Positions 1 to 64,000 of a stretch of 64,000 bases of DNA are shown in pieces (position 1 is the first letter of the stretch; every line of letters starts with the position of its first letter). This DNA comes from Erysipelotrichaceae bacterium. Lineage in GTDB: Bacteria > Bacillota_I > Bacilli_A > RFN20 > CAG-826. The notes below the pieces were generated by a model. That model did no database searches. It was not told the origin of the DNA and saw only the letters and a list, made by a program, of their open reading frames with translations. The DNA lies in contig SVBF01000012.1 in assembly GCA_015058945.1 (NCBI GenBank), forward strand, positions 1,763 to 65,762. Direction: 5' to 3'. A program made the translations under genes and the position numbers.

Positions 1-742
1 TTTGGGCCGTAGAAGTTAAGCCAAACACATCGAGGACATCCTTTTCCTTTAACTGGTTTCCACCATAGGCGAGAGCCTGGTCCAAGATGGACAATGCGTC
101 GCGCATGCCGCCGTCGGCGAGGTCGATCACATCCTCAAGGGCGGCGTCTTCGTAAGGAACGCCTTCACGTTTAAGGATCCAAACGAGTTTCTCGCGGATG
201 TCTTTGGCGTCGATTTTGGCAAAATCGTACCTCTGGCAACGGGAGACGATGGTGGGCAGAACCTTAAAAGGTTCCGTCGTCGCCAAGATGAAGATGACGT
301 GCTCGGGCGGTTCCTCCAATGTCTTAAGAAGGGCGTTGAAGGCGCCGGGAGACATCATGTGGACTTCGTCGATGATATAGATTTTGTATTTGCCTTTGAT
401 CGGGGCGTAGCGAACTTTGTCGATGAGGTCGCGGACCTGTTCGACGCCGTTATTGCTCGCCGCGTCGATCTCGATGACGTCCGGATGAGAAGAGGAGTTC
501 ATCGCAAGACAGTTGGAGCAATGGTTGCATTGATGACCCAAACCCTCCTCGCAGTTCAAAGCCTTGGCAAAAAGGCGCGCCATGGAGGTTTTGCCGGTGC
601 CGCGGGGGCCACAGAAGAGGTAAGCGTGGGCGATTTTGTTGTTTTCGATCGCGTTGCGCATCGTGCGGACGATGGAACGCTGGCCGGCGACTTCGTCAAA
701 GGTACTCGGCCGGTATTTGTTGTAGAGTGCTTTGTATGCCAT
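1..742 (-). CDS. dnaX: DNA polymerase III subunit gamma/tau (5' part; runs off the window edge)
   Basis: Manual minus-strand translation from ATG at 742: [21 protein letters not shown]...[15 protein letters not shown]...[11 protein letters not shown]...IIDEVHM...[11 protein letters not shown]...SRCQR. Missing from the ORF track because it is truncated. Confidence 0.96.
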
Positions 743-825
743 TAGATGAAATTATAACGGCCAAGCGCGCGACTTCCTAGGGTCTAATCATAGATTAGTT
801 ATCGTTTTATACCCGCTCACTCTAA

Positions 826-834
826 TGCTATAAT
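826..834 (+). promoter_or_regulatory. Extended -10 promoter element (TGcTATAAT) for the prfA operon
   Basis: TGCTATAAT about 22 nt upstream of the prfA ATG, divergent from dnaX. Confidence 0.6.
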
Positions 835-855
835 GCGCAGCGGTAGGTTCGAAAC

Positions 856-1947
856 ATGGAAGAATCGATGAGAAAACGGCTTGAAGCCACCAAAACGCGT
901 TATCAACAACTCGAAAACGAGCTTGGCAAAGAAGACGCCGCGAACGATTTGGCGTCGTTCACCAAGATGACCAAAGAGCAGGCGGATCTCCGTCAAGCTT
1001 ATGAGGCATACCTTATTTATTTAAAGGCGGAACAAGACGTCGCCGATTCGTTTGAGATGGAAAACTCGGGCGATCCCGAACTCGCCGAATTCGCCAAGGA
1101 GACCCGTAAGGAAGCTCAGGAAAAGATGGAGCGCCTCGAAGAGGAATTCAAAGTCATCCTGTTGCCCAAGGATCCTAATGACGACAAGAACATCATAGTC
1201 GAAATCCGTGGCGCGGTCGGCGGGGACGAAGCCAACATCTTCGCAGGTGACCTCTTCCGCATGTATTCCAAATACGCCGAAAAGCAGGGCTGGAAAATCC
1301 AACTCCTCGACGCTTCTTTGGGCGCCTCTGGCGGTTATTCCTCTGTTTCGTTCATGATCAAAGGCGATTCGGTTTATTCCAAACTTAAGTTTGAATCCGG
1401 CGCCCATCGCGTTCAACGCGTCCCGAAGACCGAGGCCAGCGGTCGCATCCATACCTCCACGGCGACGGTTCTCGTCATGCCCGAGGCAAAGGAAGTCGAC
1501 GTTCAGATCAACCCCTCGGATTTGAAGATCGATACGTATCACTCCCAAGGCGCGGGCGGACAAAACGTCAACAAGACCGAATCCGCGGTTCGCATCACCC
1601 ATATCCCCACCGGCATCGTCGCGGCCTGCCAGACCGAAAAGGCCCAGCTCCAAAACAAAGAGATCGCGATGCAGATGATTCGCGCGAAGGTCTTTGCCTT
1701 CTTCCAGGAACAGGAAGACGCCAAACGCGCGACGGAACGCAAATTGAAGGTCGGCACCGGCGAACGCTCGGAAAAGATCCGCACCTATAACTACCCGCAA
1801 AACAGGGTCACCGATCACCGCGTCGGCTATACCATCAACCAGCTCGACCGCGTCATGGAGGGCGAACTCGATTCGATCATTGAGGCGCTCATCCACTTCG
1901 ACCAAGAACAAAAGCTCCTCGAGCAGGAAAAGGAAACGAATGCCTAA
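856..1947 (+). CDS. prfA: Peptide chain release factor 1
   Basis: GGQ motif, RF1 PxT motif (RVQRVPKTE), [16 protein letters not shown]; followed by prmC. Confidence 0.98.
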
Positions 1948-2785
1948 GATTTACGAGACCTACCTCGCCGCGATGAATAACGGCAAGGAACATGGTGTCA
2001 CCTCCCAGGAAATCCGCACCCTGATCGCCTATGAAATGGGCTATCCCGAGCCAATCGACACTTTGTATCACAAAGACGAAGAATTCACCAAAATCGAGCA
2101 ATTCCAAGTCGATTTTGCAAAGTTATTGCAGGGAATGCCCGTGGAATATGTGATTAATCAGGCCTCATTTTTGCATACGAAGCTATATGTCGACCCACGT
2201 GTCTTAATTCCGAGAATGGAGACGGAGGAACTCGTCGCGAACCTCTCCGAACGCATCACGGACTATTACGATCCCCGTAACTATTTGGTCTGCGCGGACA
2301 TCGGCACAGGGTCCGGCGCGATCCTATGCGCCCTCCGCCCGCTTTTCCCCAATTGGGTGCTCCTCGGCAGCGATCTTTCGGAGCAAGCCTTGGAAGTCGC
2401 GAAGAAGAACGTCAAAGATAATGGGGTGCGCGCCACGTTAATGCAGGGGCGTAGCCTCGAACCCTATATCGCGACTAAGACCAACCTGGATATCATCGTT
2501 TCTAACCCGCCCTATATCGTCAATAAGGACGAGGTTCAGGACTCGGTGAAGAACTATGAGCCGGAGGAGGCGCTTTATCTCGATAAGGAACACTCGGTGT
2601 ACGAGGAGATTTTCCGCGACCATCAAAAGGTCAAAAAGGGCTCGCTGCTCATGATGTTTGAAATCGGATATGACCTCGAGGAATATCTGACCGACCTCAT
2701 GAAGCGGTATCTCAAGGACTACGACTACGAATTCATCAAAGACCTGAACGGCCTCACCCGTTTCCTGTTAGTCTTTTGTAGGTAG
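1940..2785 (+). CDS. prmC: Release factor glutamine methyltransferase PrmC/HemK
   Basis: [24 protein letters not shown] motifs; ATG at 1940 overlaps the end of prfA. Confidence 0.95.
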
Positions 2786-2793
2786 GTGATCAT

Positions 2794-3837
2794 ATGGAAA
2801 CCAAATGCATTGAGTGGAAAGACGCTAGCTTAGCCAAAGATGCGCTTCTAAACGGCGAAGTGGCGCTTTTCCCAACCGAAACCGTATATGGCATCGCGGC
2901 CATTCCGACGAGCGAAGAAGCGGTCGACGCCTTAAGGAAAGCCAAAGGAAGGCCGGACAACAAACCATTCACCTTGATGTGCTCCAGTTTGGCCCAAGTC
3001 GTGCAATATTGTGAAGTGAATGCGGGCATCTCCGAGGCGATGAAGCGTTTCATGCCAGGCCAAGTCACCTTCCTCCTCCGCGGGCGAAAGGGCATTTCCC
3101 CGCTCATTGATTTAGGGACGGGCGTCGTGGGCGTACGCGTTCCGGATAGCCAAGAGGTGTTGGGTCTCATCGACTCGATCGGATCGCCGCTACTCGTTTC
3201 CAGCGCGAACCGTTCCGGCATGGCTCCCGCGCTAAACTTCGGACAGGCCAAAGAGATTTTCGAGGGATACGTGCCACTAATTATTAAAGGCGATTGCGTT
3301 TCCGACGTGCCCTCCACCATCGTGGATTTCACCAAAGAAGAACCCAAATTGATCCGCCAAGGAACGGTCGGATTCGAGGAAATACTTCACGCGTTCAACG
3401 AAGGCAAAAAGACGATTGCCATCGGCAGCGACCATGGCGGTTTCCTTTATAAGGAAGCCATCGCGAAACATTTGAAAGAGAACGGCTATTCCGTCATCGA
3501 TTGTGGCTGCCCTTCGACTTCCAGCGTCGACTACCCGCTTTATGGAAAAGAAGTAGGCCGCCTCGTCGCCGACAAAAAGGCGGAGTTTGGCGTCGTGGTC
3601 TGCACTTCGGGAATCGGCATTTCCATCGCCGCGAACAAAATACCTGGTATCAGGTGCGGTCTCGCCTACGATGACGTCGTCGCGGGCAAGATGCGCGAAC
3701 ATAACGACGCAAACGTCGTTGCCTTTGGGCAAAAGTACATGTCCATCGAAGATGTGCTGCGTCGTCTGGATATTTTCCTGACTGAGAAATTCTCCGTCGA
3801 GGAGAAACATCATCGCCGGGTCGACGAAATCGAATAA
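2794..3837 (+). CDS. Fusion of threonylcarbamoyl-AMP synthase (TsaC/Sua5/YrdC) and ribose-5-phosphate isomerase B
   Basis: N-terminal FPTETVYG, KGRP..KP, SSAN.SG, PSTIVD; C-terminal IAIGSDHGG, DYP, CTSGIGISIAANK, REHNDANV, HHRRV. Confidence 0.92.
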   Translation: METKCIEWKDASLAKDALLNGEVALFPTETVYGIAAIPTSEEAVDALRKAKGRPDNKPFTLMCSSLAQVVQYCEVNAGISEAMKRFMPGQVTFLLRGRKGISPLIDLGTGVVGVRVPDSQEVLGLIDSIGSPLLVSSANRSGMAPALNFGQAKEIFEGYVPLIIKGDCVSDVPSTIVDFTKEEPKLIRQGTVGFEEILHAFNEGKKTIAIGSDHGGFLYKEAIAKHLKENGYSVIDCGCPSTSSVDYPLYGKEVGRLVADKKAEFGVVVCTSGIGISIAANKIPGIRCGLAYDDVVAGKMREHNDANVVAFGQKYMSIEDVLRRLDIFLTEKFSVEEKHHRRVDEIE

Positions 3838-3878
3838 GTTTTTGATCCAAAACAGGTCTTTGCCGCCTATATGTAGGT

Positions 3879-5045
3879 GTGAAAGACCTTTTTGTTTGCC
3901 CTAGATGTGGAAATAAGGACCCGGAATACATCGGGACGAAGAACGGCAAGCCATATTGTCGGCGATGCATCAGTTTTGCCGGAGAGCCTGTCGTCTCCGG
4001 ACCGACGAAACCGAAAAACGTCGTTTTGGATTTGGCTTATAGCCTTTCAAAGGAGCAAAAGGAGTTGTCGGACCAAATCATCCTCAATTTCAAAGCGGGC
4101 ATCGATACCCTCGTTTATGCGGTGTGCGGTTCGGGAAAAACCGAGATTTCCTATGGCGTCATCGCTTATGCGATGGCTAAAGGGTTGAATGTCGGTTTCG
4201 CCTTGCCTCGCCGCGACGTCGTCATCGAGTTGTTCCATCGCCTCAAGGAAGCCTTTCCGAACAACAGCATCGTCGCCGTATATGGCTCCCACACGAGGAC
4301 GTTAAAAGGCGACTGTATCATCTTGACCACCCACCAGCTATATCGATATCCGAAATACTTTGACTTGCTCGTGATGGACGAAATCGATGCGTTCCCGTTC
4401 AAAGGAGACGAGACCTTGATCGCTTTCTATAAACGCTCCCTCCGCGGCCATTGCGTCATGATGAGCGCGACGCCATCCAAGGATATCGTCCGCGAGTATC
4501 GAAAACCCGGTCGCGACATGCTTTCCCTTCGCACCCGTTATCACAAGAAACCGATACCCGTCCCCAAGGCACGGATCAGCTTTGGCCCTTGGAAGTACGT
4601 GACGCTGATCCAAAAACTTCGCGAGTACGGAAAGAAAAAGAAGCAGTGCTTGGTCTTTGTTCCGTCGGTCTCGATGGCGGAAAGCCTGTTTCGCTTCGTT
4701 CGCCTTTTCGTAAAGGGCGGGAATTACGTCTCTTCAAAGCGCGACGGCAGACCAGAGATCATCCAAGCGTTCAAGGAAAGGAAATACGCCTATCTCATTA
4801 CCACCGCGGTACTCGAGCGCGGGGTGACGATCCGCGACCTCCAGGTCATCGTCTTCGGGTCGGATAACCGGATTTACGATTCTGCCGCGCTCATCCAAAT
4901 CGCGGGTAGGGCAGGGCGAAAGGCCGACGCTCCAAAAGGGGAGGTTTTGTTCTTGGCGAATGAGGAGACTAAGGGGATGAAAGATGCGATCAAAGAAATC
5001 CGTTATTGCAACACCTTCCTGCAAAGTGTGCCATCGAAAAATTGA
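3879..5045 (+). CDS. comFA: ComFA-like DEAD/DEAH helicase (competence)
   Basis: N-terminal CPRC/CRRC zinc motif, AVCGSGKTE, DEIDAFPF, TAVLERGVT, QIAGRAGRK. Confidence 0.9.
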   Translation: MKDLFVCPRCGNKDPEYIGTKNGKPYCRRCISFAGEPVVSGPTKPKNVVLDLAYSLSKEQKELSDQIILNFKAGIDTLVYAVCGSGKTEISYGVIAYAMAKGLNVGFALPRRDVVIELFHRLKEAFPNNSIVAVYGSHTRTLKGDCIILTTHQLYRYPKYFDLLVMDEIDAFPFKGDETLIAFYKRSLRGHCVMMSATPSKDIVREYRKPGRDMLSLRTRYHKKPIPVPKARISFGPWKYVTLIQKLREYGKKKKQCLVFVPSVSMAESLFRFVRLFVKGGNYVSSKRDGRPEIIQAFKERKYAYLITTAVLERGVTIRDLQVIVFGSDNRIYDSAALIQIAGRAGRKADAPKGEVLFLANEETKGMKDAIKEIRYCNTFLQSVPSKN

Positions 5046-5637
5046 ACAAAATTCGCTTTTTTCTTTGATTTTTGCGGAGAAAACGATTTGCATTCGGTGC
5101 TTTTTTGCGTTGAAACCGCGCTGGGTCACACGCCGCTTTGGCAAGGTAAAAGTCCACTGGCTCTACCCTTATGAAGAGGCGTTTCAAAACCTGCTTTACC
5201 TCTACAAAGGATGCGGTGACATCGAGCTCTCGACCGTCTTCCTCGAACGCGTCAAACCCTACCTTAGACTGCGTTATTTTCGCCATGTCATCATCCCTGC
5301 CCCCTCCGCGGAAAAGCGCATCGCCGAGCGTGGCTATGACCATGTCCCGTTGATCTTTCAGGGCATTGGGAAAGGCATCGTCCACGCCATCGTCAAAACC
5401 TCGGACGTCAAGCAAAGCGACCAGAACAAAGAGGGGCGAAAGAGGATTGGCAACTACCTCGCCCTGCTACCAAAAGTGAACATCTCCGGAGAACGCATCC
5501 TCTTTGTTGACGACGTCATGACCACCGGCTCAACGGTTCGTGCCTGCTTGAGGCTTTTACGGAAACTGCGTCCAAAATCCATTGAGGTTTTCGTGCTGGC
5601 GAAAGTGGGGAAAAAAGACCACGTCGGCTCCTCGTAA
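4984..5637 (+). CDS. comFC: ComFC-like phosphoribosyltransferase (competence)
   Basis: CxxC...CxxC, ERGYD, VDDVMTTGST; directly after comFA; exact start uncertain. Confidence 0.88.
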   Translation: MRSKKSVIATPSCKVCHRKIEQNSLFSLIFAEKTICIRCFFALKPRWVTRRFGKVKVHWLYPYEEAFQNLLYLYKGCGDIELSTVFLERVKPYLRLRYFRHVIIPAPSAEKRIAERGYDHVPLIFQGIGKGIVHAIVKTSDVKQSDQNKEGRKRIGNYLALLPKVNISGERILFVDDVMTTGSTVRACLRLLRKLRPKSIEVFVLAKVGKKDHVGSS

Positions 5638-5730
5638 TGCATGCATTTATGCGACGCGCGCTCGCTTTATTGCCCGCGAGATAACTAGATGATATGATTT
5701 ACGGGCACTTTTGAGTAAGGAGAGAGAATT

Positions 5731-8787
<3,057 letters not shown>

Positions 8788-8791
8788 CCCC

Positions 8792-9904
8792 ATGAGAGAG
8801 CTTGTCGAATTAAAACAAAAAGCGACCGAGCTCGGACGCTTGGTCAATCAGCTCGGCGACTCCCTCGACCTTCCGAAAATTCGCGCCGAGGTCGCCTCGC
8901 TTGAGGCCAAGCAAAACGAGGACGGTTTTTGGGATGACCCCAATTCCGCGAAAGTGGTCATGGCCCGTTACTCCGCGCTAACGAATAAGCTGGGCGTGTA
9001 TGAAAAATCCATGGCGTCCTATCGCGATATCACCGACTTACTCGCCGAAGCTTCGGAAAAAGACGAGGAGATGCTCGAACTCATTTTCTCCATGGAAGAA
9101 GATCTTGGAAAAGAATGCGAAGACCTTCGCCATAAATTGCTTTTCTCCGGCGAATACGACGCCTTGAACTGCACCTTGGAAATCCATCCGGGCGCCGGCG
9201 GAACCGAAGCGCAGGATTGGGCCCAAATGCTTTTGCGCATGTATGGCCGTTTCTGCGAACGCAATAACTTCAAACTTCAGGTCCTCGATATTGAGGAAGG
9301 CGACGAGGCTGGCATCAAATCCGCGACGATCAAAATCTGCGGACAAGATGCCTATGGCTCGATGAAAGGGGAGAAGGGCGTTCACCGTTTGGTGCGCATT
9401 TCGCCTTTCGACGCCGCGGCCAGACGTCACACAAGCTTTGCTTCGGTCAACGTCATTCCCGAATTCGGCGCGATCAGCGACATCGAAATCGACCCCAAGG
9501 ATTTGCGTGTCGACACGTATCGTTCCGGCGGCGCAGGCGGCCAAAACGTCAACAAAGTCTCTTCGGCCGTGCGTATCACCCACATACCCACCGGAATCGT
9601 CGTTCAATGTCAGGTCGAACGTTCACAGCTCATGAACAAAGCGACCTGTATGTCCATGCTTACCGACCTCCTCATGCAGCGCAAACTCGAGGAAAGAGAC
9701 CGTGAACTCAAGTCGATCCAGGGTGAGCAAAAGAACATCGAATGGGGCAGCCAGATCCGCAGCTATGTCTTCCAGCCCTACACCATGGTGAAAGACCATC
9801 GCACCGATTATCAAACCGGCGACGTCAACGGCGTCATGGACGGGGACATCCTTCCCTTCATTTATGCGTATTTAGAATCCGAGGCGAGGAATAATGCGGG
9901 ATAA
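8792..9904 (+). CDS. prfB: Peptide chain release factor 2 (uninterrupted ORF, no programmed frameshift)
   Basis: SPF motif (RISPFD), [12 protein letters not shown]; follows secA. Confidence 0.97.
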
Positions 9905-10880
9905 AAAGGCAGTCCTAAAACTGGTTCACCATTACATTTTGATCACCATCGGATGCTTCGTCCTCGCTTTTGGCGACGCGGCGTTCATTTCCCCATTAGG
10001 GCTCGTCACCGGTGGCGTTTTGTCCATCGGCGTCATCGCGCAACATTTCATCAATCTGGCCGGCAGCGACTTTTATGTCGTCGACATCGTCACCTGGGGC
10101 GTGCAGATTTTGTTGCTGGGCGTCAGCTTTCTCTTCCTGGGCAAGAAATTCACGTTGCGTTCGCTGTTTGCGACGTTGATTTACCCTGCCTTCTTCACGA
10201 TACTGATCCGTGTCCCGATGATCGGATCCCAAAGCGTTGGGAATTACATCGCCCGTTATTTCATCAGCGATCCCAAGGATTACGGTTTGATCACCCTTGC
10301 CGCTTTGGCGGGCGGTGCGCTTATCGGCGCTGGGGTAGGCATTTGCTACCATGGCGGCGGTTCCACCGGCGGGCTTGACGTGATTTCGGTCATCGTCGCG
10401 AAGAAGACGCCGGTCAGGGAAGCGACAAGTGCCTTTATCATGGATGGCCTTCTCGTGATCATTGGCATGATTTGCATGCGCGACGTCGTGAGCGGCATCA
10501 TTGGCGTGCTCGGCGCTTTTGCTTGCGCCATCGGCGTCCAATACGTCTACGTCAACACCGCTTCCTTCGTCATCGCGGACATCATTTCTTCGGAGACGGA
10601 GAAAATCCAAACCTATGTGCATGAGACGATGGACCGCGCGACCACCGTCATCGATGTGACCGGTGGCTATAGTGGCGAATCGAAGAAAATCCTTCGCGTC
10701 GCCTTTTCCAAACGTGAATTATCTGCCTTCCGAACCTTCATCGGTCAGGTCGATCCCAGGGCGTTTGTGACCTTTACCCAAGCCTCCATGATCAACGGTG
10801 AAGGCTTTGATCCTCTCGTATCGAAAACCACGATAGATTTCGCGAAAAAGAACTCAAAGGACGAGGATTTGCATGGATAA
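9894..10880 (+). CDS. YitT family membrane protein
   Basis: [12 protein letters not shown], multiple TM segments, C-terminal GGYS...DPRAF domain. Confidence 0.85.
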
Positions 10881-12852
10881 TCGTCCATTTAAACTCTTTT
10901 CCCCCTTCACTCCCACGGGCGATCAGCCGGCGGCGATCGAGGCGATTTTAAATGGCGTAAACGCTGGCAAAAAGATCCAGGTCATCAAAGGCGCGACGGG
11001 CACGGGCAAGACCTTTACCGACGCGAACATCGTTGCCGCCTTGAATCGCCCGACCCTCGTCATGGTCCATAACAAGACCTTGGCGGCCCAACTCTATGGC
11101 GAGTTCAAAGAGCTCTTCCCCGAGAACAGGGTGGAATACTTCATTTCGAACTTCGATTTCTATCAGCCCGAAGCTTATCTGCCTAAATCGGATACCTACA
11201 TCGACAAAAGCGCCGTCATGAACGAGGAGATCGACATGATGCGCACCTCCGCGATGAACTCGGTGTTGTCGCGCCGCGACACGATCGTCGTGGCCTCCGT
11301 CGCCGCGATTTATGGCTTGTCCGACCCAAACGAATACAAAGGATTGATCTTTGAAATCCGTGTGGGTGAGGAATTGAACCGCCGAGAACTCTATCAGCAT
11401 TTGCTCGACGCCCAATACACTCGGAACAACATCGAACTAAAGCCAGGTTCCTTCCGCGTCCACGGCGACATCATCGACATCGCTCCCGCCACACATGACT
11501 TCTACATTCGCTTGGACTTGTTCGGCGACGAGGTGGAATCGATCGCCCAAGTCAATATCGTCACCGGGGTCGTCGAAAAGACCTATGCGACATATCCGAT
11601 CTTCCCGGCCTATGACCATGCTTCGACGCGCAAAAGGATCGAGGCGGCCTGCGAAACGATTTCCGAAGAACTCGAGGAACGCCTCGCCTTCTTCCGTTCC
11701 CAGGGCAAATTGCTCGAGGCGGAGCGCTTAGAAATGCGCACCCGTCAGGACATGGAATCGATGCGCGAATTTGGCCGTTGCCCGGGCATTGAGAACTATT
11801 CCCGCCACATCGATGGGCGTAAGCCGGGTCAGCGTCCTTTCTCCTTGATCGACTACATGCCAAAGGACTTCTTGCTGCTTCTCGACGAATCCCATGTCAC
11901 GATTCCGCAGATACGCGGCATGTTCAACGGAGACCGATCTCGTAAACAAACACTGGTCGAATATGGCTTCCGCCTTCCCAGTGCGCTGGACAATCGCCCG
12001 CTGAACTTTGAGGAATTCGAGGGTCTTATGCCAGACAGCGTCGTTTGTACTTCGGCTACGCCGGGTGACTATGAGCTCGAAAAATGTGGCGGGGAAGTGG
12101 TGGAACAGATCATCCGTCCCACCGGTTTGCTCGACCCCGTCATCGAAGTCCGTCCGACCATGGGCCAGGTTTTCGACCTCATCGGCGAGATCAAAAAGCG
12201 CATCGAGAAAGGCGAGAGGACGATGGTCGTCACCTCCACCATCAAGATGGCCGAGGACCTCACGTCCTATTTGAAAGACGAGGGACTGAAGGTCACCTAT
12301 CTCCATAACGAGACCAAGACTTTGGAACGCACGGAGATCATCTATCAGCTCCGCAAAGGAAAATATGACGTCCTCGTCGGCATTAACCTGTTGCGAGAGG
12401 GTTTGGATATCCCCGAAGTGTCGCTCATCGCGATTTTCGACGCCGACAAAGAAGGCTTCCTTCGCTCAACCCGTTCCTTGATCCAAGTCATCGGGCGTGC
12501 GGCGAGGAACGCAAACGGCAAAGTCATCATGTACGCGGACACCTTCAGCGAATCCATGATGGAAGCGATCGCCGAGACCAAGTACCGCCGCGAAAAACAA
12601 ATGGCCTACAACGAGATGTACGGCATCGTGCCGACCACCATCAAAAAGGAAATCAGACCGCCGCTCCATAACAGTGAGGACGAAGTCGAAGCCGTGGCCC
12701 GTAAGGAAGCCAAGGCGAGCCGCAGCGAACTACAACGCATGATCGCCGACCTAGAGAAACAGATGAAGGCCGCGGCGAAGGAATACGATTTTGAACGCGC
12801 GGCGAAACTGCGTGACATCATGTTCGAATTGAAGGCGGAATTGAACGGTTAA
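10873..12852 (+). CDS. uvrB: Excinuclease ABC subunit B
   Basis: GATGTGKTFT, HNKTLAAQLY, FYQPEAY, DESH, GINLLREGLD, C-terminal UVR motif FERAAKLRD. Confidence 0.98.
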   Translation: MDNRPFKLFSPFTPTGDQPAAIEAILNGVNAGKKIQVIKGATGTGKTFTDANIVAALNRPTLVMVHNKTLAAQLYGEFKELFPENRVEYFISNFDFYQPEAYLPKSDTYIDKSAVMNEEIDMMRTSAMNSVLSRRDTIVVASVAAIYGLSDPNEYKGLIFEIRVGEELNRRELYQHLLDAQYTRNNIELKPGSFRVHGDIIDIAPATHDFYIRLDLFGDEVESIAQVNIVTGVVEKTYATYPIFPAYDHASTRKRIEAACETISEELEERLAFFRSQGKLLEAERLEMRTRQDMESMREFGRCPGIENYSRHIDGRKPGQRPFSLIDYMPKDFLLLLDESHVTIPQIRGMFNGDRSRKQTLVEYGFRLPSALDNRPLNFEEFEGLMPDSVVCTSATPGDYELEKCGGEVVEQIIRPTGLLDPVIEVRPTMGQVFDLIGEIKKRIEKGERTMVVTSTIKMAEDLTSYLKDEGLKVTYLHNETKTLERTEIIYQLRKGKYDVLVGINLLREGLDIPEVSLIAIFDADKEGFLRSTRSLIQVIGRAARNANGKVIMYADTFSESMMEAIAETKYRREKQMAYNEMYGIVPTTIKKEIRPPLHNSEDEVEAVARKEAKASRSELQRMIADLEKQMKAAAKEYDFERAAKLRDIMFELKAELNG

Positions 12853-12854
12853 TT

Positions 12855-13472
12855 ATGCAATTCTCGGTTTATTTATTCGATTTTGACGGGACTTTGTGCG
12901 ATACCAGAGTCTCCCTTATCCCGGTTTTTCGCGCCGGATTCGCGGCGGCAGGAAGAGAGGTTACCGAAGAGGAATGCGAGCGCTGGATGCATCTGAACCT
13001 ATACCAATCGCTCGTCGATAGCGGTATCCCCGAAGAAGACTACCAGAAGGTCGTCGACGCCATCATCGCTTCCCTCGACATGCCGGAATCGATCGCGCTA
13101 ATTCAACCCTATCGAGAGATGGTCGGCGTCTTGACCAAGCTCCATCATAGCGGCAAGCGCCTTGGCATCGTGTCCAACAACACCTCCACCCATATCCGCC
13201 TCGTCCTCGATACGTTGGATATCCATATCCCCTTCGATTGCATCGTCGGCTCGGATATGTTCACCCACGGCAAACCGAGCGCGGAACCAATCGAGACGGC
13301 GTTAGAAATTCTTGGCGAACAAAAAGGGGAGCACGTCGTTTACGTGGGCGATTCGCTTCAAGACCCCGAATGCGGCCATAACGCGGGCATCGCCGGCATC
13401 CTCGTCGACCGCGAGGGCAAGGAAAAGGATTATGTCGGGGCGAAAATCGCTTCCCTCGATGAGTTACTGTAG
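12855..13472 (+). CDS. HAD family hydrolase (phosphoglycolate phosphatase-like)
   Basis: FDFDGT, KP, VGDS motifs. Confidence 0.88.
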   Translation: MQFSVYLFDFDGTLCDTRVSLIPVFRAGFAAAGREVTEEECERWMHLNLYQSLVDSGIPEEDYQKVVDAIIASLDMPESIALIQPYREMVGVLTKLHHSGKRLGIVSNNTSTHIRLVLDTLDIHIPFDCIVGSDMFTHGKPSAEPIETALEILGEQKGEHVVYVGDSLQDPECGHNAGIAGILVDREGKEKDYVGAKIASLDELL

Positions 13473-13568
13473 ACAAAAGGTGGAGGAACGAGCGCATTCG
13501 CCTTATTGTCAAAGACAATTCGATAGAGTATCGTTATTTGGCGCATTTGGCGCGGAAAGGATCCGATC

Positions 13569-13847
13569 ATGAAATGGTATGACATCATCTTCATCATTGT
13601 CTCGTTGATCATCATCATCCTTTCTTTGCTCCAAGGCGGTAAGACCGGCGGCGCTTCTGGCGCGATCACCGGTGGTGGACTCAACGTCTTCGCCAAGACG
13701 AAAGAACGCGGCTCCGAAAAAGTGGTCACCTGGCTCACCTTCGGCTTCGCGGTCCTCTTCCTCTTCATGGCCCTGATCATCTCGGTCATGTCCGGCAACG
13801 GCGCCGCATCCTCTTCCGCGGCCGAGTCCATGTCCCTCGCCTCCTGA
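13569..13847 (+). CDS. secG: Preprotein translocase subunit SecG
   Basis: Two TM helices with LLQ-GK-GG-SGAI-GG loop and KERG motif. Confidence 0.9.
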   Translation: MKWYDIIFIIVSLIIIILSLLQGGKTGGASGAITGGGLNVFAKTKERGSEKVVTWLTFGFAVLFLFMALIISVMSGNGAASSSAAESMSLAS

Positions 13848-13936
13848 TCGTAACGAGGCGAACCAAGGCGGTCTTCAGGACCGTTTTTCTTTTGTTTCCT
13901 ATAGGAAAAAAGAATAGAAGTGATACCATCTTTTGC

Positions 13937-14731
13937 ATGACCATCAAAGAATTCGTGGCCGCGAGCAAGGCGGCCCTCGCGGAAGAGATTTCCGCACTAG
14001 AAAGAAAACCGCACCTCGTCATCATCCAAGCCAACGACTCCCCGGCCTCCGACGCCTACGTGCGCGGGAAAATCAAGGATTGTGGCGAAGTCGGAGCCAG
14101 GGCTACGTTATGCCTTTTGCCTCCTACCGTCTCCGAGGAAGAACTCCTCGCCAAAGTGGACGAATATAACCGCGACGAAGACGTCGACGGGCTCATCGTC
14201 CAATTACCCTTGCCCAAACACATTTCCGAAGCGAAGGTGAAACTCGCCGTCACGCCGGAAAAAGACGTCGACGGATTCCATCCTTTGACCACCTTCATTC
14301 CCTGTACGCCCCGCGGCATCATCGATTACCTCACCGAGGAAGGGTTTCCCTTCGTCGGCAAAAACGCGGTCGTGTTGGGCCGCAGCGAGATCGTCGGCAA
14401 ACCGATGGCAAAGTTACTTTTGTCCAAGCACTGCAACGTGACCGTCTTGCATTCGCGCACCAGCGAAGAAGACAAAGCCTTTTATATCGCGCACGCGGAC
14501 TTGATTGTCGTCGCGATCGGCAAACTTGGCTTCCTCGACAACCGTTTCCAATATAAGAAAGACGCGGTCATCGTCGACGTCGGCATCAACCGCAACGAAG
14601 AAGGGAAGCTGCGCGGTGACGCGATTCCAGATCTCCCTGTTGCGCTACAAACCCCAGTTCCCGGTGGGGTAGGGCTATTAACCAGGCTAGCCTTGGTAAA
14701 GAACCTCGTAATCGCCGCGAAGAATCGATAA
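13937..14731 (+). CDS. folD: Methylenetetrahydrofolate dehydrogenase/cyclohydrolase
   Basis: YVRGK, VQLPLP, KDVDGFHP, PCTP, GRSEIVGKP, DVGIN, TPVPGGVG. Confidence 0.95.
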   Translation: MTIKEFVAASKAALAEEISALERKPHLVIIQANDSPASDAYVRGKIKDCGEVGARATLCLLPPTVSEEELLAKVDEYNRDEDVDGLIVQLPLPKHISEAKVKLAVTPEKDVDGFHPLTTFIPCTPRGIIDYLTEEGFPFVGKNAVVLGRSEIVGKPMAKLLLSKHCNVTVLHSRTSEEDKAFYIAHADLIVVAIGKLGFLDNRFQYKKDAVIVDVGINRNEEGKLRGDAIPDLPVALQTPVPGGVGLLTRLALVKNLVIAAKNR

Positions 14732-14733
14732 TA

Positions 14734-14765
14734 AAAACCTGCGAGTTATGTGGCTCGCAGGTTTT
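14734..14765. terminator. Bidirectional intrinsic terminator
   Basis: AAAACCTGCGAG-N8-CTCGCAGGTTTT between convergent genes. Confidence 0.75.
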
Positions 14766-14775
14766 CGTTAACGGG

Positions 14776-15531
14776 TTATTCCGCTTTGGGTTCCTCGGGT
14801 TTTTCTTCGGAGGGCTCTTCAGGCTTTTCTTCTTCGGCCATGGGCTCTTCGGGTTCTTCCGCCTTCGGTTCTTCTTCCTCGGGCTTAACCTCGACGGATT
14901 CGGGCTTATCGCCTTTCTCAACCTTGCTGGCACGTCTAGCGGCAACCGCGAACGCGATGGCGAGGATGAGCACGCCGATACCGGAGAGGATGAAGCCGAT
15001 GCCGAACAGCACGAAGATGAACTGAAGCATACCTTCGTTGGTGGCGTAGACCAAGATGAGCACACCGCCGGTGACGACGAGGGCGCCGAAGATAAGACTG
15101 AAGATGTTGCGGGCGAGAGATCCAACCTTCTTCACTAAGAAGACGATGCTGTAGATGATGTCGACGCCGCCAAGGGTGATGAGCAGGATCGACACGAAGA
15201 GGATCAAATACTGCAACACGACGATCATGTCGGTCGAATTCTGGGAAACCATGATCAGCAGGATGCCGACGGCGAGTTCGCTCGCGCCGGTCACGGCAGA
15301 AGCGAGGTCGGTACGGACCATCACGCCGTGCTGGAAGCGGACGACTTGGATAACCTGAGTGAGAATGCGTAAACCGGCGTCAACGATGACAAAGATACCG
15401 GCGATCATGATCATGACGTTGCGGAAATCTTGATTGCCGTTGTTGACACAGGTGGCAATGCCTAACGCGATGAGGCCCGCGGCGACGATCAGGTTCCAAA
15501 TCGTCATCACGATGCTACCTCTTTTGAACAT
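14776..15531 (-). CDS. Multi-pass membrane protein (DUF308/HdeD-like) with an E/P/K-rich tail
   Basis: About 6 hydrophobic segments; AAGGAGG RBS; paralog of 16481-17281. Confidence 0.75.
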   Translation of the reverse strand: MFKRGSIVMTIWNLIVAAGLIALGIATCVNNGNQDFRNVMIMIAGIFVIVDAGLRILTQVIQVVRFQHGVMVRTDLASAVTGASELAVGILLIMVSQNSTDMIVVLQYLILFVSILLITLGGVDIIYSIVFLVKKVGSLARNIFSLIFGALVVTGGVLILVYATNEGMLQFIFVLFGIGFILSGIGVLILAIAFAVAARRASKVEKGDKPESVEVKPEEEEPKAEEPEEPMAEEEKPEEPSEEKPEEPKAE

Positions 15532-15665
15532 ATATGTTCCTCCTTTGATGCGAGTTAATTATGTTGTTTGAAATTACAATTTCAACATCACGCTGTGTTT
15601 TTCGGGAAAAAGCACCTTGGTATCTATTCAATTTTTCGAATTTAATCTACCATTAAATATCAAAT

Positions 15666-16457
15666 ATGGCTTCGAACGCTTCCAACTACAGACTCTTTGG
15701 CATTGATTTCAGCCAAAACCCCGAACAGCGCGAACTCATCCGACTCATCAACGACGACCCCGAACGAACCCCGGTCGTCTTTTGTCGTGGTTCCGCCGGT
15801 ACCGGAAAAACCTTCGCGACCCTCGCGGCTTGCTTAAACCTGGTTAGGGGAAAAGGCGCGAAGAAACGTTACAAAAACATCTTTTATGTGCGTGAACCCG
15901 TCGAGATCGGGCACCGCCTCGGTTATCTAAAGGGAACCGCGACGGATAAATACTGCCCTTATCTCGGCCCCTTGATGGATAACTACGACCATCTTATGGA
16001 ACATGCGGGTCCGGAAGAACAATCCGCCTCCTTCAAGTTGATGAAGAAGAAGCTGAAGAAGGAAAAGGACGTTGACGACGAAATCTTTGAGTCGGCCTAT
16101 TACGAGAAGCTGCCGAGCGACATCATCCCCCTCGCTCCGGAATTCATGCGCGGTCGCTCCTTCGATAACTGCCTAATCATCCTTGATGAGGCCCAGAACA
16201 TGGACCTCGACGAATTGCAGACGATGGTCACCCGTATTGGCAACATGTGCAAGATGATCATCATCGGCTCGCCGAACCAGATCGACGTCCAGGGGCAGAC
16301 GCCGGAAAAGAACGCCTTCGACATCTCTTATGAAATCCTTAAGCCAACCGGACTGGTCGGATTCGTCGAATTGGCCCGTCCGATGAGAACCTCGTTCGTC
16401 GTGGACTTCGACTTAAGGTTCCTCGAATACAAGCTCAAACACCAAATCAAAAAGTAA
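15666..16457 (+). CDS. PhoH family ATPase
   Basis: GSAGTGKT, LGYLKG, FMRGRSF, DEAQN, TRIG. Confidence 0.9.
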   Translation: MASNASNYRLFGIDFSQNPEQRELIRLINDDPERTPVVFCRGSAGTGKTFATLAACLNLVRGKGAKKRYKNIFYVREPVEIGHRLGYLKGTATDKYCPYLGPLMDNYDHLMEHAGPEEQSASFKLMKKKLKKEKDVDDEIFESAYYEKLPSDIIPLAPEFMRGRSFDNCLIILDEAQNMDLDELQTMVTRIGNMCKMIIIGSPNQIDVQGQTPEKNAFDISYEILKPTGLVGFVELARPMRTSFVVDFDLRFLEYKLKHQIKK

Positions 16458-16492
16458 GAAAAAGGAAGGCAGCCGCCTTCCTATTCTTTTTT
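16458..16492. terminator. Bidirectional intrinsic terminator
   Basis: AGGAAGGC-AGCC-GCCTTCCT flanked by A and T tracts. Confidence 0.7.
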
Positions 16493-17281
16493 GCTTTCGA
16501 TGGCTCGTGGACCGGATAGTTCACCTTGTTTTTCGTGCAAAACCTCATCAACTTCCACGATATCGGCAGGTTTTGGCTGAACTTCCGCTTGGCTTCTGAT
16601 CGGGTCTTTCGCGACTTCGTAATCGCCTTTTTCCGCATTTTCTGCCTCATCGAGTTCCTTCTTGGCTTTGCTGCGGGTCACCAAGGCGACGATGAACATG
16701 CCGACGGCGACGACGCATAAGATCGAACCGGTGAGGATGAGGACGAGCTGGTCGCGGGTGTCCTGAGAGTTATAGAGGACTTCGATGACGATGCCGACGC
16801 CGATAAGGATGGCGGCGAAGAGCATTTCCACGATGGGCATGAAGAGCTTGGCGAATTTACGGGCTATGAGGAAGATCGCGTAAACCATGAGGAGGAAGCC
16901 CATGACCATGAGGATGATGGCGATGAGGTTCACGACCGTGTAGGTGAAGATATGGACCTGGGTGAACTTGGTTTGCATCAGGACGAGCAATATGCCGAGG
17001 GCGATCTCAAACCCAGCCACGACGAGCGGCGTTTGTTCCTCTCCTTGCTGAAAGCGGGCCAGATAAAGCACCACGCGGAGGATACCATCGAGGATGATGA
17101 ACGACGCGACGACGTAAGCGACGACGTTTTCGATCGTGGCGCTGGTGTTGTTGCTTTGGTTATATAGCGCACCGGCGACGATGGCTAAGATGCCACCGGC
17201 GAGCAGGACGAAGGATTCAATCAAATTCCATACGAACCAAAAGCGATTAATGTTTCTTTGTTTTTTGATCACTTCAGACAT
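16481..17281 (-). CDS. Multi-pass membrane protein (DUF308/HdeD-like)
   Basis: About 6 TM segments and a charged C-terminal tail; paralog of 14776-15531. Confidence 0.75.
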   Translation of the reverse strand: MSEVIKKQRNINRFWFVWNLIESFVLLAGGILAIVAGALYNQSNNTSATIENVVAYVVASFIILDGILRVVLYLARFQQGEEQTPLVVAGFEIALGILLVLMQTKFTQVHIFTYTVVNLIAIILMVMGFLLMVYAIFLIARKFAKLFMPIVEMLFAAILIGVGIVIEVLYNSQDTRDQLVLILTGSILCVVAVGMFIVALVTRSKAKKELDEAENAEKGDYEVAKDPIRSQAEVQPKPADIVEVDEVLHEKQGELSGPRAIESKKE

Positions 17282-17342
17282 TTCGGTACCCCTATTTCAA
17301 TCTTGGAATATAGTATAAGGGCTTTTAAGGGAGACCGTTTCC

Positions 17343-18569
17343 ATGAAACGTACATTATTGAAGAAATACGCCGAGCTTATCGTCATATCCGGTATTGCTT
17401 TGCAAAAAGGGCAGACCGTCGTCATCCGCGCTAACGTCGGGATTGAGGATTTCACCGCCCTGGTGGTGGAGGAATGCTATCGGCAAGGCGCGAAGAAAGT
17501 CATCGTCGAGTGGGGAAGCGAAGCCTGCGCCAGGGCCGCATATAAAAAAGGAAAGAAAGAGAACCTCGCCGAGGTCTATTCCTATGAGCTTGAAAAGGAG
17601 AAGTGGACCAACGAGGTCTTGCCTTGCTTCCTCTGGCTCGATTCAGACGATCCGGACGCGATGAAAGGCATCAATCAGGCAAAGATGAATTTCATCATGC
17701 GTAAGCGCATGGGTGTCCTATATCCGTTCCGCGAGCAGCGCGAAAACCATTATCAGTGGTGCATCGTCGGCGTCCCTAGCCCCAAATGGGCGAAGAAAGT
17801 CTTCCCCGACCTTCCCAAAGGGAAAGCGGTCGAAAAGCTTTGGGAGGCCATTTTGAAAACCTCTCGCGCGGAAGACGGTAACGGCATCGAGAATTGGAAA
17901 AAGCACGACGAGGATTTGAAACATCGCTGCGATTTCCTTAATTCGTTACGCCTCAAAGAGCTTCGTTATTCTTCCACTAACGGGACGAACCTCACCGTCG
18001 GCCTCATTCCCGGCGTTAAGTTCCTCGGCGGTGGCGAAGAGACGCTCGAGGGCATCTTCTATCAGCCGAACATCCCATCAGAGGAATGCTTCACTTCACC
18101 GATGAAGGGCAAAGCGGAAGGAATCGTCTATTCCACCAAGCCGCTCTCCTACGCCGGCACGCTGATCAAAAACTTCTCCGTGCGCTTCCACGAAGGGAAA
18201 GCGGTAGAGGTTCACGCCGAAGAAGGGCAAGAGGCCTTGGAATCGATTTTGAAGATGGACGAAGGATCCGCCTATCTAGGCGAATGCGCCCTCGTGCCGT
18301 TTGATTCCCCCATCAACAACACGGGCTTGCTCTTCTATAACACGTTGTTTGACGAAAACGCCGCCTGCCACCTCGCCTTAGGCAGAGGCTTCACGAACCT
18401 TTATCCCGACTTTGAGAAATACTCGGAAGAAGAGATCTATGGCTTTGGCATTAACAAGTCGATGAGCCACGTCGATTTTATGATCGGATCCCACGATTTG
18501 AACATCGTCGGTGTCAAAGAGGATGGCAAAGAAATCCAAATCTTCCGCGACGGAAACTGGGCGTTCTAG
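17343..18569 (+). CDS. Aminopeptidase, M29 family (AmpS/PepS-like)
   Basis: PNIPSEECFTSP, LGECALV, NTLFDENAACHLALG, SHVDFMIG. Confidence 0.93.
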   Translation: MKRTLLKKYAELIVISGIALQKGQTVVIRANVGIEDFTALVVEECYRQGAKKVIVEWGSEACARAAYKKGKKENLAEVYSYELEKEKWTNEVLPCFLWLDSDDPDAMKGINQAKMNFIMRKRMGVLYPFREQRENHYQWCIVGVPSPKWAKKVFPDLPKGKAVEKLWEAILKTSRAEDGNGIENWKKHDEDLKHRCDFLNSLRLKELRYSSTNGTNLTVGLIPGVKFLGGGEETLEGIFYQPNIPSEECFTSPMKGKAEGIVYSTKPLSYAGTLIKNFSVRFHEGKAVEVHAEEGQEALESILKMDEGSAYLGECALVPFDSPINNTGLLFYNTLFDENAACHLALGRGFTNLYPDFEKYSEEEIYGFGINKSMSHVDFMIGSHDLNIVGVKEDGKEIQIFRDGNWAF

Positions 18570-18668
18570 TCTGAAAATATTTTCATAACGCGTCAAAGTT
18601 TTTCATGAATACGCTTTCAGAAAAGCGAAAAACATTCGATAAAACCTGCATTTTTATGTTTTGAAAAA

Positions 18669-18695
18669 TGTAAGCGATTACTGAAAACGCTTACA
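18669..18695. promoter_or_regulatory. Tandem LacI/CcpA-type (cre-like) operators
   Basis: TGTAAGCGATTACT and TGAAAACGCTTACA; the second matches the cre consensus TGWAANCGNTNWCA. Confidence 0.55.
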
Positions 18696-18698
18696 AAG

Positions 18699-18726
18699 TT
18701 GCTCTATTTTTTCATCCTCCTATAGT
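18699..18726 (+). promoter_or_regulatory. Sigma-A-type promoter
   Basis: TTGCTC-N16-TATAGT with an AT-rich upstream region. Confidence 0.6.
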
Positions 18727-18771
18727 GAAGGTGCCTCAAAAGTGAGGCGTTACGAAAGGAGGTTGGCACAT

Positions 18772-18933
18772 ATGTTCAATTCTCAAAATTACGAAGAGAA
18801 CTATATCGAGCGTGAGAATGATTTCGACAACACCGAAAGCAATTCCTACATCGCCTCCGTCTATGCTCAACTTTCTCTGAGCTATGGCGCGAGCGATCGT
18901 GCGATTGCCCCGGTTGCAGAAGCCCAATTCTAA
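18772..18933 (+). CDS. Small acidic hypothetical protein (53 aa)
   Basis: GAAAGGAGG RBS, its own promoter and a downstream terminator. Confidence 0.7.
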   Translation: MFNSQNYEENYIERENDFDNTESNSYIASVYAQLSLSYGASDRAIAPVAEAQF

Positions 18934-18951
18934 TTCGATAATTCTCGGAAG

Positions 18952-18981
18952 TGGCCCCGTTATGGCGGGGTCATTTTCTTT
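18952..18981 (+). terminator. Intrinsic terminator
   Basis: TGGCCCCG-N6-CGGGGTCA followed by TTTTCTTT. Confidence 0.65.
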
Positions 18982-19285
18982 CGATTCCCTGTAAATCGTC
19001 TAAGGGGATTACTGTCTCATTAATAGAAATGACGCGCGCGTAAGGATCGATTTTGGAGATCAACCCCTCTTCCTTATGAATGAAACCGTTCTTCCAATAG
19101 AAGACGATCAAGGGCTGGTCGTCGCAGTGGGTGAGGATTTCGTCGATGCGTTCCACTTCGTCGTCAAGGAAAACCCGCTTTTCGACCTGTGCCCGGCGCG
19201 CCCTCATCGTGGCGAGATAGGATGATTGTTCCACCAAAGATTTATATGGCGCGTATTTCACCATGCCACGCTCTGCGTTTTTCAT
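18971..19285 (-). CDS. YolD-like protein
   Basis: RGMVKYAPY..L motif; overlaps the end of the Y-family polymerase gene. Confidence 0.8.
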   Translation of the reverse strand: MKNAERGMVKYAPYKSLVEQSSYLATMRARRAQVEKRVFLDDEVERIDEILTHCDDQPLIVFYWKNGFIHKEEGLISKIDPYARVISINETVIPLDDLQGIERK

Positions 19286-20538
19286 GCCCGATGCCCTCCG
19301 ATTAAGCCATGGCGGTCGATGACCGTCGAATGATCCAACAAAGCGGAGGCGCGCAATACCGCGTTCCTCCCATAAAGCGTGGAAATCCGGTCGATGGCTA
19401 AGCGCAGGTTGCGCCTTTCGCTTAATAGACCCTCATCTTCGAGGAGCGATTGTTGGCGGGGGCGTTCATAACTACGGAGCTTGCCAAAGCTCACGACGAC
19501 GTTACGGACGTATTTTGGCTCGACATAACGATCGAAGATGTCTTTCACCGCGGCAAAGAGAAGGTCGTTATCGTCGGTTGGTATATCCAAGGAGCATTGG
19601 TGGTGGAGGCCTCCGCCGCCGGAAACGCTGGAATAACCGAGGAAGAGACTCACGAGCCCGGTCTGTTGATCTGCGTCGCGGAGGCGGATGCATAATTCGT
19701 CCACGACCTCTTTGATGACAAGCAATGCGTCCGCGGGCAAATAATCCTTCATCAGGACCTGTCCTTGGCTAAGACTCGTTTCTTTGGGCACATACTTTTC
19801 CGTGATGTCCGTTTCGTCGATCCCATTCGCCAGATGATGTAATTGAAGCCCCATGACGCCGAATTCTTTTTCTAGGCGTTCGGGGTTCGATTTTGCCAAG
19901 GCTTCCATCGAGCGGACGCCAAGGCGGTGAAGCCTTTTCCCTATCCCGCCGGCGATGCCCCAAACCTTGGTGAGCGGACTGATCTTCCATAGCTTCGTCC
20001 TGACGTCTTCCTCGCCCCAATAGGCGCGGTAAGGCGGACGCTTTTTCCCCTCGTTATCCAAGCAGGTTTTCGCGAGGAACATGTTCGGCCCGCTGCCGGC
20101 GGTGGCGGTCAAACCATACTTGTCCTTAATATCTTTTTGAATGCGTGAAATCAAGGTATCGGCATCACATCCGTATAGCTTTAGGTATGGCGTTAGTCGC
20201 AAAAAGCTCTCATCGATGGAATAGACATGCAAATCCTCTTCCGCGACATAATCCAAGAACAACGAGACGATTTTTGCGGACATTTCCACGTAATAAGACA
20301 TGCGTGGCGTCGCAAAAATCATGTTTTTCACCTGGGGAAGATCGCCGATGCGACAGACATTTGGGATACCATAACGTTCTTTGAGGTAAGGCGTGGCGGA
20401 CATGACGATGCTGTTCTTGCTGCGGCTTTTGTCCGCGACCACAAGCGGGGTCGAAAAGATGTCTAAACCCCGCGCCGCGCATTCGCAGGAGGCATAGAAA
20501 CTCTTCAGGTCGATAACGGCGTAAACTTCCCTTCCCAT
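19282..20538 (-). CDS. Y-family DNA polymerase (UmuC/UvrX/ImpB-like)
   Basis: IDLKSFYASCE, YSIDESF, GPNMFLAK, C-terminal IGGH. Confidence 0.93.
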   Translation of the reverse strand: MGREVYAVIDLKSFYASCECAARGLDIFSTPLVVADKSRSKNSIVMSATPYLKERYGIPNVCRIGDLPQVKNMIFATPRMSYYVEMSAKIVSLFLDYVAEEDLHVYSIDESFLRLTPYLKLYGCDADTLISRIQKDIKDKYGLTATAGSGPNMFLAKTCLDNEGKKRPPYRAYWGEEDVRTKLWKISPLTKVWGIAGGIGKRLHRLGVRSMEALAKSNPERLEKEFGVMGLQLHHLANGIDETDITEKYVPKETSLSQGQVLMKDYLPADALLVIKEVVDELCIRLRDADQQTGLVSLFLGYSSVSGGGGLHHQCSLDIPTDDNDLLFAAVKDIFDRYVEPKYVRNVVVSFGKLRSYERPRQQSLLEDEGLLSERRNLRLAIDRISTLYGRNAVLRASALLDHSTVIDRHGLIGGHRA

Positions 20539-20694
20539 ACTTTCATCGTAGGAGAAAACTCATTCAAAAAAAGTCTTGCCAAAACAACCTCTCAAAGCAT
20601 GGTCGGGAGGCAAAAAGCTTTTTCTTTCGATGGCCAAAAAAGAACCTCGATTTTCTTATACGCTATCCAAAGGGAACCCCTTGATTTTCTATGG

Positions 20695-20722
20695 TTGACT
20701 TTGCCGTGTGGCTCATTATGAT
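20695..20722 (+). promoter_or_regulatory. Sigma-A promoter of the T-box/metNIQ transcript
   Basis: TTGACT-N16-TATGAT. Confidence 0.7.
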
Positions 20723-20729
20723 TTTGCCA

Positions 20730-20999
20730 TCGGCAACGAAAGGGAAGAGTAAGTTTGACCCTGGCCTAAGAGAGAGTCCCCCATCGGCTGGAAGGGGATA
20801 GGCAAAGACAGACAGAACATGGCCCTGGAGCCGTCTAGGCGATAGGTAGTCTAGGCCGGGAGCGCCCGTCAAAGCGCGAGGGTATATCCATCATTGGCGT
20901 ACTCAGTAAGGTCTATCGCGGTGACGCGTGGATGAATCAAGGTGGTAACACGGGCTATTGCGTCTCGTCCTTGAATGAACAGGATGGGACGTTTTATTT
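20730..20999 (+). promoter_or_regulatory. T-box riboswitch with a Met (AUG) specifier
   Basis: Stem I AGAGA and GCTG motifs, specifier ATG at 20819-20821, T-box AAGGTGGTAACACG at 20939-20952, terminator at 20961-20999; upstream of a Met ABC transporter. Confidence 0.93.
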
Positions 21000-21022
21000 A
21001 CCCTCCTGTTGAAAGGAGGGTT

Positions 21023-22018
21023 ATGCCCGAAATCGAAATTCGGAACTTATGTAAGTCCTTTGGCGACAAAACCATTTTGGACCACGTTTCGCTCGAAATC
21101 GAAAAAGGGGACGTCTATGGCGTCCTCGGTCTTTCCGGCGCGGGCAAATCCACGTTGGTGCGTTGCATCAACGGCTTGGAGATTCCCGATGGCGGGGAGA
21201 TTTATTATCGCGGCGAATTGCTTTGCTCGTCCTCAAAACGGATCGAGAAGCAGAAGCGATCCAAGATCGCGATGATCTTCCAGCAGTTCAACTTGTTAGA
21301 GCAACGTAACGTTCTCGGTAACGTCTTGCTCGGCCTAGAAATCACGAAATACGGTGATCGAATGCGCCGCAGGGAAAAGGCGATGGAATGCCTTAGGCGC
21401 GTGGGACTAGAAGATAAGGCCGACGCGTATCCGGCGAACCTCTCCGGCGGTCAAAAGCAACGCGTCGCCATCGCTAGGGCCCTCGCCCTCGATCCGGAAG
21501 TGATCCTCAGCGATGAAGCCACCAGTGCGCTCGACCCCGAAACGACCCAGTCCATCCTCTCCTTGCTTAAGGAGCTAAACAAGGAACTCGGCATCACCAT
21601 CGTCATGATCTCGCATCAGCTCGGCGTCATCGAATCCATCTGCAATAAGGTCGCGATCCTCGATAACGCTAAGCTAGTCGAGCAAGGCGAACTCTCCGAC
21701 GTATTCCTCAACCCGAAGACGGAAATCGCCCGTTCGCTCATCTATGCCGACCATGTCCATACGGCATTAAACGAGCATCACTTCATCCGTTTGCTCTTCG
21801 ATGGGAACTCCGATGAGCCGATCATCGCCAACATCGTGCAGCAATGCTCGTTGCTCGTCTCGATCGTCTACGCGTCGACGAAGGTCATCGACGGCAAAGT
21901 CTATGGCCAAACCGTCATCAAGCGTCCAAAGGAAGAGGCGGACCGCGAGAAACTCAAAAAATATTTGCAGCTTCGTCACGTGAAGTTCGAGGAGGTGAAG
22001 TCCCTTGGAATGGAATGA
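21023..22018 (+). CDS. metN: Methionine ABC transporter ATP-binding protein
   Basis: GLSGAGKS, LSGGQKQRV, DEATSALDP, C-terminal NIL-like domain; GAAAGGAGG RBS. Confidence 0.92.
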   Translation: MPEIEIRNLCKSFGDKTILDHVSLEIEKGDVYGVLGLSGAGKSTLVRCINGLEIPDGGEIYYRGELLCSSSKRIEKQKRSKIAMIFQQFNLLEQRNVLGNVLLGLEITKYGDRMRRREKAMECLRRVGLEDKADAYPANLSGGQKQRVAIARALALDPEVILSDEATSALDPETTQSILSLLKELNKELGITIVMISHQLGVIESICNKVAILDNAKLVEQGELSDVFLNPKTEIARSLIYADHVHTALNEHHFIRLLFDGNSDEPIIANIVQQCSLLVSIVYASTKVIDGKVYGQTVIKRPKEEADREKLKKYLQLRHVKFEEVKSLGME

Positions 22019-22676
22019 ATTCTTCTTGGCTCTAGGCGAGACCGTCGGTATGACGGTGATCGCCACGATCCTCGCCTACCTGGTAGGCATGCCACTAGGC
22101 ATATTGCTCTATATGACGGGCAAGAAGGGGCTAAAGCCCAACCGCGCGCTCAATTTCGTGATCGGCATCCTCGTCAACACGCTGCGCTCGGTGCCTTGTC
22201 TCATTCTCATCATCATCCTCATCCCGCTCACCCGTAGCGTATTCGGTAGGGCGACGGGGGCGTGGTACACGATGATCATCCCCTTGTTCTTCGCCTCGTT
22301 CGCCTATGTCGCCCGCGTCATTGAGACCTCGCTTAACGAGGTGGACCAGGGCGTCGTGGAAACCGCGCGAAGCATGGGCGCCTCCACGTTCCAAATCGTG
22401 TGGAAGGTGCTTCTAAGGGAAGCGCGCCCCTCCCTGGTCCTAGGCCTATCCCTCTCCACCATCTCCATCCTTGGCTATACCGCCTTCGCCTTCGACTTCG
22501 GCGCGGGCGGATTGATCGCCAGGGCCTATAGCATCTACAACAACCATCCGATGAATTACCTAAGCCGACCGGACATCTGGGTGATCCTCATCCTCATCGT
22601 CATCGTCGTGCAGGTCATTCAGGAACTCGGACTCTACCGGTCCAAACAAATCGACAAAAGGAGAATCGCAAAATGA
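22005..22676 (+). CDS. metI: Methionine ABC transporter permease
   Basis: N-LRSVP, ETARSMGA (EAA loop), GAGGL. Confidence 0.9.
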   Translation: MEWNEFFLALGETVGMTVIATILAYLVGMPLGILLYMTGKKGLKPNRALNFVIGILVNTLRSVPCLILIIILIPLTRSVFGRATGAWYTMIIPLFFASFAYVARVIETSLNEVDQGVVETARSMGASTFQIVWKVLLREARPSLVLGLSLSTISILGYTAFAFDFGAGGLIARAYSIYNNHPMNYLSRPDIWVILILIVIVVQVIQELGLYRSKQIDKRRIAK

Positions 22677-23533
22677 AAAAACATACCTTATTCCTCTTCG
22701 CCGCCTTAGCCCCTCTGACTCTGGTCTCCTGCGGCGAAAACGGCAACACCATCACCTTCGCCGCGAGCGAATTGCCCCACGCGAAGATCTTAAACGAGGC
22801 CCTCGCCCCGGTGCTCAAAGAGAAAGGCTTCGACATCAAAGTCACGGTCTTGGATTGGACGCAGCAAAACGCCGCCGTGGCGCGCGGCGAATACGACGCG
22901 AACTATTTCCAGCACGAACCTTACCTCAATTCCTATAACGCGGATGCGGGGGAAGGCGGCGCTTTGAAAATGGTCGTGAAAGCCCATTTCGAAAAGCTTT
23001 GTCTCTACGCTTCCAACCCTCAGGACAAAACGTTGGACAATGGGGATTCCATCGAAATCGTGAACGATATTTCGAACATCGAACGCGCTTTGCTTTTGTT
23101 GAAAGATAATGGGGTTTTGTCGGACATTTCGAAGAATTGCTATGATAAAGATGGCAATTTTGCGGAGTTTGACGTCAACCGTCCCAACGATTTCGTCACC
23201 TTCGCGGACGACTATTCCCGATGCACGATCACCTGTATTAAGGAGAGCGCACTAGCCGCGTCTTTAGGCGATTACGATTTTGGCGTCTTGCCCGGCAACA
23301 CGGCACTAAAAGGCCTAGGGGATGACTATGCCTCCCGTATCGTCTTCGGCGAAAATGTGACCGAGGAAGTCTTGTCGTTAAGGGCCAACGGCGTGGCTGT
23401 AAGACCTGCGGATGCGACAAATGAGAAGACGAAAGCCATCGTCGAGGCCTTCGCTGATCAACGCGTCTCTTCCTACATCCAAAAGACCTTTGGCGAGTCT
23501 GTCGTTTACCATTACGAAAACCTATTGAAGTAA
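22673..23533 (+). CDS. metQ: MetQ/NlpA lipoprotein
   Basis: Lipobox LVSC, PHAKIL, DANYFQHEPYL. Confidence 0.9.
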   Translation: MKKHTLFLFAALAPLTLVSCGENGNTITFAASELPHAKILNEALAPVLKEKGFDIKVTVLDWTQQNAAVARGEYDANYFQHEPYLNSYNADAGEGGALKMVVKAHFEKLCLYASNPQDKTLDNGDSIEIVNDISNIERALLLLKDNGVLSDISKNCYDKDGNFAEFDVNRPNDFVTFADDYSRCTITCIKESALAASLGDYDFGVLPGNTALKGLGDDYASRIVFGENVTEEVLSLRANGVAVRPADATNEKTKAIVEAFADQRVSSYIQKTFGESVVYHYENLLK

Positions 23534-23583
23534 ACCCACCCAATATACTTGTCGCGCGTTTCCCCATTTTGCCTTTTCAAAGG

Positions 23584-23611
23584 TTGAACGGGGGCGCGCG
23601 TTGAGTATAAT
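23584..23611 (+). promoter_or_regulatory. Sigma-A promoter of tRNA-Ala
   Basis: TTGAAC-N16-TATAAT. Confidence 0.75.
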
Positions 23612-23622
23612 TATCGAGCCGT

Positions 23623-23698
23623 GGGGCATTAGCTCAGCTGGGAGAGCGCCTCGTTCGCAACGAGGAGGTCGGCGGTTCGATCCCGCTATGCTCCACCA
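23623..23698 (+). tRNA. tRNA-Ala(CGC)
   Basis: GGGGCAT acceptor stem with G3:U70, anticodon arm CCTCG-TTCGCAA-CGAGG, GGTTCGATCCC T-arm, encoded CCA. Confidence 0.97.
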
Positions 23699-23768
23699 TT
23701 TTTATTTTCTCTTGTCGTCGTCCAAAGTCACTTATCCGAAGTTGGACAAAACGACGTATCCATAGACA

Positions 23769-23792
23769 GCCGTCCGAAAGGGCGGTTTTCTT
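23769..23792 (+). terminator. Intrinsic terminator after the tRNA
   Basis: GCCGTCC-GAAA-GGGCGGT followed by TTTCTT. Confidence 0.75.
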
Positions 23793-23888
23793 GTGTCTCG
23801 AACTCGCCGACCTCCTCGGTGCGAACAAGGTTAAAAATCCCCGTTTAGTCACAACGGGGATGATTGTTCTTGCCCACGAGAACAGAAA

Positions 23889-24653
23889 CTATCTTTTCTT
23901 GTACATGACAAGTTTTGGATCAGAACCTCCCTTGCCATAGGTGCAAATAAGGATGAAGTCCACATTGGCTACGACGCCATAGCAAAACCCCATGTCGGTT
24001 TCGGACTCGAGCTGAGTGCCTAGGTACGTTGTTTCATCGTTGAGGAATTTCACCTTCGCCCCGTTAGACAATGGGTATTCCAAGTTTACATATGAGCCTA
24101 CGAGGGCGCTTAGCTTGGTTACTGGGGGCATACCTTCGATGTGCAGGCCGTTTATTTCTTCGATTAATGTTTTCTTAAAGGCATCGAACTTCCCTTGATC
24201 GCTTAGTTCGTCATGGCGTTTCCAATAGTTGAGGTGGGGAAGCTTTTCCTTCATATAAGCGCGAGCCTCTTCCTCGGAAAACCCTTCCTTGGCCATATGG
24301 GGAACGCAGACATCGATGAGATCATCCATGTTGTCATAAGTGTAGGTCCCGTCCGCATAGCACCATTTGCAATACTCCTCGTTTAGGGAACCGTCGACGT
24401 TCTTGCCGATGATCGAATCATCTAGCGGCATGCCGCAGCACTGGCAATAAAGGGGATGAGGAGAACCAAGCAGCGTATTAATCGAAACGTTGAAGAGCTT
24501 AGAGAGCAGCTTCAGTGTCTCCGTTGCGGGAACCGTCTCTCCGTTTTCCCAGCGCGAAACCGCTTGCCTCGTCACGAAAACCTTTTCCGCAAGCTCGTCT
24601 TGGGATAGCCCGTTTTTGGTCCTGAGCTCATATAGAATTTGTTTTGTTTCCAT
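23889..24653 (-). CDS. XRE family regulator with a zinc-ribbon domain
   Basis: HTH_3 (LSQDELAEKVFVTRQAVSRWENGET), CQCCGMP...YCKWCY; GGAGG RBS. Confidence 0.9.
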   Translation of the reverse strand: METKQILYELRTKNGLSQDELAEKVFVTRQAVSRWENGETVPATETLKLLSKLFNVSINTLLGSPHPLYCQCCGMPLDDSIIGKNVDGSLNEEYCKWCYADGTYTYDNMDDLIDVCVPHMAKEGFSEEEARAYMKEKLPHLNYWKRHDELSDQGKFDAFKKTLIEEINGLHIEGMPPVTKLSALVGSYVNLEYPLSNGAKVKFLNDETTYLGTQLESETDMGFCYGVVANVDFILICTYGKGGSDPKLVMYKKR

Positions 24654-24805
24654 CGTTTTTGCCTCCGGCGAAATCATATCAAACAGCCTTTTGTCAGAGT
24701 AGCAACGTCCTGTTGCGGTCTCTCTAAAGCGTCGTAATGAGAAAAAGCCGCGTTTGCTGGAATATCAAAATCTCGATAAAACATTATCGTCAGGAGGCAA
24801 CAATA

Positions 24806-25066
24806 ATGACCATTCTCCCTTCGACTTCCTTGCGAAACAAATACAGCGAAATCTCCGAACGTTGCAAAGCAACCGGAGAGGCAATTTTTCTTACAAAAAA
24901 TGGCGAGGGCGATCTTGTCGTTATGTCTATAGAGGCGTACGAAAAGAAGGAGGCTCTCCTGGTCTTGAAAGAACGGCTCCTAGACATTGAGTTAGAGCAG
25001 AGAAGCGGCGCGAAATACTATAGTTTGGACGAACTCGATTCCGCGTTGAAAAGGATTGTCGGTTAA
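24806..25066 (+). CDS. Type II antitoxin, Phd/YefM family
   Basis: ILP..SLRN.Y.EIS, IFLTKNGEGDLVVMSIEAYE; AGGAGG RBS. Confidence 0.9.
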   Translation: MTILPSTSLRNKYSEISERCKATGEAIFLTKNGEGDLVVMSIEAYEKKEALLVLKERLLDIELEQRSGAKYYSLDELDSALKRIVG

Positions 25067-25377
25067 TGGCTGAACTCAAGATTTTGATTACGCAGAGGGC
25101 GTTTTCCGACATCTGCGAACACATTCTTTTTGTTCGGAATGTCTCTTTAGAAGCTGCAAAGGAATTATACGAAGAAACTACGGCTTCGCTTCGCTCCTTA
25201 TCATCGTTTCCGGAAAGAAACCCAGAAATACAAGATTTGAGGATCGCCGGTGCCCGCATCCGAAAAATGTCGATTCACAATGGACACTACGTCGCCTTAT
25301 ATAAAGTCGATGGCGATACGGTTGTCGTCTATGATGCCGTCGATTCGCGAAAGGACAACTCGATTCTAAAATTGTAG
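25066..25377 (+). CDS. Type II toxin, RelE/ParE family
   Basis: Translationally coupled to the antitoxin; 103 aa with LSSFPERNP, Y..LYKV, V.V. Confidence 0.85.
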   Translation: MAELKILITQRAFSDICEHILFVRNVSLEAAKELYEETTASLRSLSSFPERNPEIQDLRIAGARIRKMSIHNGHYVALYKVDGDTVVVYDAVDSRKDNSILKL

Positions 25378-25509
25378 GGAACGCTTATTACGAGAGCGGA
25401 TCCTTTTACGTCATTACGTATGCCCTATCTAGAAAGATGGACCAAATCAAACCGTTGCAAAAAATGCAACTGTTGCCTCGGCGAGTAGGGGCGTTTTTGG
25501 TGGTTGAGT

Positions 25510-27306
25510 TTATTCCGAAACGGTCGAGGTTGGCGCGGCCTTGGCCAAGGCTTCGGCGACATAAGCGGCATCAAAGAATTGTTCGGGCTCGATTTCGATA
25601 TCGGGCTCGACCCCGCTATCGATGTTGTGGCCGCTATTGTCAGACAAGCAGAAGTAGGAAGAGCGGAAATAGGTGAGGCCGTCGGCGCTGGCGCCGAACA
25701 TGATCGAGCAACTTCCCCCGCCCGTTTTTTGACCGATTGTCTGATAGCCGATCTCTTTTAAAAGAGAGGGCAGCAAATTCCCACAGGAGAAGGCGCAAGG
25801 AGAAGTCAGGACAACGATATTCAAAGCCTTGAATTTATCCGCTTCCTTAACATCGGCATCGTCGAATTTTCCATCGAGGTTTATGTCGATTTTATAAGTC
25901 TTACTAGTGCAGGTTTTTTCTGCCACGTTGTTCATGGTGAACGTGGAGCTGGCCTGATTAAGCAGGCCGACGATGGCCGTCAAGGCGAGCGAATTCCCTC
26001 CCCCGTTTGTCGAGAGGTCAATCACCACGTTTTTGGCGCCGTCTTCCAGGGCTTGGTAGAGCTTTTCACGGACATGGGCAAAGGAGTCCTCCGTGGGGAT
26101 TTTGGTCTGATCCAAATCTTTGTAATAGGCATCCCAGCCTAAATAGTCGGCCCTGAAAGAATCAAATCCAATATAAGAAGTTTTGCTCGCCTCGTCGTTA
26201 TGGTAATAATTCTCGCCGATTTCGCCGAAAGCGGACCTTTTTAGTCGGTTAATCTGCCCTTGCAAAGCCTCTTGGTTAAGCATGGAAACGACCATTTTGC
26301 GGCGTAGTTCTGCCGTCGCCTGATTGTCGGTGATGGCTTGATTGAGACGGTCTATCCAAGGGTCGCCACTGTCGAAAGTTTCCCCAAAAAGGTTCAGCAA
26401 AGTGTGTCCGCCATCATAAAGTCCAGAGAAGAGGCCAATCATTCCGACTTGGTATTGAATCCGATCAAGGGAGAGCAGCCACCGCTTTAGTTCGGGGTAG
26501 AGTTTTTGGATCGTCCCATCAAGGCCCAGGGAAAGGATGTTGTTATCAATAAAGGCCATTTGAGTGGTGAAGCCTCTGAAGTTGTCGATGTCCATGCAAA
26601 GAAGGTTATAGGAGAATTGGGCCAAATCTTCTTTTCTCTCGGTATCGGAACGAATCACTTCGTGAAATTGGCTGCCGTAATAATCGTCATCGCGGGTAAC
26701 TCCCTCGGATAATTCCCCGGTGTAGTCGAATTCATAGAGGTCTTTTTCGTTATAGGCGATGCATAGCATGTCGGACCCGGTTGCGATGTTGGCGATCATG
26801 GTAAGTGGCAAATAAGCGTCGCCATTATCGCCATAGGCGGGAATATGGTAGCTCTTTAAATCGATGGTCTTGGGGGCGGGGGTCGTTTGTTTTTCCTCGA
26901 CGAGTTCCGCATAGACTTTGGTGTTTTCCGAGATGAAATCCGGGTGATGGGAGATGCTTTCCAAGTCTTGCACCGTGAATATGTCCTTGTAGGCGTCAAG
27001 TTGGATGGAACCGCCTTTTTTCCATTGGAAGTCGAAATACTGATTTTGCTGCTTGAGCGTCACCTGGGTTTTATAGAATTCCTGAAAAAAGCGTTTGACT
27101 CCAATATAGGGGACATTGGGGTTTTCTTCGTAAAACCGAAGATTGATTTGGCGCGAAGGGACCAACCTTCCCGCATCATCCTTCTGGTTTCTTTGATAAA
27201 AGTTGACCGTCTTTTCTTCCCATTTGACGTCTTCTAAGGCCGAAGTTTCTCCGCAGCTAGACAAAACGGTGAGTAGCAAAGGAACAATTAAAAACAATTT
27301 TTTCAT
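25510..27306 (-). CDS. S41 family peptidase lipoprotein
   Basis: Lipobox LSSC, DGGHT, IDLSTNGGG, AFSCGN, GQKTGGGSC, GVEPDI. Confidence 0.85.
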   Translation of the reverse strand: MKKLFLIVPLLLTVLSSCGETSALEDVKWEEKTVNFYQRNQKDDAGRLVPSRQINLRFYEENPNVPYIGVKRFFQEFYKTQVTLKQQNQYFDFQWKKGGSIQLDAYKDIFTVQDLESISHHPDFISENTKVYAELVEEKQTTPAPKTIDLKSYHIPAYGDNGDAYLPLTMIANIATGSDMLCIAYNEKDLYEFDYTGELSEGVTRDDDYYGSQFHEVIRSDTERKEDLAQFSYNLLCMDIDNFRGFTTQMAFIDNNILSLGLDGTIQKLYPELKRWLLSLDRIQYQVGMIGLFSGLYDGGHTLLNLFGETFDSGDPWIDRLNQAITDNQATAELRRKMVVSMLNQEALQGQINRLKRSAFGEIGENYYHNDEASKTSYIGFDSFRADYLGWDAYYKDLDQTKIPTEDSFAHVREKLYQALEDGAKNVVIDLSTNGGGNSLALTAIVGLLNQASSTFTMNNVAEKTCTSKTYKIDINLDGKFDDADVKEADKFKALNIVVLTSPCAFSCGNLLPSLLKEIGYQTIGQKTGGGSCSIMFGASADGLTYFRSSYFCLSDNSGHNIDSGVEPDIEIEPEQFFDAAYVAEALAKAAPTSTVSE

Positions 27307-27567
27307 GGTTTGTTACCTCTGGTGTTCATCTTAAATGAAAACGCCCTCCCTATGAAGAAGGCTTTGCTAACGGATCCATCGCTCTTTCATGAGGCAAGGC
27401 GAGGGGTGAGGTTTTTCTATCTGCCGCGCACTGCTTGGCAACTAGAGCCTCCTTGCGCATATTCCCGCTTTTTGTGCGCTCACCGCAACCGGTGGTTGCC
27501 AAAACATAGGCCACGGTTGCTTGATTTTTACCTTTTCTATGTCACCCTTTGTGACGGAGGAACCACC

Positions 27568-29298
27568 ATGGATAAGAAACAACGGAAAGCCCTGCGCTCG
27601 CCCTACGTCCACACACTATTTCAAAACAACAAACTGAACTTTGCCATGACGGTCATCGCATCGTTATTAGAAAGCCTTGGGTATTTGATCGTGTCTTGGG
27701 TGCTGAAGGAAATCACGGATACTATCGCGGGGACCGCACAATATGGCCTTGCCGTGGCGGGAATCGTCGCTGCGGTAGCGGTTGTCGTTTTCCTCGTGGG
27801 GTGGGCCATCGACCAAGCCTTTTTCCCGAAGTTTCTAAGCGTGGCGATGAAACAATACCGTGCCCATGTATTCGAAAAACTGATGGGAAAAGGAATTCAA
27901 AGCTTTTCCAACGAAAACACCGCCTTGTATCTTTCGGCGCTTTCCAATGACGCGAACGTGATCGAGCAAGAGTTTCTGGGGAAGATCTCCGGCGCCGTCC
28001 AAGTCACCGTTTTGTTCGTCGGCGCGCTGACGTTAATGGTTGTCTATAGTCCTCTTTTGACCCTTGTCGCCATCGGTTTGTCGTTGCTCCCGATTCTGGT
28101 GTCCATCCTATTTGGAAATAAGGCCGCCGTCGAAGAGAAGCGCGTTTCCGATCAAAAAGAGAGTTACACCGCCACTCTAAAGGACGTCCTTTCTGGTTTT
28201 GCGGTCATCAAGAGCTTCAAGGCGGAGCGAGATATTATCCGTTTGCATCAAAGCGCCAACGGAAAAGTCGCCGAAGCGACCAGGCGACGCACCAAGGTCA
28301 ACATCCATATCGCCTATTCTTCGGGAATCGCCGGAGGGATATTGCAGATCGGCGTATTCGTTATCGCCTGCGTGTTCGCTTTGAATGGCATTGGCGAGGT
28401 AACCGCCGGCACCGCCATCGTATTTGTCCAATTGCTCAATTACGTCTTGGCGCCGATCCAAACCCTCCCACCTTTCTACGCGGGCATGAAGTCTTCCTTC
28501 TCGCTTATGGAAAAGCTTGCCTTAGAACTAAACAGGAACGTCGATGACACCGGCGAAAGCATCGTCCCTGAGTTAAATAAAGGCATCTCCATTCGGAATC
28601 TTTCTTTCGCCTACGACGAGAACAAACCGGTGCTTCATGGCGTCGATTTGGATTTGGCCGCGGGCGGTTGCTATGCTCTTGTCGGAGGCTCTGGCAGTGG
28701 TAAATCGACCTTATTGAATCTTTTGATGGCGTCCTCTCGTAACTATGAAGGGGAGATTAAATATGATGACCATGAGTTAAAAAACGTCTCTTCCCGTTCC
28801 TTATATGACCTCGTCTCCATCATCCAGCAGAACGTCTTCGTCTTCAATAGCACCATCAAGGACAACATCACCATGTTCTCTCCCTTCCCGGAAGAAGAGC
28901 TCGCCCGCGCCATCACGATGTCCGGATTAGGAAACCTCGTCAAAGAAAAAGGCGCCGACTATCTTTGCGGCGAAAACGGGTCGGGGCTTTCCGGCGGTGA
29001 GCGTCAACGCATTTCCATCGCCCGCGCACTCTTAAGGAAGACGCCGATTCTCTTCGTGGACGAAGCCACGTCTTCGCTGGACGCTCAAACGAGTTTCGAG
29101 GTTTTGGACGCTATAACGAACTTGCGTGACCATACTCGCGTCATCGTGACCCATGACTTAGACGAAAACATCTTACGTCGCTGCACGGGTCTCTTCGTTT
29201 TACGGAACGGCACGATCATCGAGAGGGGAAACTTCGAATCCTTAATGAAACAAAAAGGTTATTTCTATTCACTCTTTACCGTATCGCAGACGGAATAA
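27568..29298 (+). CDS. ABC exporter, fused permease and ATPase
   Basis: 6-TM domain, GGSGSGKS, LSGGERQR, DEATSSLD; GGAGG RBS before ATG 27568. Confidence 0.92.
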   Translation: MDKKQRKALRSPYVHTLFQNNKLNFAMTVIASLLESLGYLIVSWVLKEITDTIAGTAQYGLAVAGIVAAVAVVVFLVGWAIDQAFFPKFLSVAMKQYRAHVFEKLMGKGIQSFSNENTALYLSALSNDANVIEQEFLGKISGAVQVTVLFVGALTLMVVYSPLLTLVAIGLSLLPILVSILFGNKAAVEEKRVSDQKESYTATLKDVLSGFAVIKSFKAERDIIRLHQSANGKVAEATRRRTKVNIHIAYSSGIAGGILQIGVFVIACVFALNGIGEVTAGTAIVFVQLLNYVLAPIQTLPPFYAGMKSSFSLMEKLALELNRNVDDTGESIVPELNKGISIRNLSFAYDENKPVLHGVDLDLAAGGCYALVGGSGSGKSTLLNLLMASSRNYEGEIKYDDHELKNVSSRSLYDLVSIIQQNVFVFNSTIKDNITMFSPFPEEELARAITMSGLGNLVKEKGADYLCGENGSGLSGGERQRISIARALLRKTPILFVDEATSSLDAQTSFEVLDAITNLRDHTRVIVTHDLDENILRRCTGLFVLRNGTIIERGNFESLMKQKGYFYSLFTVSQTE

Positions 29299-29431
29299 AA
29301 CAAGCGGCGTCCCACTTATTTATTGGCTTTTGCTTTGGCGAATTGCTTTGGAAGCACTTTCGGGGAAACGATGGCAAAATTTTTCCTACCTGCGTGAAAA
29401 ATATGTATCATTTCTCCACGGAGGAACCCAA

Positions 29432-30496
29432 ATGAAATCCAAATTATTTATCCTAAGCCTTACTTTATTGGCCTCTCTTGCCTCTTGCGGGCAAAACGGA
29501 AGCTCTTCCAGCGAACCCGAGAAAAAGATGCTCGCTTCCTGGAACGAAACCAGCGCCTCAAGCCCCGTTGCCGTCTTAAAGCAATTCGTCAGGAATGCCA
29601 CGGACGAGAAATCGGACAAATTCATCCCCGTCTCCAAACGCGTCGCCGTCTTCGATATGGACGGCACCTTGTACGGCGAGCTATTCCCGACCTACTTGGA
29701 ATACCTCATGTTCATCCATCGCGCGAAATACGATGAGACGTACCACGCCGATAGCGAAACCCTCGCCTTAGCCAACGAACTGGAATCCCTCGCCGATAGC
29801 CATACCTATCCTTCCGGAACCGATATGCGCCACGCCCTCGCCGCCGCCAAAGCCTATGCGGGCATGACCCTTAAGGAATTCAATGACTATTGCGTCTCCT
29901 TCTTCAAGAAAACCCCCGATGGCTTTGAAAACATGACCTATGGCACCGCCTTCTACCAGCCGATGGCGGAAGTGGTGGATTACCTGCACGTCAATGACTT
30001 CCAAGTCTACGTCGTCTCGGGCTCGGACCGTTTCATCTGCCGCGCCTTATGCTGCGACTATCTCCATATCCCCGAAAACCACATCATCGGCATGGACGTG
30101 CGCCTCGCCGCCACGGGCCAAGGCGATAACGAAGGGGTCAACTACACGTTGAAGGACACCGACAAGATCGTCCGCACCGAAGACCTCCTCATCAAAAACC
30201 TTAAGTTCAACAAGGTCGCTCAAATCATCCAAGAGATCGGCATCCAGCCTGTGCTAAGCTTCGGCAATTCCGGCGGCGATACCGCGATGCACGTCTACAC
30301 CAAGACCAACAATCCATATCCCGCGGAGGCTTTCATGCTCGTCGCCGATGACGACGTCCGCGACTATGGCGTGCCCGAAAAGGCTGCAAAACTCGCTGCG
30401 GATTGGCAGGAAAAAGGCTTCCAAGTCGTCTCGATGAAGAACGAATTCAAGACGATTTACTCCCCGGAAGTTCGCCGCACCTCCCGCACGAAATAG
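29432..30496 (+). CDS. HAD-like acid phosphatase lipoprotein
   Basis: Lipobox LASC, FDMDGTL, SGS, FGNSGGD. Confidence 0.85.
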   Translation: MKSKLFILSLTLLASLASCGQNGSSSSEPEKKMLASWNETSASSPVAVLKQFVRNATDEKSDKFIPVSKRVAVFDMDGTLYGELFPTYLEYLMFIHRAKYDETYHADSETLALANELESLADSHTYPSGTDMRHALAAAKAYAGMTLKEFNDYCVSFFKKTPDGFENMTYGTAFYQPMAEVVDYLHVNDFQVYVVSGSDRFICRALCCDYLHIPENHIIGMDVRLAATGQGDNEGVNYTLKDTDKIVRTEDLLIKNLKFNKVAQIIQEIGIQPVLSFGNSGGDTAMHVYTKTNNPYPAEAFMLVADDDVRDYGVPEKAAKLAADWQEKGFQVVSMKNEFKTIYSPEVRRTSRTK

Positions 30497-30507
30497 AATC
30501 CTCTCAT

Positions 30508-30549
30508 AGGGGCTGTCGAAAACCTATTGGTTGATTGACAGCCCTTTTT
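30508..30549 (+). terminator. Intrinsic terminator
   Basis: GGGCTGTC...GACAGCCC followed by TTTTT. Confidence 0.65.
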
Positions 30550-30639
30550 ATATTTTTAACCCCATTAACGCCTTACTTGATATGGCGAAAATGAAATCAA
30601 GAGTTAATAATAATTAACAATTAGGGTTTGCATTTCACT

Positions 30640-31278
30640 ATGGGCAAAAAATATATCGGAAAACAAATGGCGGAATCCTCACGGTTCATTCGGTTTTTGG
30701 AGACGCTTGGGCCGGAGGATAGAAAGGAAGTCGCGGACCGAATCGACGTCTACGTCAAGGAGAACGAAATCTACTGCGACAAAGGCAATTATCAACACCT
30801 TTGCAACATTTTCACCTCCATGGCCTTGTACCACACATTGCTCGGGCGTTCCTATGCGCCGGAAGAAGCGGAAAACGTCGTCTTTGAGACGATGTACCGT
30901 TACATGGGCGACCAAAGGGCCAAGTTTCAAAAGCTATCCAAGAAGGGGTTGTTTTGGTCCCTCATCAAAAAAATCGTCCCCCTTGGATTTAAGATGGGGA
31001 GCGGCTATGGCTGGAAGTATACCTGGCATAAAAAAGGGGAACCGAAGAACATCTTTCGGTTTGAGTGTAACAGCTGCATCTACCAACAGCTGTTCAAGAA
31101 ATACGGACTGGAAAGGTTCGGCCCCAAGTTCTGCCATAACGACATCATCGTCTATGGCGAGCTAGCCCGTACCGACTTCATCCGTACCGGCACGCTTTGC
31201 CGCGGCGCGGACAAATGCGACTTCAAATTCGTCCGGTACAAAAAGGACGAGGCGTTCACGCGAAGCGAAAGCGTCTGA
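30640..31278 (+). CDS. L-2-amino-thiazoline-4-carboxylic acid hydrolase-like protein
   Basis: C.Y...F..YG, FC..D, RTGTL..G...CDF motif. Confidence 0.75.
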   Translation: MGKKYIGKQMAESSRFIRFLETLGPEDRKEVADRIDVYVKENEIYCDKGNYQHLCNIFTSMALYHTLLGRSYAPEEAENVVFETMYRYMGDQRAKFQKLSKKGLFWSLIKKIVPLGFKMGSGYGWKYTWHKKGEPKNIFRFECNSCIYQQLFKKYGLERFGPKFCHNDIIVYGELARTDFIRTGTLCRGADKCDFKFVRYKKDEAFTRSESV

Positions 31279-31325
31279 TTGCACCCTAATGGAATTGCCT
31301 CTTGCGGGGGGATGAAAGGATATCT

Positions 31326-32117
31326 ATGAAACCGAATTACGAGAACTGGATGCCCAAATGGATGGTGGTCGGATTATTTGCCGCCACCGGCGTGTTACTT
31401 GCCGGCGCGGTGGCGTTTTTGATCCCCACGATATTGGTATCGCCCTTCTATGCGATCGGCTTAGCGGCATGCACTTTGGGGTGCGGGCTCTGCCTATGGC
31501 TCTCGATCTTATTCGAAAAAATGAGGATCGCCTTTGATTACGACGGTGATCTCCACATCATGAAAAACGTCGCCGAAGGCACGGTCCGATACGTCAAGCT
31601 GACCAAGGGACAAAAAGGCTTGGATGTCGGCTGCGGCAGCGGGGCGCTTACGATCGCGTTGGCCAAGCTTTATCCCGAAGCCGAAGTCGTCGGCGTCGAT
31701 CGATGGGGTAAGGAATACGCCTCCTTCAGCAAAACCCTTTGCGAGAACAACGCCAAAGCCGAAGGCGTGAGCAATGTGAACTTCATGCAAGGCAATGCCT
31801 TGTCCCTCCCTTTTCCGGACGAAGCCTTTGACGCGATCGTCTCAAATTACGTCTACCACAACATCCCGTCCAGGGACCGGCAGTCGATCTTGCTCGAAAC
31901 GTTGAGAACCTTAAAGAAAGGCGGGAGTTTCGCGATCCATGACATCTTTTCTAAGGGTAAATATGGCGATATCGAATCCTTTGTAGAAAAACTGAAGGGG
32001 ATGGGTTATCGGGAAGTCGAACTCATCGACACCACCGACGGCCTGTTCTTCAGCGACAAGAAAGAAGCGAAAAGCGTCGCGCTTCAAGCCTCGAGATTAT
32101 TGAGGGGAATCAAATAA
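31326..32117 (+). CDS. Class I SAM-dependent methyltransferase with N-terminal TM helices
   Basis: LDVGCGSG, LPFPDEAFD, SNYVYHN, LKKGG. Confidence 0.88.
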   Translation: MKPNYENWMPKWMVVGLFAATGVLLAGAVAFLIPTILVSPFYAIGLAACTLGCGLCLWLSILFEKMRIAFDYDGDLHIMKNVAEGTVRYVKLTKGQKGLDVGCGSGALTIALAKLYPEAEVVGVDRWGKEYASFSKTLCENNAKAEGVSNVNFMQGNALSLPFPDEAFDAIVSNYVYHNIPSRDRQSILLETLRTLKKGGSFAIHDIFSKGKYGDIESFVEKLKGMGYREVELIDTTDGLFFSDKKEAKSVALQASRLLRGIK

Positions 32118-32429
32118 AGGCCCAAAGGCGATAGGGCGGACCAGGCAACCCGATTGAGAATGATCAAACCGCGATGTTGGGATTTTAGCGCGACGGATTT
32201 CAACCCTATGCCCGAATCTTGAGATCGTCTCTGCTCATAAGGCAGCAACCACCTTCACATCAGCATCTCCCATTTTCAAAACTCATCGCTCAAATGCGGG
32301 GACATGGAAAAGACCCGCTTTTTGATGCCCTGATTCTGTTTGGCGAAAAATGAGGTCTTTGGGAAAAGTGTTGTTGCGCTTTTGTGGCGTCGAGAAGAGT
32401 AGGCTAACGCAGTTAGGATGGACAGACCT

Positions 32430-35400
32430 ATGAAAAAGATCAAAACCGCAGTCATCGCATTACTAAGCACCCTGGCTTTAGCCGCCTGTGGAACAGGTGA
32501 GCAAGGCCCCCAAGGCATCCCTGGTCCCGCCGGCTCACAAGGCCCCGTCGGCCCGCAAGGCGAACAAGGAACCCAAGGGACTCAAGGCACCCAAGGCGAA
32601 CAGGGTCCTCAAGGCACTCAAGGAACCCAAGGCACCCAGGGTGAACAAGGCCCACAAGGCGAACAAGGATCCCAGGGCCCGCAGGGAGAACCTGGCCCCC
32701 AAGGCCCGCAAGGCGAACAAGGTTCACAAGGTCCTCAGGGTGAAAAGGGTGACAAGGGAGATAAGGGCGACAAAGGCGACAAAGGTGACCAGGGTGAACC
32801 CGGTGCCGATGGCGCTGATGGCGAAGACGGCGCTCAAGGTGAAAAAGGCGATAAAGGCGATACCGGTCCTCAAGGCCCCCAAGGCGAAACTGGGCCTCAG
32901 GGCGAACAAGGCGCCGACGGCACTTCGGTGCTTACGGGCACAGGTGCACCTTCGAATGATCTCGGAAATGTAGGGGATACCTATATCAATACCGCTAACT
33001 GGGATTTTTACGTCAAAGGAGAAAACGGTTGGGGCGACCCCGTCGGCAACATCAAAGGCGCCCAAGGAGAACAGGGTGAAACTGGTCCTCAGGGCCCGCA
33101 AGGCGAACAAGGCCAACAGGGCGCTCAAGGCTCGCAGGGCGAGCAAGGATCCCAAGGCGCCCAAGGTGAAAAGGGCGACAAGGGTGATGCCGGTGCTCAA
33201 GGTCCCCAAGGCGCTCAAGGCGAAACCGGACCGCAAGGCCCCCAAGGCGAAAAAGGTGCCGACGGTACTTCGATGCGCACCGGATCCGGCGCACCATCAG
33301 ACGAGCTTGGTAATGTGGGTGACTCCTACATCGATATCTCCAACTGGAATATCTATGTCAAAGGAGAAAATGGTTGGGGCGACCCCGTCGGCAACATCAA
33401 GGGTGCGGACGGCGCTCAGGGCGAAGCCGGACCTCAAGGCCCCCAAGGCGAGCAAGGATCCCAAGGCGCCCAAGGTGAAAAGGGCGAGCAAGGCGAACCG
33501 GGCAAATCTATGATCGGCTTCTTTGTTGAGACGATCTCCCAACTGGAAGCGGCCTCTAAAGTCGAGAACGCCTACATCATCATGATGGATACCATCGTGG
33601 TCGATCGAGACTTCACGTTAGATATTTCCGACAAAGAGATCAACGGTAGGTTCCGCGTCGAAGAAGGCCACACCTTCTCTATCGTTGGCGATGGCACGTT
33701 ATTCGCGGATGACACCTCGCCTTTGATCGATAACAAAGGCACCTTATCCATCGGTGAACTCGGAGAAGATGGACCAACGTTAAAGATGGTCTCAAAAGAC
33801 GACTCCAAGTCACTAGGCTACAACTCGTCGTTGATCACATCGGGCAACGAAACAGGTTTCACGCCGAATACCTACACCGCGGAATTCAGTTTATTCTCGG
33901 GATCGCTTTTAGGCGGTAAAAACAGCGTTGAAAACAAAGCCGACAGCGAAGCGTATATCAAAGGTGGCGAGCTGAAGCATACCGCGAACACGAGCGGTAC
34001 CGCGGCGCTACTTAACCTTGGCGATGCCCTTATTAGCGGTGGCGAAGTCTTAAGTTCAAACCACACCGGCCTTAAATGCGGCGATTACACGGTTGATACC
34101 GTGTCCTACGGAGGCTCGGCGGTTGTGAAAGGCGGCTTTATCAAAGGCAGCAGCGCGACGACGAACCTTTCTGCCGACGACCATTCAGCAATATCCCTAC
34201 AAGGCGGAACCTATGGTTACACCGATACCGCTTATATCGGTAAATATGTGGCCGACGGTTACACCTTATCCAAAGGCGCGAACTTCGTTGAAGCCAGACA
34301 TCCGACATCCGAAGACTACCTTTTGTATTACGCGAAGAGCAACGTGATAAATCACCCCGGCACCTATTCGGTCGCATACTCTGACGAGACGGAAAGAAAC
34401 AATGCCGTTAACTATTATTTGAATGAGCAGCCCTTTGGCGGCGATATGCAAGGCGTGTTCTGCTGCTTGCAAAATGGCCAAACGGTCAAACTGGCCCATG
34501 GCGAAAGCAGTATCGCGATCAATGAAGCTGTGCTTAATGGCAAATCCTTCATCATCGACTTAAACGGGCAAACGGTTGGAGATCATGAATATTCTTCCGC
34601 CCTTGCTTATTCCGCCCCGCTTAACCTTTCCGCTGCTGACGCAACCGTAACGATCATCGGCAACGGACAAGTCCTTAATAACACCATCGAAGGCGAGAGC
34701 GAACCGGGCACCTTCATCAACGTCGCTGCGAATGTGACGTTAAATGTCGAAGGCGGAAGCTATGCCCAAGACCCATCCACTTATGTCAACCCGTTGACGC
34801 ATCATGTCGACTTCAACAATGACACCCAACTTTATGACGTTCTTGCCGGCGGCATGGAATCGATCTCGTTCAACCAAGATTCGTACGCCCTTGTGTTGAA
34901 CGGAGAAGACGTTTCTTTCACCGTCATCGACAACAGAAGCATCCTCAGAGAAGCGACGGTCACATCCGGCGATGAAAGCGTCGTCACGATCGTGGATGGT
35001 AAATTACATGCCGTCGCCCTTGGAGAAGCGACGATTACCGCGTCGTTTGATTTCGCGGGTGAGCATTTTGAGGCCCAAGCTGGCGTTATCGTCAAAGAAC
35101 CTCTTCGATCGTTAAGCATCGAAGGCGACGAAGAGCGCACGGCATATAAAAACAACCAAATCCAATTGGTGCCCGTCCTTAGCCCGGATGAAAAATATGT
35201 CCTTGACCCCACGCTGACTTGGACATCATCCAATACCGGTTTTGCCACCGTCGATTCCGAAGGGAAAGTCACGATCAAAGGCGATAATGGCAGCGTGACC
35301 ATCACTGTAACCAACGAAGCCACGGGATTATCCGACTCGGTCACGTTTAATGTTCCTAGACATGGAACCGTCGCCGAAGATCCGCTAACTTTTTCTGAAG

Positions 35401-35702
35401 CCATCGCCAAATACAATGCGAAGGATTTCAGCAACTACTACATTAATGGCGTGGCGTCTGATGTTAATGTGTATAAATCAGGGGATCTTACTTGTGTGTC
35501 CTTAAGTTTGACACAAGGATCAACAACCTTGGCAGTACATATGTTTTCATTCCTTGCATACGAACATCCAGACCTAGAAGCATTGGCTTATCAAATGAAA
35601 AACGGAGACACTGTCGTTCTTTTAACCAGTGTGGCGAGATATGGTGCAAATTACAGTCTTGATAACACGGAAGGGATAATCTCAGTCACCGAACCGGCTT
35701 AA
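32430..35702 (+). CDS. Collagen-like surface lipoprotein with a beta-rich middle region and Ig-like (Big_2) domains
   Basis: Lipobox LAAC, long Gly-X-Y tracts, [19 protein letters not shown] Big_2 motif. Confidence 0.85.
32492..33503 (+). repeat. Collagen Gly-X-Y repeats interrupted by two copies of a ~48-aa spacer domain
   Basis: GPQ/GEQ/GDK triplets; spacer copies start at 32916 and 33261 and share [17 protein letters not shown]. Confidence 0.9.
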
Positions 35703-35968
35703 AGTTCATAAATCAAGCGTTGCAGCGCGTTAGGCAATCCTGAGGGATCCTTGAGTGATAACCACCCTGACGCAGCGCAAAGACAAACACGCCCTCCAAG
35801 CAAACATGCAAGGAGGGCTTTGTTTATGAGGAATTTGACACGCAGACCTAATTTGGAATGGCTGCGGTCAACGTCTCCTTGATGGAAGCACCCCGGACTA
35901 TGACAAATAACTGGTTGGGGCAAAAAAGCGCCCGACGTTGGTCGAGCGCCTAACGACTTGAATGTGGG

Positions 35969-38900
35969 TTAGTTTTGGGAATACAACCCAGCGAGCATGC
36001 CCATGTAGTGCGTACCCGCAGCGGCTTTGATGTAGACGTTCATGAAGTCGCCAGAGGCAAGCTTCGCCGCAAGCGTGGTTTCATCGGCGGCATCCAATTC
36101 CGCGACGGTATAGGCCTTGTTTTCGTCTTTGGTGTAACCCTTGCTGGAGTCGGTGGGGTCGTTCCAGGTGACGGGGTTATACATCGGATTGTTGCCGATG
36201 GAGTTGTGGGCGACCAAGTAGTTCACGTTATAGGCGTATCCCGCATAGGTCGCGTCATGCTTATAAGGCGCAAAGCCGTGGGAGGTGAGCGAAACGCCGT
36301 TATCATAGGCGGGGAAGGTGGCGCCGTGTCCACCGGCGGAAGATTCAAAGAACATCGCCTGGGAGACGCTGGCGGCCTCGAGGCCGGTAAAGAGGTCGCG
36401 ATAGTTCGCCCATAACGCAGTGCTATCCCTAAAGGCGGTCATATCCAAGTTGCCGTTGCGCAGAGTATTGTCACTGTTGTTGATGGTCATTCCGCCTTCG
36501 AGGGCACGTCCACGGACGGTGTCGTCGCCGGAAGTGCGGTTGCCGACGGAGTTGTTCATCGGAGAAGTGCCATTCATGCTTAGGGCAATGCAGTTGACAT
36601 AGGGGACATTATCGATGACCTTGACCGGGACTTTGTGTTCGCCTTTGGCAGCCGCGTTTTGCGCGAGCCAGCCTTCACCGGTCGCGGCTTGCGTCAGCAT
36701 GGCGAAGATCGCTGCCGCGCCATGGTGATAGAACCAAGGTTCAGTGCCTTTGACAAGGTTTTCAAAGAAGCAGTTTTCGGTCTTCACGTCGGCGACGAAT
36801 TTCGGTTGTTCCACGTCGTTTCGATACGCATAGCAGGCGTGGTGCTCGTCCAATAAGGCGATCGCGCCGCCAGCGCCGGTCATGTAGGAGTTGCTGATGT
36901 GGTTGTCTTCCGTGCCGTAGATATAGATCATCGAGTTATTCGAATCGAAGCTCTTGCAACGGTCGATGTTCATGGTTGTCTGCTCGTTTTGGTCCGTGGT
37001 GTGGGCTTGTGACATGAAGGTCATGAACGTGTTGTAGGAGATGATGTTTTGGAAATTGGCTTCCGTCGCCTGAATCTTGAAGGACATCAAACCACCCATT
37101 TCATCATCGTTGTTGCTGCGGCCACCATTGCCGATGAGGGTGAGGTTACGCATGTCGCAGACGCCGCCGTTGCTTTGGAGGACGTGATCGGTGTTGAAGC
37201 CGAACATGACGCCATGGCTACCGTCCTCGCCTTGATAATCCTGGAGACGATGCTCGCCATCTCCGGTGCCGTAATTGGTGATGGCGCTGCTATTGCCCGT
37301 GCCGAAGAAATAAACCTTCGAGACTTCACGGGAATCAATGACATGGTAGTTACCTTCGATGGCGAGCTCGTCGTTTTCTAGCGTGGAGCGGCCATAGCAG
37401 GTGAGGTCGTCGATCATCGAGTTGGCGAGGAGTTCGGCGCCCTCGGCAACGGTGATTTGTTCGACGCCACTGCGAGCGTTTTTCGCCGCAAGCCACGCCA
37501 TGAAGTCGTCGTTGTGGTTCTTGATGTATTCGTCGACGACCGCCTCAGTGTAGAAGTAGGAGGTGGGGAGGTCATCGTCGGTGATGATGATATCGTCCTG
37601 GATGAGGATGCGGCTAGGCGAATAGTTTTCCGCTAGGCCCATCGATGCGCGAAGCGCGGTCCAAGGATCGGCGTTGGACTCGTCGGAGTGGCGGATATTG
37701 CGGTTATCGAAGAGACAGAGCTCCGCGGCTTTATAGACGTTATAGCCGTCGACCGCCTCGAACTCGAATTGGACCGGGTTGGCACTGACGCCGGCACCAT
37801 ACTTGCTCTTGTCGCCGCTGATGGTGAAGCGGAACGTGTTGCCAACGGCGGCCTCTTTCAACTGCAACTTGCCATTGCCAAAGGTAAGGTAGTTGCCGAT
37901 GTCCGTGCTCGCCACCGCTTCGTATCCGGTGCCGACTTTCTTTTCCAGGCTATAGACGATGCGAGGGTTCTTCGTGGGGTTTTCGTCCATCGTCTCGTCG
38001 TCGTACGTCGTGCCGACGAGCTCGATATTGAAGGGGTTGTCGTCGCCGATTTTGAGCACGTCGACGCCGCCACTCTTGTTTTTGTAATAGGTGTTGCGAT
38101 CGGAGTCTTCGCCGGAAGTGATATTCCCAACCTCATCGAGCTTTTGGAGCCTGGTGTTGCGCTCGACGAGGAAATCGGCGACCAATCCGGTGAGTTCGAT
38201 GTCGTCGAGGACGTCATTGCTGACGGTGACGGAGATATAGGCCGAGGCGCCGCCGTCTTTAGAAGAGCAAACGATGGTGCAGGTGCCTTTCTTGTTGAGG
38301 GCGGTGATGCGGCCTTGGTCGCTGACGGAAGCGATGGAAGGATCGGTGCTGCTCCAAATGACGGAGGAATCATCCGCGTTATCGGGGGTGACGACGGCTT
38401 GGATATCGACGTATTCGCCCGAGGTGAGGTTGAGCTTGTCGACCTGGACGTTGTCCTTATCCAATAAGGTGATGCTTTGGACGCGGACGAGTTCGCGGAC
38501 GGAAAGATCCACGGTGGCCTTCACATCGGGGTAGGCGACGGAAGAGGCGGTGACGGTCGCATTGCCTGGGCCGACGGCGATCACCAAACCGGTGAGCGAA
38601 TCGACGCGGACGACGTTGGTGTCGGAAGAGGAGAACTGGACGTCTCTATTGGTCGCGTTTTCTGGCAAGGCCGTGGCGGTTAGCTGCAATTCGTCACCGA
38701 GGATCATCGAACGCTTTTTCTCCTCGACTTCCATGGTCACGGAAGTGACGGGGACTACCGCGGTGCCGACGGTGATGGGGAGGACCGCGTAGGCGGAGCC
38801 GCCGTCATTGGAACGGACGAACAAAGTCGCCGTGCCTTCGGCGGTGGCGGTGATGGTCGCGCCTTCTTCGGTCACCTCAAGGGTGACGGGCTGAACCTCA

Positions 38901-39556
38901 TCTTTGCCTTTGGGGGCCAACGACCAGGACAAGTAGGGGTTATCCGCATCTACGGGGAGGATTGAGGCGGTGACGTTCTCCTTCTGGCCGACGACGAGGT
39001 TTAGGCTCGTCGCGGACAAAGCGATGGACTCGATGAGTTTGGTTTCCTTGACGTTGAGGACGAGGGTCGCGAACTTCAAGGGGTTATCGAGCGATTGAGC
39101 GGTGATGGTGCAAACGCCTTCTTTTAAGGTGCGCACGACGCCGTTTTGGGAGACGGTCGCGACGGTGTTGTCGCTGGAAGCCCAGGACAAGGCCTTGTTT
39201 TCGGCTTCCGCGGGCAAGACGGTGGGGTTCAACTCGATGATCTCGCCGACTTTCGCGTCGCGGGAGGTCGTGGCAAAAGCGACGGAGCTCACGTGGATGG
39301 CTTCGGGGACGGAAGAGGAGGCGGGGACTTCCTGCGAACTCGGCTCGGAACTAGTCGTAGGAGCTTCCGAGCTGGTTTGGGATGGCTGTTCGGAACTTGG
39401 CTGCTCCGAGCTGGTCTGCGCGGGCTGTTCCGCAGAGGACGTGGCCTCGGGGGTAGATGGTTGGGTCGACGAGGCGACGGGGTTCACCTGTACGTTGCAA
39501 GCGGCAAGCCCAGCGAGCAATAAGGCGGACAAGGGGGCAAATAGAGTTTTCTTCAT
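35969..39556 (-). CDS. Large lipoprotein with four Big_2 Ig-like domains and a C-terminal beta-helix-like region
   Basis: Lipobox LAAC, S/E/P-rich linker, repeated V.P.DA.N..V.WSS.D..VA.V motifs; AAGGAG RBS. Confidence 0.85.
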   Translation of the reverse strand: MKKTLFAPLSALLLAGLAACNVQVNPVASSTQPSTPEATSSAEQPAQTSSEQPSSEQPSQTSSEAPTTSSEPSSQEVPASSSVPEAIHVSSVAFATTSRDAKVGEIIELNPTVLPAEAENKALSWASSDNTVATVSQNGVVRTLKEGVCTITAQSLDNPLKFATLVLNVKETKLIESIALSATSLNLVVGQKENVTASILPVDADNPYLSWSLAPKGKDEVQPVTLEVTEEGATITATAEGTATLFVRSNDGGSAYAVLPITVGTAVVPVTSVTMEVEEKKRSMILGDELQLTATALPENATNRDVQFSSSDTNVVRVDSLTGLVIAVGPGNATVTASSVAYPDVKATVDLSVRELVRVQSITLLDKDNVQVDKLNLTSGEYVDIQAVVTPDNADDSSVIWSSTDPSIASVSDQGRITALNKKGTCTIVCSSKDGGASAYISVTVSNDVLDDIELTGLVADFLVERNTRLQKLDEVGNITSGEDSDRNTYYKNKSGGVDVLKIGDDNPFNIELVGTTYDDETMDENPTKNPRIVYSLEKKVGTGYEAVASTDIGNYLTFGNGKLQLKEAAVGNTFRFTISGDKSKYGAGVSANPVQFEFEAVDGYNVYKAAELCLFDNRNIRHSDESNADPWTALRASMGLAENYSPSRILIQDDIIITDDDLPTSYFYTEAVVDEYIKNHNDDFMAWLAAKNARSGVEQITVAEGAELLANSMIDDLTCYGRSTLENDELAIEGNYHVIDSREVSKVYFFGTGNSSAITNYGTGDGEHRLQDYQGEDGSHGVMFGFNTDHVLQSNGGVCDMRNLTLIGNGGRSNNDDEMGGLMSFKIQATEANFQNIISYNTFMTFMSQAHTTDQNEQTTMNIDRCKSFDSNNSMIYIYGTEDNHISNSYMTGAGGAIALLDEHHACYAYRNDVEQPKFVADVKTENCFFENLVKGTEPWFYHHGAAAIFAMLTQAATGEGWLAQNAAAKGEHKVPVKVIDNVPYVNCIALSMNGTSPMNNSVGNRTSGDDTVRGRALEGGMTINNSDNTLRNGNLDMTAFRDSTALWANYRDLFTGLEAASVSQAMFFESSAGGHGATFPAYDNGVSLTSHGFAPYKHDATYAGYAYNVNYLVAHNSIGNNPMYNPVTWNDPTDSSKGYTKDENKAYTVAELDAADETTLAAKLASGDFMNVYIKAAAGTHYMGMLAGLYSQN

Positions 39557-39579
39557 TAGGTTCTCCTTCCTATTTATTA

Positions 39580-40179
39580 TCAAGATTGTTTGTAACCGCG
39601 GACCATGAAGCGGACGCGGCAGCTCACCTGGGAATTGTCGGTGGGCAGGATGGTGACGATGAAGGTGTTGAGGTTTTCGGTGCGCTGCTTGAACTCGAGC
39701 ACGCCGAGTTCGTTGATCGAGACGGTATCGACCTGGGAACCCGCGGAATCGGTGAGGGAGTAACGGAGGTTCTTCTTGGTCGCGTTATCCGGCAAGGCGT
39801 AGGCCCCGAGGTCAAAGTGCATCGGACCGTATTTCCACGAGGGGGAATCGCACACGGTGTTGAAGTCGCGGATCTGGACGACGTAATCGAAGCGCAACTT
39901 GTCGGTGAGGTTCCAAATGATGGTGTCGGTCTTTCCCGTTTCGGGGTCTATGTCTTCGTCGTTCGGCCTTGTGTATAGAGTATAGACACTTTGGGCGATG
40001 CTGGACCCTTCCGGGTAGGAAAGATGTTCCCCTTTGCCCAAATTCTCCGCCTCCTTAAGGACGATCTGGGTCACGAGTATCGTTTCATTGGCGATTTCCG
40101 CCTGGGCGCCGAGGAAGGCAACGAAGATGATCGCGACGAAATAGACGATGCCCACGAAGATGAAGGTGATCTTTTTCAT
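39580..40179 (-). CDS. Membrane-anchored hypothetical protein with a degenerate Ig-like motif
   Basis: N-terminal TM helix, ALPDNATKKNLRYS motif; part of the operon. Confidence 0.7.
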   Translation of the reverse strand: MKKITFIFVGIVYFVAIIFVAFLGAQAEIANETILVTQIVLKEAENLGKGEHLSYPEGSSIAQSVYTLYTRPNDEDIDPETGKTDTIIWNLTDKLRFDYVVQIRDFNTVCDSPSWKYGPMHFDLGAYALPDNATKKNLRYSLTDSAGSQVDTVSINELGVLEFKQRTENLNTFIVTILPTDNSQVSCRVRFMVRGYKQS

Positions 40180-42218
40180 CGGTCTCCCCTCCCTTCATAG
40201 GTGGACGTTCCATAGGCGCGCACCTTTTGGACAAATAGGACGAGGCGCGCGAGGAAGAACAAGGCGCAGGCGACGAGCAGGTGCCCATAGGCGTAGATGG
40301 GCGATTGGCTGGTAAAGAGGAAGAGCAGCCCGGTGAAGGCGGCGGAGAGGATGAAGGCGAGTACCGCCGATTTTGCCTCATTGGGATTGATGGTGGCGGA
40401 ACCGACCTCGCTATAAAGGTTGACCTGAGGGTTCATGTAGTCCATCTCCGCCGACCAGAGCAAATGGCCGAGGAAGAGGAAATAGACCCCAAAGAAGAGC
40501 AAGTCCATGCGGACGTATTCCATGGAACAATGGTTGGCGTAGACGACGATGGCGCCGATGACGGAGAGCGTCATGAGGGCAAAGCGCAGGAAGAGTTTGC
40601 TCCCTAAGGCGAAGCCGAAGGAGGTGGGGTTGGCGCGCAATAGGTACGCCGTCTTCCCTTCGCGGGAGAAGATGGAGGCCAACGACACATTCGTCGCGAG
40701 CAGGATCAACGTGATGACCAAGGCGTTGAACAAGATGGTGTAACGCTGGCCGGCGAAAGACTTCTTCATCGCCTCGAAGATGACATTGAGGATGAGGGTC
40801 GCGACGCTTGGGGTGACGAGCAATAAATAGTTCCCGATCAAGGCGTCGCCCGAGCGCGTGTCGTTGACGATTTCGCGCCACAAAAAGGAAACAAAGCCGG
40901 GTTTTACGCGGTTTTTCTTGCCGGTGTGGGCCAAACAATAGCAACGGATCTTTTTGGATTCGCGCTCGATCGCGGTCAGCCTAAAGGAACCATATTCCTC
41001 ACGGAAGCCGAAGAAGGGGCCCTCGGGGAGAGTGTCCGTTAAGGTAAAGGCTTCGCCGTGGCAAAGCTCGTTTAGGGCGGCGCAGATCGCTTTGGGGTCT
41101 TGGTGATTGAGGTGCATCGTCTCGATGGTCTCGGCGAGGCTGCATAGCCTTACAAAACCATAGGCGTTCGCCTCTTTGGCGGTGATGTAGCTATGCGGCA
41201 ATGAATCGAGTTCGTTAAGGGGGCGATGGAATTCGTGACGGATGTTGGGCTTATCGAATTCGAACGATTTGCTCGCCATGCGGAAATAAAGCGGCTTGGT
41301 GATGAAATAGGCCAAGACGAATAAGGCGGCCACGATGCCGATGACGCTTAAGGAGATATAGGCGGTGGAGGAGGTGAAGACCGTCATCAAGGCGGGGTTA
41401 TCCGCGCCGGTGCCGGTATAGCCGACGGCGAGGTGGCTTAGGAAGATCAGCGGATAGAGGGCATGCTGGAAGGAACGGCAGAACTCGTTGATGGCCGGGA
41501 AATAGACCGTCGACCATTTCGCCGCGATCTGCAAGTCGGCGGGGACGTTCCCCGTGATGACGAATAAGAACACCGTCGCCGCGATGAGGACGGCAAGGAT
41601 CAACAAGGAACGGATCAAGGGTTTTTTCTTGATGAGCGTCTTCACGTAGAGGAAGGGAATGGAGAGGACCGAGGATAGCGCGACGGGGATCAAGGACAGA
41701 ATCAAGATGACGAACAAGGTCCACGGATAGAAGACGATGGGCATGCCGCTTGCGATGCCAAAGGAGAGGAGCCAGGGCAATAAGCTGAAAGCGCTGCGGA
41801 CGAGCTCGCCCACATAGAAGACGATGAGCTTGGAGAAATAGACGTGGTTACTCGGGACGGGGTAGGTCAAAAGCACTGGGTTATCCGCGGAGAAATAAAG
41901 CGAATCGGTGGTCATGTTGAGACAGGCGAAGAAATTGAGCAGCAACAACGTGAAGAAGACGACGTTCCACATCGGCATGGGCAGATAGCCGCCAGAGCCG
42001 AGGACGCCAATCATCGCGAGAAGCTTCAGCACGATGACGAAGACAGCCGTCAAGGCGACGACGCCAAGGACGGCGAAAAGCAGTTTCGTCAGCGCGCCCT
42101 TCTTATCCGCCTTGAAGGAAAAGGACAGGCTCTCTTTGAGCTGCATGGCGACGAGGGTCTTCATGCCGCCGAAGAAGTTTTTGATCGCGCCTTTATTTGT
42201 CACCGACGTCCTCCCCAA
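40176..42218 (-). CDS. ABC-2-type permease (large, multi-TM)
   Basis: Many TM segments, LYFSADNPVLLTYPV, SIFSREGK motifs; follows the ABC ATPase. Confidence 0.8.
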   Translation of the reverse strand: MGRTSVTNKGAIKNFFGGMKTLVAMQLKESLSFSFKADKKGALTKLLFAVLGVVALTAVFVIVLKLLAMIGVLGSGGYLPMPMWNVVFFTLLLLNFFACLNMTTDSLYFSADNPVLLTYPVPSNHVYFSKLIVFYVGELVRSAFSLLPWLLSFGIASGMPIVFYPWTLFVILILSLIPVALSSVLSIPFLYVKTLIKKKPLIRSLLILAVLIAATVFLFVITGNVPADLQIAAKWSTVYFPAINEFCRSFQHALYPLIFLSHLAVGYTGTGADNPALMTVFTSSTAYISLSVIGIVAALFVLAYFITKPLYFRMASKSFEFDKPNIRHEFHRPLNELDSLPHSYITAKEANAYGFVRLCSLAETIETMHLNHQDPKAICAALNELCHGEAFTLTDTLPEGPFFGFREEYGSFRLTAIERESKKIRCYCLAHTGKKNRVKPGFVSFLWREIVNDTRSGDALIGNYLLLVTPSVATLILNVIFEAMKKSFAGQRYTILFNALVITLILLATNVSLASIFSREGKTAYLLRANPTSFGFALGSKLFLRFALMTLSVIGAIVVYANHCSMEYVRMDLLFFGVYFLFLGHLLWSAEMDYMNPQVNLYSEVGSATINPNEAKSAVLAFILSAAFTGLLFLFTSQSPIYAYGHLLVACALFFLARLVLFVQKVRAYGTSTYEGRGDR

Positions 42219-44499
42219 TCAACGACATATAGAATTTTTCGAGGCCTTCCGGATGGTTCTTCTGAACCTCTTCCATGGACCCTTCGTAAACGATCTTGCC
42301 CTGACGGATGACGGCGATGCGGGTGCAGAGGCGCTCCACCACGTCGATGATGTGCGACGAGAAGAAGACGACGTTGCCCGCCTTGGCGTGGGCGACCATG
42401 GTCTGTTTGACCTGGAAGATGGACTGGGGGTCCAAACCGGTCAATGGTTCGTCGAGGATCCAGATCTTCGGGTCGTGGACCAAGGCGGCGATGATGGCCA
42501 TCTTCTGCTTCATGCCATGGCTATAGGTCTGCATCTTGGCGTCGAAGGCACCGGTAAGCTCGAAAAGTTCGACGTAATGGGCGATGCGCTTATCGCGGTC
42601 TTCTTTGCTCACGTGGTACAAATCGGCGACGTAATTGATGTATTCGCGACCCGTGAGTTTCTCATATAGGGCGTAATGGTCGGGGACGTAGCCGATGCGC
42701 ATCTTCGCCTCGACGGGTTGTTCGGTGATGTCATAGCCGCAGATGGAGATGCTGCCGCTAGTTACGGGCTGGATGCCGATCGCGGTCTTGATGCAGGTGG
42801 ATTTGCCGGCGCCGTTGGGGCCGAGGAAGCCGAAGATCTCCCCACCTTTGACGGAGAGATTCACGTCGTCTGCGGATAGTTTTGCGGAGGAGAGGTAGCG
42901 CTTGCTGAAATGGACGAAGTCGATGCGTGGTTCTGTGGTTTGTGGTTCCTTTGCGAGGTCTTTCATCTTTTGTTGCTCCTTCCAAGTCAAGTGATGTGCC
43001 CGGGCGATTTTGTAACGGGCGTGGGTGTCCAAATGGGCGTCTTCGATGCGGAAGAATAAGGAATAGACGAACCACATCAAGAAGGCGATGAGGACATAGC
43101 CGACGAAGAATAGGCTCTGATATAGGGGATAGAAGGTGATGATGTTGCCGCCGGCTTCGAACTGCAACTTGATGTTGAGCATCTTCTTCGCATCGTTGCC
43201 GAGGATACCCAAGATGTAGTCGTTGTTGAGGAAGAGGTAGTCGGTGCCGGTACCCGGGACGTTCGGGTTATATCCGGGGACGAGTGGGGATAAGAAGCCA
43301 TTCGCCACCATCATCGCGACGAAGTAGAGCGAGAAGAAGAGCAAAGAGTAGCCCATCTCCTTCATCTTCGGACGCGGGAAGATGCCTAGCGTCACGGCGA
43401 TTAAGGGCATGAATAACGCGGCCCAGTGGTTGTACCAGAAGAGCAACACGTCGGGGTCGAGGAAGTTCTGGATGTCGCCGTTATTGGGCCAGAGCATGGC
43501 CATCAAGGCGCCGTAGACGTTGATAAAGTAGGTGAAATAGAAGAGCCTCTTCCACTTGAAACCGAGGCATAACGGCACGACGAATAATGCCGTGTGGCAG
43601 AGGTGGATGGGCAGACGGGTGACGATGATTTGGTAATTGGAACTCGGTGGGAAGATACCCTCAAAGCCATAACGGCCAAAGAAGGCTGAGATCGCCCCAA
43701 AGCTCACGACGAGCAGCATGGCGCGCCGCGCGTTTTCCTCGTCGTTGCGGAGGAGGAAATACAAAAAGACGTAATAGACGATCCCGACGTAGATATAGAG
43801 GCGGTGGATGAAGGAGAAGTCGACGGCGCGCCAGGAGTTTTGGACTTGACCGAGGATTTGGAAGTCGGTGGGGATGAGGATGCCTCCGCTTGCGATAGGC
43901 AAAAACGCTAGCGTCGCCATAAGGAAATAGCCAAGGCCAAAGAGGACGTCGCGGCGGGATGGCTTGTAGGATTCACGCCACTGATCCACGGCCAAGAAAA
44001 GGCTTAGACCAAAGGACACGCCAAGGGTAAGGCTCAACAAAATGGATTTATAGCCCAAGCCCAGTTCACCGAGGAAACCGTAATGGAGATTCGGGCACGT
44101 CAAGGCGATCAACGCCAAGTTCGGCAAGGCAATGCACCCGTTGATGAATTTTCCGCGCCTTGAGGGAAGAAGCGATTGGAAAAGCGCCAGGGCGACGCTA
44201 GGCAGGAACAACAAGATGGAGAAATAGGCGAAGAAGTTCCCGGCCTTGTTTTCCCCATAGGGTACGCCGACGAGCAACAAGTTTCCGACGTTTGGGTCCA
44301 TTTGCCCCGCGCGGAGGAAAGTGGTGGTCATCGCGATGGGGCAAAAGAAAAGCAGCGCGAAGAAGAGGGCGAGGCATGTTCCCCCGGCGCAGCGGGCGTA
44401 GATCCGTTTAAAGCGTTCGACCCATGGTTTGTCCTTAAAGGCAAAGCGCATCAAAAAGAACGGAGCGAACGCGAGTAGCCCTCCGCCAAGAGTGATCAA
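42193..44499 (-). CDS. YwaF/TMEM164-like membrane domain fused to an ABC ATPase
   Basis: RLPIHLCH, FWYNH, DYLFL membrane motifs; C-terminal GPNGAGKS, YSHGMKQK, LDEPLTGLDP. Confidence 0.82.
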   Translation of the reverse strand: MITLGGGLLAFAPFFLMRFAFKDKPWVERFKRIYARCAGGTCLALFFALLFFCPIAMTTTFLRAGQMDPNVGNLLLVGVPYGENKAGNFFAYFSILLFLPSVALALFQSLLPSRRGKFINGCIALPNLALIALTCPNLHYGFLGELGLGYKSILLSLTLGVSFGLSLFLAVDQWRESYKPSRRDVLFGLGYFLMATLAFLPIASGGILIPTDFQILGQVQNSWRAVDFSFIHRLYIYVGIVYYVFLYFLLRNDEENARRAMLLVVSFGAISAFFGRYGFEGIFPPSSNYQIIVTRLPIHLCHTALFVVPLCLGFKWKRLFYFTYFINVYGALMAMLWPNNGDIQNFLDPDVLLFWYNHWAALFMPLIAVTLGIFPRPKMKEMGYSLLFFSLYFVAMMVANGFLSPLVPGYNPNVPGTGTDYLFLNNDYILGILGNDAKKMLNIKLQFEAGGNIITFYPLYQSLFFVGYVLIAFLMWFVYSLFFRIEDAHLDTHARYKIARAHHLTWKEQQKMKDLAKEPQTTEPRIDFVHFSKRYLSSAKLSADDVNLSVKGGEIFGFLGPNGAGKSTCIKTAIGIQPVTSGSISICGYDITEQPVEAKMRIGYVPDHYALYEKLTGREYINYVADLYHVSKEDRDKRIAHYVELFELTGAFDAKMQTYSHGMKQKMAIIAALVHDPKIWILDEPLTGLDPQSIFQVKQTMVAHAKAGNVVFFSSHIIDVVERLCTRIAVIRQGKIVYEGSMEEVQKNHPEGLEKFYMSLIGEDVGDK

Positions 44500-44834
44500 A
44501 TAAATCGAAACTTCCTTAATGTGGGAAACCCCCAGACGTCCCTAATTATATGCAGGGCGCGCGAAAAAACATTCAGATGCCATGATTTTTTACGAGACGA
44601 AAGGCCAAAAGCGCTATGCTAAGTGGCGTTGTTTTGGTAAATCGCCCCCTCTTAGCAAATGCACTTTTCGCTCTCGTCCATTTGGCAAACAGTGAAATAC
44701 ATATAAAAACAAAGGCTTTGGGTCGTGACGAACGCCCGATAAACGGGATAGATAAGCCGTGTTTGAGAAAAAATCCGAAGCAATTGCTGATATTTTTGTC
44801 TCTAAAAACGGCGTCCTATGTTATAAAAAATAAC

Positions 44835-47369
44835 ATGAAGAAAACCTGGGTCATCGTCACCAACGTGCTCATCATGCTCGGGATTTTGTCGTTCACCGTG
44901 GTTTATTCCACGCTGGAGAGCCGCAACGAAACCCAAAGGCAGATCGAGCATTATGAGCACAACACGGTCACCATGGAACGCGTCACCGAAAACTATCTCG
45001 AGGGCGAGCAGCGCATTTGCGACGTGTGGGCCCATTACATCAACAGCGCGAACATGACCATCGACGAGGCCGTGTCCTTCGTTCGCATTTCCCATGTCCT
45101 TCCGACCGCTTCCGCCCACATCATCTACGCCGACACGTTAAAGGGCCTTTCCACCAGGGCGAAGATCACGACCACCGACGATTACGACGTTTCCTATGAA
45201 GGCGTGAACCTATTCTCCGACATGGGTTGGATCGACGAGATCGGGGAATCCATCAATATTTCCCGCTCCTACACCAACCCCATCAACGGGGAACAATCCA
45301 TCGCCTTTTGTAACTTCGTGAACCTTCGCGACGATTCAAGCGGAGGGAAACGCAGCGCCATCTTGTTGCGCGTTTTGCCGGAAGAGGAGTTGACCCAAAA
45401 GTGGGTTTTCCCTAACGACGAATTCACCGAAGCCGAACTAACCATCATCGACGCTGATGGTAATTACACCCTCAAAGACACCTCCACCAACGCCAATTTC
45501 TTCGAGTACTACAAGTCATACAACAAACACGATCCCGCCGAAGTGCAGAAATTCTTTGAACAGATCACCTCGACGACGGGCTCCTTCTTCATGTTGGACT
45601 CTCATGGGACGGAATGCATCGTCGCCTATACGCCCTTCAAAAAGGCGGGTGGTTGGACTTTGCTCAACATCATGCCCGTGAAGGATCTGAACACCCGCAC
45701 GCAGAACTGGCTTCTCATCGGCGTCGTTTCGGCGGGTCTGGTCTTGCTCTTCCTTTTCGACATGGTTTTCATGCTCTATTTCAACAAGAGACTTCAGGCT
45801 GCGGCCAAAGAGGCGGAGAAGGCGAACAAGGCCAAGACCGACTTCCTCTCCACGATGTCGCATGACATCCGCACCCCGATGAACGCGATCATCGGCCTCA
45901 CGACCATCGCGGAGAAGAATATCGACGATAAGAAGTCGGTGAAGGAGAGCTTGCGCAAGGTCGGCCTCGCGAGCAACCACCTTCTCACCCTAATCAACGA
46001 TATCCTGGATATCTCTAAAGTCGAAAGCGGCAAGTTGAATCTTTCCCCGCAGACCTTCTCCATCGTTGAGACGGTGGATAACCTCATGAACCTCTCCCAG
46101 CCGATGGTCAAAGAGAAAAACATCCAGTTCGCTTTCAGGACCAGTGGCATGGAATGGGAATATCTCCACGCCGACCAGCTCCGACTGAACCAGATCTACA
46201 TCAACCTTCTCTCCAACGCGATCAAATACACCGAACCCGGCGGTTCCGTCAGCGTCGACATGAAAGAGGAGCCGAGCGAAAAAGAGGGCTGCGTCAAGCT
46301 TACCTACGTCGTTTCGGATACCGGCATGGGCATGACGAAAGAATTCATGGCGAATATGTATACGCCCTTCGCCCGTCAGACCGATAGCCGCGTCAATAGC
46401 ATCCAAGGCACCGGATTGGGCCTGACGATCACCAAAAAGATGGTCGACCTCATGGAGGGGACGATCGAATGCCAAAGCGAGCCCGGCAAAGGGACGACCT
46501 TCACCGTCGTTTTGGACATTCCCTTTGTCGAGCGTGCGCATATGGAACTCAAACTTCAGCCCATCGACGTGCTGATCGCCGATGACGACGAAGTCCTCTT
46601 GGAGACGGCGGTGGATACGCTGAAATCCTTGGGCTTGCGCGTCGAGAAGGCCAGCAGTGGGGCAGAAGCATTGGGCATGGTCAAGCGCCGTCATGAGGAA
46701 AAGAACGATTACGGCGTCGTCATCGTCGATTTGAAGATGCCCGACATCGATGGCATCGAGACGATCCGTCGCATCCGTAAGGAAGTGGATTCGAACTTAC
46801 CCGTGTTGCTGATCTCTGCCTACGATTGGTCCGACGTCGAGAAGAAGGCAAAAGAGGTAGGGGCGAACGGTTTCTTGAGCAAACCTTTGTTCCGGTCCAC
46901 CCTTTATAACAAGATCAACGAACTGCTCGGCACCGAGACGAAAGCGACCGAATTGGAGAGTGACTATTCCGACCTCGAGGGGCTCAAGGTCCTCATCGCC
47001 GAAGACAACGACGTAAACTGGGAGATCATCTCCGCCTTGCTCGAACCTTTTGGGGTCATCACTGAGCGCGCGGAGAATGGTCGCGTCTGCGTCGAGAAGA
47101 TGAAGGCGGCCAAGAAAGGCGATTATCTGCTCATCTTCATGGACATCCAGATGCCGGAGATGAATGGGCTTGACGCGACCCGGGCCATCCGTGCCTTAGA
47201 CGATCCCTATGCTTCGTCCATCCCCATCGTGGCCATGACCGCGGACGCTTTCTCGGAGAACATCACCGAATGTTTGAGAGCGGGCATGAACGGCCATATC
47301 GCCAAACCCATCGATATCAAGTTGGTCATCAAGGAAATTCGCAGGATCAAGGAAGGGTCTCAATCGTAA
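44835..47369 (+). CDS. Hybrid sensor histidine kinase with two receiver domains
   Basis: TM-sensor-TM, [30 protein letters not shown], two REC domains. Confidence 0.93.
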
Positions 47370-47452
47370 AAAAGCCACTGTGCGCCGTTATGGCCCTTTT
47401 GGCATAATGGAGTAGTCCACAAAAAGTAGACAATCCATAATAAGCCCAACCC

Positions 47453-48817
47453 ATGATTCGGTTTGCCCATTACCAACAAGACGATTACCAACGGGTCTGC
47501 GATTTTTTGATCCGGCTATATGAGAAGAGCGAACATCACCGTAATTGGAATTGGGCGAGGTTTGAATGGATGTATGGCCATCCCCTTACCACGGTGGAAT
47601 TCCTTGGCGATATGGGACTATGGTTCGATGGCGATAGCATCGTTGCCGCCGCGTTGATCGACATGTTCCTCGGCGAGGCTTTCATCGGTGCGTTGCCTGA
47701 GTATCAAACTCTATATCCCGAAGTGTTGAAATACGCCTTTGAACATCTAAAGGACGACCGAGGACTTGGGGTTACGATCAGCGATTTGGCTAATGAGGAA
47801 ATCAATGCCGCCTTGGCCCAAGGATTCTTCAAAACCGATGGTGAAGAAGCCGTTTATGAGATCGAACTAAGCAATGCTTTCGGCATTGTTTTGCCAGCGG
47901 GATTCATCATTGAGACATTCGATGCCCAAGAGCATGCAAAAGAGATCGAATGGCTGTTTTGGCAAGGTTTTGATCACGGCTCGAATTATGAAGAATTCCT
48001 GCAAAATAGGAGCGAAACCGTGCAAAAACGGCCTCATTTCAACAAATTTCTTTGCATTATCGCAAGAAACGAAAAAGACGAAATCGTGGCCAGTGCCTCA
48101 ACTTGGTATGACGAAAGAACCGACTATGCCTACCTCGAGCCCGTTTGCGTGATCCCCTCTTGCCGCGGCAAAGGAATCGGGAAAGCGGTGGTGCTCACCG
48201 CCTTAAACCACGCCCGTTTCCTCGGGGCGAAAAAGGCAATCGTCAATTCGGACCAAGTCTTTTATCAGCGTCTTGGTTTTAAAGAGAAGGGACGCTATCC
48301 CTTCTACTGGAAGAAGGAAGAGAAAACGGTAAACGGAGTCATCTATAAGCTGGAGAAATTATTAGGCAAGGGGAAGGGTGGCTATTCCTATCTCGCTAAA
48401 TGCGATGGGAAGGAATATGTCTTAAAGCAGATCCATCATGAGCCGTGCGAATATTATCAATTCGGTAACAAGATCGAGGCTGAGAAAAACGATTACCAAA
48501 GACTCTTGGATGCCGGCATCCGCATCCCGAAGATGATCGACGTCGATACCGAGAACGAAATCGTCCTCAAGGAATATATCGAGGGCGATGTGATTTCGGA
48601 TCTCATCGACCGAGGAGAATCGGTCGAGGCCTATATCCCTCAGGTGCGCGAGATGGCGCGCCTCGCCAAAGAAAAGGAACTCAACATCGATTATTACCCC
48701 ACGAACTTCGTGGTTCGGGACGAATTGCTCTATTACATCGATTACGAATGCAACCAATACATGGACGAATGGAGTCTGGACAATTGGGGCATCAAACATT
48801 GGTCTCCTGCGCGATAG
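47453..48817 (+). CDS. GNAT acetyltransferase fused to a protein-kinase-like domain
   Basis: VCVIPSCRGKGIGK and FYQRLGF (GNAT); LGKGKGG, VLK, DYYPTNF, YIDYE (kinase fold). Confidence 0.8.
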   Translation: MIRFAHYQQDDYQRVCDFLIRLYEKSEHHRNWNWARFEWMYGHPLTTVEFLGDMGLWFDGDSIVAAALIDMFLGEAFIGALPEYQTLYPEVLKYAFEHLKDDRGLGVTISDLANEEINAALAQGFFKTDGEEAVYEIELSNAFGIVLPAGFIIETFDAQEHAKEIEWLFWQGFDHGSNYEEFLQNRSETVQKRPHFNKFLCIIARNEKDEIVASASTWYDERTDYAYLEPVCVIPSCRGKGIGKAVVLTALNHARFLGAKKAIVNSDQVFYQRLGFKEKGRYPFYWKKEEKTVNGVIYKLEKLLGKGKGGYSYLAKCDGKEYVLKQIHHEPCEYYQFGNKIEAEKNDYQRLLDAGIRIPKMIDVDTENEIVLKEYIEGDVISDLIDRGESVEAYIPQVREMARLAKEKELNIDYYPTNFVVRDELLYYIDYECNQYMDEWSLDNWGIKHWSPAR

Positions 48818-48900
48818 CGCGCATATAGTGGAATTGTTTTTGATCTTGTGGCACGTTTGTGGCGGGCCATGACTATCATATTGTCGTCGGGAAAAAAACG

Positions 48901-49956
48901 ATGAGACGCAGCGAAAGAAACGAACTCTACAAATGCAACACCAAGGGTTTGATCGACCTCATGAACGACCCGAGGTATATGAATAACAAGAACAACCAGT
49001 TTGGCGCCGTGCTTGGCTACCTCGCCCGCCATGGGATGTCCAACGGAAACTCCAAAGGCGAATTCCTTGATTTGGTCTACGCCGCGAGGAACGAATTCAT
49101 CGCCCAAGCCGCGAAACAACATGTCGGCGCCAAGGGCGAAGTCGCCTATGACCAACTCGGCCCCGGCGATGCCAAACTCAAGGCCTTTATCCGCGATCCG
49201 CTTCCGATTTTGCAACGCGAGATGAAGGGCTTTTCCGAACGCAAAGAGAACTTCGCCGCCGACGAAGATCCGGACATCGTCGATTATTACCGTCGTCTCA
49301 AGACCAACGCGGACATTCTTTCCATCGAACTGGGATCCGATTTCGACCAGACGCGCAATCGTCCGGAAAACACCGAACTCGTGGATGTGATGAACCGCCT
49401 CAACAAAAAGATCCCTGAGAACGCGACCACTCCCGAAGAGGCGTTAAAGAAAGCCAACTCCGGCTTCTTCGGCACCTTATTCCGCCGCCAATCCAAGGAA
49501 TTCACCGCCTTTAAAACCGCCTTTGATCAGTTCCGCGACCCGACCAAAGTCCTCAATAGCGGAAACGTCGGCAATCTCGAAGAGAAGACCACGGCCTACC
49601 TCAAGCACCTCAACCCCGCATTCGAATACAAGAAAGGCATGGATAAGGAAGCGTTCCTTGCCAACCTTTCCAAGGGACAGAAGGCCCGCGCCGAGTTCGC
49701 GCTTAACGTCCTCGACTCCATCGCCGAGCATAAAGAGATGAAGCCGTACATGGAAAACGTCGATAACGCCATCAAGGGCAAACCGGTCAAAGAAATCGCC
49801 GAACCTAAGGCGGAGGTCAACGATCCGAAGATTCAAGGCCAATTCCAAAACCAAATCGCCGTCGAACTCGGCGAGGCTAAGGAGAGCAACGACATCGTCA
49901 AAGAAGAACCCGCCGAGGAAAAAGTGGCGGAAAACGGACCGGAGATGTCCAACTAA
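48901..49956 (+). CDS. Hypothetical protein, paralog family member A (acidic C-terminal tail)
   Basis: Long ORF with host-like codon usage; motifs shared with 52711-54207 and 55584-56726. Confidence 0.8.
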   Translation: MRRSERNELYKCNTKGLIDLMNDPRYMNNKNNQFGAVLGYLARHGMSNGNSKGEFLDLVYAARNEFIAQAAKQHVGAKGEVAYDQLGPGDAKLKAFIRDPLPILQREMKGFSERKENFAADEDPDIVDYYRRLKTNADILSIELGSDFDQTRNRPENTELVDVMNRLNKKIPENATTPEEALKKANSGFFGTLFRRQSKEFTAFKTAFDQFRDPTKVLNSGNVGNLEEKTTAYLKHLNPAFEYKKGMDKEAFLANLSKGQKARAEFALNVLDSIAEHKEMKPYMENVDNAIKGKPVKEIAEPKAEVNDPKIQGQFQNQIAVELGEAKESNDIVKEEPAEEKVAENGPEMSN

Positions 49957-49963
49957 GCAAACG

Positions 49964-50926
49964 ATGAACAAAAAGATAATGAAATTCGGCAAAGTGCTCG
50001 CGCCGTTACTCGCGTTATCTTTTCTTTCTTCCTGCGTTCATCGTCCCGAGACGAAGAACGTCTATATCGCTTGGAGCGACAGGCAAAACAGTTATAGCTT
50101 TATCTCCACGTTAAAGACCGTGACCTCCATCGGCTGCAACCCCGTCGTCTTGGACATGGTTCGGTCCAACGATTTGTCTTATGGCGAGGACGGAACGTTG
50201 ATCGATGCGGTCGACGAACATCGCATCCTCTTGCCCGAACCGGCAAGAAAGGTGAAGGCCAGCGCCTGGCGGCATTCTAACGTCAAAGACATCATGAAGG
50301 ACGTGAAATACGTGATCTTCCCCGGCGGCTCGGACATTTGTCCCACACTCCGAAGAACGGAAGGGGAGTGGCATGGCATCGAAGGGGATACCGATTACGC
50401 CCCGGAACGGGACGTCTCCGACTATCTGCTGATGTCCTATTGTCTCGACCACAGCATCCCCGTGTTCGCGATTTGCCGCGGCATGCAGATGTTATCCGTC
50501 GTCTCCGGCGCGACGATGATCGACGATATCCCAACTTATTTCGCTTCGTTAGGAAAAGGCGACAAGGAAACTCATCGCGACGCGGAGAAAACCGTCTTCG
50601 CCGCCCATGACGTCGACGTGACCGACGACTCCTCATTGCTTTATAAGATCACCAAGCAAACCAAACTGGAGAAAGTGCCGTCTTGGCATCACCAGGGCGT
50701 TCTTTCCGTGGAAGGCACCCCATTGTCCGTTACGGCCAAGACGACCACCGACGGCGTTTCGATCATCGAAGCGGTGGAACGGAAGGACCTCCCCTTTTGC
50801 CTCGGCGTCCAATTCCACCCCGAAGTCGCGGTGCGTAAGGCGGTGGACAAAGAAGCGGACGCCGGGAATTATATGGACCAACAAACCGCCGCATCGTTCT
50901 TCCGTGCCTTGGTCGAGCCCAAATAA
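49964..50926 (+). CDS. Peptidase C26 / gamma-glutamyl-gamma-aminobutyrate hydrolase family lipoprotein
   Basis: Lipobox LSSC, PGGSD, AICRGMQ, SWHHQG, GVQFHPE. Confidence 0.88.
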   Translation: MNKKIMKFGKVLAPLLALSFLSSCVHRPETKNVYIAWSDRQNSYSFISTLKTVTSIGCNPVVLDMVRSNDLSYGEDGTLIDAVDEHRILLPEPARKVKASAWRHSNVKDIMKDVKYVIFPGGSDICPTLRRTEGEWHGIEGDTDYAPERDVSDYLLMSYCLDHSIPVFAICRGMQMLSVVSGATMIDDIPTYFASLGKGDKETHRDAEKTVFAAHDVDVTDDSSLLYKITKQTKLEKVPSWHHQGVLSVEGTPLSVTAKTTTDGVSIIEAVERKDLPFCLGVQFHPEVAVRKAVDKEADAGNYMDQQTAASFFRALVEPK

Positions 50927-51074
50927 TCAAAACTATTTTCATATATTTAAATACGCATAAACGCACGCGTGCATAATATCGAATTCGCGAAAACCTGCGT
51001 TTACTATGAAAATTCGCGAAAATTTAGATACTTTGTATCTACATAAGATTTTTAAAGATTTTTGCAAAAAATGC

Positions 51075-51102
51075 TTGCACACTTTTTCGATGCGAGTATA
51101 GT
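51075..51102 (+). promoter_or_regulatory. Sigma-A-type promoter driving the candidate giant ncRNA
   Basis: TTGCAC-N16-TATAGT, same spacing as the tRNA and T-box promoters in this window; AT-rich upstream region. Confidence 0.75.
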
Positions 51103-51107
51103 TATGT

Positions 51108-52565
51108 GTTCCGCAGGGAACGCCAAGCCGCAAGGTAAGCGAAACTGTGGTAACCACCTTAACATAGTTAAGGTGAGGGGAATGTGTGATGCCCCTCGGG
51201 AACTTCGGTTCCTCAAAGGTCTACTGCCTCGAAAGAGACAAAGGCTGGTCCTGGACTAACCCATGGCCCGCTAAGGAATCGCTCGCCCTTCGGTAAACCG
51301 ATGAATGGAGCTGGAAAGGAAGAAAGAGGTCCTGCGATGGATCCTCGAGGACTCCTTCCCTAAGGGCTCCCGCGCAGAACGGGAACGCCACCGCCTCTCG
51401 TCCCAGGCGGCTAGTGAAACTAGAGAGAATGGGAGATGCGGACAGCCTTGGAAAAGGAACATCCGCAAGAAGGGTTAAGCGAACTTCGTCGCGTCCCTTC
51501 CCAGGATTCGCCCCCTGGCTCGTGAACGAGAAAACGCGGCGATGCCGTCAAACCTTCCTTGCGATAGGGGGGATGCTGCGGCGAAGGGTAACCCCCTGGA
51601 GGATTCCCGCCTCCCACTGGTAAACCAGAACAAACAGGGCCGACGGTGGACTTGGTTCGTCCCAAGGCAAACCGTCCAAGGCGAAGGCGCGAGCCTCCGC
51701 ACGGAACATCCCATCCTTCAGATGCGCTCTGAGAACATGGGTCCCAAGCTAACCTACTCCCGCAAGGGCATGGCCAACTTGGTCAAGGGGCTGCGGCGAA
51801 AGCCGATGTCCCCGACGGAATTCGAGCCGTCGCGTGGTAGAACCACGGCAATTCCATCGAATGGGTCGTGAGATCCGGAGAGGGCAAATCCCTCAGACCC
51901 CGCAGAAAGGCCGCGGTAAACCCGAAAATCTCTGCTCCCTCCGCTGCTATGGCCTAGTAAGCCCTCTACGCGGTACGGTAGTTCCCCGGGCATAAGCCTG
52001 CGGAACGATGGTTGTCCCGCCATTGCGTGAAACGCTGATCATGGGAATGTGAACGCGTCGGTCTTCTTCGGAAGGCAGGGGCGTCCAGAAACGCCTGGGA
52101 ATTCATAACCAGGTGGTGCCCAAAGAGGCCCGGCGCGCGGTAAACCGCTGGAAAGGCCTCTTCCCTAGGGAGTAATTCCTAGGCGAGTGAGGAGACCTTG
52201 GTCCCCTCGGGAAGTCGTTCCACCCCTCAATCGTGAAGTTGGAACGTGGCTTGGACACTTAGGCGGACGAAGATGTAACCTAAGGTTCCGGTCGAGACCG
52301 ACGGTCGTCTGTTGACGTTGCGTCGGCCTAGGAAGATAAGAGCTCTTCTCAGCGGTACACCGCAGAACCAAAAACTTGTTCCCGAATCCCTCCTGCGTTA
52401 GGGCCAGGCGGTGGTAAGGAACGAATCCCGTAAGGGATGTGGTTGGTTGGAATCTCCCACGAGGTAAACCTCAAATACGAAATGTCCCGGCGATATTGGA
52501 GCTAGACAAGCCGTTAAACCGGAAAGCCGAGTGACACCACGCAGCGATGCGTGGCGTTTTCTTTT
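51108..52565 (+). ncRNA. Candidate giant, highly structured non-coding RNA (~1.46 kb) of unknown class
   Basis: No credible ORF; bounded by a promoter and a terminator; dozens of hairpins, ten with GNRA loops, two with cUUCGg loops, five with GGTAAACC; G-U pairs fit a + strand RNA. Confidence 0.8.
52534..52565 (+). terminator. Intrinsic terminator ending the candidate ncRNA
   Basis: CCACGCA-GCGA-TGCGTGG followed by CGTTTTCTTTT. Confidence 0.8.
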
Positions 52566-52710
52566 ATACAGTAGGTTTTCGCAAGTCTCATCGGAGTGCT
52601 TAAAGACGATAAGCGGCAACATATTCGCGAAAAAGTTGCTTTAGTGTGACACATCTGTTGCGTCGGATGCCTTATGTTATTATCAGTCGAACGAAAAAGG
52701 AGGCGACATT

Positions 52711-54207
52711 ATGCCAGTTTACGAGCCCTTTACCAAAGAAGAAAAAAGAGACATCATCGCGCGTCACCATTACCTCGTCGATGAGATGAACAAGACCCTC
52801 GGCGGCGTTTTGGAATACGAGGACGAAAGAATCCTGCAGAAGCTGGAAGACCCGAAGGAGGTCGCCGCCTATCGTTTGCATGAGGAAAACAAGCTGAGAA
52901 ACGAGAAGCGTCAGAGAATCATGGACGACCTCGGTTTCCGATTTGGCACCCAGGGCATGGACCACAATCCTTTGAACCGCCACATCAAATATCTCATGAA
53001 GCTTGGCGACGATCCCAAGGACACGGAATATAACGAAAAGTTATACCAGGAATATCTCCGGAATCCCGAGAAAATCATTTACCGTGAGTATAAGAAGATT
53101 TTGGAGCTCAATCCGCAGCAGCTTTACGATCTAGGCAACGACAAGCAGAAGATCGCCGAGTTCTATATGGATAACACGGGCCTATGCGAGGGCGCGTTCG
53201 TCGTGAACTCGGTCATCACCAACAGCAACGCCAAGGCGACCAAGGCGTTACGTAACGGCCTTGCTTCGATGGCTAAGCCGATCGAATCGCTCAACGAAAT
53301 CGGCCACACGCTCAAGAACAATGGCATCGATAGCTTCGCTTGCCCGACCCTCACCCAAGAGCAGACTTTGCTCGCGATGACGAACCAGACCCTATTCTTA
53401 GGTAATCCCAACCCCGTGTTGACGGAGGTCATGAACTGCAACCTCATCCCGATCGAAACCCCGCATGACTATTTCCAAAAGTTCGTCGATTATGGCATCG
53501 ACATAAACCAGCCGAAGTTCTTCACCAAATACAAAGCGGTCAAAACCGATCCGGAGACGGGCAACAAAAGGGAAGTGGGCTTCCATGAACTCTTTGATGA
53601 CGACGACCCCAACGTCCGCATCGAAATCCGCAGCAAGGACGAGCAGGAGGAAATCCTCGCCGTCAATCGCGCCTACCAAGACAAATACGCGGAAAAGTTC
53701 CAAGCCCGCATCGCCACGAAGCTCAACCAGATGAACTTCGACATCAACCAGCTCGAGGAAGAGCGTAAGGGTAGTTGGGTGGAACGTAATGTTCTCCATT
53801 CCACGTCCCGCGAATGGACGGAATTCATCGGCGCCTTCAAGGACTATAACAACCCCGAGCATCCCAATTACCTCCGCAAGGACATCCTTAAGCCCAAAGC
53901 CCAGGCCTACATGAACCGTAAACACCGCCAAGGCTATGCGACGGTGGAGGACATGAAGGGCACTTCGCGTAGCCGTGGTACATTGGCTCAGGCCGTCATC
54001 GATACCTGCGATGAGTTCGAGGAGCAAAAGAACCAGATCACCGAGGACATCGAGATCGCGATCAATACCGGGTTCAATGGCAAGGTCGGGCTTATCATCA
54101 ACGCCAAAGAAGTCGACGACAACGACAACGTGGCGGAACCGGAGGAAGAGAAATCCAACGAGATCAAAAACGAAATCGTTAAAGATCAAGGGTCGCTCGA
54201 GATGTAG
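52711..54207 (+). CDS. Hypothetical protein, paralog family member B (acidic C-terminal tail)
   Basis: AAGGAGG RBS, extended -10 upstream, terminator downstream; shares the C-terminal motif with A and C. Confidence 0.85.
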   Translation: MPVYEPFTKEEKRDIIARHHYLVDEMNKTLGGVLEYEDERILQKLEDPKEVAAYRLHEENKLRNEKRQRIMDDLGFRFGTQGMDHNPLNRHIKYLMKLGDDPKDTEYNEKLYQEYLRNPEKIIYREYKKILELNPQQLYDLGNDKQKIAEFYMDNTGLCEGAFVVNSVITNSNAKATKALRNGLASMAKPIESLNEIGHTLKNNGIDSFACPTLTQEQTLLAMTNQTLFLGNPNPVLTEVMNCNLIPIETPHDYFQKFVDYGIDINQPKFFTKYKAVKTDPETGNKREVGFHELFDDDDPNVRIEIRSKDEQEEILAVNRAYQDKYAEKFQARIATKLNQMNFDINQLEEERKGSWVERNVLHSTSREWTEFIGAFKDYNNPEHPNYLRKDILKPKAQAYMNRKHRQGYATVEDMKGTSRSRGTLAQAVIDTCDEFEEQKNQITEDIEIAINTGFNGKVGLIINAKEVDDNDNVAEPEEEKSNEIKNEIVKDQGSLEM

Positions 54208-54223
54208 CAAATACCAAAGATAG

Positions 54224-54258
54224 AGGCGGGCGCGTCCAAAGGCGCATCCGCCTTTTCT
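54224..54258 (+). terminator. Intrinsic terminator
   Basis: AGGCGGGCGCGTC-CAAA-GGCGCATCCGCCT followed by TTTCT. Confidence 0.7.
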
Positions 54259-54421
54259 CATGCCATCGTTTTTGGAAAATAAGCGGGATTTGCGGGACAT
54301 TTTGCATCCCAAAACCCGCAAAAAGCGCTTTTTTGTGGCTCGCAATAAGATTGCGAATCGCGCGATGAAAGGGGTTTCTTGTCGATTTACTCGCCATGAT
54401 GGGTAAATTATACGTAGTATC

Positions 54422-55507
54422 ATGAATCCCGTTCTTGAGTACTTTATCCAAAACTGGGCGCTGGTCTTAATCCTCCTCGCCTTCGCGATCATGTTGTGGG
54501 TCACGATCTTCCTCGACCGGAAAACCGTGAGGCGCATGTACATCCTGATCGTTTTCCTTTTCCTGCTTTCCATCTGCGTCTACACCGAGTTCCGCCTCGC
54601 GGAGACCAAGCATTATCCGGAATTGCGTTTGGCGATGATGGCCATACGTTATAGCGCCACTCCAGTTATCGTCGCCTTCATCATCTTCACGCTGGTGAAG
54701 CGGGCTCGTTGGTATGTGTTTTTGCCAGTAGTCGCCCTCACGGTGCTTAACGTGATCTCCATTTGGACCGGTATCGTCTTCGGGCTCGACGCAAATGGCG
54801 AACTCGTTCGCGGCGCCCTCGGCTATTTCCCTTATATCGCCGTGGGCATTTATAGTTTCTTCCTCGTCTTCATCCTTATCCGCCAAAGCAACAAGCAGGC
54901 CGTGGAAATCGTCCCCATCGCCTTCTTGGCCTTCACCTTCGCCTCGGGCTTGGTCTTCCCCTTCGTGATGGGAAAGGAATACTCCAAGATCTTCTGCTCG
55001 ACCATCGCCGTCGGCCTATTCGTCTATTACGTCTTCTCGATCCTGCAGCTCACCACGAAGGATGCCTTGACCGGTTTGCTGAACCGTCAAGCTTACTACT
55101 CCTTCGTCCGCAAGAACTCCAAGGACATCACTGCGATCGTCTCCATTGACATGAACGGCCTCAAGACCATCAACGACAACCAGGGCCACCTCGCCGGGGA
55201 TGAGGCGCTTACGACTTTGGCCTTATGCTTCACCAAAGCCACGAAGAACAAACAGTACGTCTACCGCATTGGCGGCGACGAATTCGTCATCGTTTGCAAA
55301 AAGACCAGCAAAGCGGATTTGAAGCTCATGATCAAATCCATCAAAGAAAACGTCGCCGAGACGGAATACTCCTGCTCCATCGGCTATTCGTTCGCCTTTA
55401 ATGGCGAAAAGACGCCGGAAGAAATGGCCAAGGAATCGGACGCGATGATGTACGCCCATAAGGCCAAGTTCTATTCCGAAAGCAGCAATAATCGCCGCCT
55501 TCAGTAA
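54422..55507 (+). CDS. Membrane-bound diguanylate cyclase (GGDEF)
   Basis: About 7 TM segments, DALTGLLNR, D.NGLK.IND..GH..GD, YRIGGDEF. Confidence 0.92.
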   Translation: MNPVLEYFIQNWALVLILLAFAIMLWVTIFLDRKTVRRMYILIVFLFLLSICVYTEFRLAETKHYPELRLAMMAIRYSATPVIVAFIIFTLVKRARWYVFLPVVALTVLNVISIWTGIVFGLDANGELVRGALGYFPYIAVGIYSFFLVFILIRQSNKQAVEIVPIAFLAFTFASGLVFPFVMGKEYSKIFCSTIAVGLFVYYVFSILQLTTKDALTGLLNRQAYYSFVRKNSKDITAIVSIDMNGLKTINDNQGHLAGDEALTTLALCFTKATKNKQYVYRIGGDEFVIVCKKTSKADLKLMIKSIKENVAETEYSCSIGYSFAFNGEKTPEEMAKESDAMMYAHKAKFYSESSNNRRLQ

Positions 55508-55583
55508 AAAGTTTCTTCTTGTGACAGTTTTGTTGCATGCGTCCGCGTAAGATATTTTCGTAACCTCAGAAAAAGGCAAAACC

Positions 55584-56726
55584 ATGCCGAAGCTCACAAA
55601 AGAAGAACTTCAACGCGTCCGCTATGTCTCCATGGCGGATTTCGCGCGCCGCTTCGACCAGATTCAGGACTTTGACGACAAGATGTCCTTCGCGACGCGT
55701 TACTTGCTTTGCCATGGCATGAAGGGCGCCGAGAACGACTATAGCTTTCCCGAGGCGCTCCATATCGCCCGCACGAAGATCGCCGACGCCTCTGCCAGGA
55801 TGAAGGAGCAGTTCTTCGCGCAATCGGACGAGGATTTGACCAAACGCCCCCATATTGTGAACCCTTGGCTTAAGGACGAAAGGGCCGACCTTGCGGCCGA
55901 AGCCTTCATGGGCAATCCGACGGGCTATGTCCAAGGCGCCGCCAAGGAGCTCGCCCAAGAAATGGGCAGCAGCTCCGGTTTTAACATTGACCTAAAGGCG
56001 AACTGCGAACGCATCTCCCATTTGCCCGAGGAGCAGACGAACCGCGCCGTTTTCGCCCTCGACGCCACGCCGACGGCCTTCGACGTCAAGATGCGCTTGG
56101 AAACCAAGCTCGGCGGTAGGGCGGAACTAGAAAGCTTATACCAAACCGCGAAGCCAGGTCTTTTCTCCAGAATCCTCGGCGCCTCTTCCCCCGCCTCGCA
56201 CAAACTCGACGCCGCCTATAAGGCGTTCCAAAACCCGAGGGACCGTGCCTTTGGGGACATGAACGCCATGGAGAAGGCATCCAATGATTATTTGGGCTAT
56301 AAAATCCCTACTTGGAAACCTGGGCAAAAGATGCCAAACGACGTCATGGGTGTCCTTAATCCCGCCGAGAAGGCCAGGGCCAAGCTCTCCGTCTACATGC
56401 TCGAATCCATCGAAGAGCAACGCGCGATGGAAGACGACTTCCGCACGATGGTGAAAGCCTGTAGCGCGAAGAGCCTTTCCTATGATGACGTTATCGCCTC
56501 TAGGGTGACCCTGCGCGAAACGTCACAGGAAGAGCCGCATGTCGAAGACGCCGTCAAAGAAGAAACCAGAATCAAATCGCCTCGCGGGCTCGATCAGGCC
56601 TCCTTCCAATCCTTTTTGGAATATGACGCCCAAGACGAGACTTTGATGGAGAGTAGGGGAGAGGCAACCGAAGAGGAGCCGTCCATCGATGAACCTGCGA
56701 TTGACGAAGCCGCGGTGGTGCAATAA
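55584..56726 (+). CDS. Hypothetical protein, paralog family member C (acidic C-terminal tail)
   Basis: Full-length motif similarity to 48901-49956. Confidence 0.82.
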   Translation: MPKLTKEELQRVRYVSMADFARRFDQIQDFDDKMSFATRYLLCHGMKGAENDYSFPEALHIARTKIADASARMKEQFFAQSDEDLTKRPHIVNPWLKDERADLAAEAFMGNPTGYVQGAAKELAQEMGSSSGFNIDLKANCERISHLPEEQTNRAVFALDATPTAFDVKMRLETKLGGRAELESLYQTAKPGLFSRILGASSPASHKLDAAYKAFQNPRDRAFGDMNAMEKASNDYLGYKIPTWKPGQKMPNDVMGVLNPAEKARAKLSVYMLESIEEQRAMEDDFRTMVKACSAKSLSYDDVIASRVTLRETSQEEPHVEDAVKEETRIKSPRGLDQASFQSFLEYDAQDETLMESRGEATEEEPSIDEPAIDEAAVVQ

Positions 56727-56731
56727 GGTGA

Positions 56732-57493
56732 ATGGCAATGACCATACTTCTCGTCGACGATGAAAAACTACAGCTGCACCGCTTGCAAGACGCGGTGGCC
56801 AAAGTACTCCCCGAGAGTGAGGTTTTGTCATTTGGCAACCCCCTAGAGGCGTTAAAGGAAACCGAGGACCTCAAGATTGACCTCGCCTTCCTCGACATTG
56901 AGATGCCGGGGATGAACGGAATCCAAGTCGCGCGGAAACTGAAACTGCGTGACCCGCGGACCCGCATCGTCTTCGTCACCGCCTATGACCATTACGCGAT
57001 GGAGGCGTTCCGCGTCCACGCCTCCGGCTATATCACCAAACCCGTCAGTGAGGGAAAGATCCGCGAGGAGATGGAACAGGTCACGCCGTCGTTCCTTCCC
57101 TCCTCAAAAAAGCTGCAGGTGAAGTGCTTTGGGAACTTTGAGGTTTTCCATGACGGCGTCCCCCTGAAATTCAAGCGCAGCAAATCGAAGGAACTTTTCG
57201 CCTACCTCATCGACCGTGAGGGGTCGGCCGCGACGGCGAGCGAACTTAACGCGATCCTTTGGAACGAGGACCATCCTTCCTACCTCCGCAACCTCGTCAG
57301 CGACATCCAACAGACGCTTAAGGCGGTCGGCTGCGCGGATGTGTTCGTCAAGCGTCACAACGAATGCTACATCGACGTCTCCAAGATCGATTGCGACGCC
57401 TACGAATTCAAGAAAAACAACCCGGACGCGATACGGATGTACCGGGGACAATACATGTTCCAATACTCGTGGGCGATGTTCGTGGATGAGTAG
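56732..57493 (+). CDS. Response regulator (REC plus SARP-type winged-helix output)
   Basis: LVDDE, FLDIEMPGMNG, FVTAY, YITKP; VKCFGNFEV, KSKELFAYL. Confidence 0.9.
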   Translation: MAMTILLVDDEKLQLHRLQDAVAKVLPESEVLSFGNPLEALKETEDLKIDLAFLDIEMPGMNGIQVARKLKLRDPRTRIVFVTAYDHYAMEAFRVHASGYITKPVSEGKIREEMEQVTPSFLPSSKKLQVKCFGNFEVFHDGVPLKFKRSKSKELFAYLIDREGSAATASELNAILWNEDHPSYLRNLVSDIQQTLKAVGCADVFVKRHNECYIDVSKIDCDAYEFKKNNPDAIRMYRGQYMFQYSWAMFVDE

Positions 57494-57794
57494 CAAACGC
57501 CTGCGGATTAAGTAAGGACTTTACAATTGTAATCCCCATTAGGCAAATTATGGAAACCGCCGTGTTCAAAAAGGCGGGTTTTCCTTAATATGGCTTTCCT
57601 ATTATTTTTTAAATAATATTTTAGGGATTTTCGCTTGGTTTCGCGGTGAGTCGAAAGTGAAAAAAGCCGTTTTAGTCCAAGGCGTTCGACCCTCCTGAAT
57701 TAACCCTTGTTGCACATTTGTGGCATTTTTAAATATAGACTTCAGTCAGATATGCTGGAGAAGACTCTTCTCCCATACCGCCGCCCTAAACGAC

Positions 57795-59387
57795 ATGAAG
57801 AACAAGACAGCCATCACAATCCTCGCCGCCTTAGCCATCTCCTCGATGCCTTTTATGGCTGCGTGCAGCGGTTCGACTACCATCGTCGGGATTCATATGA
57901 CCAACCCTGAGACGATGACCGTCTGCTATGGCAATTTCTCCTATGAGGGAATCGGCGTCACCGTCGATTTCCGCGACGGAGGTTCGACCGAGATCCCCCT
58001 TACCGAGGACATGGTCCCGGAAGTGGAACGGCTGAAGTTTTTCAAAATCGGCGAGCAGAACATCGAGATCGTCTATCGCGGCAAGTTCACGACCACCATG
58101 CCCGTGAACGTCACGTTAAATCAATTTAAGGATTCGTACGCGCTAGTCGGGTATGAGTGCGTGTATGACGGCTCGCCCCATGCCGTCGGATTAAACCAAG
58201 AACTACCCGAAGGCGCGGTCATCACTTATCCCTATGGCAACATCTTCACCAACGCGGGCGTCTATGAAGTCGTCGGCGTCATGAGCAAGAACGGCTATGA
58301 GTCGAAGACCCTCACGACGACGCTCACCATCCTACCCGCCGAGCGTGACGCCTCAGGCATCGTCTTTGAGGACACCACGGTGGTCTATAACGGCGAAATG
58401 CGCTCCATCGAGGCGACCAACGTCCCCGAGGGCGTGGAAGTCACTTATGACGCCTACGACTATGAACAAGCCATTCGCATCAACAAAGTCGTCAACGCCG
58501 GCAAGTATCGCATCGTCGCCCATTTCAACGACACCAGCACCAACTACACAAAGATTCCCGATAAGGAAGCCGTCCTAACCATCGAGAAAGCCGATTATGA
58601 CGTCTCGGACATCAAGCTTCCCGACGCGATCAAGGAATACGATGGCCAGGATTACGTCGCCCAGATCACCAACAAAGGTCGTCTCCCCACCGGCGTAAGC
58701 GTCAATTACACCTATTACGATGAGCAGGGGAACAAGGTCAACAGCAACGCCAAAGTCGGCAATTACACCATCGTCGCCTCCTTCGTGGGCGGCGACCTCG
58801 CCAACTACAACCCCATCGAACCGCTCACGGCGACGCTTTCCGTCTCAAAGCGCGTCATCAAGATCAAAGACAAAGTCACCTTTGAGGGCAAAACGGTCAA
58901 CTTCGACGAGAACGTGACCCATTCTTTGGCCATCGCCGGGACGCTCCCCGACACCGTGAAAGTCACCTATGAAAACAACGACCAGGTCTATGCCGGCGAA
59001 TACGAGGTGAAGGCTAAGTTCTCCGCCGTCAGCGAAAACGAGAAGGTGGACCTCGAGGAGCTGACCGCCTATTTGATCATCAACCGCGTGCGCCGCTCGG
59101 TCCCGATGTATAACGAGACCACCAAGGCCTACGACCGTCCTTTCGCCGCAAGCGACATCAAGATCAAAGACGGCGTCGTCACCATCGAAGGCTATCAGAC
59201 CGACATCTTCAAGCTGACTTCGGTCGTCTTCTCCGACTTGCTGACCAACGAAACCGTCGCCCCCGAAAACCTCGTCAGCGGCACCACCTACAAATACATC
59301 GTCACCTTTGAATATATCGACGAGTCGGTTGGGAGCAGTGTGATTTTGTCCCAGGAATCGGACAACATCACCTATGTGGCGGAGTGA
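57795..59387 (+). CDS. Surface lipoprotein with repeated MBG-like Ig domains
   Basis: Lipobox MAAC; repeated YDG...LP.GV.V.Y...NAG.Y.V.A.F units. Confidence 0.8.
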   Translation: MKNKTAITILAALAISSMPFMAACSGSTTIVGIHMTNPETMTVCYGNFSYEGIGVTVDFRDGGSTEIPLTEDMVPEVERLKFFKIGEQNIEIVYRGKFTTTMPVNVTLNQFKDSYALVGYECVYDGSPHAVGLNQELPEGAVITYPYGNIFTNAGVYEVVGVMSKNGYESKTLTTTLTILPAERDASGIVFEDTTVVYNGEMRSIEATNVPEGVEVTYDAYDYEQAIRINKVVNAGKYRIVAHFNDTSTNYTKIPDKEAVLTIEKADYDVSDIKLPDAIKEYDGQDYVAQITNKGRLPTGVSVNYTYYDEQGNKVNSNAKVGNYTIVASFVGGDLANYNPIEPLTATLSVSKRVIKIKDKVTFEGKTVNFDENVTHSLAIAGTLPDTVKVTYENNDQVYAGEYEVKAKFSAVSENEKVDLEELTAYLIINRVRRSVPMYNETTKAYDRPFAASDIKIKDGVVTIEGYQTDIFKLTSVVFSDLLTNETVAPENLVSGTTYKYIVTFEYIDESVGSSVILSQESDNITYVAE

Positions 59388-59391
59388 GAAG

Positions 59392-61764
59392 ATGAAGAAG
59401 CGCTACATCGCATACATCACTTACGGCGTCTCCTTAGCCTTAGCCGCCGCCTTAATGTTGGTGCTCTTCTTTTTGGGCGTCTTTCATCATTACACCGACA
59501 CGCTCGACGTCGGCAACATGATTGCCTTCCTGATCTTCTTCTTCGTGACTTTCTCCCTCGTCGCGACGGTCCTTTTCTCCGCCCGTTTCATTAGCGGCGT
59601 CGTGCAGGAAACCCTCTTCATCGTGGCCTCGCTCCTCCTCATCAGCGAGATTTTGTCCTTTCTCCTGTTCGCGCTCATCGACTGCGGTTTCGAATTCGCG
59701 CTCATCGACTGGCTCGGCGCCCTAGGACGCATGCCCGTCGGCTGGCAATACTATTTGACGTTGCTCTTCATCTTCGTCGGCCTTTTCGCGATTTACGCCG
59801 CCTTCATCAACAAGAACTTCATCGCCACTATCCTCGGCAAAGGTACGGGCGAGCTCAAACGCGTCAAAGGTTCCAACCTCGAGAATTCGCGCTGGTTGAC
59901 CGACCGCGAGAAGAAAACCCTCTTCAAGTTCTATTCCTATAGCCAACTCGGCGAGGTGACCAAAGACGGCATCCCCGTCCACGCCCAACTCGACCGCAAG
60001 GGCAAAGACATGGAGGTCGGCTTCAATGCGCCGTGCCACTCCATCGTCATCGGTTCCACCGGCTCTGGTAAGACAACGACCTTCGTCTCGCCGATGATCC
60101 AGCTCCTCGGCGCCACCAAGGCTGGGTCCTCGATGGTCATCACCGACCCCAAAGGCGAGCTTTTCCAGCTCCATTCCAAATACCTGAGGGAGCGGGGATA
60201 CGACGTGAAGGTCATCGACTTACGCGACACCTATTCCTCCTACCGCTGGAACCCCCTCGACGGCATTTGGGACAACTTCGAACTCTATCGCAACGCCCAT
60301 AAAATGGCCTTCAAGCGCGACGACGACATCATGCAGGCGGGCCTTAAGGTCGACAAAGAGGACGAGAACCTCCCCGTCGGCACGGAATGGTACGAATTCC
60401 AGGGCAAGGCCTACACCGATTACAAGCGCCTCATCAACGCGGTCAAGATCTTCAAGAAGCGCACCTATGACGAAATCTATGAGGACCTCAACGACTTGGT
60501 CACCGTCTTGATCCCGGTCGAGAACGAGAAGGATCCCCTATGGGAAAAGGGCGCCCGCTCCATCACCTTGGCGGTCCTTTTGGCCATGCTCGAGGACGCC
60601 GAGGAAGAAGGCAGCACGATGTCCAAAGCCAAGTTCAACTTCTTCAACTTGGCCAAGATCCTCCAAAACTCCAACGACGACTACAAGCAACTCCGCGAAT
60701 ACTTCAAGGGCAGGAGTTCCCTCTCTCGCGCCTATTCCTTATCCAAACAGGTCTGCGACGCCGCCCAGTCGACCCGCGCCTCCTACATGTCCATCGTCTA
60801 CGACAAACTCACTTTGTTCAACGACGCCGGCATCTGCGCCCTCACGAGTTCCTCCGACTTCACCGCCAAGTCGCTTTCGGACCATCCGACCGCCCTCTTC
60901 CTCAAGATCCCCGACGAGAAAGACACGCGCCATAACCTCGCGGCCATCTTCATCTTGAACATCTACAAGACCTTGATTAAGGTCGCCTCCGCGACGCCGG
61001 ACCTCACCTTGCCGCGCAACGTCTACTTCATCATGGACGAGTTCGGCAACATGCCCAAGATCAGCAAGTTCGACAAATTCATCACCGTCGGCCGTTCGCG
61101 CAAGATCTGGTTCACCATGATCGTTCAGTCCTACGCTCAGCTCAATAATGTCTACGGCGACACCGTCGCGGACATCATCAAGGGCAACTGCGGCATCAAG
61201 ATGTTCATCGGTTCCAACGACATGTCGACCTGCAAAGAATACAGCGAGCTTTGCGGCAACATCACCATCGCGAGCACCTCGACCTCCGGCAGCGCCCATA
61301 GCGAGACCAACTTCTCGACCTCCTACCAGGTCCGCCCGTTGATCTACCCGTCCGAGCTGCAGCGTCTCAACCATCCCGGCGACATCGGCCATGGCATCGT
61401 CGTCACGTTCGGCAACTATCCGCTTAAGACATACTTCACCCCCTCGTTCAAGGTACCTCTTTACGTCACGGGCGAGATGGATCAGTCCGACATCGCCGAG
61501 CGCGGCTTCAACGAGCGCGCGGTCTTCTATGACATCCGCGAACGCAATAGGCGCCTCGAGAAGAAAACCGCCGAGGCGGCGGCCGAAAAGGAAAAGCAAA
61601 CCGAGAAGAAGCAGAAGCAGAGCGAGCTCTCCTCCCTCACCCAGGCGGAGATCCTCTCCCTGTTCATGGAATACCAGAAGAGCAACCCCGGTCTCACCCT
61701 CAAGGACTTCATCAGCATGATCGAAGACGGCAAGATCGAGCTCGGAAAGGACCCGAAACAATGA
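59392..61764 (+). CDS. VirD4/TraG-like type IV coupling protein
   Basis: N-terminal TM segments, GSTGSGKT, TDPKGEL, WNPL, FIMDEFGNM, GRSR, QSYAQL..VYG. Confidence 0.88.
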   Translation: MKKRYIAYITYGVSLALAAALMLVLFFLGVFHHYTDTLDVGNMIAFLIFFFVTFSLVATVLFSARFISGVVQETLFIVASLLLISEILSFLLFALIDCGFEFALIDWLGALGRMPVGWQYYLTLLFIFVGLFAIYAAFINKNFIATILGKGTGELKRVKGSNLENSRWLTDREKKTLFKFYSYSQLGEVTKDGIPVHAQLDRKGKDMEVGFNAPCHSIVIGSTGSGKTTTFVSPMIQLLGATKAGSSMVITDPKGELFQLHSKYLRERGYDVKVIDLRDTYSSYRWNPLDGIWDNFELYRNAHKMAFKRDDDIMQAGLKVDKEDENLPVGTEWYEFQGKAYTDYKRLINAVKIFKKRTYDEIYEDLNDLVTVLIPVENEKDPLWEKGARSITLAVLLAMLEDAEEEGSTMSKAKFNFFNLAKILQNSNDDYKQLREYFKGRSSLSRAYSLSKQVCDAAQSTRASYMSIVYDKLTLFNDAGICALTSSSDFTAKSLSDHPTALFLKIPDEKDTRHNLAAIFILNIYKTLIKVASATPDLTLPRNVYFIMDEFGNMPKISKFDKFITVGRSRKIWFTMIVQSYAQLNNVYGDTVADIIKGNCGIKMFIGSNDMSTCKEYSELCGNITIASTSTSGSAHSETNFSTSYQVRPLIYPSELQRLNHPGDIGHGIVVTFGNYPLKTYFTPSFKVPLYVTGEMDQSDIAERGFNERAVFYDIRERNRRLEKKTAEAAAEKEKQTEKKQKQSELSSLTQAEILSLFMEYQKSNPGLTLKDFISMIEDGKIELGKDPKQ

Positions 61765-64000
61765 GAGCGAAGTGGAGAAGACGCGGCTTGACGTTCCTCA
61801 CGGCCCTGATGGCTGGCTTTATGATGAGCCAGGGGCTCCCGGAACTCGCCTCCGACCTCAGTGAGATCGTCGTGTTCGCCGATAGCGGCACCAACGTCGT
61901 CCGTTTTGGTTCGACTCAGGTCGAGTGCAACGATTCCAACCTCGTCTACGTCGACCTTTTGGCCACCGGCACCCCGGGCAACACCGTCACCGCCACCTAT
62001 CGCACCAGCAGCGGCACCGCCATCGAGAACGTCGACTATGCGGGCGTCTATAACACCATCTCGCTTAGACTCGGCACCGACGGCAAAGCCAAATACACCA
62101 TTTCCATCAAGGGCCTTAACGACGCCTCCGGCCGCGAGAAACTCCGCGTCTATGACTCCGAAGGCGTCTATGGCCGTTATTTCAACCTGCACCTCCTCGC
62201 GGCGGAAAATGCCTCCATCGGCGACGAGAAGCAGTGCAAGTGCTATTTGTCCTACAACTACAAAGTCTCCGCCACGACCCACGTCATGGATGGCCTTTTG
62301 GGACGTGAGGTCGCTTACCTTAACGACTACAAGAACATGATTTCCAAATACCACAAAGGCGACAACGACATCAGTGGTCAGGAATCGTGGAGGACTTGGA
62401 AGGAAGGCGTCTCCTTCGATAACGAGACCACCAGGCACTGGGTCAATACCTACATCAACAACGGTTTCGCCGAAGCCTATGGCACCTATATCCTCAAGAA
62501 CATCGACGACGATCACGTCCATTCCGAAAACAACATCTACATGATCTCCGGCAACAAGGAGCTCATGCAGAAGTACGAGAAAAAGAAATACATCTCCGGC
62601 GCCTCGCTCTATTATGAGATCGAGCCGTGCAGAAGTGGCGGTTACCGCCTCGACGGCCGCGCGATGTACTACATCTCCCAAAACAAGAACCCGTGGAAGC
62701 AAGACAGCGATCTCGTCGACTTGGAAGAAATGCACCATCGCGGTCCGAACCAGCGCGTCTATTGGATTCAGGAGAGCGATGCGTGGTACTCCAGGAAAAA
62801 CACGGTTTACGACACCGTCTTCTGGAAGACCGATCCCTATAACGGCGTCTTGGATTACGGCCTATGCATTTTCAACAACAACGGTTCGTGGGACCGCGAA
62901 GTCCATGACATCTGGCTCTTCCTCACCCTCCTCGACAAGAAGGCCCCATCGATCGTCAACCAGTGGTCCGAATTCAACCCGCAGACCAACTCGGTCCGCA
63001 TCTACCTGCGCTTCGACGAGCCCGTTTATAGCTCCAAGAAGAACGACCTTTTGGTCCGCATCAACAACAAGTCGACCAACTATTACGCGACCTACGTCGA
63101 GGGCAACTACGGCGACACCCTCGTTTACGAGCTTCCCGAATCCGCGACGCGCAACAAGAAGATCAATTCGATCAAATACGAGCTCCCGACCGAAGACATC
63201 GGCGACCTCGCCTATAACCTCGATGGCTACAAAATCGTCCGCAACAACCTCGTCAAAGGCACAGATGTGGAGCGCGACACCGTCATCTCCGGCGGCTACA
63301 TCGACCTCGCCATCCCGCAGCTCGCCGTCGACCAGGGTTCCTCCACAACTCCCCATGGCGTCTACAACGTCATGATCTCGGCCAACGGCAACGGCTCGTC
63401 CACCTTCGACACCGGCACCGTCTACTATTCCTGGGACAAGAACGAGAGCATCCAAAACCCGCTCGAACCCTCTTCTTACGCCAACACGCACGTGCTGACT
63501 TCCGAGGAGGCCGGTTCCTTTGGCGTCACCTTGATGAAGAACGAGAGCCTCGGCATCGATAGCGGGGATTATTACCTCCATGCCCTCGCCGTTTCCAGAT
63601 ACGGTCTGACCGCCCATGATACCTACGGACCATACCGCTTAGATGGCGATGCACCGGAAATCAGCCAAATCTCGCCTTCCGTCGACAACCTCCAATCCAA
63701 AGGCTTCCGCCTGCAGATCAAGGATAAGGCGCTCGGCACGGCGATGAAGTACGTCGCCATGAACGTGAAGTACGTCGACGAGGAAGGCAAAGAACAAGTC
63801 GGAAGCATCACCCTCGCGAATAACGGGGTGATCGAGCCCACTCTCGCGGGCATCGTCTCCTCCAGCTATGACGGTGGCCTCACGACCTACATCTATCGTT
63901 CCAACATCGACGAGACCGACACGAGCATCCCGCTAGATAACTTCACGCTCGGCCTCATGGGGTCGCGTCCCCAGCTCGCGGTGGAAGTGTGGTTCGAAGT
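61761..64000 (+). CDS. Large secreted/surface protein with an N-terminal Calx-beta-like domain (runs off the window edge)
   Basis: ATG overlaps the VirD4 stop (ATGA); manual translation MRAKWRRRGLTFLTALMAGFMM...VTATYRTSSGTAIENVDY stays open to the window end; missing from the ORF track because it is truncated. Confidence 0.82.
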   Translation, partial: MRAKWRRRGLTFLTALMAGFMMSQGLPELASDLSEIVVFADSGTNVVRFGSTQVECNDSNLVYVDLLATGTPGNTVTATYRTSSGTAIENVDYAGVYNTISLRLGTDGKAKYTISIKGLNDASGREKLRVYDSEGVYGRYFNLHLLAAENASIGDEKQCKCYLSYNYKVSATTHVMDGLLGREVAYLNDYKNMISKYHKGDNDISGQESWRTWKEGVSFDNETTRHWVNTYINNGFAEAYGTYILKNIDDDHVHSENNIYMISGNKELMQKYEKKKYISGASLYYEIEPCRSGGYRLDGRAMYYISQNKNPWKQDSDLVDLEEMHHRGPNQRVYWIQESDAWYSRKNTVYDTVFWKTDPYNGVLDYGLCIFNNNGSWDREVHDIWLFLTLLDKKAPSIVNQWSEFNPQTNSVRIYLRFDEPVYSSKKNDLLVRINNKSTNYYATYVEGNYGDTLVYELPESATRNKKINSIKYELPTEDIGDLAYNLDGYKIVRNNLVKGTDVERDTVISGGYIDLAIPQLAVDQGSSTTPHGVYNVMISANGNGSSTFDTGTVYYSWDKNESIQNPLEPSSYANTHVLTSEEAGSFGVTLMKNESLGIDSGDYYLHALAVSRYGLTAHDTYGPYRLDGDAPEISQISPSVDNLQSKGFRLQIKDKALGTAMKYVAMNVKYVDEEGKEQVGSITLANNGVIEPTLAGIVSSSYDGGLTTYIYRSNIDETDTSIPLDNFTLGLMGSRPQLAVEVWFE

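Follow-up and report, generated by a model that had tools for sequence, protein, structure and literature searches.

The question raised by this locus is what role is played by three proteins, A, B and C, that are encoded around a candidate giant RNA and upstream of a VirD4-like coupling protein. The window, that is, the whole stretch of 64,000 nucleotides analysed, comes from an Erysipelotrichaceae bacterium. The initial annotation regarded the three proteins as a helical family expanded at this locus, and as either partners of the RNA or substrates exported by the VirD4-like protein. The features concerned are as follows.

48901..49956, + strand: A, 351 aa, member of the A-type subfamily, soluble, all-alpha, with an acidic tail (ORF)
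50982..51022, + strand: two AATTCGCGAAAA copies, upstream of the RNA promoter
near 51078-51106: putative RNA promoter TTGCAC-17-TATAGT, read by eye
51100..52565, + strand: giant structured non-coding RNA, about 1.45 kb (covariation, paralogues), a neighbour of the family and not part of it
52537-52554: RNA terminator, 145 nt upstream of the start of B
52622-52633: third copy of the repeat, TATTCGCGAAAA, upstream of B
52711..54207, + strand: B, 498 aa, long-form (B-type) member, shared module at about 320-453 (ORF and profiles)
54422..55507, + strand: membrane GGDEF protein (Pfam GGDEF, 2.1e-24)
55584..56726, + strand: C, 380 aa, core-type family member (ORF, AF2 model and orthologues)
56732..57493, + strand: response regulator (Pfam Response_reg, 2.2e-23), beginning 5 nt past the stop codon of C and probably co-transcribed with it
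57720..59387, + strand: MBG-domain surface lipoprotein of the secretion locus (Pfam MBG_3, 9.8e-10)
59374..61764, + strand: VirD4 coupling protein of the CD1115 family (Pfam T4SS-DNA_transf, 7.2e-55)
61761..64000, + strand: 2488-aa surface protein, of which only the start lies in the window, extending to the contig end

A family of soluble helical proteins

The three open reading frames were confirmed as annotated. The ATG at 48901 is most likely the start of A, rather than the GTG at 48859, because the A-like relatives start at matching residues. Pairwise BLASTP, on which the initial annotation had staked the relatedness of the three proteins, was barely significant: A and C gave a marginal E of 0.002 over 228 columns with 21% identity, A and B an E of 0.027, and B and C an E of 0.96. 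The relatedness itself stood when profiles were used. From 6412 ORFs, an HMM built only from C, D, E and F retrieved both A (8.8e-17) and G (1.2e-9), and an HMM of B and G retrieved D (1.7e-6), E (2.2e-6) and C (8.7e-4). As these leave-out profiles settle the homology, with B joined through its relative G, the three proteins are to be regarded, on sequence profiles, as true but distant paralogues.

The genome encodes nine family members (A-I) on four contigs, and 361 metagenomic clusters belong to the family. The best foreign relative of A is 54% identical to it, against 24% for its best own paralogue; B has 20 homologues at 51-93% identity, and the orthologues of C share 77-88%. Since every own paralogue is nearer to a foreign orthologue (43-93%) than to any other member of its own genome (23-34%), the proposed expansion at this locus did not hold. 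The restriction of the helical family to one lineage was supported. None of the members A-I matched a Pfam-A family, BID included, at E up to 0.01 or 0.001, the family profile found 0 matches among PDB sequences at E up to 10, and library, sequence and fold searches yielded no name. The family, previously undescribed, occurs in rumen bacteria of one small Bacilli/Erysipelotrichaceae-like clade.

The members are soluble, all-alpha proteins with a common C-terminal module of about 150 residues, followed by the motif QxxFQxxLxxD and an acidic disordered tail. Ahead of this single module, the N-terminal parts measure 200 to 700 residues, and the proteins fall into six size classes of 350-860 aa. 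The C-terminal block that had been noticed by eye was borne out by an alignment of 115 sequences, in which (C numbering) S202 and Y236 are conserved at 99%, P242 at 93%, R265 at 89% and K190 at 84%; the conserved loop of the module reads K190-x-G-F-F-x-x-x-F-x-T-x-S202. The AF2 models of C (pLDDT 80.5, pTM 0.76, 17 helices) and B (pLDDT 78.7, pTM 0.70) predict a four-helix bundle of about 120 residues, located at about 160-283 in C and at 320-453 in B. The disordered tail of B covers residues 455-498, while C is folded over 1-315 and has an acidic disordered tail at 316-380 with QxxFQxxLxxD at 338-348.

The hydropathy of all nine own members agreed with the annotated lack of signal peptides and transmembrane segments: none was found, the highest 19-residue Kyte-Doolittle mean being at most 1.15, compared with 1.45 for a lipoprotein and 2.95 for a membrane protein used as controls. 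The tails, described earlier as Glu-rich, are indeed acidic: 9/9 own members have a net charge between -6 and -20 in their final 60 residues; among the foreign members listed, 21/21 tails are acidic (-3 to -17).

The type IV secretion system beside the family

The locus goes on in contig C13 with genes for a pilin, a lipoprotein, a VirB6-like protein, VirB4, family member G and a TetR-like protein, and in G233, G289 and G264 the gene order of the C10/C13 locus was seen within one contig each. The parts of a Mycoplasma-ICE (MICE)-type system are present, namely the pilin-like protein, the VirB6-like membrane protein, VirB4_plasma and VirD4. The NCBIfam models NF045849, NF045848 and NF045889 scored 51.2, 137.1 and 107.3 bits (cut-offs 40, 90 and 70), and VirD4 matched NF045973 conju_CD1115 at 304.7 bits (cut-off 250). 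VirB4_plasma reached 599.5 bits in G289 and, as two pieces in the source genome (G000), 371.8 and 167.5 bits, below the cut-off of 590; VirB4 is in two parts there (729 and 159 aa), owing to either a frameshift or faulty assembly, and this was counted against protein export.

The likeness to the MICE system lies in the matches to the NCBIfam families Mbov_0395 (pilin-like), Mbov_0396 / MMCAP2_0566 (membrane protein) and VirB4_plasma, plus the surface lipoprotein and VirD4, and the MICE channel module (PMC6030558) fits this machine. In the inspected flanks (C10, C13), Pfam found neither a DDE recombinase nor a relaxase or integrase. Unlike the MICE system, the family-linked T4SS is conserved across three genera (VirB4 75-85%) and carries family arrays, in place of which the genes after VirB4 in distant ICE-like relatives encode a recombinase, ParA and a methylase.

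The co-occurrence of the family with this T4SS was strict. Members were present in 7 of 401 genomes of the order (70 genera), all seven with VirB4_plasma (NF045975), and in 0/358 VirB4-negative genomes (Fisher 1e-7, the related genomes not being independent). The presence and absence of the family and VirB4 matched in every genome of three genera (g1 2/36, g38 3/4 and g44 1/2). In a denser sample of the genus (24), the multi-copy genomes G005, G006, G009, G016 and G017, of which G016 and G006 are large, fragmented MAGs, were exactly those with a VirB4 orthologue of 82-85% identity. The co-occurrence could come from shared ancestry; on a SecA tree, which represents one gene only, the family needs 4 changes. 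Furthermore, 36/43 VirB4-positive genomes are without the family, and the four inspected have distant (26-37%) ICE-like systems, which counts against the proteins being substrates.

The gene order points in the same direction as the co-occurrence. Five genomes, belonging to three genera, have co-oriented family genes right after VirB4, in arrays of one (G000), at least one (G016), two (G264), three (G233) and five (G289) members. Some of these arrays hold one unrelated interspersed gene, TetR-like or lipoprotein, and those of G233, G289 and G264 include B-like members. A core-type member lies upstream of the MBG lipoprotein and VirD4 in G000 and again, in the same order, in G009 (L056). We take the family to be functionally tied to the Mycoplasma-ICE-like T4SS. 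Of the initial proposal that the proteins are substrates exported by the VirD4-like protein, the link to the VirD4 machine therefore stood by co-occurrence and operon synteny, while translocation itself is what we infer.

Proposed secretion substrates and the alternatives

The reading we favour, at about even odds, is that the proteins are T4SS substrates whose C-terminal module is a new signal comparable to BID or XVIPCD. Their activities would reside in the variable helical N-terminal parts, and the common C-terminal part would be what the VirD4 coupling protein reads as a signal for recognition and translocation. Such a signal would consist of the predicted four-helix bundle (about 120 residues, with the loop K-x-G-F-F-x-R-x-F-G-x-x-S), the short QxxFQxxLxxD helix and the acidic disordered tail. 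This reading draws on the phyletic pattern, the family being confined to VirB4-positive genomes; on the synteny of the arrays after VirB4 and of the core-type member before VirD4; on the modular build, in which the C-terminal module is conserved and the N-terminal parts differ; on the lack of signal peptides and transmembrane segments; on the acidic tails of all nine own and all 21 foreign members listed; on the nine paralogues conserved in each genome, all of which have orthologues of their own, as in effector repertoires; and on the BID and XVIPCD precedents (PMC6509941 and PMC8740702). Counted against it, several members lie far from the T4SS, near signalling genes (hybrid kinase, GGDEF, PP2C/STAS).

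According to PMC6509941, BID is a helical bundle of about 100 residues at the C-terminus of proteins whose N-terminal parts differ; it has four helices and is followed by a charged tail, and the genes are linked to T4SS loci. The family resembles it in its predicted four-helix bundle, its charged tail and its arrays after VirB4, and in the linkage of its genes to a VirB/VirD4-type locus (after VirB4 in five genomes, before VirD4 in 2). BID together with its tail forms the bipartite T4SS signal of Bartonella Beps, relaxases and toxins. The family differs in its acidic tail, the BID tail being positively charged, and in showing no sequence similarity (nothing from Pfam at E up to 0.01); no BID structure was among the best 50 fold matches of the C or B models. 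Its host also differs, being of a Gram-positive-type lineage with a Mycoplasma-ICE-like T4SS by which translocation would occur. XVIPCD, from the antibacterial X-Tfe effectors of Xanthomonas, has about 120 aa with motifs and a variable low-complexity tail, and binds the all-alpha domain of VirD4 (PMC8740702). There too, a conserved C-terminal domain with a tail marks a scattered multi-gene effector family, but its fold is alpha-alpha-beta-beta-beta and its tail Gln-rich, whereas the family module is predicted to be all-alpha and is followed by an acidic tail. Neither toxin domains nor cognate immunity genes were identified with the family.

The recurrent best structural neighbours of two independent models were the 4HBM membrane-localisation domains (the N-termini of TcdA, TcdB and TcnA, MARTX RID and RRSP, BteA, and SidC P4C). 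The C model matched 5xn7_B, 5uqk_A, 2vk9_A, 8qen_A and 6rgn_A at Z 4.8-5.5, and the B model 5uqk_A (Z 5.8), 5w6l_A (Z 5.7) and 4zuz_B (Z 5.7) as well as 4r04_A, 5xn7_B, 8qen_A and 2vk9_A; all these superpositions (Z 4.8-5.8, rmsd 2.9-5.1 A, 75-90 residues) are below the noise bar for helical bundles. In 4HBM domains a basic-hydrophobic loop binds anionic membranes. They have no sequence match to the family; the modelled resemblance is a lead on membrane binding and not a classification, and the four-helix bundle perhaps doubles as a membrane-targeting element.

It is unlikely, in our estimate, that the proteins instead stay in the cytoplasm as T4SS parts or helpers, such as VirD4 adaptors or chaperones, DNA-processing factors or regulators. 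Such a role would fit the position after VirB4 and the co-occurrence with it equally well, a TetR-like regulator sits inside the arrays, and PMC6030558 reports that Mycoplasma ICE transfer needs the unknown-function proteins CDS1, CDSA, CDSC and CDS30. However, it would be odd for structural or adaptor parts to exist as nine divergent paralogues in each genome, proteins of 350-860 aa that differ greatly in their N-terminal parts, many copies are distant from T4SS genes, and no family member matches an NCBIfam ICE family.

Less probable still is an intracellular role independent of the T4SS, for example as peripheral-membrane or signalling scaffolds with GGDEF, histidine-kinase and PP2C proteins, the T4SS link reflecting a shared history in the accessory genome. 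GGDEF neighbours occur in the window, L055 (where the gene adjoins a C-like member), L062, L095 and L096, a hybrid kinase in the window and L059, and SpoIIE/STAS on C5 and in L061; the response regulator follows C after 5 nt. The SpoIIE-type neighbour gene has a similar patchy distribution and is likewise missing in 4/5 family-less genomes. Yet the presence and absence of the family match those of VirB4 in three genera, members are inserted within the T4SS operon, and some recurring neighbours represent one orthologous block rather than independent events. The block of B-type member, GGDEF gene and core-type member recurs in G233:C1, with the GGDEF proteins 60% identical.

The giant RNA and the family

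The candidate giant RNA between A and B is a real structured RNA. RNAalifold on 8 copies gave 409 pairs, 198 of them with double-sided covariation; 92.2% of the cells were canonical, against 36-44% with slid partners, and the consensus energy was -858, against -385 to -425 for column shuffles. The genome holds three copies, the two paralogues being 71% identical to that of the window. An Rfam scan of the RNA gave nothing at or above any gathering score, the sole sub-threshold match being sn2524 at 31.4 bits (gathering 44). The RNA gene is bracketed by a 27-nt direct repeat (50983-51009 / 52623-52649, 74% identical), and ATTCGCGAAAA has only 5 occurrences in the 1.46-Mb genome, 3 of them at the RNA/B locus.

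The RNA is flanked by A, B and C, B begins 145 nt past its terminator, the AATTCGCGAAAA motif stands upstream of both the RNA and B, and within the genus all 6 multi-copy family genomes hold the RNA. However, family members lie within 10 kb of only 1/3 own RNA copies and near only 1/7 foreign RNA loci, there 6 kb away, and 0/9 foreign family loci contain the RNA. G233, G264, G289 and G325, from two other genera, have the family and the T4SS, but neither BLAST nor a covariance model (positive control 3e-123) detected the RNA in them; G021 has the RNA without the family, and in G233 the block of B-type, GGDEF and core-type genes stands without the RNA. Nor are the folded parts basic: with a pI of 4.9-8.4 they range from neutral to acidic, and the tails are strongly acidic, which also argues against a partnership with the RNA. 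The RNA is thus not a conserved neighbour of the family; an obligate partnership is largely refuted, a ribonucleoprotein appears very improbable, and the proteins are more likely T4SS cargo than partners of the RNA. Dropping them as candidate partners narrows the search for the function of the giant RNA.

Effector families with C-terminal signal domains (BID, XVIPCD and Dot/Icm signals) are well known for the T4SSs of Proteobacteria, whereas Gram-positive and Mollicutes-type T4SSs are regarded almost solely as DNA-conjugation machines. To our knowledge, protein-translocating T4SSs with effector families are not established in Bacillota, which counts against the proteins being secretion substrates. 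If they are substrates, a domesticated Mycoplasma-ICE-type T4SS of small-genome rumen Bacilli might inject at least nine effectors per genome, bearing a new bipartite C-terminal signal, into a recipient bacterium or a rumen eukaryote, where the bundle may direct them to membranes; we put this forward tentatively. If true, a Bacillota/Mollicutes-type T4SS would for the first time have an effector family and a secretion signal assigned to it. An unannotated family found only alongside one conserved T4SS subtype offers a testable candidate for protein secretion in abundant uncultured rumen bacteria, and its C-terminal module is a defined unit for reporter-fusion tests.

Homology and build of the protein family

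The open reading frames A, B and C, which the initial annotation described as paralogous proteins around a giant RNA, are all present in the window, and six further members were found by searching the source genome G000 (1.46 Mb, 20 contigs, 92% complete; the window is G000:C10:1763-65762).

Members of the family in G000
48859/48901-49956, + strand: A, open reading frame
52711-54207, + strand: B, open reading frame
55584-56726, + strand: C, open reading frame
Contig C5: D and E, in tandem
Contig C9: F
Contig C13: G, 553 aa, B-like
Contig C9: H, 855 aa, with only the C-terminal module of the family features
Contig C9: I, 552 aa, with only the C-terminal module of the family features

As the A-like relatives begin at residues matching the ATG at 48901, the start given for A in the initial annotation is the likely one. 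Pairwise BLASTP was weak (A–C, E 0.002 with 21% of 228 columns identical; A–B, E 0.027; B–C, E 0.96), and homology judged from these comparisons alone would be borderline. Profiles from which the detected proteins had been left out were run against a database of 6412 open reading frames. A profile built on C–F detected A (8.8e-17) and G (1.2e-9), and one built on B and G detected D (1.7e-6), E (2.2e-6) and C (8.7e-4). As these profiles provide independent support, we conclude that the homology of A, B and C is real and that the family has nine members in G000.

The best foreign relative of each of the nine paralogues is 43-93% identical to it, whereas its best paralogue within G000 is just 23-34% identical. 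This argues against the proposed expansion at this locus; A, B and C belong to three old subfamilies. Tandem arrays of the family also occur beyond the window, with three members in L060, two in L061 and a cluster in L059. In the latter (L059 4978-7899 / L097, G264:C23), a core-type member is cut by an IS200/IS605 element (TnpA and TnpB) into an N-terminal and a C-terminal open reading frame.

The acidic tails and the absence of hydrophobic segments noted earlier were confirmed across all nine members; the maximal 19-residue hydropathy was at most 1.15, compared with 1.45 and 2.95 in the controls. With a pI of 4.9-8.4, the folded parts range from neutral to acidic. For C, the AlphaFold2 model (19 alignment rows; pLDDT 80.5, pTM 0.76) consists of seventeen helices in residues 1-315 followed by a disordered tail, and that of B (24 rows; pLDDT 78.7, pTM 0.70) is helical with one small sheet and a disordered tail at 455-498. 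In an alignment of 115 sequences, the C-terminal module holds the best-conserved positions (C numbering: K190, G192, F193, F194, F198, H239, P242 and R265), S202 and Y236 are each 99% conserved, and the tail motif Q338-x-x-F-Q-x-x-L-x-x-D348 is conserved as well.

Scans of the members with Pfam, NCBIfam, PHROGs and PADLOC matched no family; a weak match of XPD_arch in P0087 (2.7e-4) was under its cut-off and was ignored. The family profile had no match at E up to 10 among PDB sequences, the ESM Atlas gave no usable feature match (structure rows at TM ≤0.27 by query), and Foldseek found no chain at E up to 0.001 for the C model against PDB and BFVD or for the B model against PDB. The exhaustive structural aligner VIA-align wide reached at most Z 6.4 with C and Z 5.9 with B, a level that according to the tool is common among helical bundles, and its matches span the C-terminal bundle alone. 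In its lists for both models, four-helix domains that serve membrane localisation in large toxins and effectors recurred (TcdA, TcdB, TcnA, MARTX RID and RRSP, BteA, SidC P4C); the likeness of the predicted bundle to these domains is kept as a lead.

In a word-indexed search, C had 11 relatives and B had 20, none of them named. From 1.84 billion proteins, the exhaustive profile search drew 361 cluster representatives with E ≤0.001, 114 of which have E ≤1e-30, and no known domain was seen among 20 longer members. In named records, where the search for related loci used 12 closer alignment rows, relatives belong to MAGs from the rumen and gut that carry the labels Bacilli, Bacillales or Erysipelotrichaceae. 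In a search of the literature on type IV secretion system (T4SS) effectors of rumen Erysipelotrichales, none of the papers listed dealt with the family. The family is new and uncharacterised.

The secretion locus and co-occurrence with VirB4

C is followed by genes of a secretion locus that runs to the end of the contig, and further genes of this kind lie on contig C13.

Genes of the secretion locus in G000
Downstream of C, 5 nt past its stop: response regulator
After the response regulator: MBG lipoprotein
After the MBG lipoprotein: VirD4
After VirD4, running to the contig end: 2488-aa protein
C13, start: pilin-like gene (Mbov_0395 family), lipoprotein, Mbov_0396/MMCAP2_0566 membrane protein, VirB4_plasma
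C13, after VirB4: family member G, TetR-like gene
G000:C13:6952-7485; L098 4344-4886; L099 10119-10655; L100 11762-12295: TetR-like gene

The order of giant protein, pilin and VirB4 is found on single contigs in G233, G289 and G264, and thus C10 and C13 are almost certainly adjacent. In these three genomes, VirB4 is followed by same-strand arrays of family members (563, 858 and 498 aa in G233; 493, 570, 547, 504 and 856 aa in G289; 511 and 506 aa in G264). A member also follows VirB4 on the same contig in G016, and G009 repeats the order of member, MBG lipoprotein and VirD4. VirB4 of G000 is split into 729 and 159 aa (L022, G000:C13, 2491-5144), either by a frameshift or by an assembly error, and is intact in five relatives (885-893 aa). 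The TetR-like gene (~178 aa, 52-57% identity) lies inside the arrays after VirB4 in three genera and is a candidate regulator of the locus.

Among the 24 genomes of the genus sample, the multi-copy family genomes are the same five that carry a VirB4 orthologue of 82-85% identity. The order as a whole was sampled evenly with 401 genomes from 70 genera (VirB4_plasma counted at E up to 1e-20); the family was found in seven of these genomes and VirB4_plasma in 43. All seven family genomes were among these 43, and none of the 358 others had the family. Fisher's test gave 1e-7 for this co-occurrence, with the related genomes not being independent, and the two coincide genome by genome in three genera. 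A SecA tree (27 rows, quick IQ-TREE search, without G017, G021 and G022) placed the family genomes in at least three spots and needs four changes; G013 sat on an aberrant long branch. We gave this tree limited weight, as only one gene underlies it and the MAGs G016 and G006 are large and fragmented.

In four VirB4-positive genomes, three HMMs found no family member, even at E up to 1. Their systems are distant (26-37% identity), and VirB4 is followed in them by genes typical of ICEs, namely those for recombinase, ParA and methylase. The flanks that were inspected around the T4SS linked to the family showed neither a recombinase nor a relaxase. The clean-indel test of D and E failed, because their SpoIIE neighbour is itself missing from four of the five family-less genomes.

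Several other genes were seen near the members. A 760-784-aa protein with weak PI3_PI4_kinase and Fam20C-like matches, all under cut-offs, lies beside F (L020 5753-8035, G000:C9:163753-166035) and beside the RNA in G005 (L051 16565-18919); it may be another effector-like gene. L020 (G000:C9:158001-178000) is a variable region holding F, H and I together with an MmeI-type restriction-modification enzyme, a Phd antitoxin beside a ParE-GNAT fusion, and two ATPase_2 genes. In the window, a single open reading frame at 47453-48817 combines a GNAT acetyltransferase domain with a small, Bud32-like kinase domain at its C-terminus; all matches for the latter are under cut-offs.

The giant RNA and its relation to the family

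Three divergent copies of the 1.45-kb RNA, 69-74% identical, are present in G000; the two outside the window were found at 71% identity.

Copies of the RNA in G000
51100-52565: window copy
G000:C16:9988-11477: copy 2, full-length
G000:C7:30724-32213: copy 3, full-length

No Rfam family matched the RNA at or above its gathering score; the sole sub-threshold match was sn2524, with 31.4 bits against a gathering score of 44. Identity among ten copies, taken from seven genomes, is 55-77%. RNAalifold of eight copies gave 409 pairs, in 198 of which both sides change. Canonical cells made up 92.2% versus 36-44% with slid 3' partners, and the energy was -858 versus -385 to -425 in five column shuffles. 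The gene is closed by a terminator at 52537-52554. Strong covariation, canonical pairing, energy and terminator together show that the RNA is real.

Two copies of AATTCGCGAAAA lie upstream of the RNA promoter and one upstream of B; its 11-mer occurs five times genome-wide, three of them around the RNA and B. TTCGCGAA was rejected as an operator common to all members, as it has 75 genome-wide occurrences and the longer motif is found just around the RNA and B. A 27-nt direct repeat flanks the RNA gene (50983-51009 / 52623-52649). In the form (A/T)ATTCGCGAAAA, the motif contains a palindrome, and its three copies here, out of five in the genome, are at 50982-50993, 51011-51022 and 52622-52633. 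It could serve as an operator, or it could mark how the RNA gene arrived.

The RNA was found in eight of the 25 genomes of the genus sample, namely G000 and 7 of the 24 others, whereas 16 genomes from other genera gave no copy. The seven comprise all five multi-copy family genomes as well as G021, where the family is absent, and G002 (76% complete), with a single fragment of a member. Locally, no member lies near the other two copies in G000, BLAST at E up to 1e-5 found the RNA at none of nine foreign family loci, and only one of seven foreign RNA loci, with flanks bounded by contig ends, has a member nearby (G005, 6 kb off). The family-positive genomes G233, G264, G289 and G325 (89-94% complete) have no RNA by BLAST or by a covariance model of its best-conserved 347-nt core (positive control G005, E 3e-123); in G233, a block of B-type member, GGDEF gene and core-type member has 157 nt at the place of the RNA. 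The tie between RNA and family is thus absent locally, exists at the genome level within the genus only, and is absent outside it. Therefore, the suggestion that the proteins are partners of the RNA was not supported, and we consider it very improbable.

Possible role in type IV secretion

The family members may well be T4SS substrates, a reading to which we give about an even chance. The observations match the way in which T4SS substrate families are known to be organised: the proteins are soluble and lack export signals, and their differing N-terminal parts share a conserved C-terminal module followed by a disordered, charged tail. The paralogues are many and conserved, their genes lie both in the T4SS operon and scattered over the genome, and the family occurs strictly where that T4SS is present. 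The earlier proposal that the proteins are substrates of the VirD4 system has thereby gained comparative evidence, while VirD4 binding and translocation are steps that we infer. That the members are instead non-translocated helpers of the T4SS is unlikely, and an unrelated intracellular role near signalling genes is less probable still.

Precedents for the substrate reading are the BID domain, which with its tail is found in Bartonella and in relaxases (PMC6509941), and the XVIPCD of Xanthomonas (PMC8740702). The family has no sequence match to either, its tail charge is opposite to that of the BID tail, and its predicted module is unlike the XVIPCD fold; consequently, it falls in neither group. 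By analogy, the family may nevertheless work like BID or XVIPCD, and its role is likely a new version of a known principle.

Follow-up and report, generated by a model that had tools for sequence, protein, structure and literature searches.

A repeated UAAA mini-hairpin in a candidate 1.46-kb structured RNA of rumen Erysipelotrichaceae-like bacteria

Introduction

In CsrB and RsmZ, non-coding RNAs of about 100–400 nt, the hairpin loops repeat a single short motif, with a GGA presented in a loop every 10–30 nt. A different use of terminal loops is encountered in the large ornate RNAs. OLE, ROOL and GOLLD are described as long, hairpin-dense, protein-free genes of Firmicutes and of rumen samples (PMC12286853). 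The structural account given there attributes their cohesion to A-minor contacts, kissing loops and an A-A helix, and it is terminal loops and adenosines that tie their architecture.

At the level of single loops, the 4-nt T-loop receptor loops in the FMN and cobalamin riboswitches are reported to follow the consensus U-ANA; the first and last bases of such a receptor pair non-canonically and an adenosine is donated (bioRxiv 10.1101/2022.12.26.521914). In the solved structure of a cobalamin riboswitch of B. subtilis, a UAAA loop is described as a hybrid of T-loop and tetraloop that accepts an inserted base (PMC7367189).

Here, we describe a chromosomal locus at which one mini-hairpin with a UAAA loop recurs five times, and in looser form up to nine times, within a candidate structured RNA, and we weigh what such a repeated element might do.

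The Locus and the Candidate RNA

The window, the whole 64-kb stretch of DNA that was analysed, is chromosomal, with the genes for RF1, SecA, RF2, UvrB and FolD aboard. A peptidase C26 gene ends at 50926 and a gene for a 498-aa protein starts at 52711; between them lies a candidate structured non-coding RNA of ~1.46 kb (51105..52565, plus strand, 1461 nt), which hosts all copies of the motif. The GC content rises from 0.34 to 0.54–0.58 at about 51105. In an AT-rich stretch directly 5' of the first stable hairpin, a promoter-like pair of hexamers was read by eye (TTGCAC, a 16-nt spacer and TATAGT; 51075..51102, plus strand). With 8 of 12 matches it scores below the threshold of the promoter scan, and the 5' boundary that it would mark is putative. 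The putative 3' end is an intrinsic-terminator-like hairpin of seven pairs with a GCGA loop, followed by a T-run (52537..52565, plus strand). The terminator and the weak promoter-like site might belong to a discrete transcript.

The region has little room for a protein. No open reading frame longer than 109 aa is present between the flanking genes, and the longest stop-to-stop frame under the standard code has 130 codons. Alternative readings of the stop codons were tried and rejected, as the reassignment of one stop lengthens the frames to only 177–291 codons, with no convincing gene-length frame among them. A Pfam scan of four open reading frames in the region returned no match.

Searches for a known RNA family were also negative. 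At gathering thresholds, Rfam 15 finds only a T-box and tRNA in the whole window, both outside the candidate RNA. When positions 50800–52800 were searched at E <= 10, four sub-threshold matches and no family were obtained; the best of these reaches 31.4 bits against a threshold of 44 and lies in the AT-rich promoter stretch. None of the covariance models matched the candidate RNA, including those of OLE, ROOL, GOLLD, raiA, HEARO, rRNA, RNase P, group I and II introns and CsrB/Rsm; for OLE, ROOL and GOLLD this holds both at gathering thresholds and at E <= 10. A blastn search of the candidate RNA against phage and plasmid records in distant mode gave no match, and the literature on new large bacterial or rumen RNAs, in a limited full-text collection, contains no description of it.

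The predicted fold is rich in hairpins on the plus strand. Its MFE structure has 48 hairpins, 24 of which are tetraloops (seven GNRA, two UNCG and four UAAA among these), compared with 35 hairpins and neither GNRA nor UNCG loops on the minus strand. Counted from the letters only, GNRA loops on 3-bp stems number 13 on the plus strand and three on the minus strand. The mean folding z-score is -1.3 in the region versus -0.5 and -0.3 in the coding flanks. These scores are, however, no more than modestly negative and do not differ between the strands, and the MFE is slightly lower on the minus strand than on the plus strand.

These modest z-scores and the lack of an Rfam match are also compatible with the region being a decayed gene or otherwise non-functional DNA, in which case the repeats described below would have arisen incidentally, from composition or from an old duplication within the region. 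Against this stand the confinement of structural tetraloops to one strand and the bracketing of the candidate RNA by a terminator and a promoter-like site. Taken as a whole, the candidate is likely to be a large structured bacterial RNA outside the described families.

Repetition of the Motif

The preliminary description reported five copies of an 8-mer, GGTAAACC, in this region, and the count is borne out. The 64-kb window holds five exact copies of the 8-mer, at 51292, 51619, 51915, 52139 and 52463, always on the plus strand and with spacings of 327, 296, 224 and 324 nt as described; no further exact copy exists elsewhere in the window on either strand. In 100 dinucleotide-preserving shuffles of the window the mean is 1.12 copies and the maximum four, so that none of the shuffles reaches five. 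Under the first-order composition of the candidate RNA, 0.044 copies are expected there, and the probability of five or more is 1.3e-9, or 8.5e-5 when corrected for all 65,536 8-mers. No other 8-mer in the candidate RNA occurs more than three times. These counts are far beyond what composition would give and speak against a non-functional origin of the repeats.

The same 8-mer could in principle be just as frequent genome-wide. In eight related loci, which together provide 96 kb, it occurs only twice, both times on the opposite strand, and never on the plus strand; thus, it is not frequent in the genomic background examined. Within a limited full-text collection, no description of the motif in bacteria was found, and the matches listed for GGTAAACC are eukaryotic or viral (siRNA and miRNA studies, for example), with no bacterial RNA among them.

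The variants that had been listed along with the exact copies are all present at the coordinates given for them. As a class, however, sequences with one mismatch to GGTAAACC are not enriched (40 observed in the window versus 38 expected). The enriched class is the looser pattern GGTA-N0-2-ACC, which has 15 matches in the window, nine of them in the candidate RNA and all nine on the plus strand; across the 96 kb of the eight related loci it has 22 matches, which are spread over the two strands. This pattern adds four sites to the exact copies, among them a previously unlisted one, GGTAGAACC at 51836, and brings the membership to nine: 51149, 51292, 51587, 51619, 51836, 51915, 52139, 52354 and 52463.

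A further proposal, that the RNA may be built from about five diverged modules of ~300 nt, is not supported. A short-word BLAST of the candidate RNA against itself shows no direct repeat other than the motif (the best match is 56 nt at 66% identity, E = 2.4), which also speaks against the old internal duplication that a non-functional region might have supplied. When flanks of 20, 40 and 100 nt are taken around the motif, their alignments are not better than those obtained with random anchors (z from -1.5 to +1.9). With the four near-copies added, the spacing becomes irregular: the nine sites are 32–295 nt apart, at a density of about one per 160–300 nt.

The likeness to CsrB that had been drawn is a general one. 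The candidate RNA shares with CsrB and RsmZ a single short motif repeated in hairpin loops, but its loop is a UAAA without GGA, and its sites are 32–295 nt apart in 1.46 kb. The many closely spaced GGA loops of the CsrB/Rsm type are not found, and the analogy is weak in detail.

Geometry of the Mini-Hairpin

All of the sites lie on the plus strand. Copy 1 (UCGG-UAAA-CCGA, 51290..51301) forms its hairpin with a pair probability of 0.58, copy 2 (CUGG-UAAA-CCAG, 51617..51628) with 0.94, copy 4 (GCGG-UAAA-CCGC, 52137..52148) with 0.49 and copy 5 (GAGG-UAAA-CCUC, 52461..52472) with 0.99. In each of these four, a 4-bp stem carries the UAAA loop, and exactly four pairs are bounded by mismatches. Copy 3 (51913..51924) is the exception: its outer bases (GC..CG) are unpaired in the standard register, which has a probability of 0.15, and the predicted fold favours three base pairs beneath a UAAAC loop (CGG-UAAAC-CCG).

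The near-copies show more variation, with loops of three to five nucleotides. Three of these four GGTA-N0-2-ACC sites are GCGG-UACA-CCGC (52352..52363), GGGG-UAA-CCCC (51585..51595) and GUGG-UAA-CCAC (51147..51157); the fourth is the newly added site, CGUGG-UAGAA-CCACG (51833..51847), which is a hairpin in the MFE structure. In the MFE structure, every site except the one at 51147..51157 forms a hairpin tip, which makes eight of nine. There, a 6-bp helix closes a 6x6 internal loop, and copy 4 lies within that loop. The probability of 0.49 shared by copy 4 and the variant at 52354 arises because these two can also pair together.

When the five copies and the UACA variant are aligned as 12-mers, 22 of 24 stem cells are paired. 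The inner two G-C pairs are invariant, and each outer pair occurs in three types, in which both partners change. The resulting covariation score of 0.467, which compares copies within one molecule and not between species, is reached by none of 500 shuffles, and registers slid along the alignment pair in at most 56% of cells. The earlier proposal that the motif caps short stems with differing yet complementary outer pairs is thereby supported. The particular outer pairs that were given (TC..GA, CT..AG, GC..GC and GA..TC) hold for copies 1, 2, 4 and 5; copy 3 does not conform.

The surroundings of the motif also have a common character. The 12 nt on its 5' side are 50% C, compared with 28% overall, and the 12 nt on its 3' side are 42% A, compared with 24% overall. 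Since a C-rich and an A-rich flank cannot extend the stem, the mini-hairpin appears to be held apart from its surroundings.

Relatives and Conservation

The 498-aa protein belongs to a small metagenomic family of 20 clusters. Eight homologous loci were found through it, all in rumen MAGs labelled Erysipelotrichaceae or Bacilli, with proteins of 50–59% identity. None of the eight has a long ORF-free gap beside the gene for the homologue. A search of these loci with the candidate RNA by nhmmer gave nothing at E <= 1e-3, and with filters off the best match (E = 0.02, 6 bits) is inside a coding gene. No Rfam family is present in them at gathering thresholds either. To judge by these searches, the candidate RNA is missing beside the homologues of the 498-aa gene in the eight related genomes. 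In three of the eight loci, a gene with an acetyltransferase domain lies directly upstream of the 498-aa gene, so that the window contains an extra block composed of the 365-aa gene, the C26 peptidase gene and the candidate RNA. In the window, an 11-mer box flanks both the candidate RNA and the 498-aa gene.

Absence from the syntenic position in eight genomes is a point in favour of non-functional DNA, as is the situation in two of the loci (L006 and L007), where members of the neighbouring gene family stand in tandem, as paralogues about as long as the candidate RNA region. A decayed paralogue of the 498-aa family was considered on this account and rejected: tblastn of 20 family members, six paralogues and 13 window proteins against positions 50927–52710 gave a best E of only 0.11.

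Relatives of the candidate RNA were found by another route. Protein collections were probed with the spurious 109-aa open reading frame at 51542–51871, which belongs to a near-identical cluster of seven variants (94–100% identity) on 24 contigs. All 24 are at most 1431 nt long; the contigs of the neighbouring gene's cluster reach 817 kb. The longest contigs with the 109-aa frame, at 1393–1431 nt, are close to the full predicted transcript. Their lengths could reflect transcript assemblies of about the predicted size, or else a fragmented assembly. A second spurious frame from the region occurs on a 302-kb contig, and of ten other spurious frames only one is present in the protein collection.

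An exhaustive search of 1.84 billion representatives returned one divergent relative (P0036) and one fragment from the same species, and a profile search added two more relatives (P0039 and P0040). P0036 is identical to the 109-aa frame at 48 of 92 residues. Mapped on the window, it spans two frames and P0039 spans three. P0040 matches the 109-aa frame over only about 19% of its own length, and the alignment of its ends to the window falls in a different frame; by eye, it spans at least two frames. Similarity that survives changes of frame points to conservation of nucleotides and not of a protein. Given that the relatives match in two or three successive frames, the candidate RNA is apparently non-coding, with no conserved reading frame. 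The known distribution of the candidate RNA, as sampled by these collections, appears to be narrow.

In the relatives, conserved blocks alternate with variable ones. The motif sites covered by the peptides sit in conserved blocks; other blocks are conserved as strongly as those with motifs, and conservation extends well beyond the hairpins. Together with the similarity across frame shifts, this pattern speaks against decay, and a non-functional region is the least probable of the explanations considered here.

Conservation of single sites was read at the codon level, from the amino acids that the peptides of the relatives have at the corresponding codons, with copies 2 and 3 as the exact sites covered. 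P0036, P0039 and P0040 come from related lineages and are otherwise about 52% identical. Copy 2 (51619) is kept in P0036 and P0040, with the same four residues; copy 3 (51915) is kept in P0036 and P0039, with the same three residues; and the site at 51836 is kept as three codons in P0036 and P0039. No change was seen at these three sites. The site at 51587 is kept in P0040 and changed in P0036. Conservation of the loops in relatives is seen, at the codon level, for copies 2 and 3 and for the site at 51836, and only in part for the one at 51587. Since eight positions are fixed in five places, on one strand, at hairpin tips and with at least partial conservation, chance is ruled out, and the sites are likely to have a function as RNA.

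What Might the Hairpins Do?

The reading that we prefer, with a probability of roughly 40%, is that the five GGUAAACC hairpins, together with the four looser GG-UA(N)A-CC sites, act as one knob used repeatedly for RNA-RNA docking in a previously undescribed structured RNA of ~1.45 kb. The knob would be the 12-nt mini-hairpin, in which two invariant G-C pairs lie between the UAAA loop and two outer pairs that vary. This loop would be closed by a non-canonical U-A pair upon the G-C clamp, leaving the adenosines exposed. A G-C clamp beneath such a loop has a structural rationale, as in the T-arm of tRNA. The knobs would then make long-range contacts, either within the candidate RNA or between copies of it, in a manner resembling the adenosine-rich terminal loops that tie together other large ornate RNAs.

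Several observations were counted in favour of RNA docking: the enrichment and strand bias of the motif, the covariation of its hairpins, their uniform geometry and the composition of the flanks; a host that is dense in tetraloops on the plus strand only; and the conservation of copies 2 and 3 and of the site at 51836. The precedents for UAAA and UACA loops, the precedent of OLE, ROOL and GOLLD for such a role, and the lack of a recognised gene for a reader were counted on the same side.

The loop precedents have to be read with some care. Six sites of the candidate RNA (five UAAA and one UACA) have the U-A-N-A sequence of the receptor consensus. The riboswitch receptor loops, in the accounts available, have six nucleotides, two of which are bulged and form an auxiliary helix; the loops of the candidate RNA have four, and this difference in size counts against RNA docking. 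T-loops are there defined as five-nucleotide YGNRA or UUCRA loops, a definition outside which a loop of four nucleotides with A at position 2 falls, and the candidate RNA yielded no matching set of T-loops as partners. The loop is also GNRA-like, being four nucleotides long, ending in stacked adenosines on a G-C clamp and recurring in a large RNA; its first base is U and not G, which places it outside the GNRA definition.

Other findings also weigh against RNA docking. No second repeated element able to serve as a receptor was found in the candidate RNA, where no other k-mer comes near the enrichment of the motif. The strands are not separated by their folding z-scores, and it is the minus strand that has the slightly lower MFE. 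In addition, the two closing pairs are identical in all copies, as would be expected if the hairpins had a single trans-acting reader.

This last point belongs to a second explanation, a close rival that we hold to be only slightly less probable: that the mini-hairpins are docking sites for one sequence-specific RNA-binding protein or other trans-acting factor. The factor would recognise the GG/CC clamp together with the UAAA loop, and might also contact the C-rich and A-rich flanks as single strands; the candidate RNA would array or sequester five to nine copies of it, as a scaffold or a sponge. An 8-mer that includes two stem pairs and is identical at five places while the outer pairs vary is well accounted for in this way, as are the uniform 4-bp stem and common flank composition, and every one of the sites lies on the presumed transcript strand, where it is presented at a hairpin tip. 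The closing pairs of the seven predicted GNRA loops in the same RNA are varied, unlike those of the motif. On the other hand, a density of one site per 160–300 nt is far below that of known sponges, and near-copy loops of three to five nucleotides would be poorly tolerated by a strict reader.

Nor is there an obvious protein to do the reading. Among 52 window ORFs scanned with Pfam, no recognisable dedicated RNA-binding domain (KH, S1, RRM, CsrA or Hfq) and no CsrA-like ORF were seen; a DEAD-box helicase-like protein (3879–5045) and a PhoH-like ATPase (15666–16457) were left aside in this search for a reader. The small ORFs have no RNA-binding domain. Pfam and NCBIfam give no family for the 365-aa, 498-aa and 380-aa proteins. 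For the 365-aa protein, the ESM Atlas offers weak leads only (best score 0.75, TM <= 0.28), and an AlphaFold model of the 498-aa protein (pLDDT 75.6) has no PDB match at E <= 0.001. The neighbours are poor candidate partners, because they have neither an RNA-binding domain nor a recognisable fold and because homologues of the 498-aa protein occur in eight genomes without the RNA. Docking between RNAs is placed ahead of docking to a protein, by a small margin, because no reader is in sight and because the loop has precedents.

A third explanation would make the hairpins signals for processing or modification, with an endonuclease or modifying enzyme recognising each of them and cutting or marking the transcript there, at five sites at least. 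Such an enzyme might use short hairpins of identical sequence that recur every few hundred nucleotides on a single strand. However, the RNA would seem to persist whole if the public contigs of 1393–1431 nt are transcript assemblies, the conserved blocks reach well past the hairpins, and no nuclease gene is adjacent to the candidate RNA. We consider this explanation improbable.

Returning to RNA docking, the large ornate RNAs, taken as a kind, would be the nearest analogues of the way in which the candidate RNA works. What would be new relative to them, judging from the DNA, is its size and the reuse of one identical mini-hairpin. GOLLD is about half as long as the ~1.46-kb candidate. The fivefold reuse of one identical hairpin is a feature of the candidate RNA for which the available part of PMC12286853 gives no counterpart in OLE, ROOL or GOLLD. 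A bolder possibility, which at present seems unlikely, is an RNA of kilobase size, larger than any described ornate class, that assembles through homotypic UAAA knobs or holds five to nine copies of one protein in a fixed array. In the homotypic case, UAAA would meet UAAA symmetrically, with U-A pairs at the ends and A-A pairs in the middle, to form bridges between RNA copies. Such bridging would account for the retention of one sequence at all sites.

Implications

If real, the candidate would be a new and unusually long structured RNA of uncultured rumen Erysipelotrichaceae-like bacteria. Some "hypothetical proteins" in public collections, such as the JGI-named 109-aa ORF, would then be spurious calls inside an RNA gene. 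The RNA would also offer an experimental handle in the form of one 12-nt hairpin that is reused five to nine times. This would make two questions testable: whether natural large RNAs fold or assemble by means of repeated identical connectors, and what reads such connectors.

Short Sequence Elements around the Candidate RNA Gene

The 11-mer ATTCGCGAAAA, which has the palindromic core TTCGCGAA, is present in exactly three copies in the window. Two of these (50983-50993 and 51012-51022) lie 5' of the promoter-like site of the candidate RNA, while the third (52623-52633) lies between the RNA terminator and the gene encoding the 498-aa protein. The 11-mer could be an operator common to the RNA gene and the 498-aa gene, or it could be a repeat that brackets an inserted RNA gene. 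It was not found 5' of the homologues of the 498-aa gene at the eight related rumen-MAG loci (L001-L008).

Another element is common to the family of the 498-aa gene. By eye, all nine upstream regions contain TGTGRCAC, a 5-nt spacer and TKGCR, followed by a TATAA-like box. The TGTGRCAC-N5-TKGCR element is located at approximately 52645-52662 in the window, and about 50-60 nt 5' of the start of each match in L001-L008. Judged in the same way, it is similar to the -24/-12 promoter of sigma-54, although GA replaces GG in four of the nine elements.

The 498-aa Protein Family and Its Gene Neighbourhood

The 498-aa protein family has no Pfam model, NCBIfam model or PDB fold match. Two Erysipelotrichaceae MAGs each encode four tandem paralogues (L006, 170-7515; L007, 164-7515), and the 365-aa protein of the window is weakly similar to one paralogue of the family. 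Gene order differs between the window (47453-52711) and L001, L004 and L008. In these three loci, a gene encoding an acetyltransferase-domain protein is immediately 5' of the 498-aa gene, whereas in the window the RNA, together with the genes for the 365-aa protein and the C26 peptidase, stands between the two. The C26 peptidase gene is found at another place in L002 and L008.

Loops and Open Reading Frames within the Candidate RNA

Two predicted hairpins of the RNA (51332-51339 and 51559-51566) have the loop UGCGAU in common, and bases 1-5 of this loop match the UGNRA consensus of T-loops. These hairpins are possible partners of the UAAA loops of the mini-hairpins whose 8-nt core has five exact copies in the RNA, although two occurrences do not amount to an enrichment.

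Two ORFs located within the presumed RNA (51542-51871 and 51305-51478) occur in public protein collections, and one of them is labelled "hypothetical protein" by a source. Both are probably spurious gene calls. The 90% cluster of P0035, a 56-aa fragment of the first ORF, includes a 420-aa dicarboxylate symporter from Bacillus salipaludis, which looks like a clustering artefact.

Other Features of the Window

A T-box leader (20727-20975; 97.5 bits) lies immediately 5' of an ABC transporter operon (20975-23533) that encodes a NIL-domain ATPase, a permease and an NlpA lipoprotein, and resembles a methionine uptake system; a tRNA gene (23623-23695) follows. Two very large surface proteins are predicted at 32418-35702 and 35969-39583, one with collagen triple-helix repeats and Big_2 domains, the other with Big_2 and invasin-like domains. 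Finally, a TraG/VirD4-like type IV secretion coupling protein (59374-61764) has MBG-domain and Calx-beta-domain proteins on either side (57720-63998), and this combination suggests that a conjugative element lies approximately 5 kb downstream of the RNA.

Follow-up and report, generated by a model that had tools for sequence, protein, structure and literature searches.

The window (the whole 64-kb stretch of DNA that was analysed) carries on its plus strand, at positions 51108-52565, a structured non-coding RNA gene of approximately 1.45 kb, which is delimited by promoter-to-terminator conservation, by covariation and by the ends of metagenome contigs. The gene is flanked by housekeeping-type genes, and its GC content is 0.56-0.60 compared to roughly 0.45-0.57 in these flanking genes. 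An earlier note on this DNA had described the interval 50927-52710 as holding only short and implausible open reading frames (ORFs); the longest one comprises 109 amino acids. Every element listed in that note was located in the sequence, either at the position given or 1-2 nt away from it. The promoter (51075-51102, plus strand) consists of a -35 element TTGCAC (51075-51080), a 16-nt spacer and a -10 element TATAGT (51097-51102). The transcription start is taken to lie 6-8 nt past the -10 hexamer, and the end of the transcript at the T-run of the terminator. In the main clade the -10 element varies hardly, if at all; elsewhere the -35 element reads TTGAC(A/G) or TTGCA, with TTGACG or TTGACA at the equivalent place in other copies. 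A consensus promoter scan misses the promoter of the window copy because its -35 element fits TTGACA at just three of six positions; in the consensus scan, the counts of promoter-like and terminator-like sites are at chance level.

Immediately upstream of the -35 element lies an A/T-rich tract, ..GATTTTTAAAGATTTTTGCAAAAAATGC (51042-51074, plus strand), which is kept across copies as ..AAAAAATTTTGCAAAAAA(G/T)TG and which we take to resemble the UP element of strong promoters. It is preceded by a perfect palindrome, TAGATAC-TTT-GTATCTA (51025-51041, plus strand), about 70-85 nt upstream of the presumed transcription start. The palindrome occurs once in the window, and its perfect copies in the own genome are found only upstream of the three paralogues of the RNA. 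Upstream sequence of 125 nt or more is available for 34 RNA copies; around 20 of them show a palindrome at the equivalent place, and its arms covary between copies (TAGATACC/GGTATCTA, TAGGTATC/GATACCTA, TAAATATC/GATATTTA, TAGATGTCT/AGACATCTA). This pattern suggests a cis-element specific to these RNA genes, possibly an operator or a DNA or RNA hairpin. Both the palindrome and the upstream tract are absent from the promoter region of the 16S gene of the same genome, so co-regulation of the 1.45-kb RNA with rRNA is unsupported.

The transcript would begin with a 5' terminal hairpin, GUUCC-GCAG-GGAAC (51108-51121, plus strand), with a GNRA loop that reads GCAG, GCGG or GCAA among the copies; in this first helix, 86.2% of the cells are paired and three of five pairs have changed on both sides. 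A 9-bp stem (51155-51163 with 51167-51175) and two CTTCGG loops (51203-51208 and 52066-52071) can be read in the plus strand further downstream, and the GNRA loops given in the earlier note lie where it placed them. The earlier note had stressed these UUCG loops, which are present in the window copy but are not conserved in the family, one of them being specific to this copy. The unit is closed by an intrinsic terminator (52537-52565, plus strand), in which the stem-loop CCACGCAGCGAUGCGUGG with a GNRA loop is followed by the T-run CGTTTTCTTTT. The stem-loop (52537-52554) is also called by the consensus scan, with seven pairs of which five are G-C, and as helix 75 of the consensus it is 100% paired over 29 copies with three pairs changed on both sides. 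In the own genome, its stem sequence is restricted to the three RNA genes and a single solo copy. As the base after CACC varies along with the terminator stem, the idea of a CCA-like 3' end (ACACCA, 52534-52539) was rejected. Among the three paralogues, alignable sequence begins at the promoter region and ends at the terminator, and the same applies to about 100 further homologous loci. Promoter and terminator are thus conserved in both position and sequence, as befits the stand-alone unit that had been proposed.

The own genome (1.46 Mb) contains three diverged copies of the RNA, which are about 71% identical over their full length. By BLASTn, the RNA is found in seven of 24 further genomes from the genus, whereas 16 genomes from other families have no match. 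With a covariance model (R1) built on the most conserved core segment (52090-52260), it is detected in 20 of the 58 genus genomes (own genome included), with one to three matches each, and in none of 147 genomes of other genera in the same order. The RNA is dispensable for the genus, since it is missing from 38 of the 58 genomes, some of them very complete; only five of 32 high-quality genomes have it. An exact 22-mer search returned 36 stretches among 185,579 species (one genome each), and the whole element is present in 35 of them. The record titles of these 35 refer to ruminant or gut metagenome-assembled genomes (MAGs), labelled Bacilli, Bacillales, Firmicutes, Erysipelotrichaceae or Ca. 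Enteromonas; the MAGs that carry the RNA presumably belong to order RF39 (GTDB). The same 22-mer matches 102 stretches in metagenomes, and the element is present in all 80 among the matches listed. The sole pattern match outside Bacillota (L054, Gemmatimonadaceae) was dismissed, as only the seeded 25 nt agree. The RNA is confined to a subset of one genus of small-genome, gut- or rumen-associated Bacilli. Members of the family are 1432-1583 nt long. The paralogues, at about 70% identity, fall in different clades of the family tree, and all have kept the structure, which indicates purifying selection rather than decay.

Homologues that are conserved from promoter to terminator and show massive compensatory change place the observation far above chance. 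On an alignment of 29 distinct full-length copies, RNAalifold yields a consensus of 349 pairs, comprising about 48 hairpins and about 75 helices backed by compensatory changes. In this alignment, 89.1% of the cells are paired, compared to 75.1 ± 0.2% in shuffled alignments (none of 500 reaches the observed value) and 36.7-46.6% with slid partners, while 249 of the 349 pairs have changed on both sides (shuffled 162 ± 5.7, slid 129-171) and the covariation score is 0.419 (shuffled 0.175, slid 0.08-0.12); the contrast with slid partners is inflated because the fold was derived from the very alignment on which it was counted. When 61 sequences thinned below 95% identity are used, 89.0% of the cells are paired and double changes occur at 271 of the 349 pairs. 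These results bear out a large structured RNA of about the size of 16S rRNA, as the earlier note had supposed. The long-range closing helices given by RNAalifold are weakly supported and the global architecture is a prediction; for the closing helix that joins columns 963-967 and 1218-1223, a local alternative shows better covariation, so that this helix is probably wrong. Further long-range helices from a covariation scan were judged to be chance, as they clash with well-supported local helices. Apart from a short hairpin motif, no large internal duplications or modules were found in the RNA. The folding-energy z-scores of the window copy taken singly are negative but modest (-2.75 and -3.73, 20 shuffles each), and the minus strand (-609 kcal/mol) folds at least as well as the plus strand (-589.6 kcal/mol). 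At consensus pairs, 793 cells hold G-U or U-G as opposed to 335 with A-C or C-A, an excess that is biased since the plus strand was the one folded. Together with the orientation of promoter and terminator, these conserved G-U pairs point to a plus-strand RNA, in agreement with the original assignment.

Two tertiary contacts are predicted from covariation. The covariation scan of unpaired columns revealed an H-type pseudoknot (51402-51433, plus strand), in which the loop bases 51402-51405 (CCCA) pair with 51430-51433 (UGGG); 92.2% of its cells are paired in the 29-copy alignment and three of its four pairs have changed on both sides. A kissing loop would join two hairpin loops of the plus strand that are 785 nt apart, CUUCG at 51484-51488 and CGAAG at 52268-52272, with 95.2% of the cells paired and all five pairs changed on both sides. 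Its variants include CUUUG/CAAAG, CUCC/GGAG, CCUCA/UGAGG, UCCCA/UGGGA, CCUUAC/GUAAGG and AGUUCCA/UGGAACU. Jointly, pseudoknot and kissing loop are 93.9% paired (84.2% shuffled, 38-57% slid), and eight of nine pairs have changed on both sides. The kissing loop could be intramolecular or intermolecular. Orthogonal kissing loops between paralogues, which would hint at intermolecular pairing, were looked for with inconsistent results. The paralogues within one genome mostly carry one common kissing-loop sequence (CUUC/GAAG in most paralogue pairs); selection for orthogonal pairing between molecules is not apparent.

Sequence conservation is seen in the 3' third of the RNA, and in the 5' two-thirds it is mainly the structure that is kept: mean pairwise identity within the family is 0.75 in 52090-52260 and 0.73 in 52330-52536 compared to 0.55-0.59 in the 5' two-thirds. 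The most striking motif of the RNA, which went unmentioned in the earlier note, is a GGUANACC hairpin cap found at six sites along its length. In the 64-kb window, GGTAAACC occurs five times, always inside the RNA and on the plus strand (expected 1.12; none of 100 shuffles reaches five). At four sites, the cap is kept in 21-26 of the 29 copies; the remaining sites have close variants. Site 1 (51292-51299) reads GGUAAACC in 24 of 29 copies and GGUGAACC, GGUAGACC or GGUACACC in the others; both closing G-C pairs are invariant and the stem beneath (helix 12) covaries. Site 2 (51619-51626, GGUAAACC) has GUAAAC in 18 and GUAGAC in six of 29 copies, on a helix (28) that is 97.9% paired, and site 3 (51915-51922) reads GGUAAACC in 21 and GGUAGACC in five of 29. 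A related cap, GUGAAAC (52027-52033), is found in 27 of 29 copies. The most conserved core (52090-52260), with invariant columns, contains the hairpin loop GAAUUCAUAA (52099-52108), the arm GGUGCC..GGCGCGCGGUAAACCGCUGGAAAGGCCUC, which bears cap site 4 (GGUAAACC, 52139-52146), and the hairpin GGAAGUCGUUCC..GGAACG. A second conserved block (52330-52536) contains the hairpin GGAAGAUAAGAGCUCUUCUC and CAAAAACUUG, cap site 5 (GGUACACC, 52354-52361), cap site 6 (GGUAAACC, 52463-52470) and GUUAAACC (52513-52520); its helices 65, 66, 70 and 71 show 96-100% pairing, and both sides have changed in them. All of these features lie on the plus strand.

The RNA is present in 24 sequencing runs from 17 studies, of which 19 runs are recorded as RNA. 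In one run, an exact contig covering 51128-52142 and a contig covering 52210-52353 have depths of 2595.5 and 3541, respectively, and flanking contigs have 2.1-5.6; in another, two flanking contigs reach 92 and 208 compared to a summed depth of 4.5e5-1.3e6 inside the RNA. These values were read from assembled contigs, which show neither strand nor true ends, and contig depth is a poor measure of expression; stretches that lacked coverage were given no weight. By contig depth, the steady-state level of the RNA is hundreds of times above that of the neighbouring genes. Contigs from RNA runs span just 51124-52511 or step in depth at the gene edges, and, a few skips of low depth aside, neither joints nor processed ends were seen inside the RNA in them. 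Among short metagenome contigs of RNA or DNA origin (n = 56), 35 start at 51096-51125, 27 end at 52525-52545 and 21 do both. A transcript from about 51108 to 52560 had been anticipated in metatranscriptomes, and contigs of that size and of very high depth are what is found there.

The 1.45-kb RNA gene shows no protein-coding signal. The longest ORFs change frame and place from copy to copy, variability by codon phase is 0.278/0.280/0.288, i.e., without 3-base periodicity, and merely 2173 of 14,142 gap runs are divisible by three (85% are not). No Pfam match was found for three ORFs, namely the two longest of the family and the longest of the window. Likewise, none of the 4227 models of Rfam 15 matches the RNA in the window at the gathering score, and at E ≤ 10 with permissive filters over 50900-52750 there is no accepted match either; ROOL, GOLLD, OLE, SSU/LSU rRNA, introns and ribozymes are all silent. 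Eight other loci of the RNA have no Rfam match. A snoRNA match (sn2524; 51002-51098, 31.4 bits, gathering score 44) was rejected as a compositional effect of the A/T-rich promoter region. The SSU model (RF00177) matches only the true 16S gene of the genome (G000:C12:61291-62807, 1526.8 bits), leaving all three RNA copies unmatched, and short likenesses to universal 16S motifs (GUGCC..GCGGUAA, GAAGUCGU, GUACACCGC) were judged to be chance, as they are out of order. The type B RNase P RNA sits elsewhere (G000:C5:230205-230523, 250.5 bits), and RF00011 and RF00010 are silent on the RNA. No match was obtained for OLE in the own genome or the 58 genus genomes, nor for ROOL in the own genome; as the control genomes were equally silent, these genome-wide searches carry no weight as to absence. 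No prior description of this 1.45-kb RNA was found in the literature. The locus almost certainly encodes a real structured non-coding RNA of a family so far undescribed, so that both the non-coding call and the failure to recognise the class hold. The RNA founds a new class without detectable relative; a new mechanism is not implied, and descriptively it is a large ornate non-coding RNA.

The genomic context is variable. Over 38 loci of the RNA, locations differ without synteny and no conserved neighbouring protein gene was found. No tRNA genes occur in these 38 loci (a single tmRNA in one) or in the window between 44000 and 60000. No phage gene recurs beside the RNA, a blastn search of phages found nothing, and the 22-mer has no stretches in phage, plasmid and viral-contig collections. 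With a 16-mer, 18 stretches appear in these collections and are considered chance, as they score at most 16.1 bits with the covariance model R1 compared to at least 73 bits for members. One RNA copy is adjoined by a RelB/PIN toxin-antitoxin cassette bracketed by a duplicated terminator. The orphan protein gene adjacent to the RNA in the window (52711-54207) was considered as a partner. It occurs in 11 of the 58 genus genomes, and the RNA is present in all 11; an unrelated orphan (48859-49956) that served as a control has the identical 11-genome distribution, which reflects clade-specific gene content and no specific link, and the adjacent protein was rejected as a partner. A protein atlas search for it gave nothing above chance.

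The best overall explanation, to which we assign a probability of roughly 50%, is that of an independently transcribed, very abundant structured RNA of about 1.43-1.46 kb that acts as a compact architectural particle. An architectural role, as a self-assembling particle or as a scaffold for a ribonucleoprotein, is given at most an even chance as opposed to a catalytic or regulatory one. This reading is based on the absence of a conserved neighbour over 38 loci and on a size, ornateness and abundance like those of OLE, ROOL and GOLLD. As in these RNAs, the particle would be compact and stable, and possibly multimeric or loaded with protein. The 5' two-thirds may form a structural framework, and the GGUANACC hairpin repeats, along with their A-rich linkers, may serve as docking modules together with the conserved 3' core. 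Such modules would mediate RNA-RNA contacts within or between molecules, or would hold multiple copies of a protein whose gene lies elsewhere. A bolder form of this proposal, which we put forward tentatively, is an RNA machine with the size and abundance of rRNA, either a megadalton RNA-only assembly or the RNA core of a new ribonucleoprotein or ribozyme, with several paralogous subtypes in one lineage. In the RNA-only case, protomers of about 1.45 kb would build an assembly larger than the GOLLD cage, with the kissing loop and the GGUANACC caps as putative bridges between subunits.

Alternatively, the RNA may be a large ribozyme with the invariant 3' core (52090-52260, 52330-52536) as active site and the variable 5' two-thirds as scaffold, a layout that would parallel RNase P, group I/II introns and rRNA. 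Its size and complexity fall in a range otherwise known only for rRNA and self-splicing introns, invariant and partly single-stranded nucleotide blocks cluster in one region, and the pseudoknot and long-range loop-loop contact imply a precise three-dimensional fold. On similar grounds, PMC11332333 states a ribozyme hypothesis for OLE RNA. Nonetheless, the RNA shows no sign of a substrate, a cleavage site or a processing junction, none of the known ribozyme models matches it, and the very high abundance suits a stoichiometric or structural role at least equally well, which makes catalysis an unlikely function.

It is similarly improbable that the RNA is a sponge that titrates or organises a protein (cf. 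CsrB/RsmZ and 6S RNA), with 6-10 near-identical GGUANACC hairpins binding one protein copy each and the abundance of the RNA setting the free pool of the bound RNA-binding protein. The recurrence of a short hairpin with invariant loop and closing pairs would suit such a role, as would the high abundance, the dedicated upstream palindrome that could allow regulated expression and the paralogues that could give dosage control. Yet a sponge needs repeated sites only, and the conservation of more than 300 further pairs, a pseudoknot and a kissing loop goes far beyond known sponges. It also lacks a linked candidate protein, given the absence of a conserved neighbour and an adjacent orphan that tracks the subclade just as the control does.

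A relic or non-autonomous mobile or selfish element without host function (an ORF-less group II intron, a retroelement RNA or a phage or satellite RNA) appears very improbable. Its one to three copies at differing locations without synteny, its patchy presence within the genus and the RelB/PIN cassette with duplicated terminator beside one copy would fit. However, neither group II intron nor other mobile-RNA models match at E ≤ 10, the RNA contains no conserved ORF, and reverse transcriptase, integrase or transposase ORFs neither lie inside it nor recur beside it. Phage, plasmid and viral-contig collections are negative, the 16-mer matches staying at or below 16.1 bits. Unlike an intron within a host gene, each copy is an intergenic unit with its own promoter and terminator, and the old paralogues keep their structure under purifying selection. 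Finally, a protein-coding region (a minus-strand gene or small plus-strand proteins) with incidental structure is close to refuted: minus-strand ORFs of 105-339 amino acids occur in most copies and the minus strand folds no worse, but long minus-strand ORFs are what composition would yield opposite a T-poor plus strand (U 0.184), they vary in frame, start and extent, substitutions lack 3-base periodicity, most gap runs are out of frame, the three ORFs compared with Pfam have no match, and compensatory changes at 249-271 of 349 pairs are unexpected for coding sequence.

If the bolder reading is true, an RNA machine of rRNA size has evolved and diversified within one lineage of uncultured, small-genome rumen bacteria. 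The RNA offers a testable case of how and why a bacterium with a reduced genome invests heavily in one RNA that is kept as several old paralogues. The roughly 60 sequences below 95% identity make the RNA an excellent target for cryo-EM and RNA structure prediction, and it is a possible source of many unassigned reads in ruminant gut metatranscriptomes.

Among known systems, 16S rRNA (RF00177) is alike in length (about 1.5 kb), in being multi-copy and very abundant, in its dozens of helices and GNRA-type caps, and in its strong promoter with an A/T-rich upstream tract; it is not homologous to the 1.45-kb RNA, which is confined to part of one genus. The raiA motif RNA is similarly an abundant structured Bacillota RNA without known function, but it is about 200 nt long and very widespread, whereas the present RNA has no Rfam match, is seven times as long and is limited to one genus. 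The raiA motif has been reported from more than 2700 species. To our knowledge, rRNA and self-splicing introns are essentially the only structured bacterial RNAs of more than about 800 nt. Of the structured RNAs so far seen in bacteria, rRNA aside, the present one may be the largest.

OLE (RF01071) is likewise a large, highly expressed, structured RNA of anaerobic Bacillota. It is about 610 nt long, usually single-copy and linked to oapA, in contrast to the 1.45 kb, up to three copies and lack of a conserved neighbour observed here. In PMC11332333, OapA is called indispensable, and shortened OLE variants are described as common in the small-genome gut clades RF39 and TANB77. GOLLD (RF01998) shares the multi-domain ornate fold and kissing loops. 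The present RNA is nearly twice as long, is not matched by the GOLLD model and shows no link to phages, whereas GOLLD is phage-encoded and increases during lysis, and was hitherto the largest bacterial non-coding RNA class without known function, with many members above 800 nt, according to 10.1101/2024.12.08.627333. ROOL (RF03087) has in common with the 1.45-kb RNA that it is large, ornate and associated with rumen Bacillota, has no obligatory adjoining protein gene and displays covariation-supported loop-loop contacts. With about 580-660 nt, it is exceeded in length some 2.2-2.5 times by the present RNA, which has no ROOL model match. The same study reports that ROOL equals 16S rRNA in abundance in one strain and that it is encoded in phages or prophages, often near tRNA islands (10.1101/2024.12.08.627333); the 1.45-kb RNA, on the contrary, is chromosomal among housekeeping genes, without tRNA in 38 loci, and absent from phage and viral collections. 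The study further describes OLE, ROOL and GOLLD as RNA-only homo-oligomers formed via kissing loops and A-minor contacts, one quaternary kissing loop of ROOL having first been predicted by covariation as a tertiary contact (10.1101/2024.12.08.627333). A fourth large ornate class, unrelated to OLE, ROOL and GOLLD, would extend the range of sizes known for natural RNA architecture.

The unit proposed in the earlier note, a candidate structured non-coding RNA of about 1.46 kb at 51108-52565 on the plus strand, was re-checked on the sequence, and the coordinates of its promoter, hairpin, stem, loops and terminator are accurate. A TTGCAC hexamer (51075-51080) is separated by a 16-nt spacer from TATAGT (51097-51102), which precedes a 5' hairpin of the form GTTCC-GCAG-GGAAC (51108-51121). 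A 9-bp stem lies at 51155-51175, two CTTCGG loops and a series of GNRA loops occur where they had been placed, and the plus-strand unit closes with a terminator, a stem-loop (52537-52554) followed by CGTTTTCTTTT, which is also called by a consensus scan. The longest open reading frame (ORF) between the flanking genes measures 109 aa, and the GC content is 0.56-0.60 inside the element versus roughly 0.45-0.57 in the flanking genes. By itself, the single sequence is not compelling, because promoter-like and terminator-like sites in the window are no more numerous than in shuffles, the promoter is not among the sites called by the consensus scan, the z-scores of the minimum free energy are modest (-2.75 and -3.73; 20 shuffles each) and the minus strand folds to a lower energy than the plus strand (-609 vs -589.6 kcal/mol). 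The case depends on the comparison of homologues.

The genome of origin (1.46 Mb in 20 contigs, 92% complete) carries three full-length copies that are about 71% identical and have identical polarity signals, plus a solo copy of the terminator. When the three paralogues are aligned, their flanks are unalignable; similarity sets in at a palindrome some 80 nt before the -10 hexamer, continues through an A/T-rich stretch, both promoter hexamers (-35 and -10) and the entire RNA, and ends at the T-run. The palindrome (TAGATAC-N3-GTATCTA, 51025-51041) and the terminator stem are two elements specific to these genes: perfect copies of the former occur in this genome only at the three RNA genes, and the latter is found at the RNA genes and the one solo copy and in no other place. 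About 20 of 34 copies have the palindrome, with arms of 7-9 bp of the TAGAT..ATCTA type. As the arms vary in concert between copies, with the inner half-sites swapped in one of them, a hairpin or cruciform would fit better than a fixed protein-recognition sequence.

BLASTn retrieves the unit from seven of 24 further genomes belonging to the same genus and from none of 16 genomes representing seven other families of the order. A covariance model built on the most conserved core (161 nt) detects the RNA in 20 of 58 genus genomes, the genome of origin included, with one to three matches each, and in just 5 of the 32 high-quality genomes among them. With stricter Infernal filters, the same model finds none in an even sample of 150 other genomes of the order (147 from 46 other genera and three genus genomes already negative among the 58). 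An exact 22-mer of the core, searched in one genome per species (185,579 species), is present in 36 stretches, and nhmmer recovers the whole element in 35; a Gemmatimonadaceae contig with the 22-mer is not a member, its similarity being confined to the seed. According to their record titles, these 35 are metagenome-assembled genomes from cattle, goat, roe deer and water deer fore-stomachs or from unspecified gut samples, labeled Bacilli, Bacillales, Firmicutes, Erysipelotrichaceae or Candidatus Enteromonas. In metagenomes, the 22-mer occurs in 102 stretches, and all 80 that were returned contain the element.

After removal of 6 exact duplicates and 12 copies truncated at contig ends, 47 matches yielded an alignment of 29 distinct full-length copies (1386-1583 nt; mean column identity 61%). 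The RNAalifold consensus comprises 349 pairs in 75 helices with 48 hairpins, and was counted on the same alignment that produced it. Paired cells amount to 89.1%, compared to 75.1 ± 0.2% after shuffling (0 of 500 shuffles reach the observed value) and 36.7-46.6% with slid partners. Both sides change at 249 of the 349 pairs (162 ± 5.7 shuffled; 129-171 slid), the cells in which both partners differ number 1520 (477 shuffled; 271-452 slid) and the covariation score is 0.419 (0.175 shuffled; 0.08-0.12 slid). This massive compensatory change across homologues bears out the claim of a structured RNA. Once 58 further sequences from metagenomes had been added and the set thinned to 61 members less than 95% identical, 89.0% of the cells are paired and double changes occur at 271 of the 349 pairs. 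On the alignment, the local helix set is solid and the global domain closure is not, since the few long-range closing helices of RNAalifold are weak and one of them is probably wrong (covariation is stronger for a local helix that joins 51896-51899 to 51909-51912). Family mean identity is 0.55-0.59 over 51104-52090, 0.75 over 52090-52260, 0.59 over 52260-52330 and 0.73 over 52330-52565, so that the 3' core is constrained in sequence and the 5' framework mainly in structure.

The IQ-TREE phylogeny of all 29 copies splits two rows, a long variant of 1558-1583 nt, from the other 27 with a support of 100/100. The window copy clusters with those of loci L033 and L050, and the two other copies of its genome are sisters. 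Copies that share a genome mostly fall in different clades, which together with the sister pair indicates both old and recent duplications. Every lineage of the RNA retains the fold. The long variant (L017, L023) is a deeply diverged subtype whose promoter sits further upstream and which carries additional insertions, one of them behind the three-way arm of the core; it retains the pseudoknot, the kissing loop (with other sequences) and the GGUANACC caps described below, and shares one genome with a copy of the main type.

A covariation scan of the unpaired columns yielded two predicted tertiary elements on the plus strand: a pseudoknot between 51402-51405 (CCCA) and 51430-51433 (UGGG), and a kissing loop between the hairpin loops 51484-51488 (CUUCG) and 52268-52272 (CGAAG), 785 nt apart. 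The kissing-loop variants in the family are textbook cases of compensation (CUUUG/CAAAG, CUCC/GGAG, CCUCA/UGAGG and UCCCA/UGGGA, as well as CUUCC/GGAAG, CCUUAC/GUAAGG and AGUUCCA/UGGAACU). Together, the two elements are 93.9% paired in the alignment of 29 copies (84.2% shuffled; 38-57% slid), with changes on both sides at eight of nine pairs. The kissing-loop contact may form either within one molecule or between molecules. In ROOL, according to 10.1101/2024.12.08.627333, a loop-loop contact predicted as tertiary from covariation is quaternary in the cage. A recurrent hairpin cap, GGUANACC, occupies six sites (51292, 51619, 51915, 52139, 52354 and 52463) and consists of a UAAA, UAGA or UACA loop closed by two invariant G-C pairs. 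Related caps are GUGAAAC (52027; 27 of 29 copies), GUAGAAC (51837), GUUAAACC (52513) and CGUGCACG (51522), and GAA follows within a few nucleotides 3' of most caps. Exact GGTAAACC occurs five times in the 64 kb window, always inside the RNA on the plus strand, against an expectation of 1.12 (0 of 100 shuffles reach five). As to the GNRA and UUCG loops emphasized in the earlier note, GNRA caps are frequent among the 29 copies and their type is conserved; the UUCG loops are not conserved.

The RNA occurs in 24 public sequencing runs from 17 studies. Nineteen runs are recorded as RNA, and 12 contain half or more of the words sampled. Four runs were seen as assembled contigs, in which strand and ends are unreadable and depth is a poor measure of expression. 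In run X2, an exact contig covers 51128-52142 at a depth of 2595.5 and 52210-52353 reaches 3541, compared to 2.1-5.6 in the flanks; within the limits of contig depths of unreadable strand, this contrast is large and agrees with the proposed transcription. In run X1, the RNA is represented by 8008 small contigs (sum 4.5e5-1.3e6) and the flanks have depths of 92 and 208; one flank contig ends at 51123 and the other begins at 52540. Runs X11 and X13 cover 51124-52511 only, with flanks devoid of cover. Loose ends inside the RNA match other paralogues, which are therefore expressed too, and adapter-like loose ends lie at 51121, 52521 and 52531. Among 56 metagenome contigs of at most 1500 nt, each of indistinguishable RNA or DNA origin, 35 start at the equivalent of 51096-51125, 27 end at 52525-52545 and 21 do both; four reach further upstream and eight further downstream. 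Of the longer contigs, 17 of 24 run across both ends. Such a clustering of contig ends would be expected from a discrete, dominant transcript of about 1.42 kb and supports it independently of the four runs. In X1 and X2, the most conserved core (52127-52388) has 2-100 times the depth of the rest of the RNA, for which piled-up contigs from paralogues and related strains are the likeliest source and a stable processed fragment a conceivable one.

No known family matches the element in Rfam 15. All 4227 models were run at gathering score over the window and over eight other loci, the most divergent members included, and also over 50900-52750 with permissive filters and a cutoff of E ≤ 10. Membership in ROOL, GOLLD, OLE, SSU rRNA, RNase P and group II introns failed on model match in each case. 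The real 16S rRNA of the genome lies elsewhere (C12:61291-62807, 1526.8 bits), as does its type B RNase P RNA (C5:230205-230523, 250.5 bits). Within the window, Rfam matches are limited to a T-box leader (20727-20975, 97.5 bits) and a tRNA gene (23623-23695, 63 bits), both on the plus strand. That the RNA acts as a ribozyme is unlikely.

Clustering of ORFs over 38 loci reveals no conserved neighbor; the commonest are an aminopeptidase-like gene (six loci) and an ABC transporter (five loci). In the window, the upstream neighbor is a Peptidase_C26/GATase protein with an N-terminus that looks signal-peptide-like by eye, and the downstream neighbor is an orphan of 498 aa (52711-54207) with no Pfam match. 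This orphan is present in 11 of the 58 genus genomes, and each of the 11 also carries the RNA. An unrelated 365-aa orphan (48859-49956; no Pfam match), taken as control, occurs in exactly the same 11 genomes, and the 498-aa protein is therefore a subclade marker and not a partner. Both orphans are multi-copy, rich in lysine and glutamate and flank the RNA gene in the window; the predicted structure of the 498-aa protein is poor. The second gene 3' of the RNA (54422-55507) encodes a GGDEF-domain protein of the diguanylate cyclase type (2.1e-24), and a homologue is the upstream neighbor of the copy at locus L009. A role as protein sponge or regulator is, like catalysis, improbable.

Directly 3' of a paralogue in the same genome (L003:3092-3847, contig C7), a two-gene cassette encodes a RelB antitoxin (Pfam 1e-10) and a PIN_3 toxin (1.7e-14). 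Behind it, the last ~40 nt of the RNA, terminator included, are repeated almost perfectly, so that the cassette seems to have been inserted in an event that duplicated the terminator. At locus L036, the RNA has homologues of both genes on its upstream side, at a distance of about 2 kb, and a tmRNA gene with the tag peptide DNSHIYANRAQRASYACA (L036:5945-6343, on the minus strand of the locus; 133.6 bits) about 2.5 kb away. Nothing points to a mobile element: tRNA genes are absent from the 38 loci and lie nowhere within 8 kb of the RNA in the window, searches of phage and plasmid collections yielded nothing, and a scan of viral contigs gave zero 22-mers and only chance 16-mer matches (≤16.1 bits with the core model). 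A selfish or mobile relic is accordingly a very improbable reading.

A protein-coding region can be dismissed almost with certainty, as the longest ORFs vary among copies in strand position, frame and extent, column variability lacks a three-base period (0.278/0.280/0.288), a length divisible by three is found in just 2173 of the 14142 pairwise gap runs, and Pfam matches neither the two longest ORFs of the family (339 and 295 aa, minus strand) nor the longest of the window (109 aa, plus strand), in line with the non-coding nature claimed before.

Judged from assembled contigs, the RNA appears discrete and very abundant. It is compactly base-paired and combines a pseudoknot and a single long-range loop-loop contact with a cap motif that is present six times and a 3' core constrained in sequence; no protein gene is linked to it. 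We assign a probability of roughly 40-50% to an architectural RNA particle or scaffold; what this and the less likely readings above leave over falls to something not yet imagined. In such a particle, the GGUANACC caps with their A-rich linkers and the kissing loop would be the docking modules, either in RNA-RNA contacts or in the binding of a protein whose gene lies elsewhere. Searches of full-text literature, mostly outside subscription journals, found no report of such an RNA, and a listing in a supplement (e.g., of large-scale motif screens) is possible. At 1432-1583 nt (one copy of 1386 nt) it would, if confirmed, be to our knowledge the largest structured non-ribosomal, non-intron class of bacterial RNA. 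Its closest functional analogues would be OLE, ROOL and GOLLD: like them it is large, ornate and abundant and lacks an obligatory partner, and in these respects it goes beyond them. These RNAs, as described in 10.1101/2024.12.08.627333, assemble via kissing loops and A-minor contacts.
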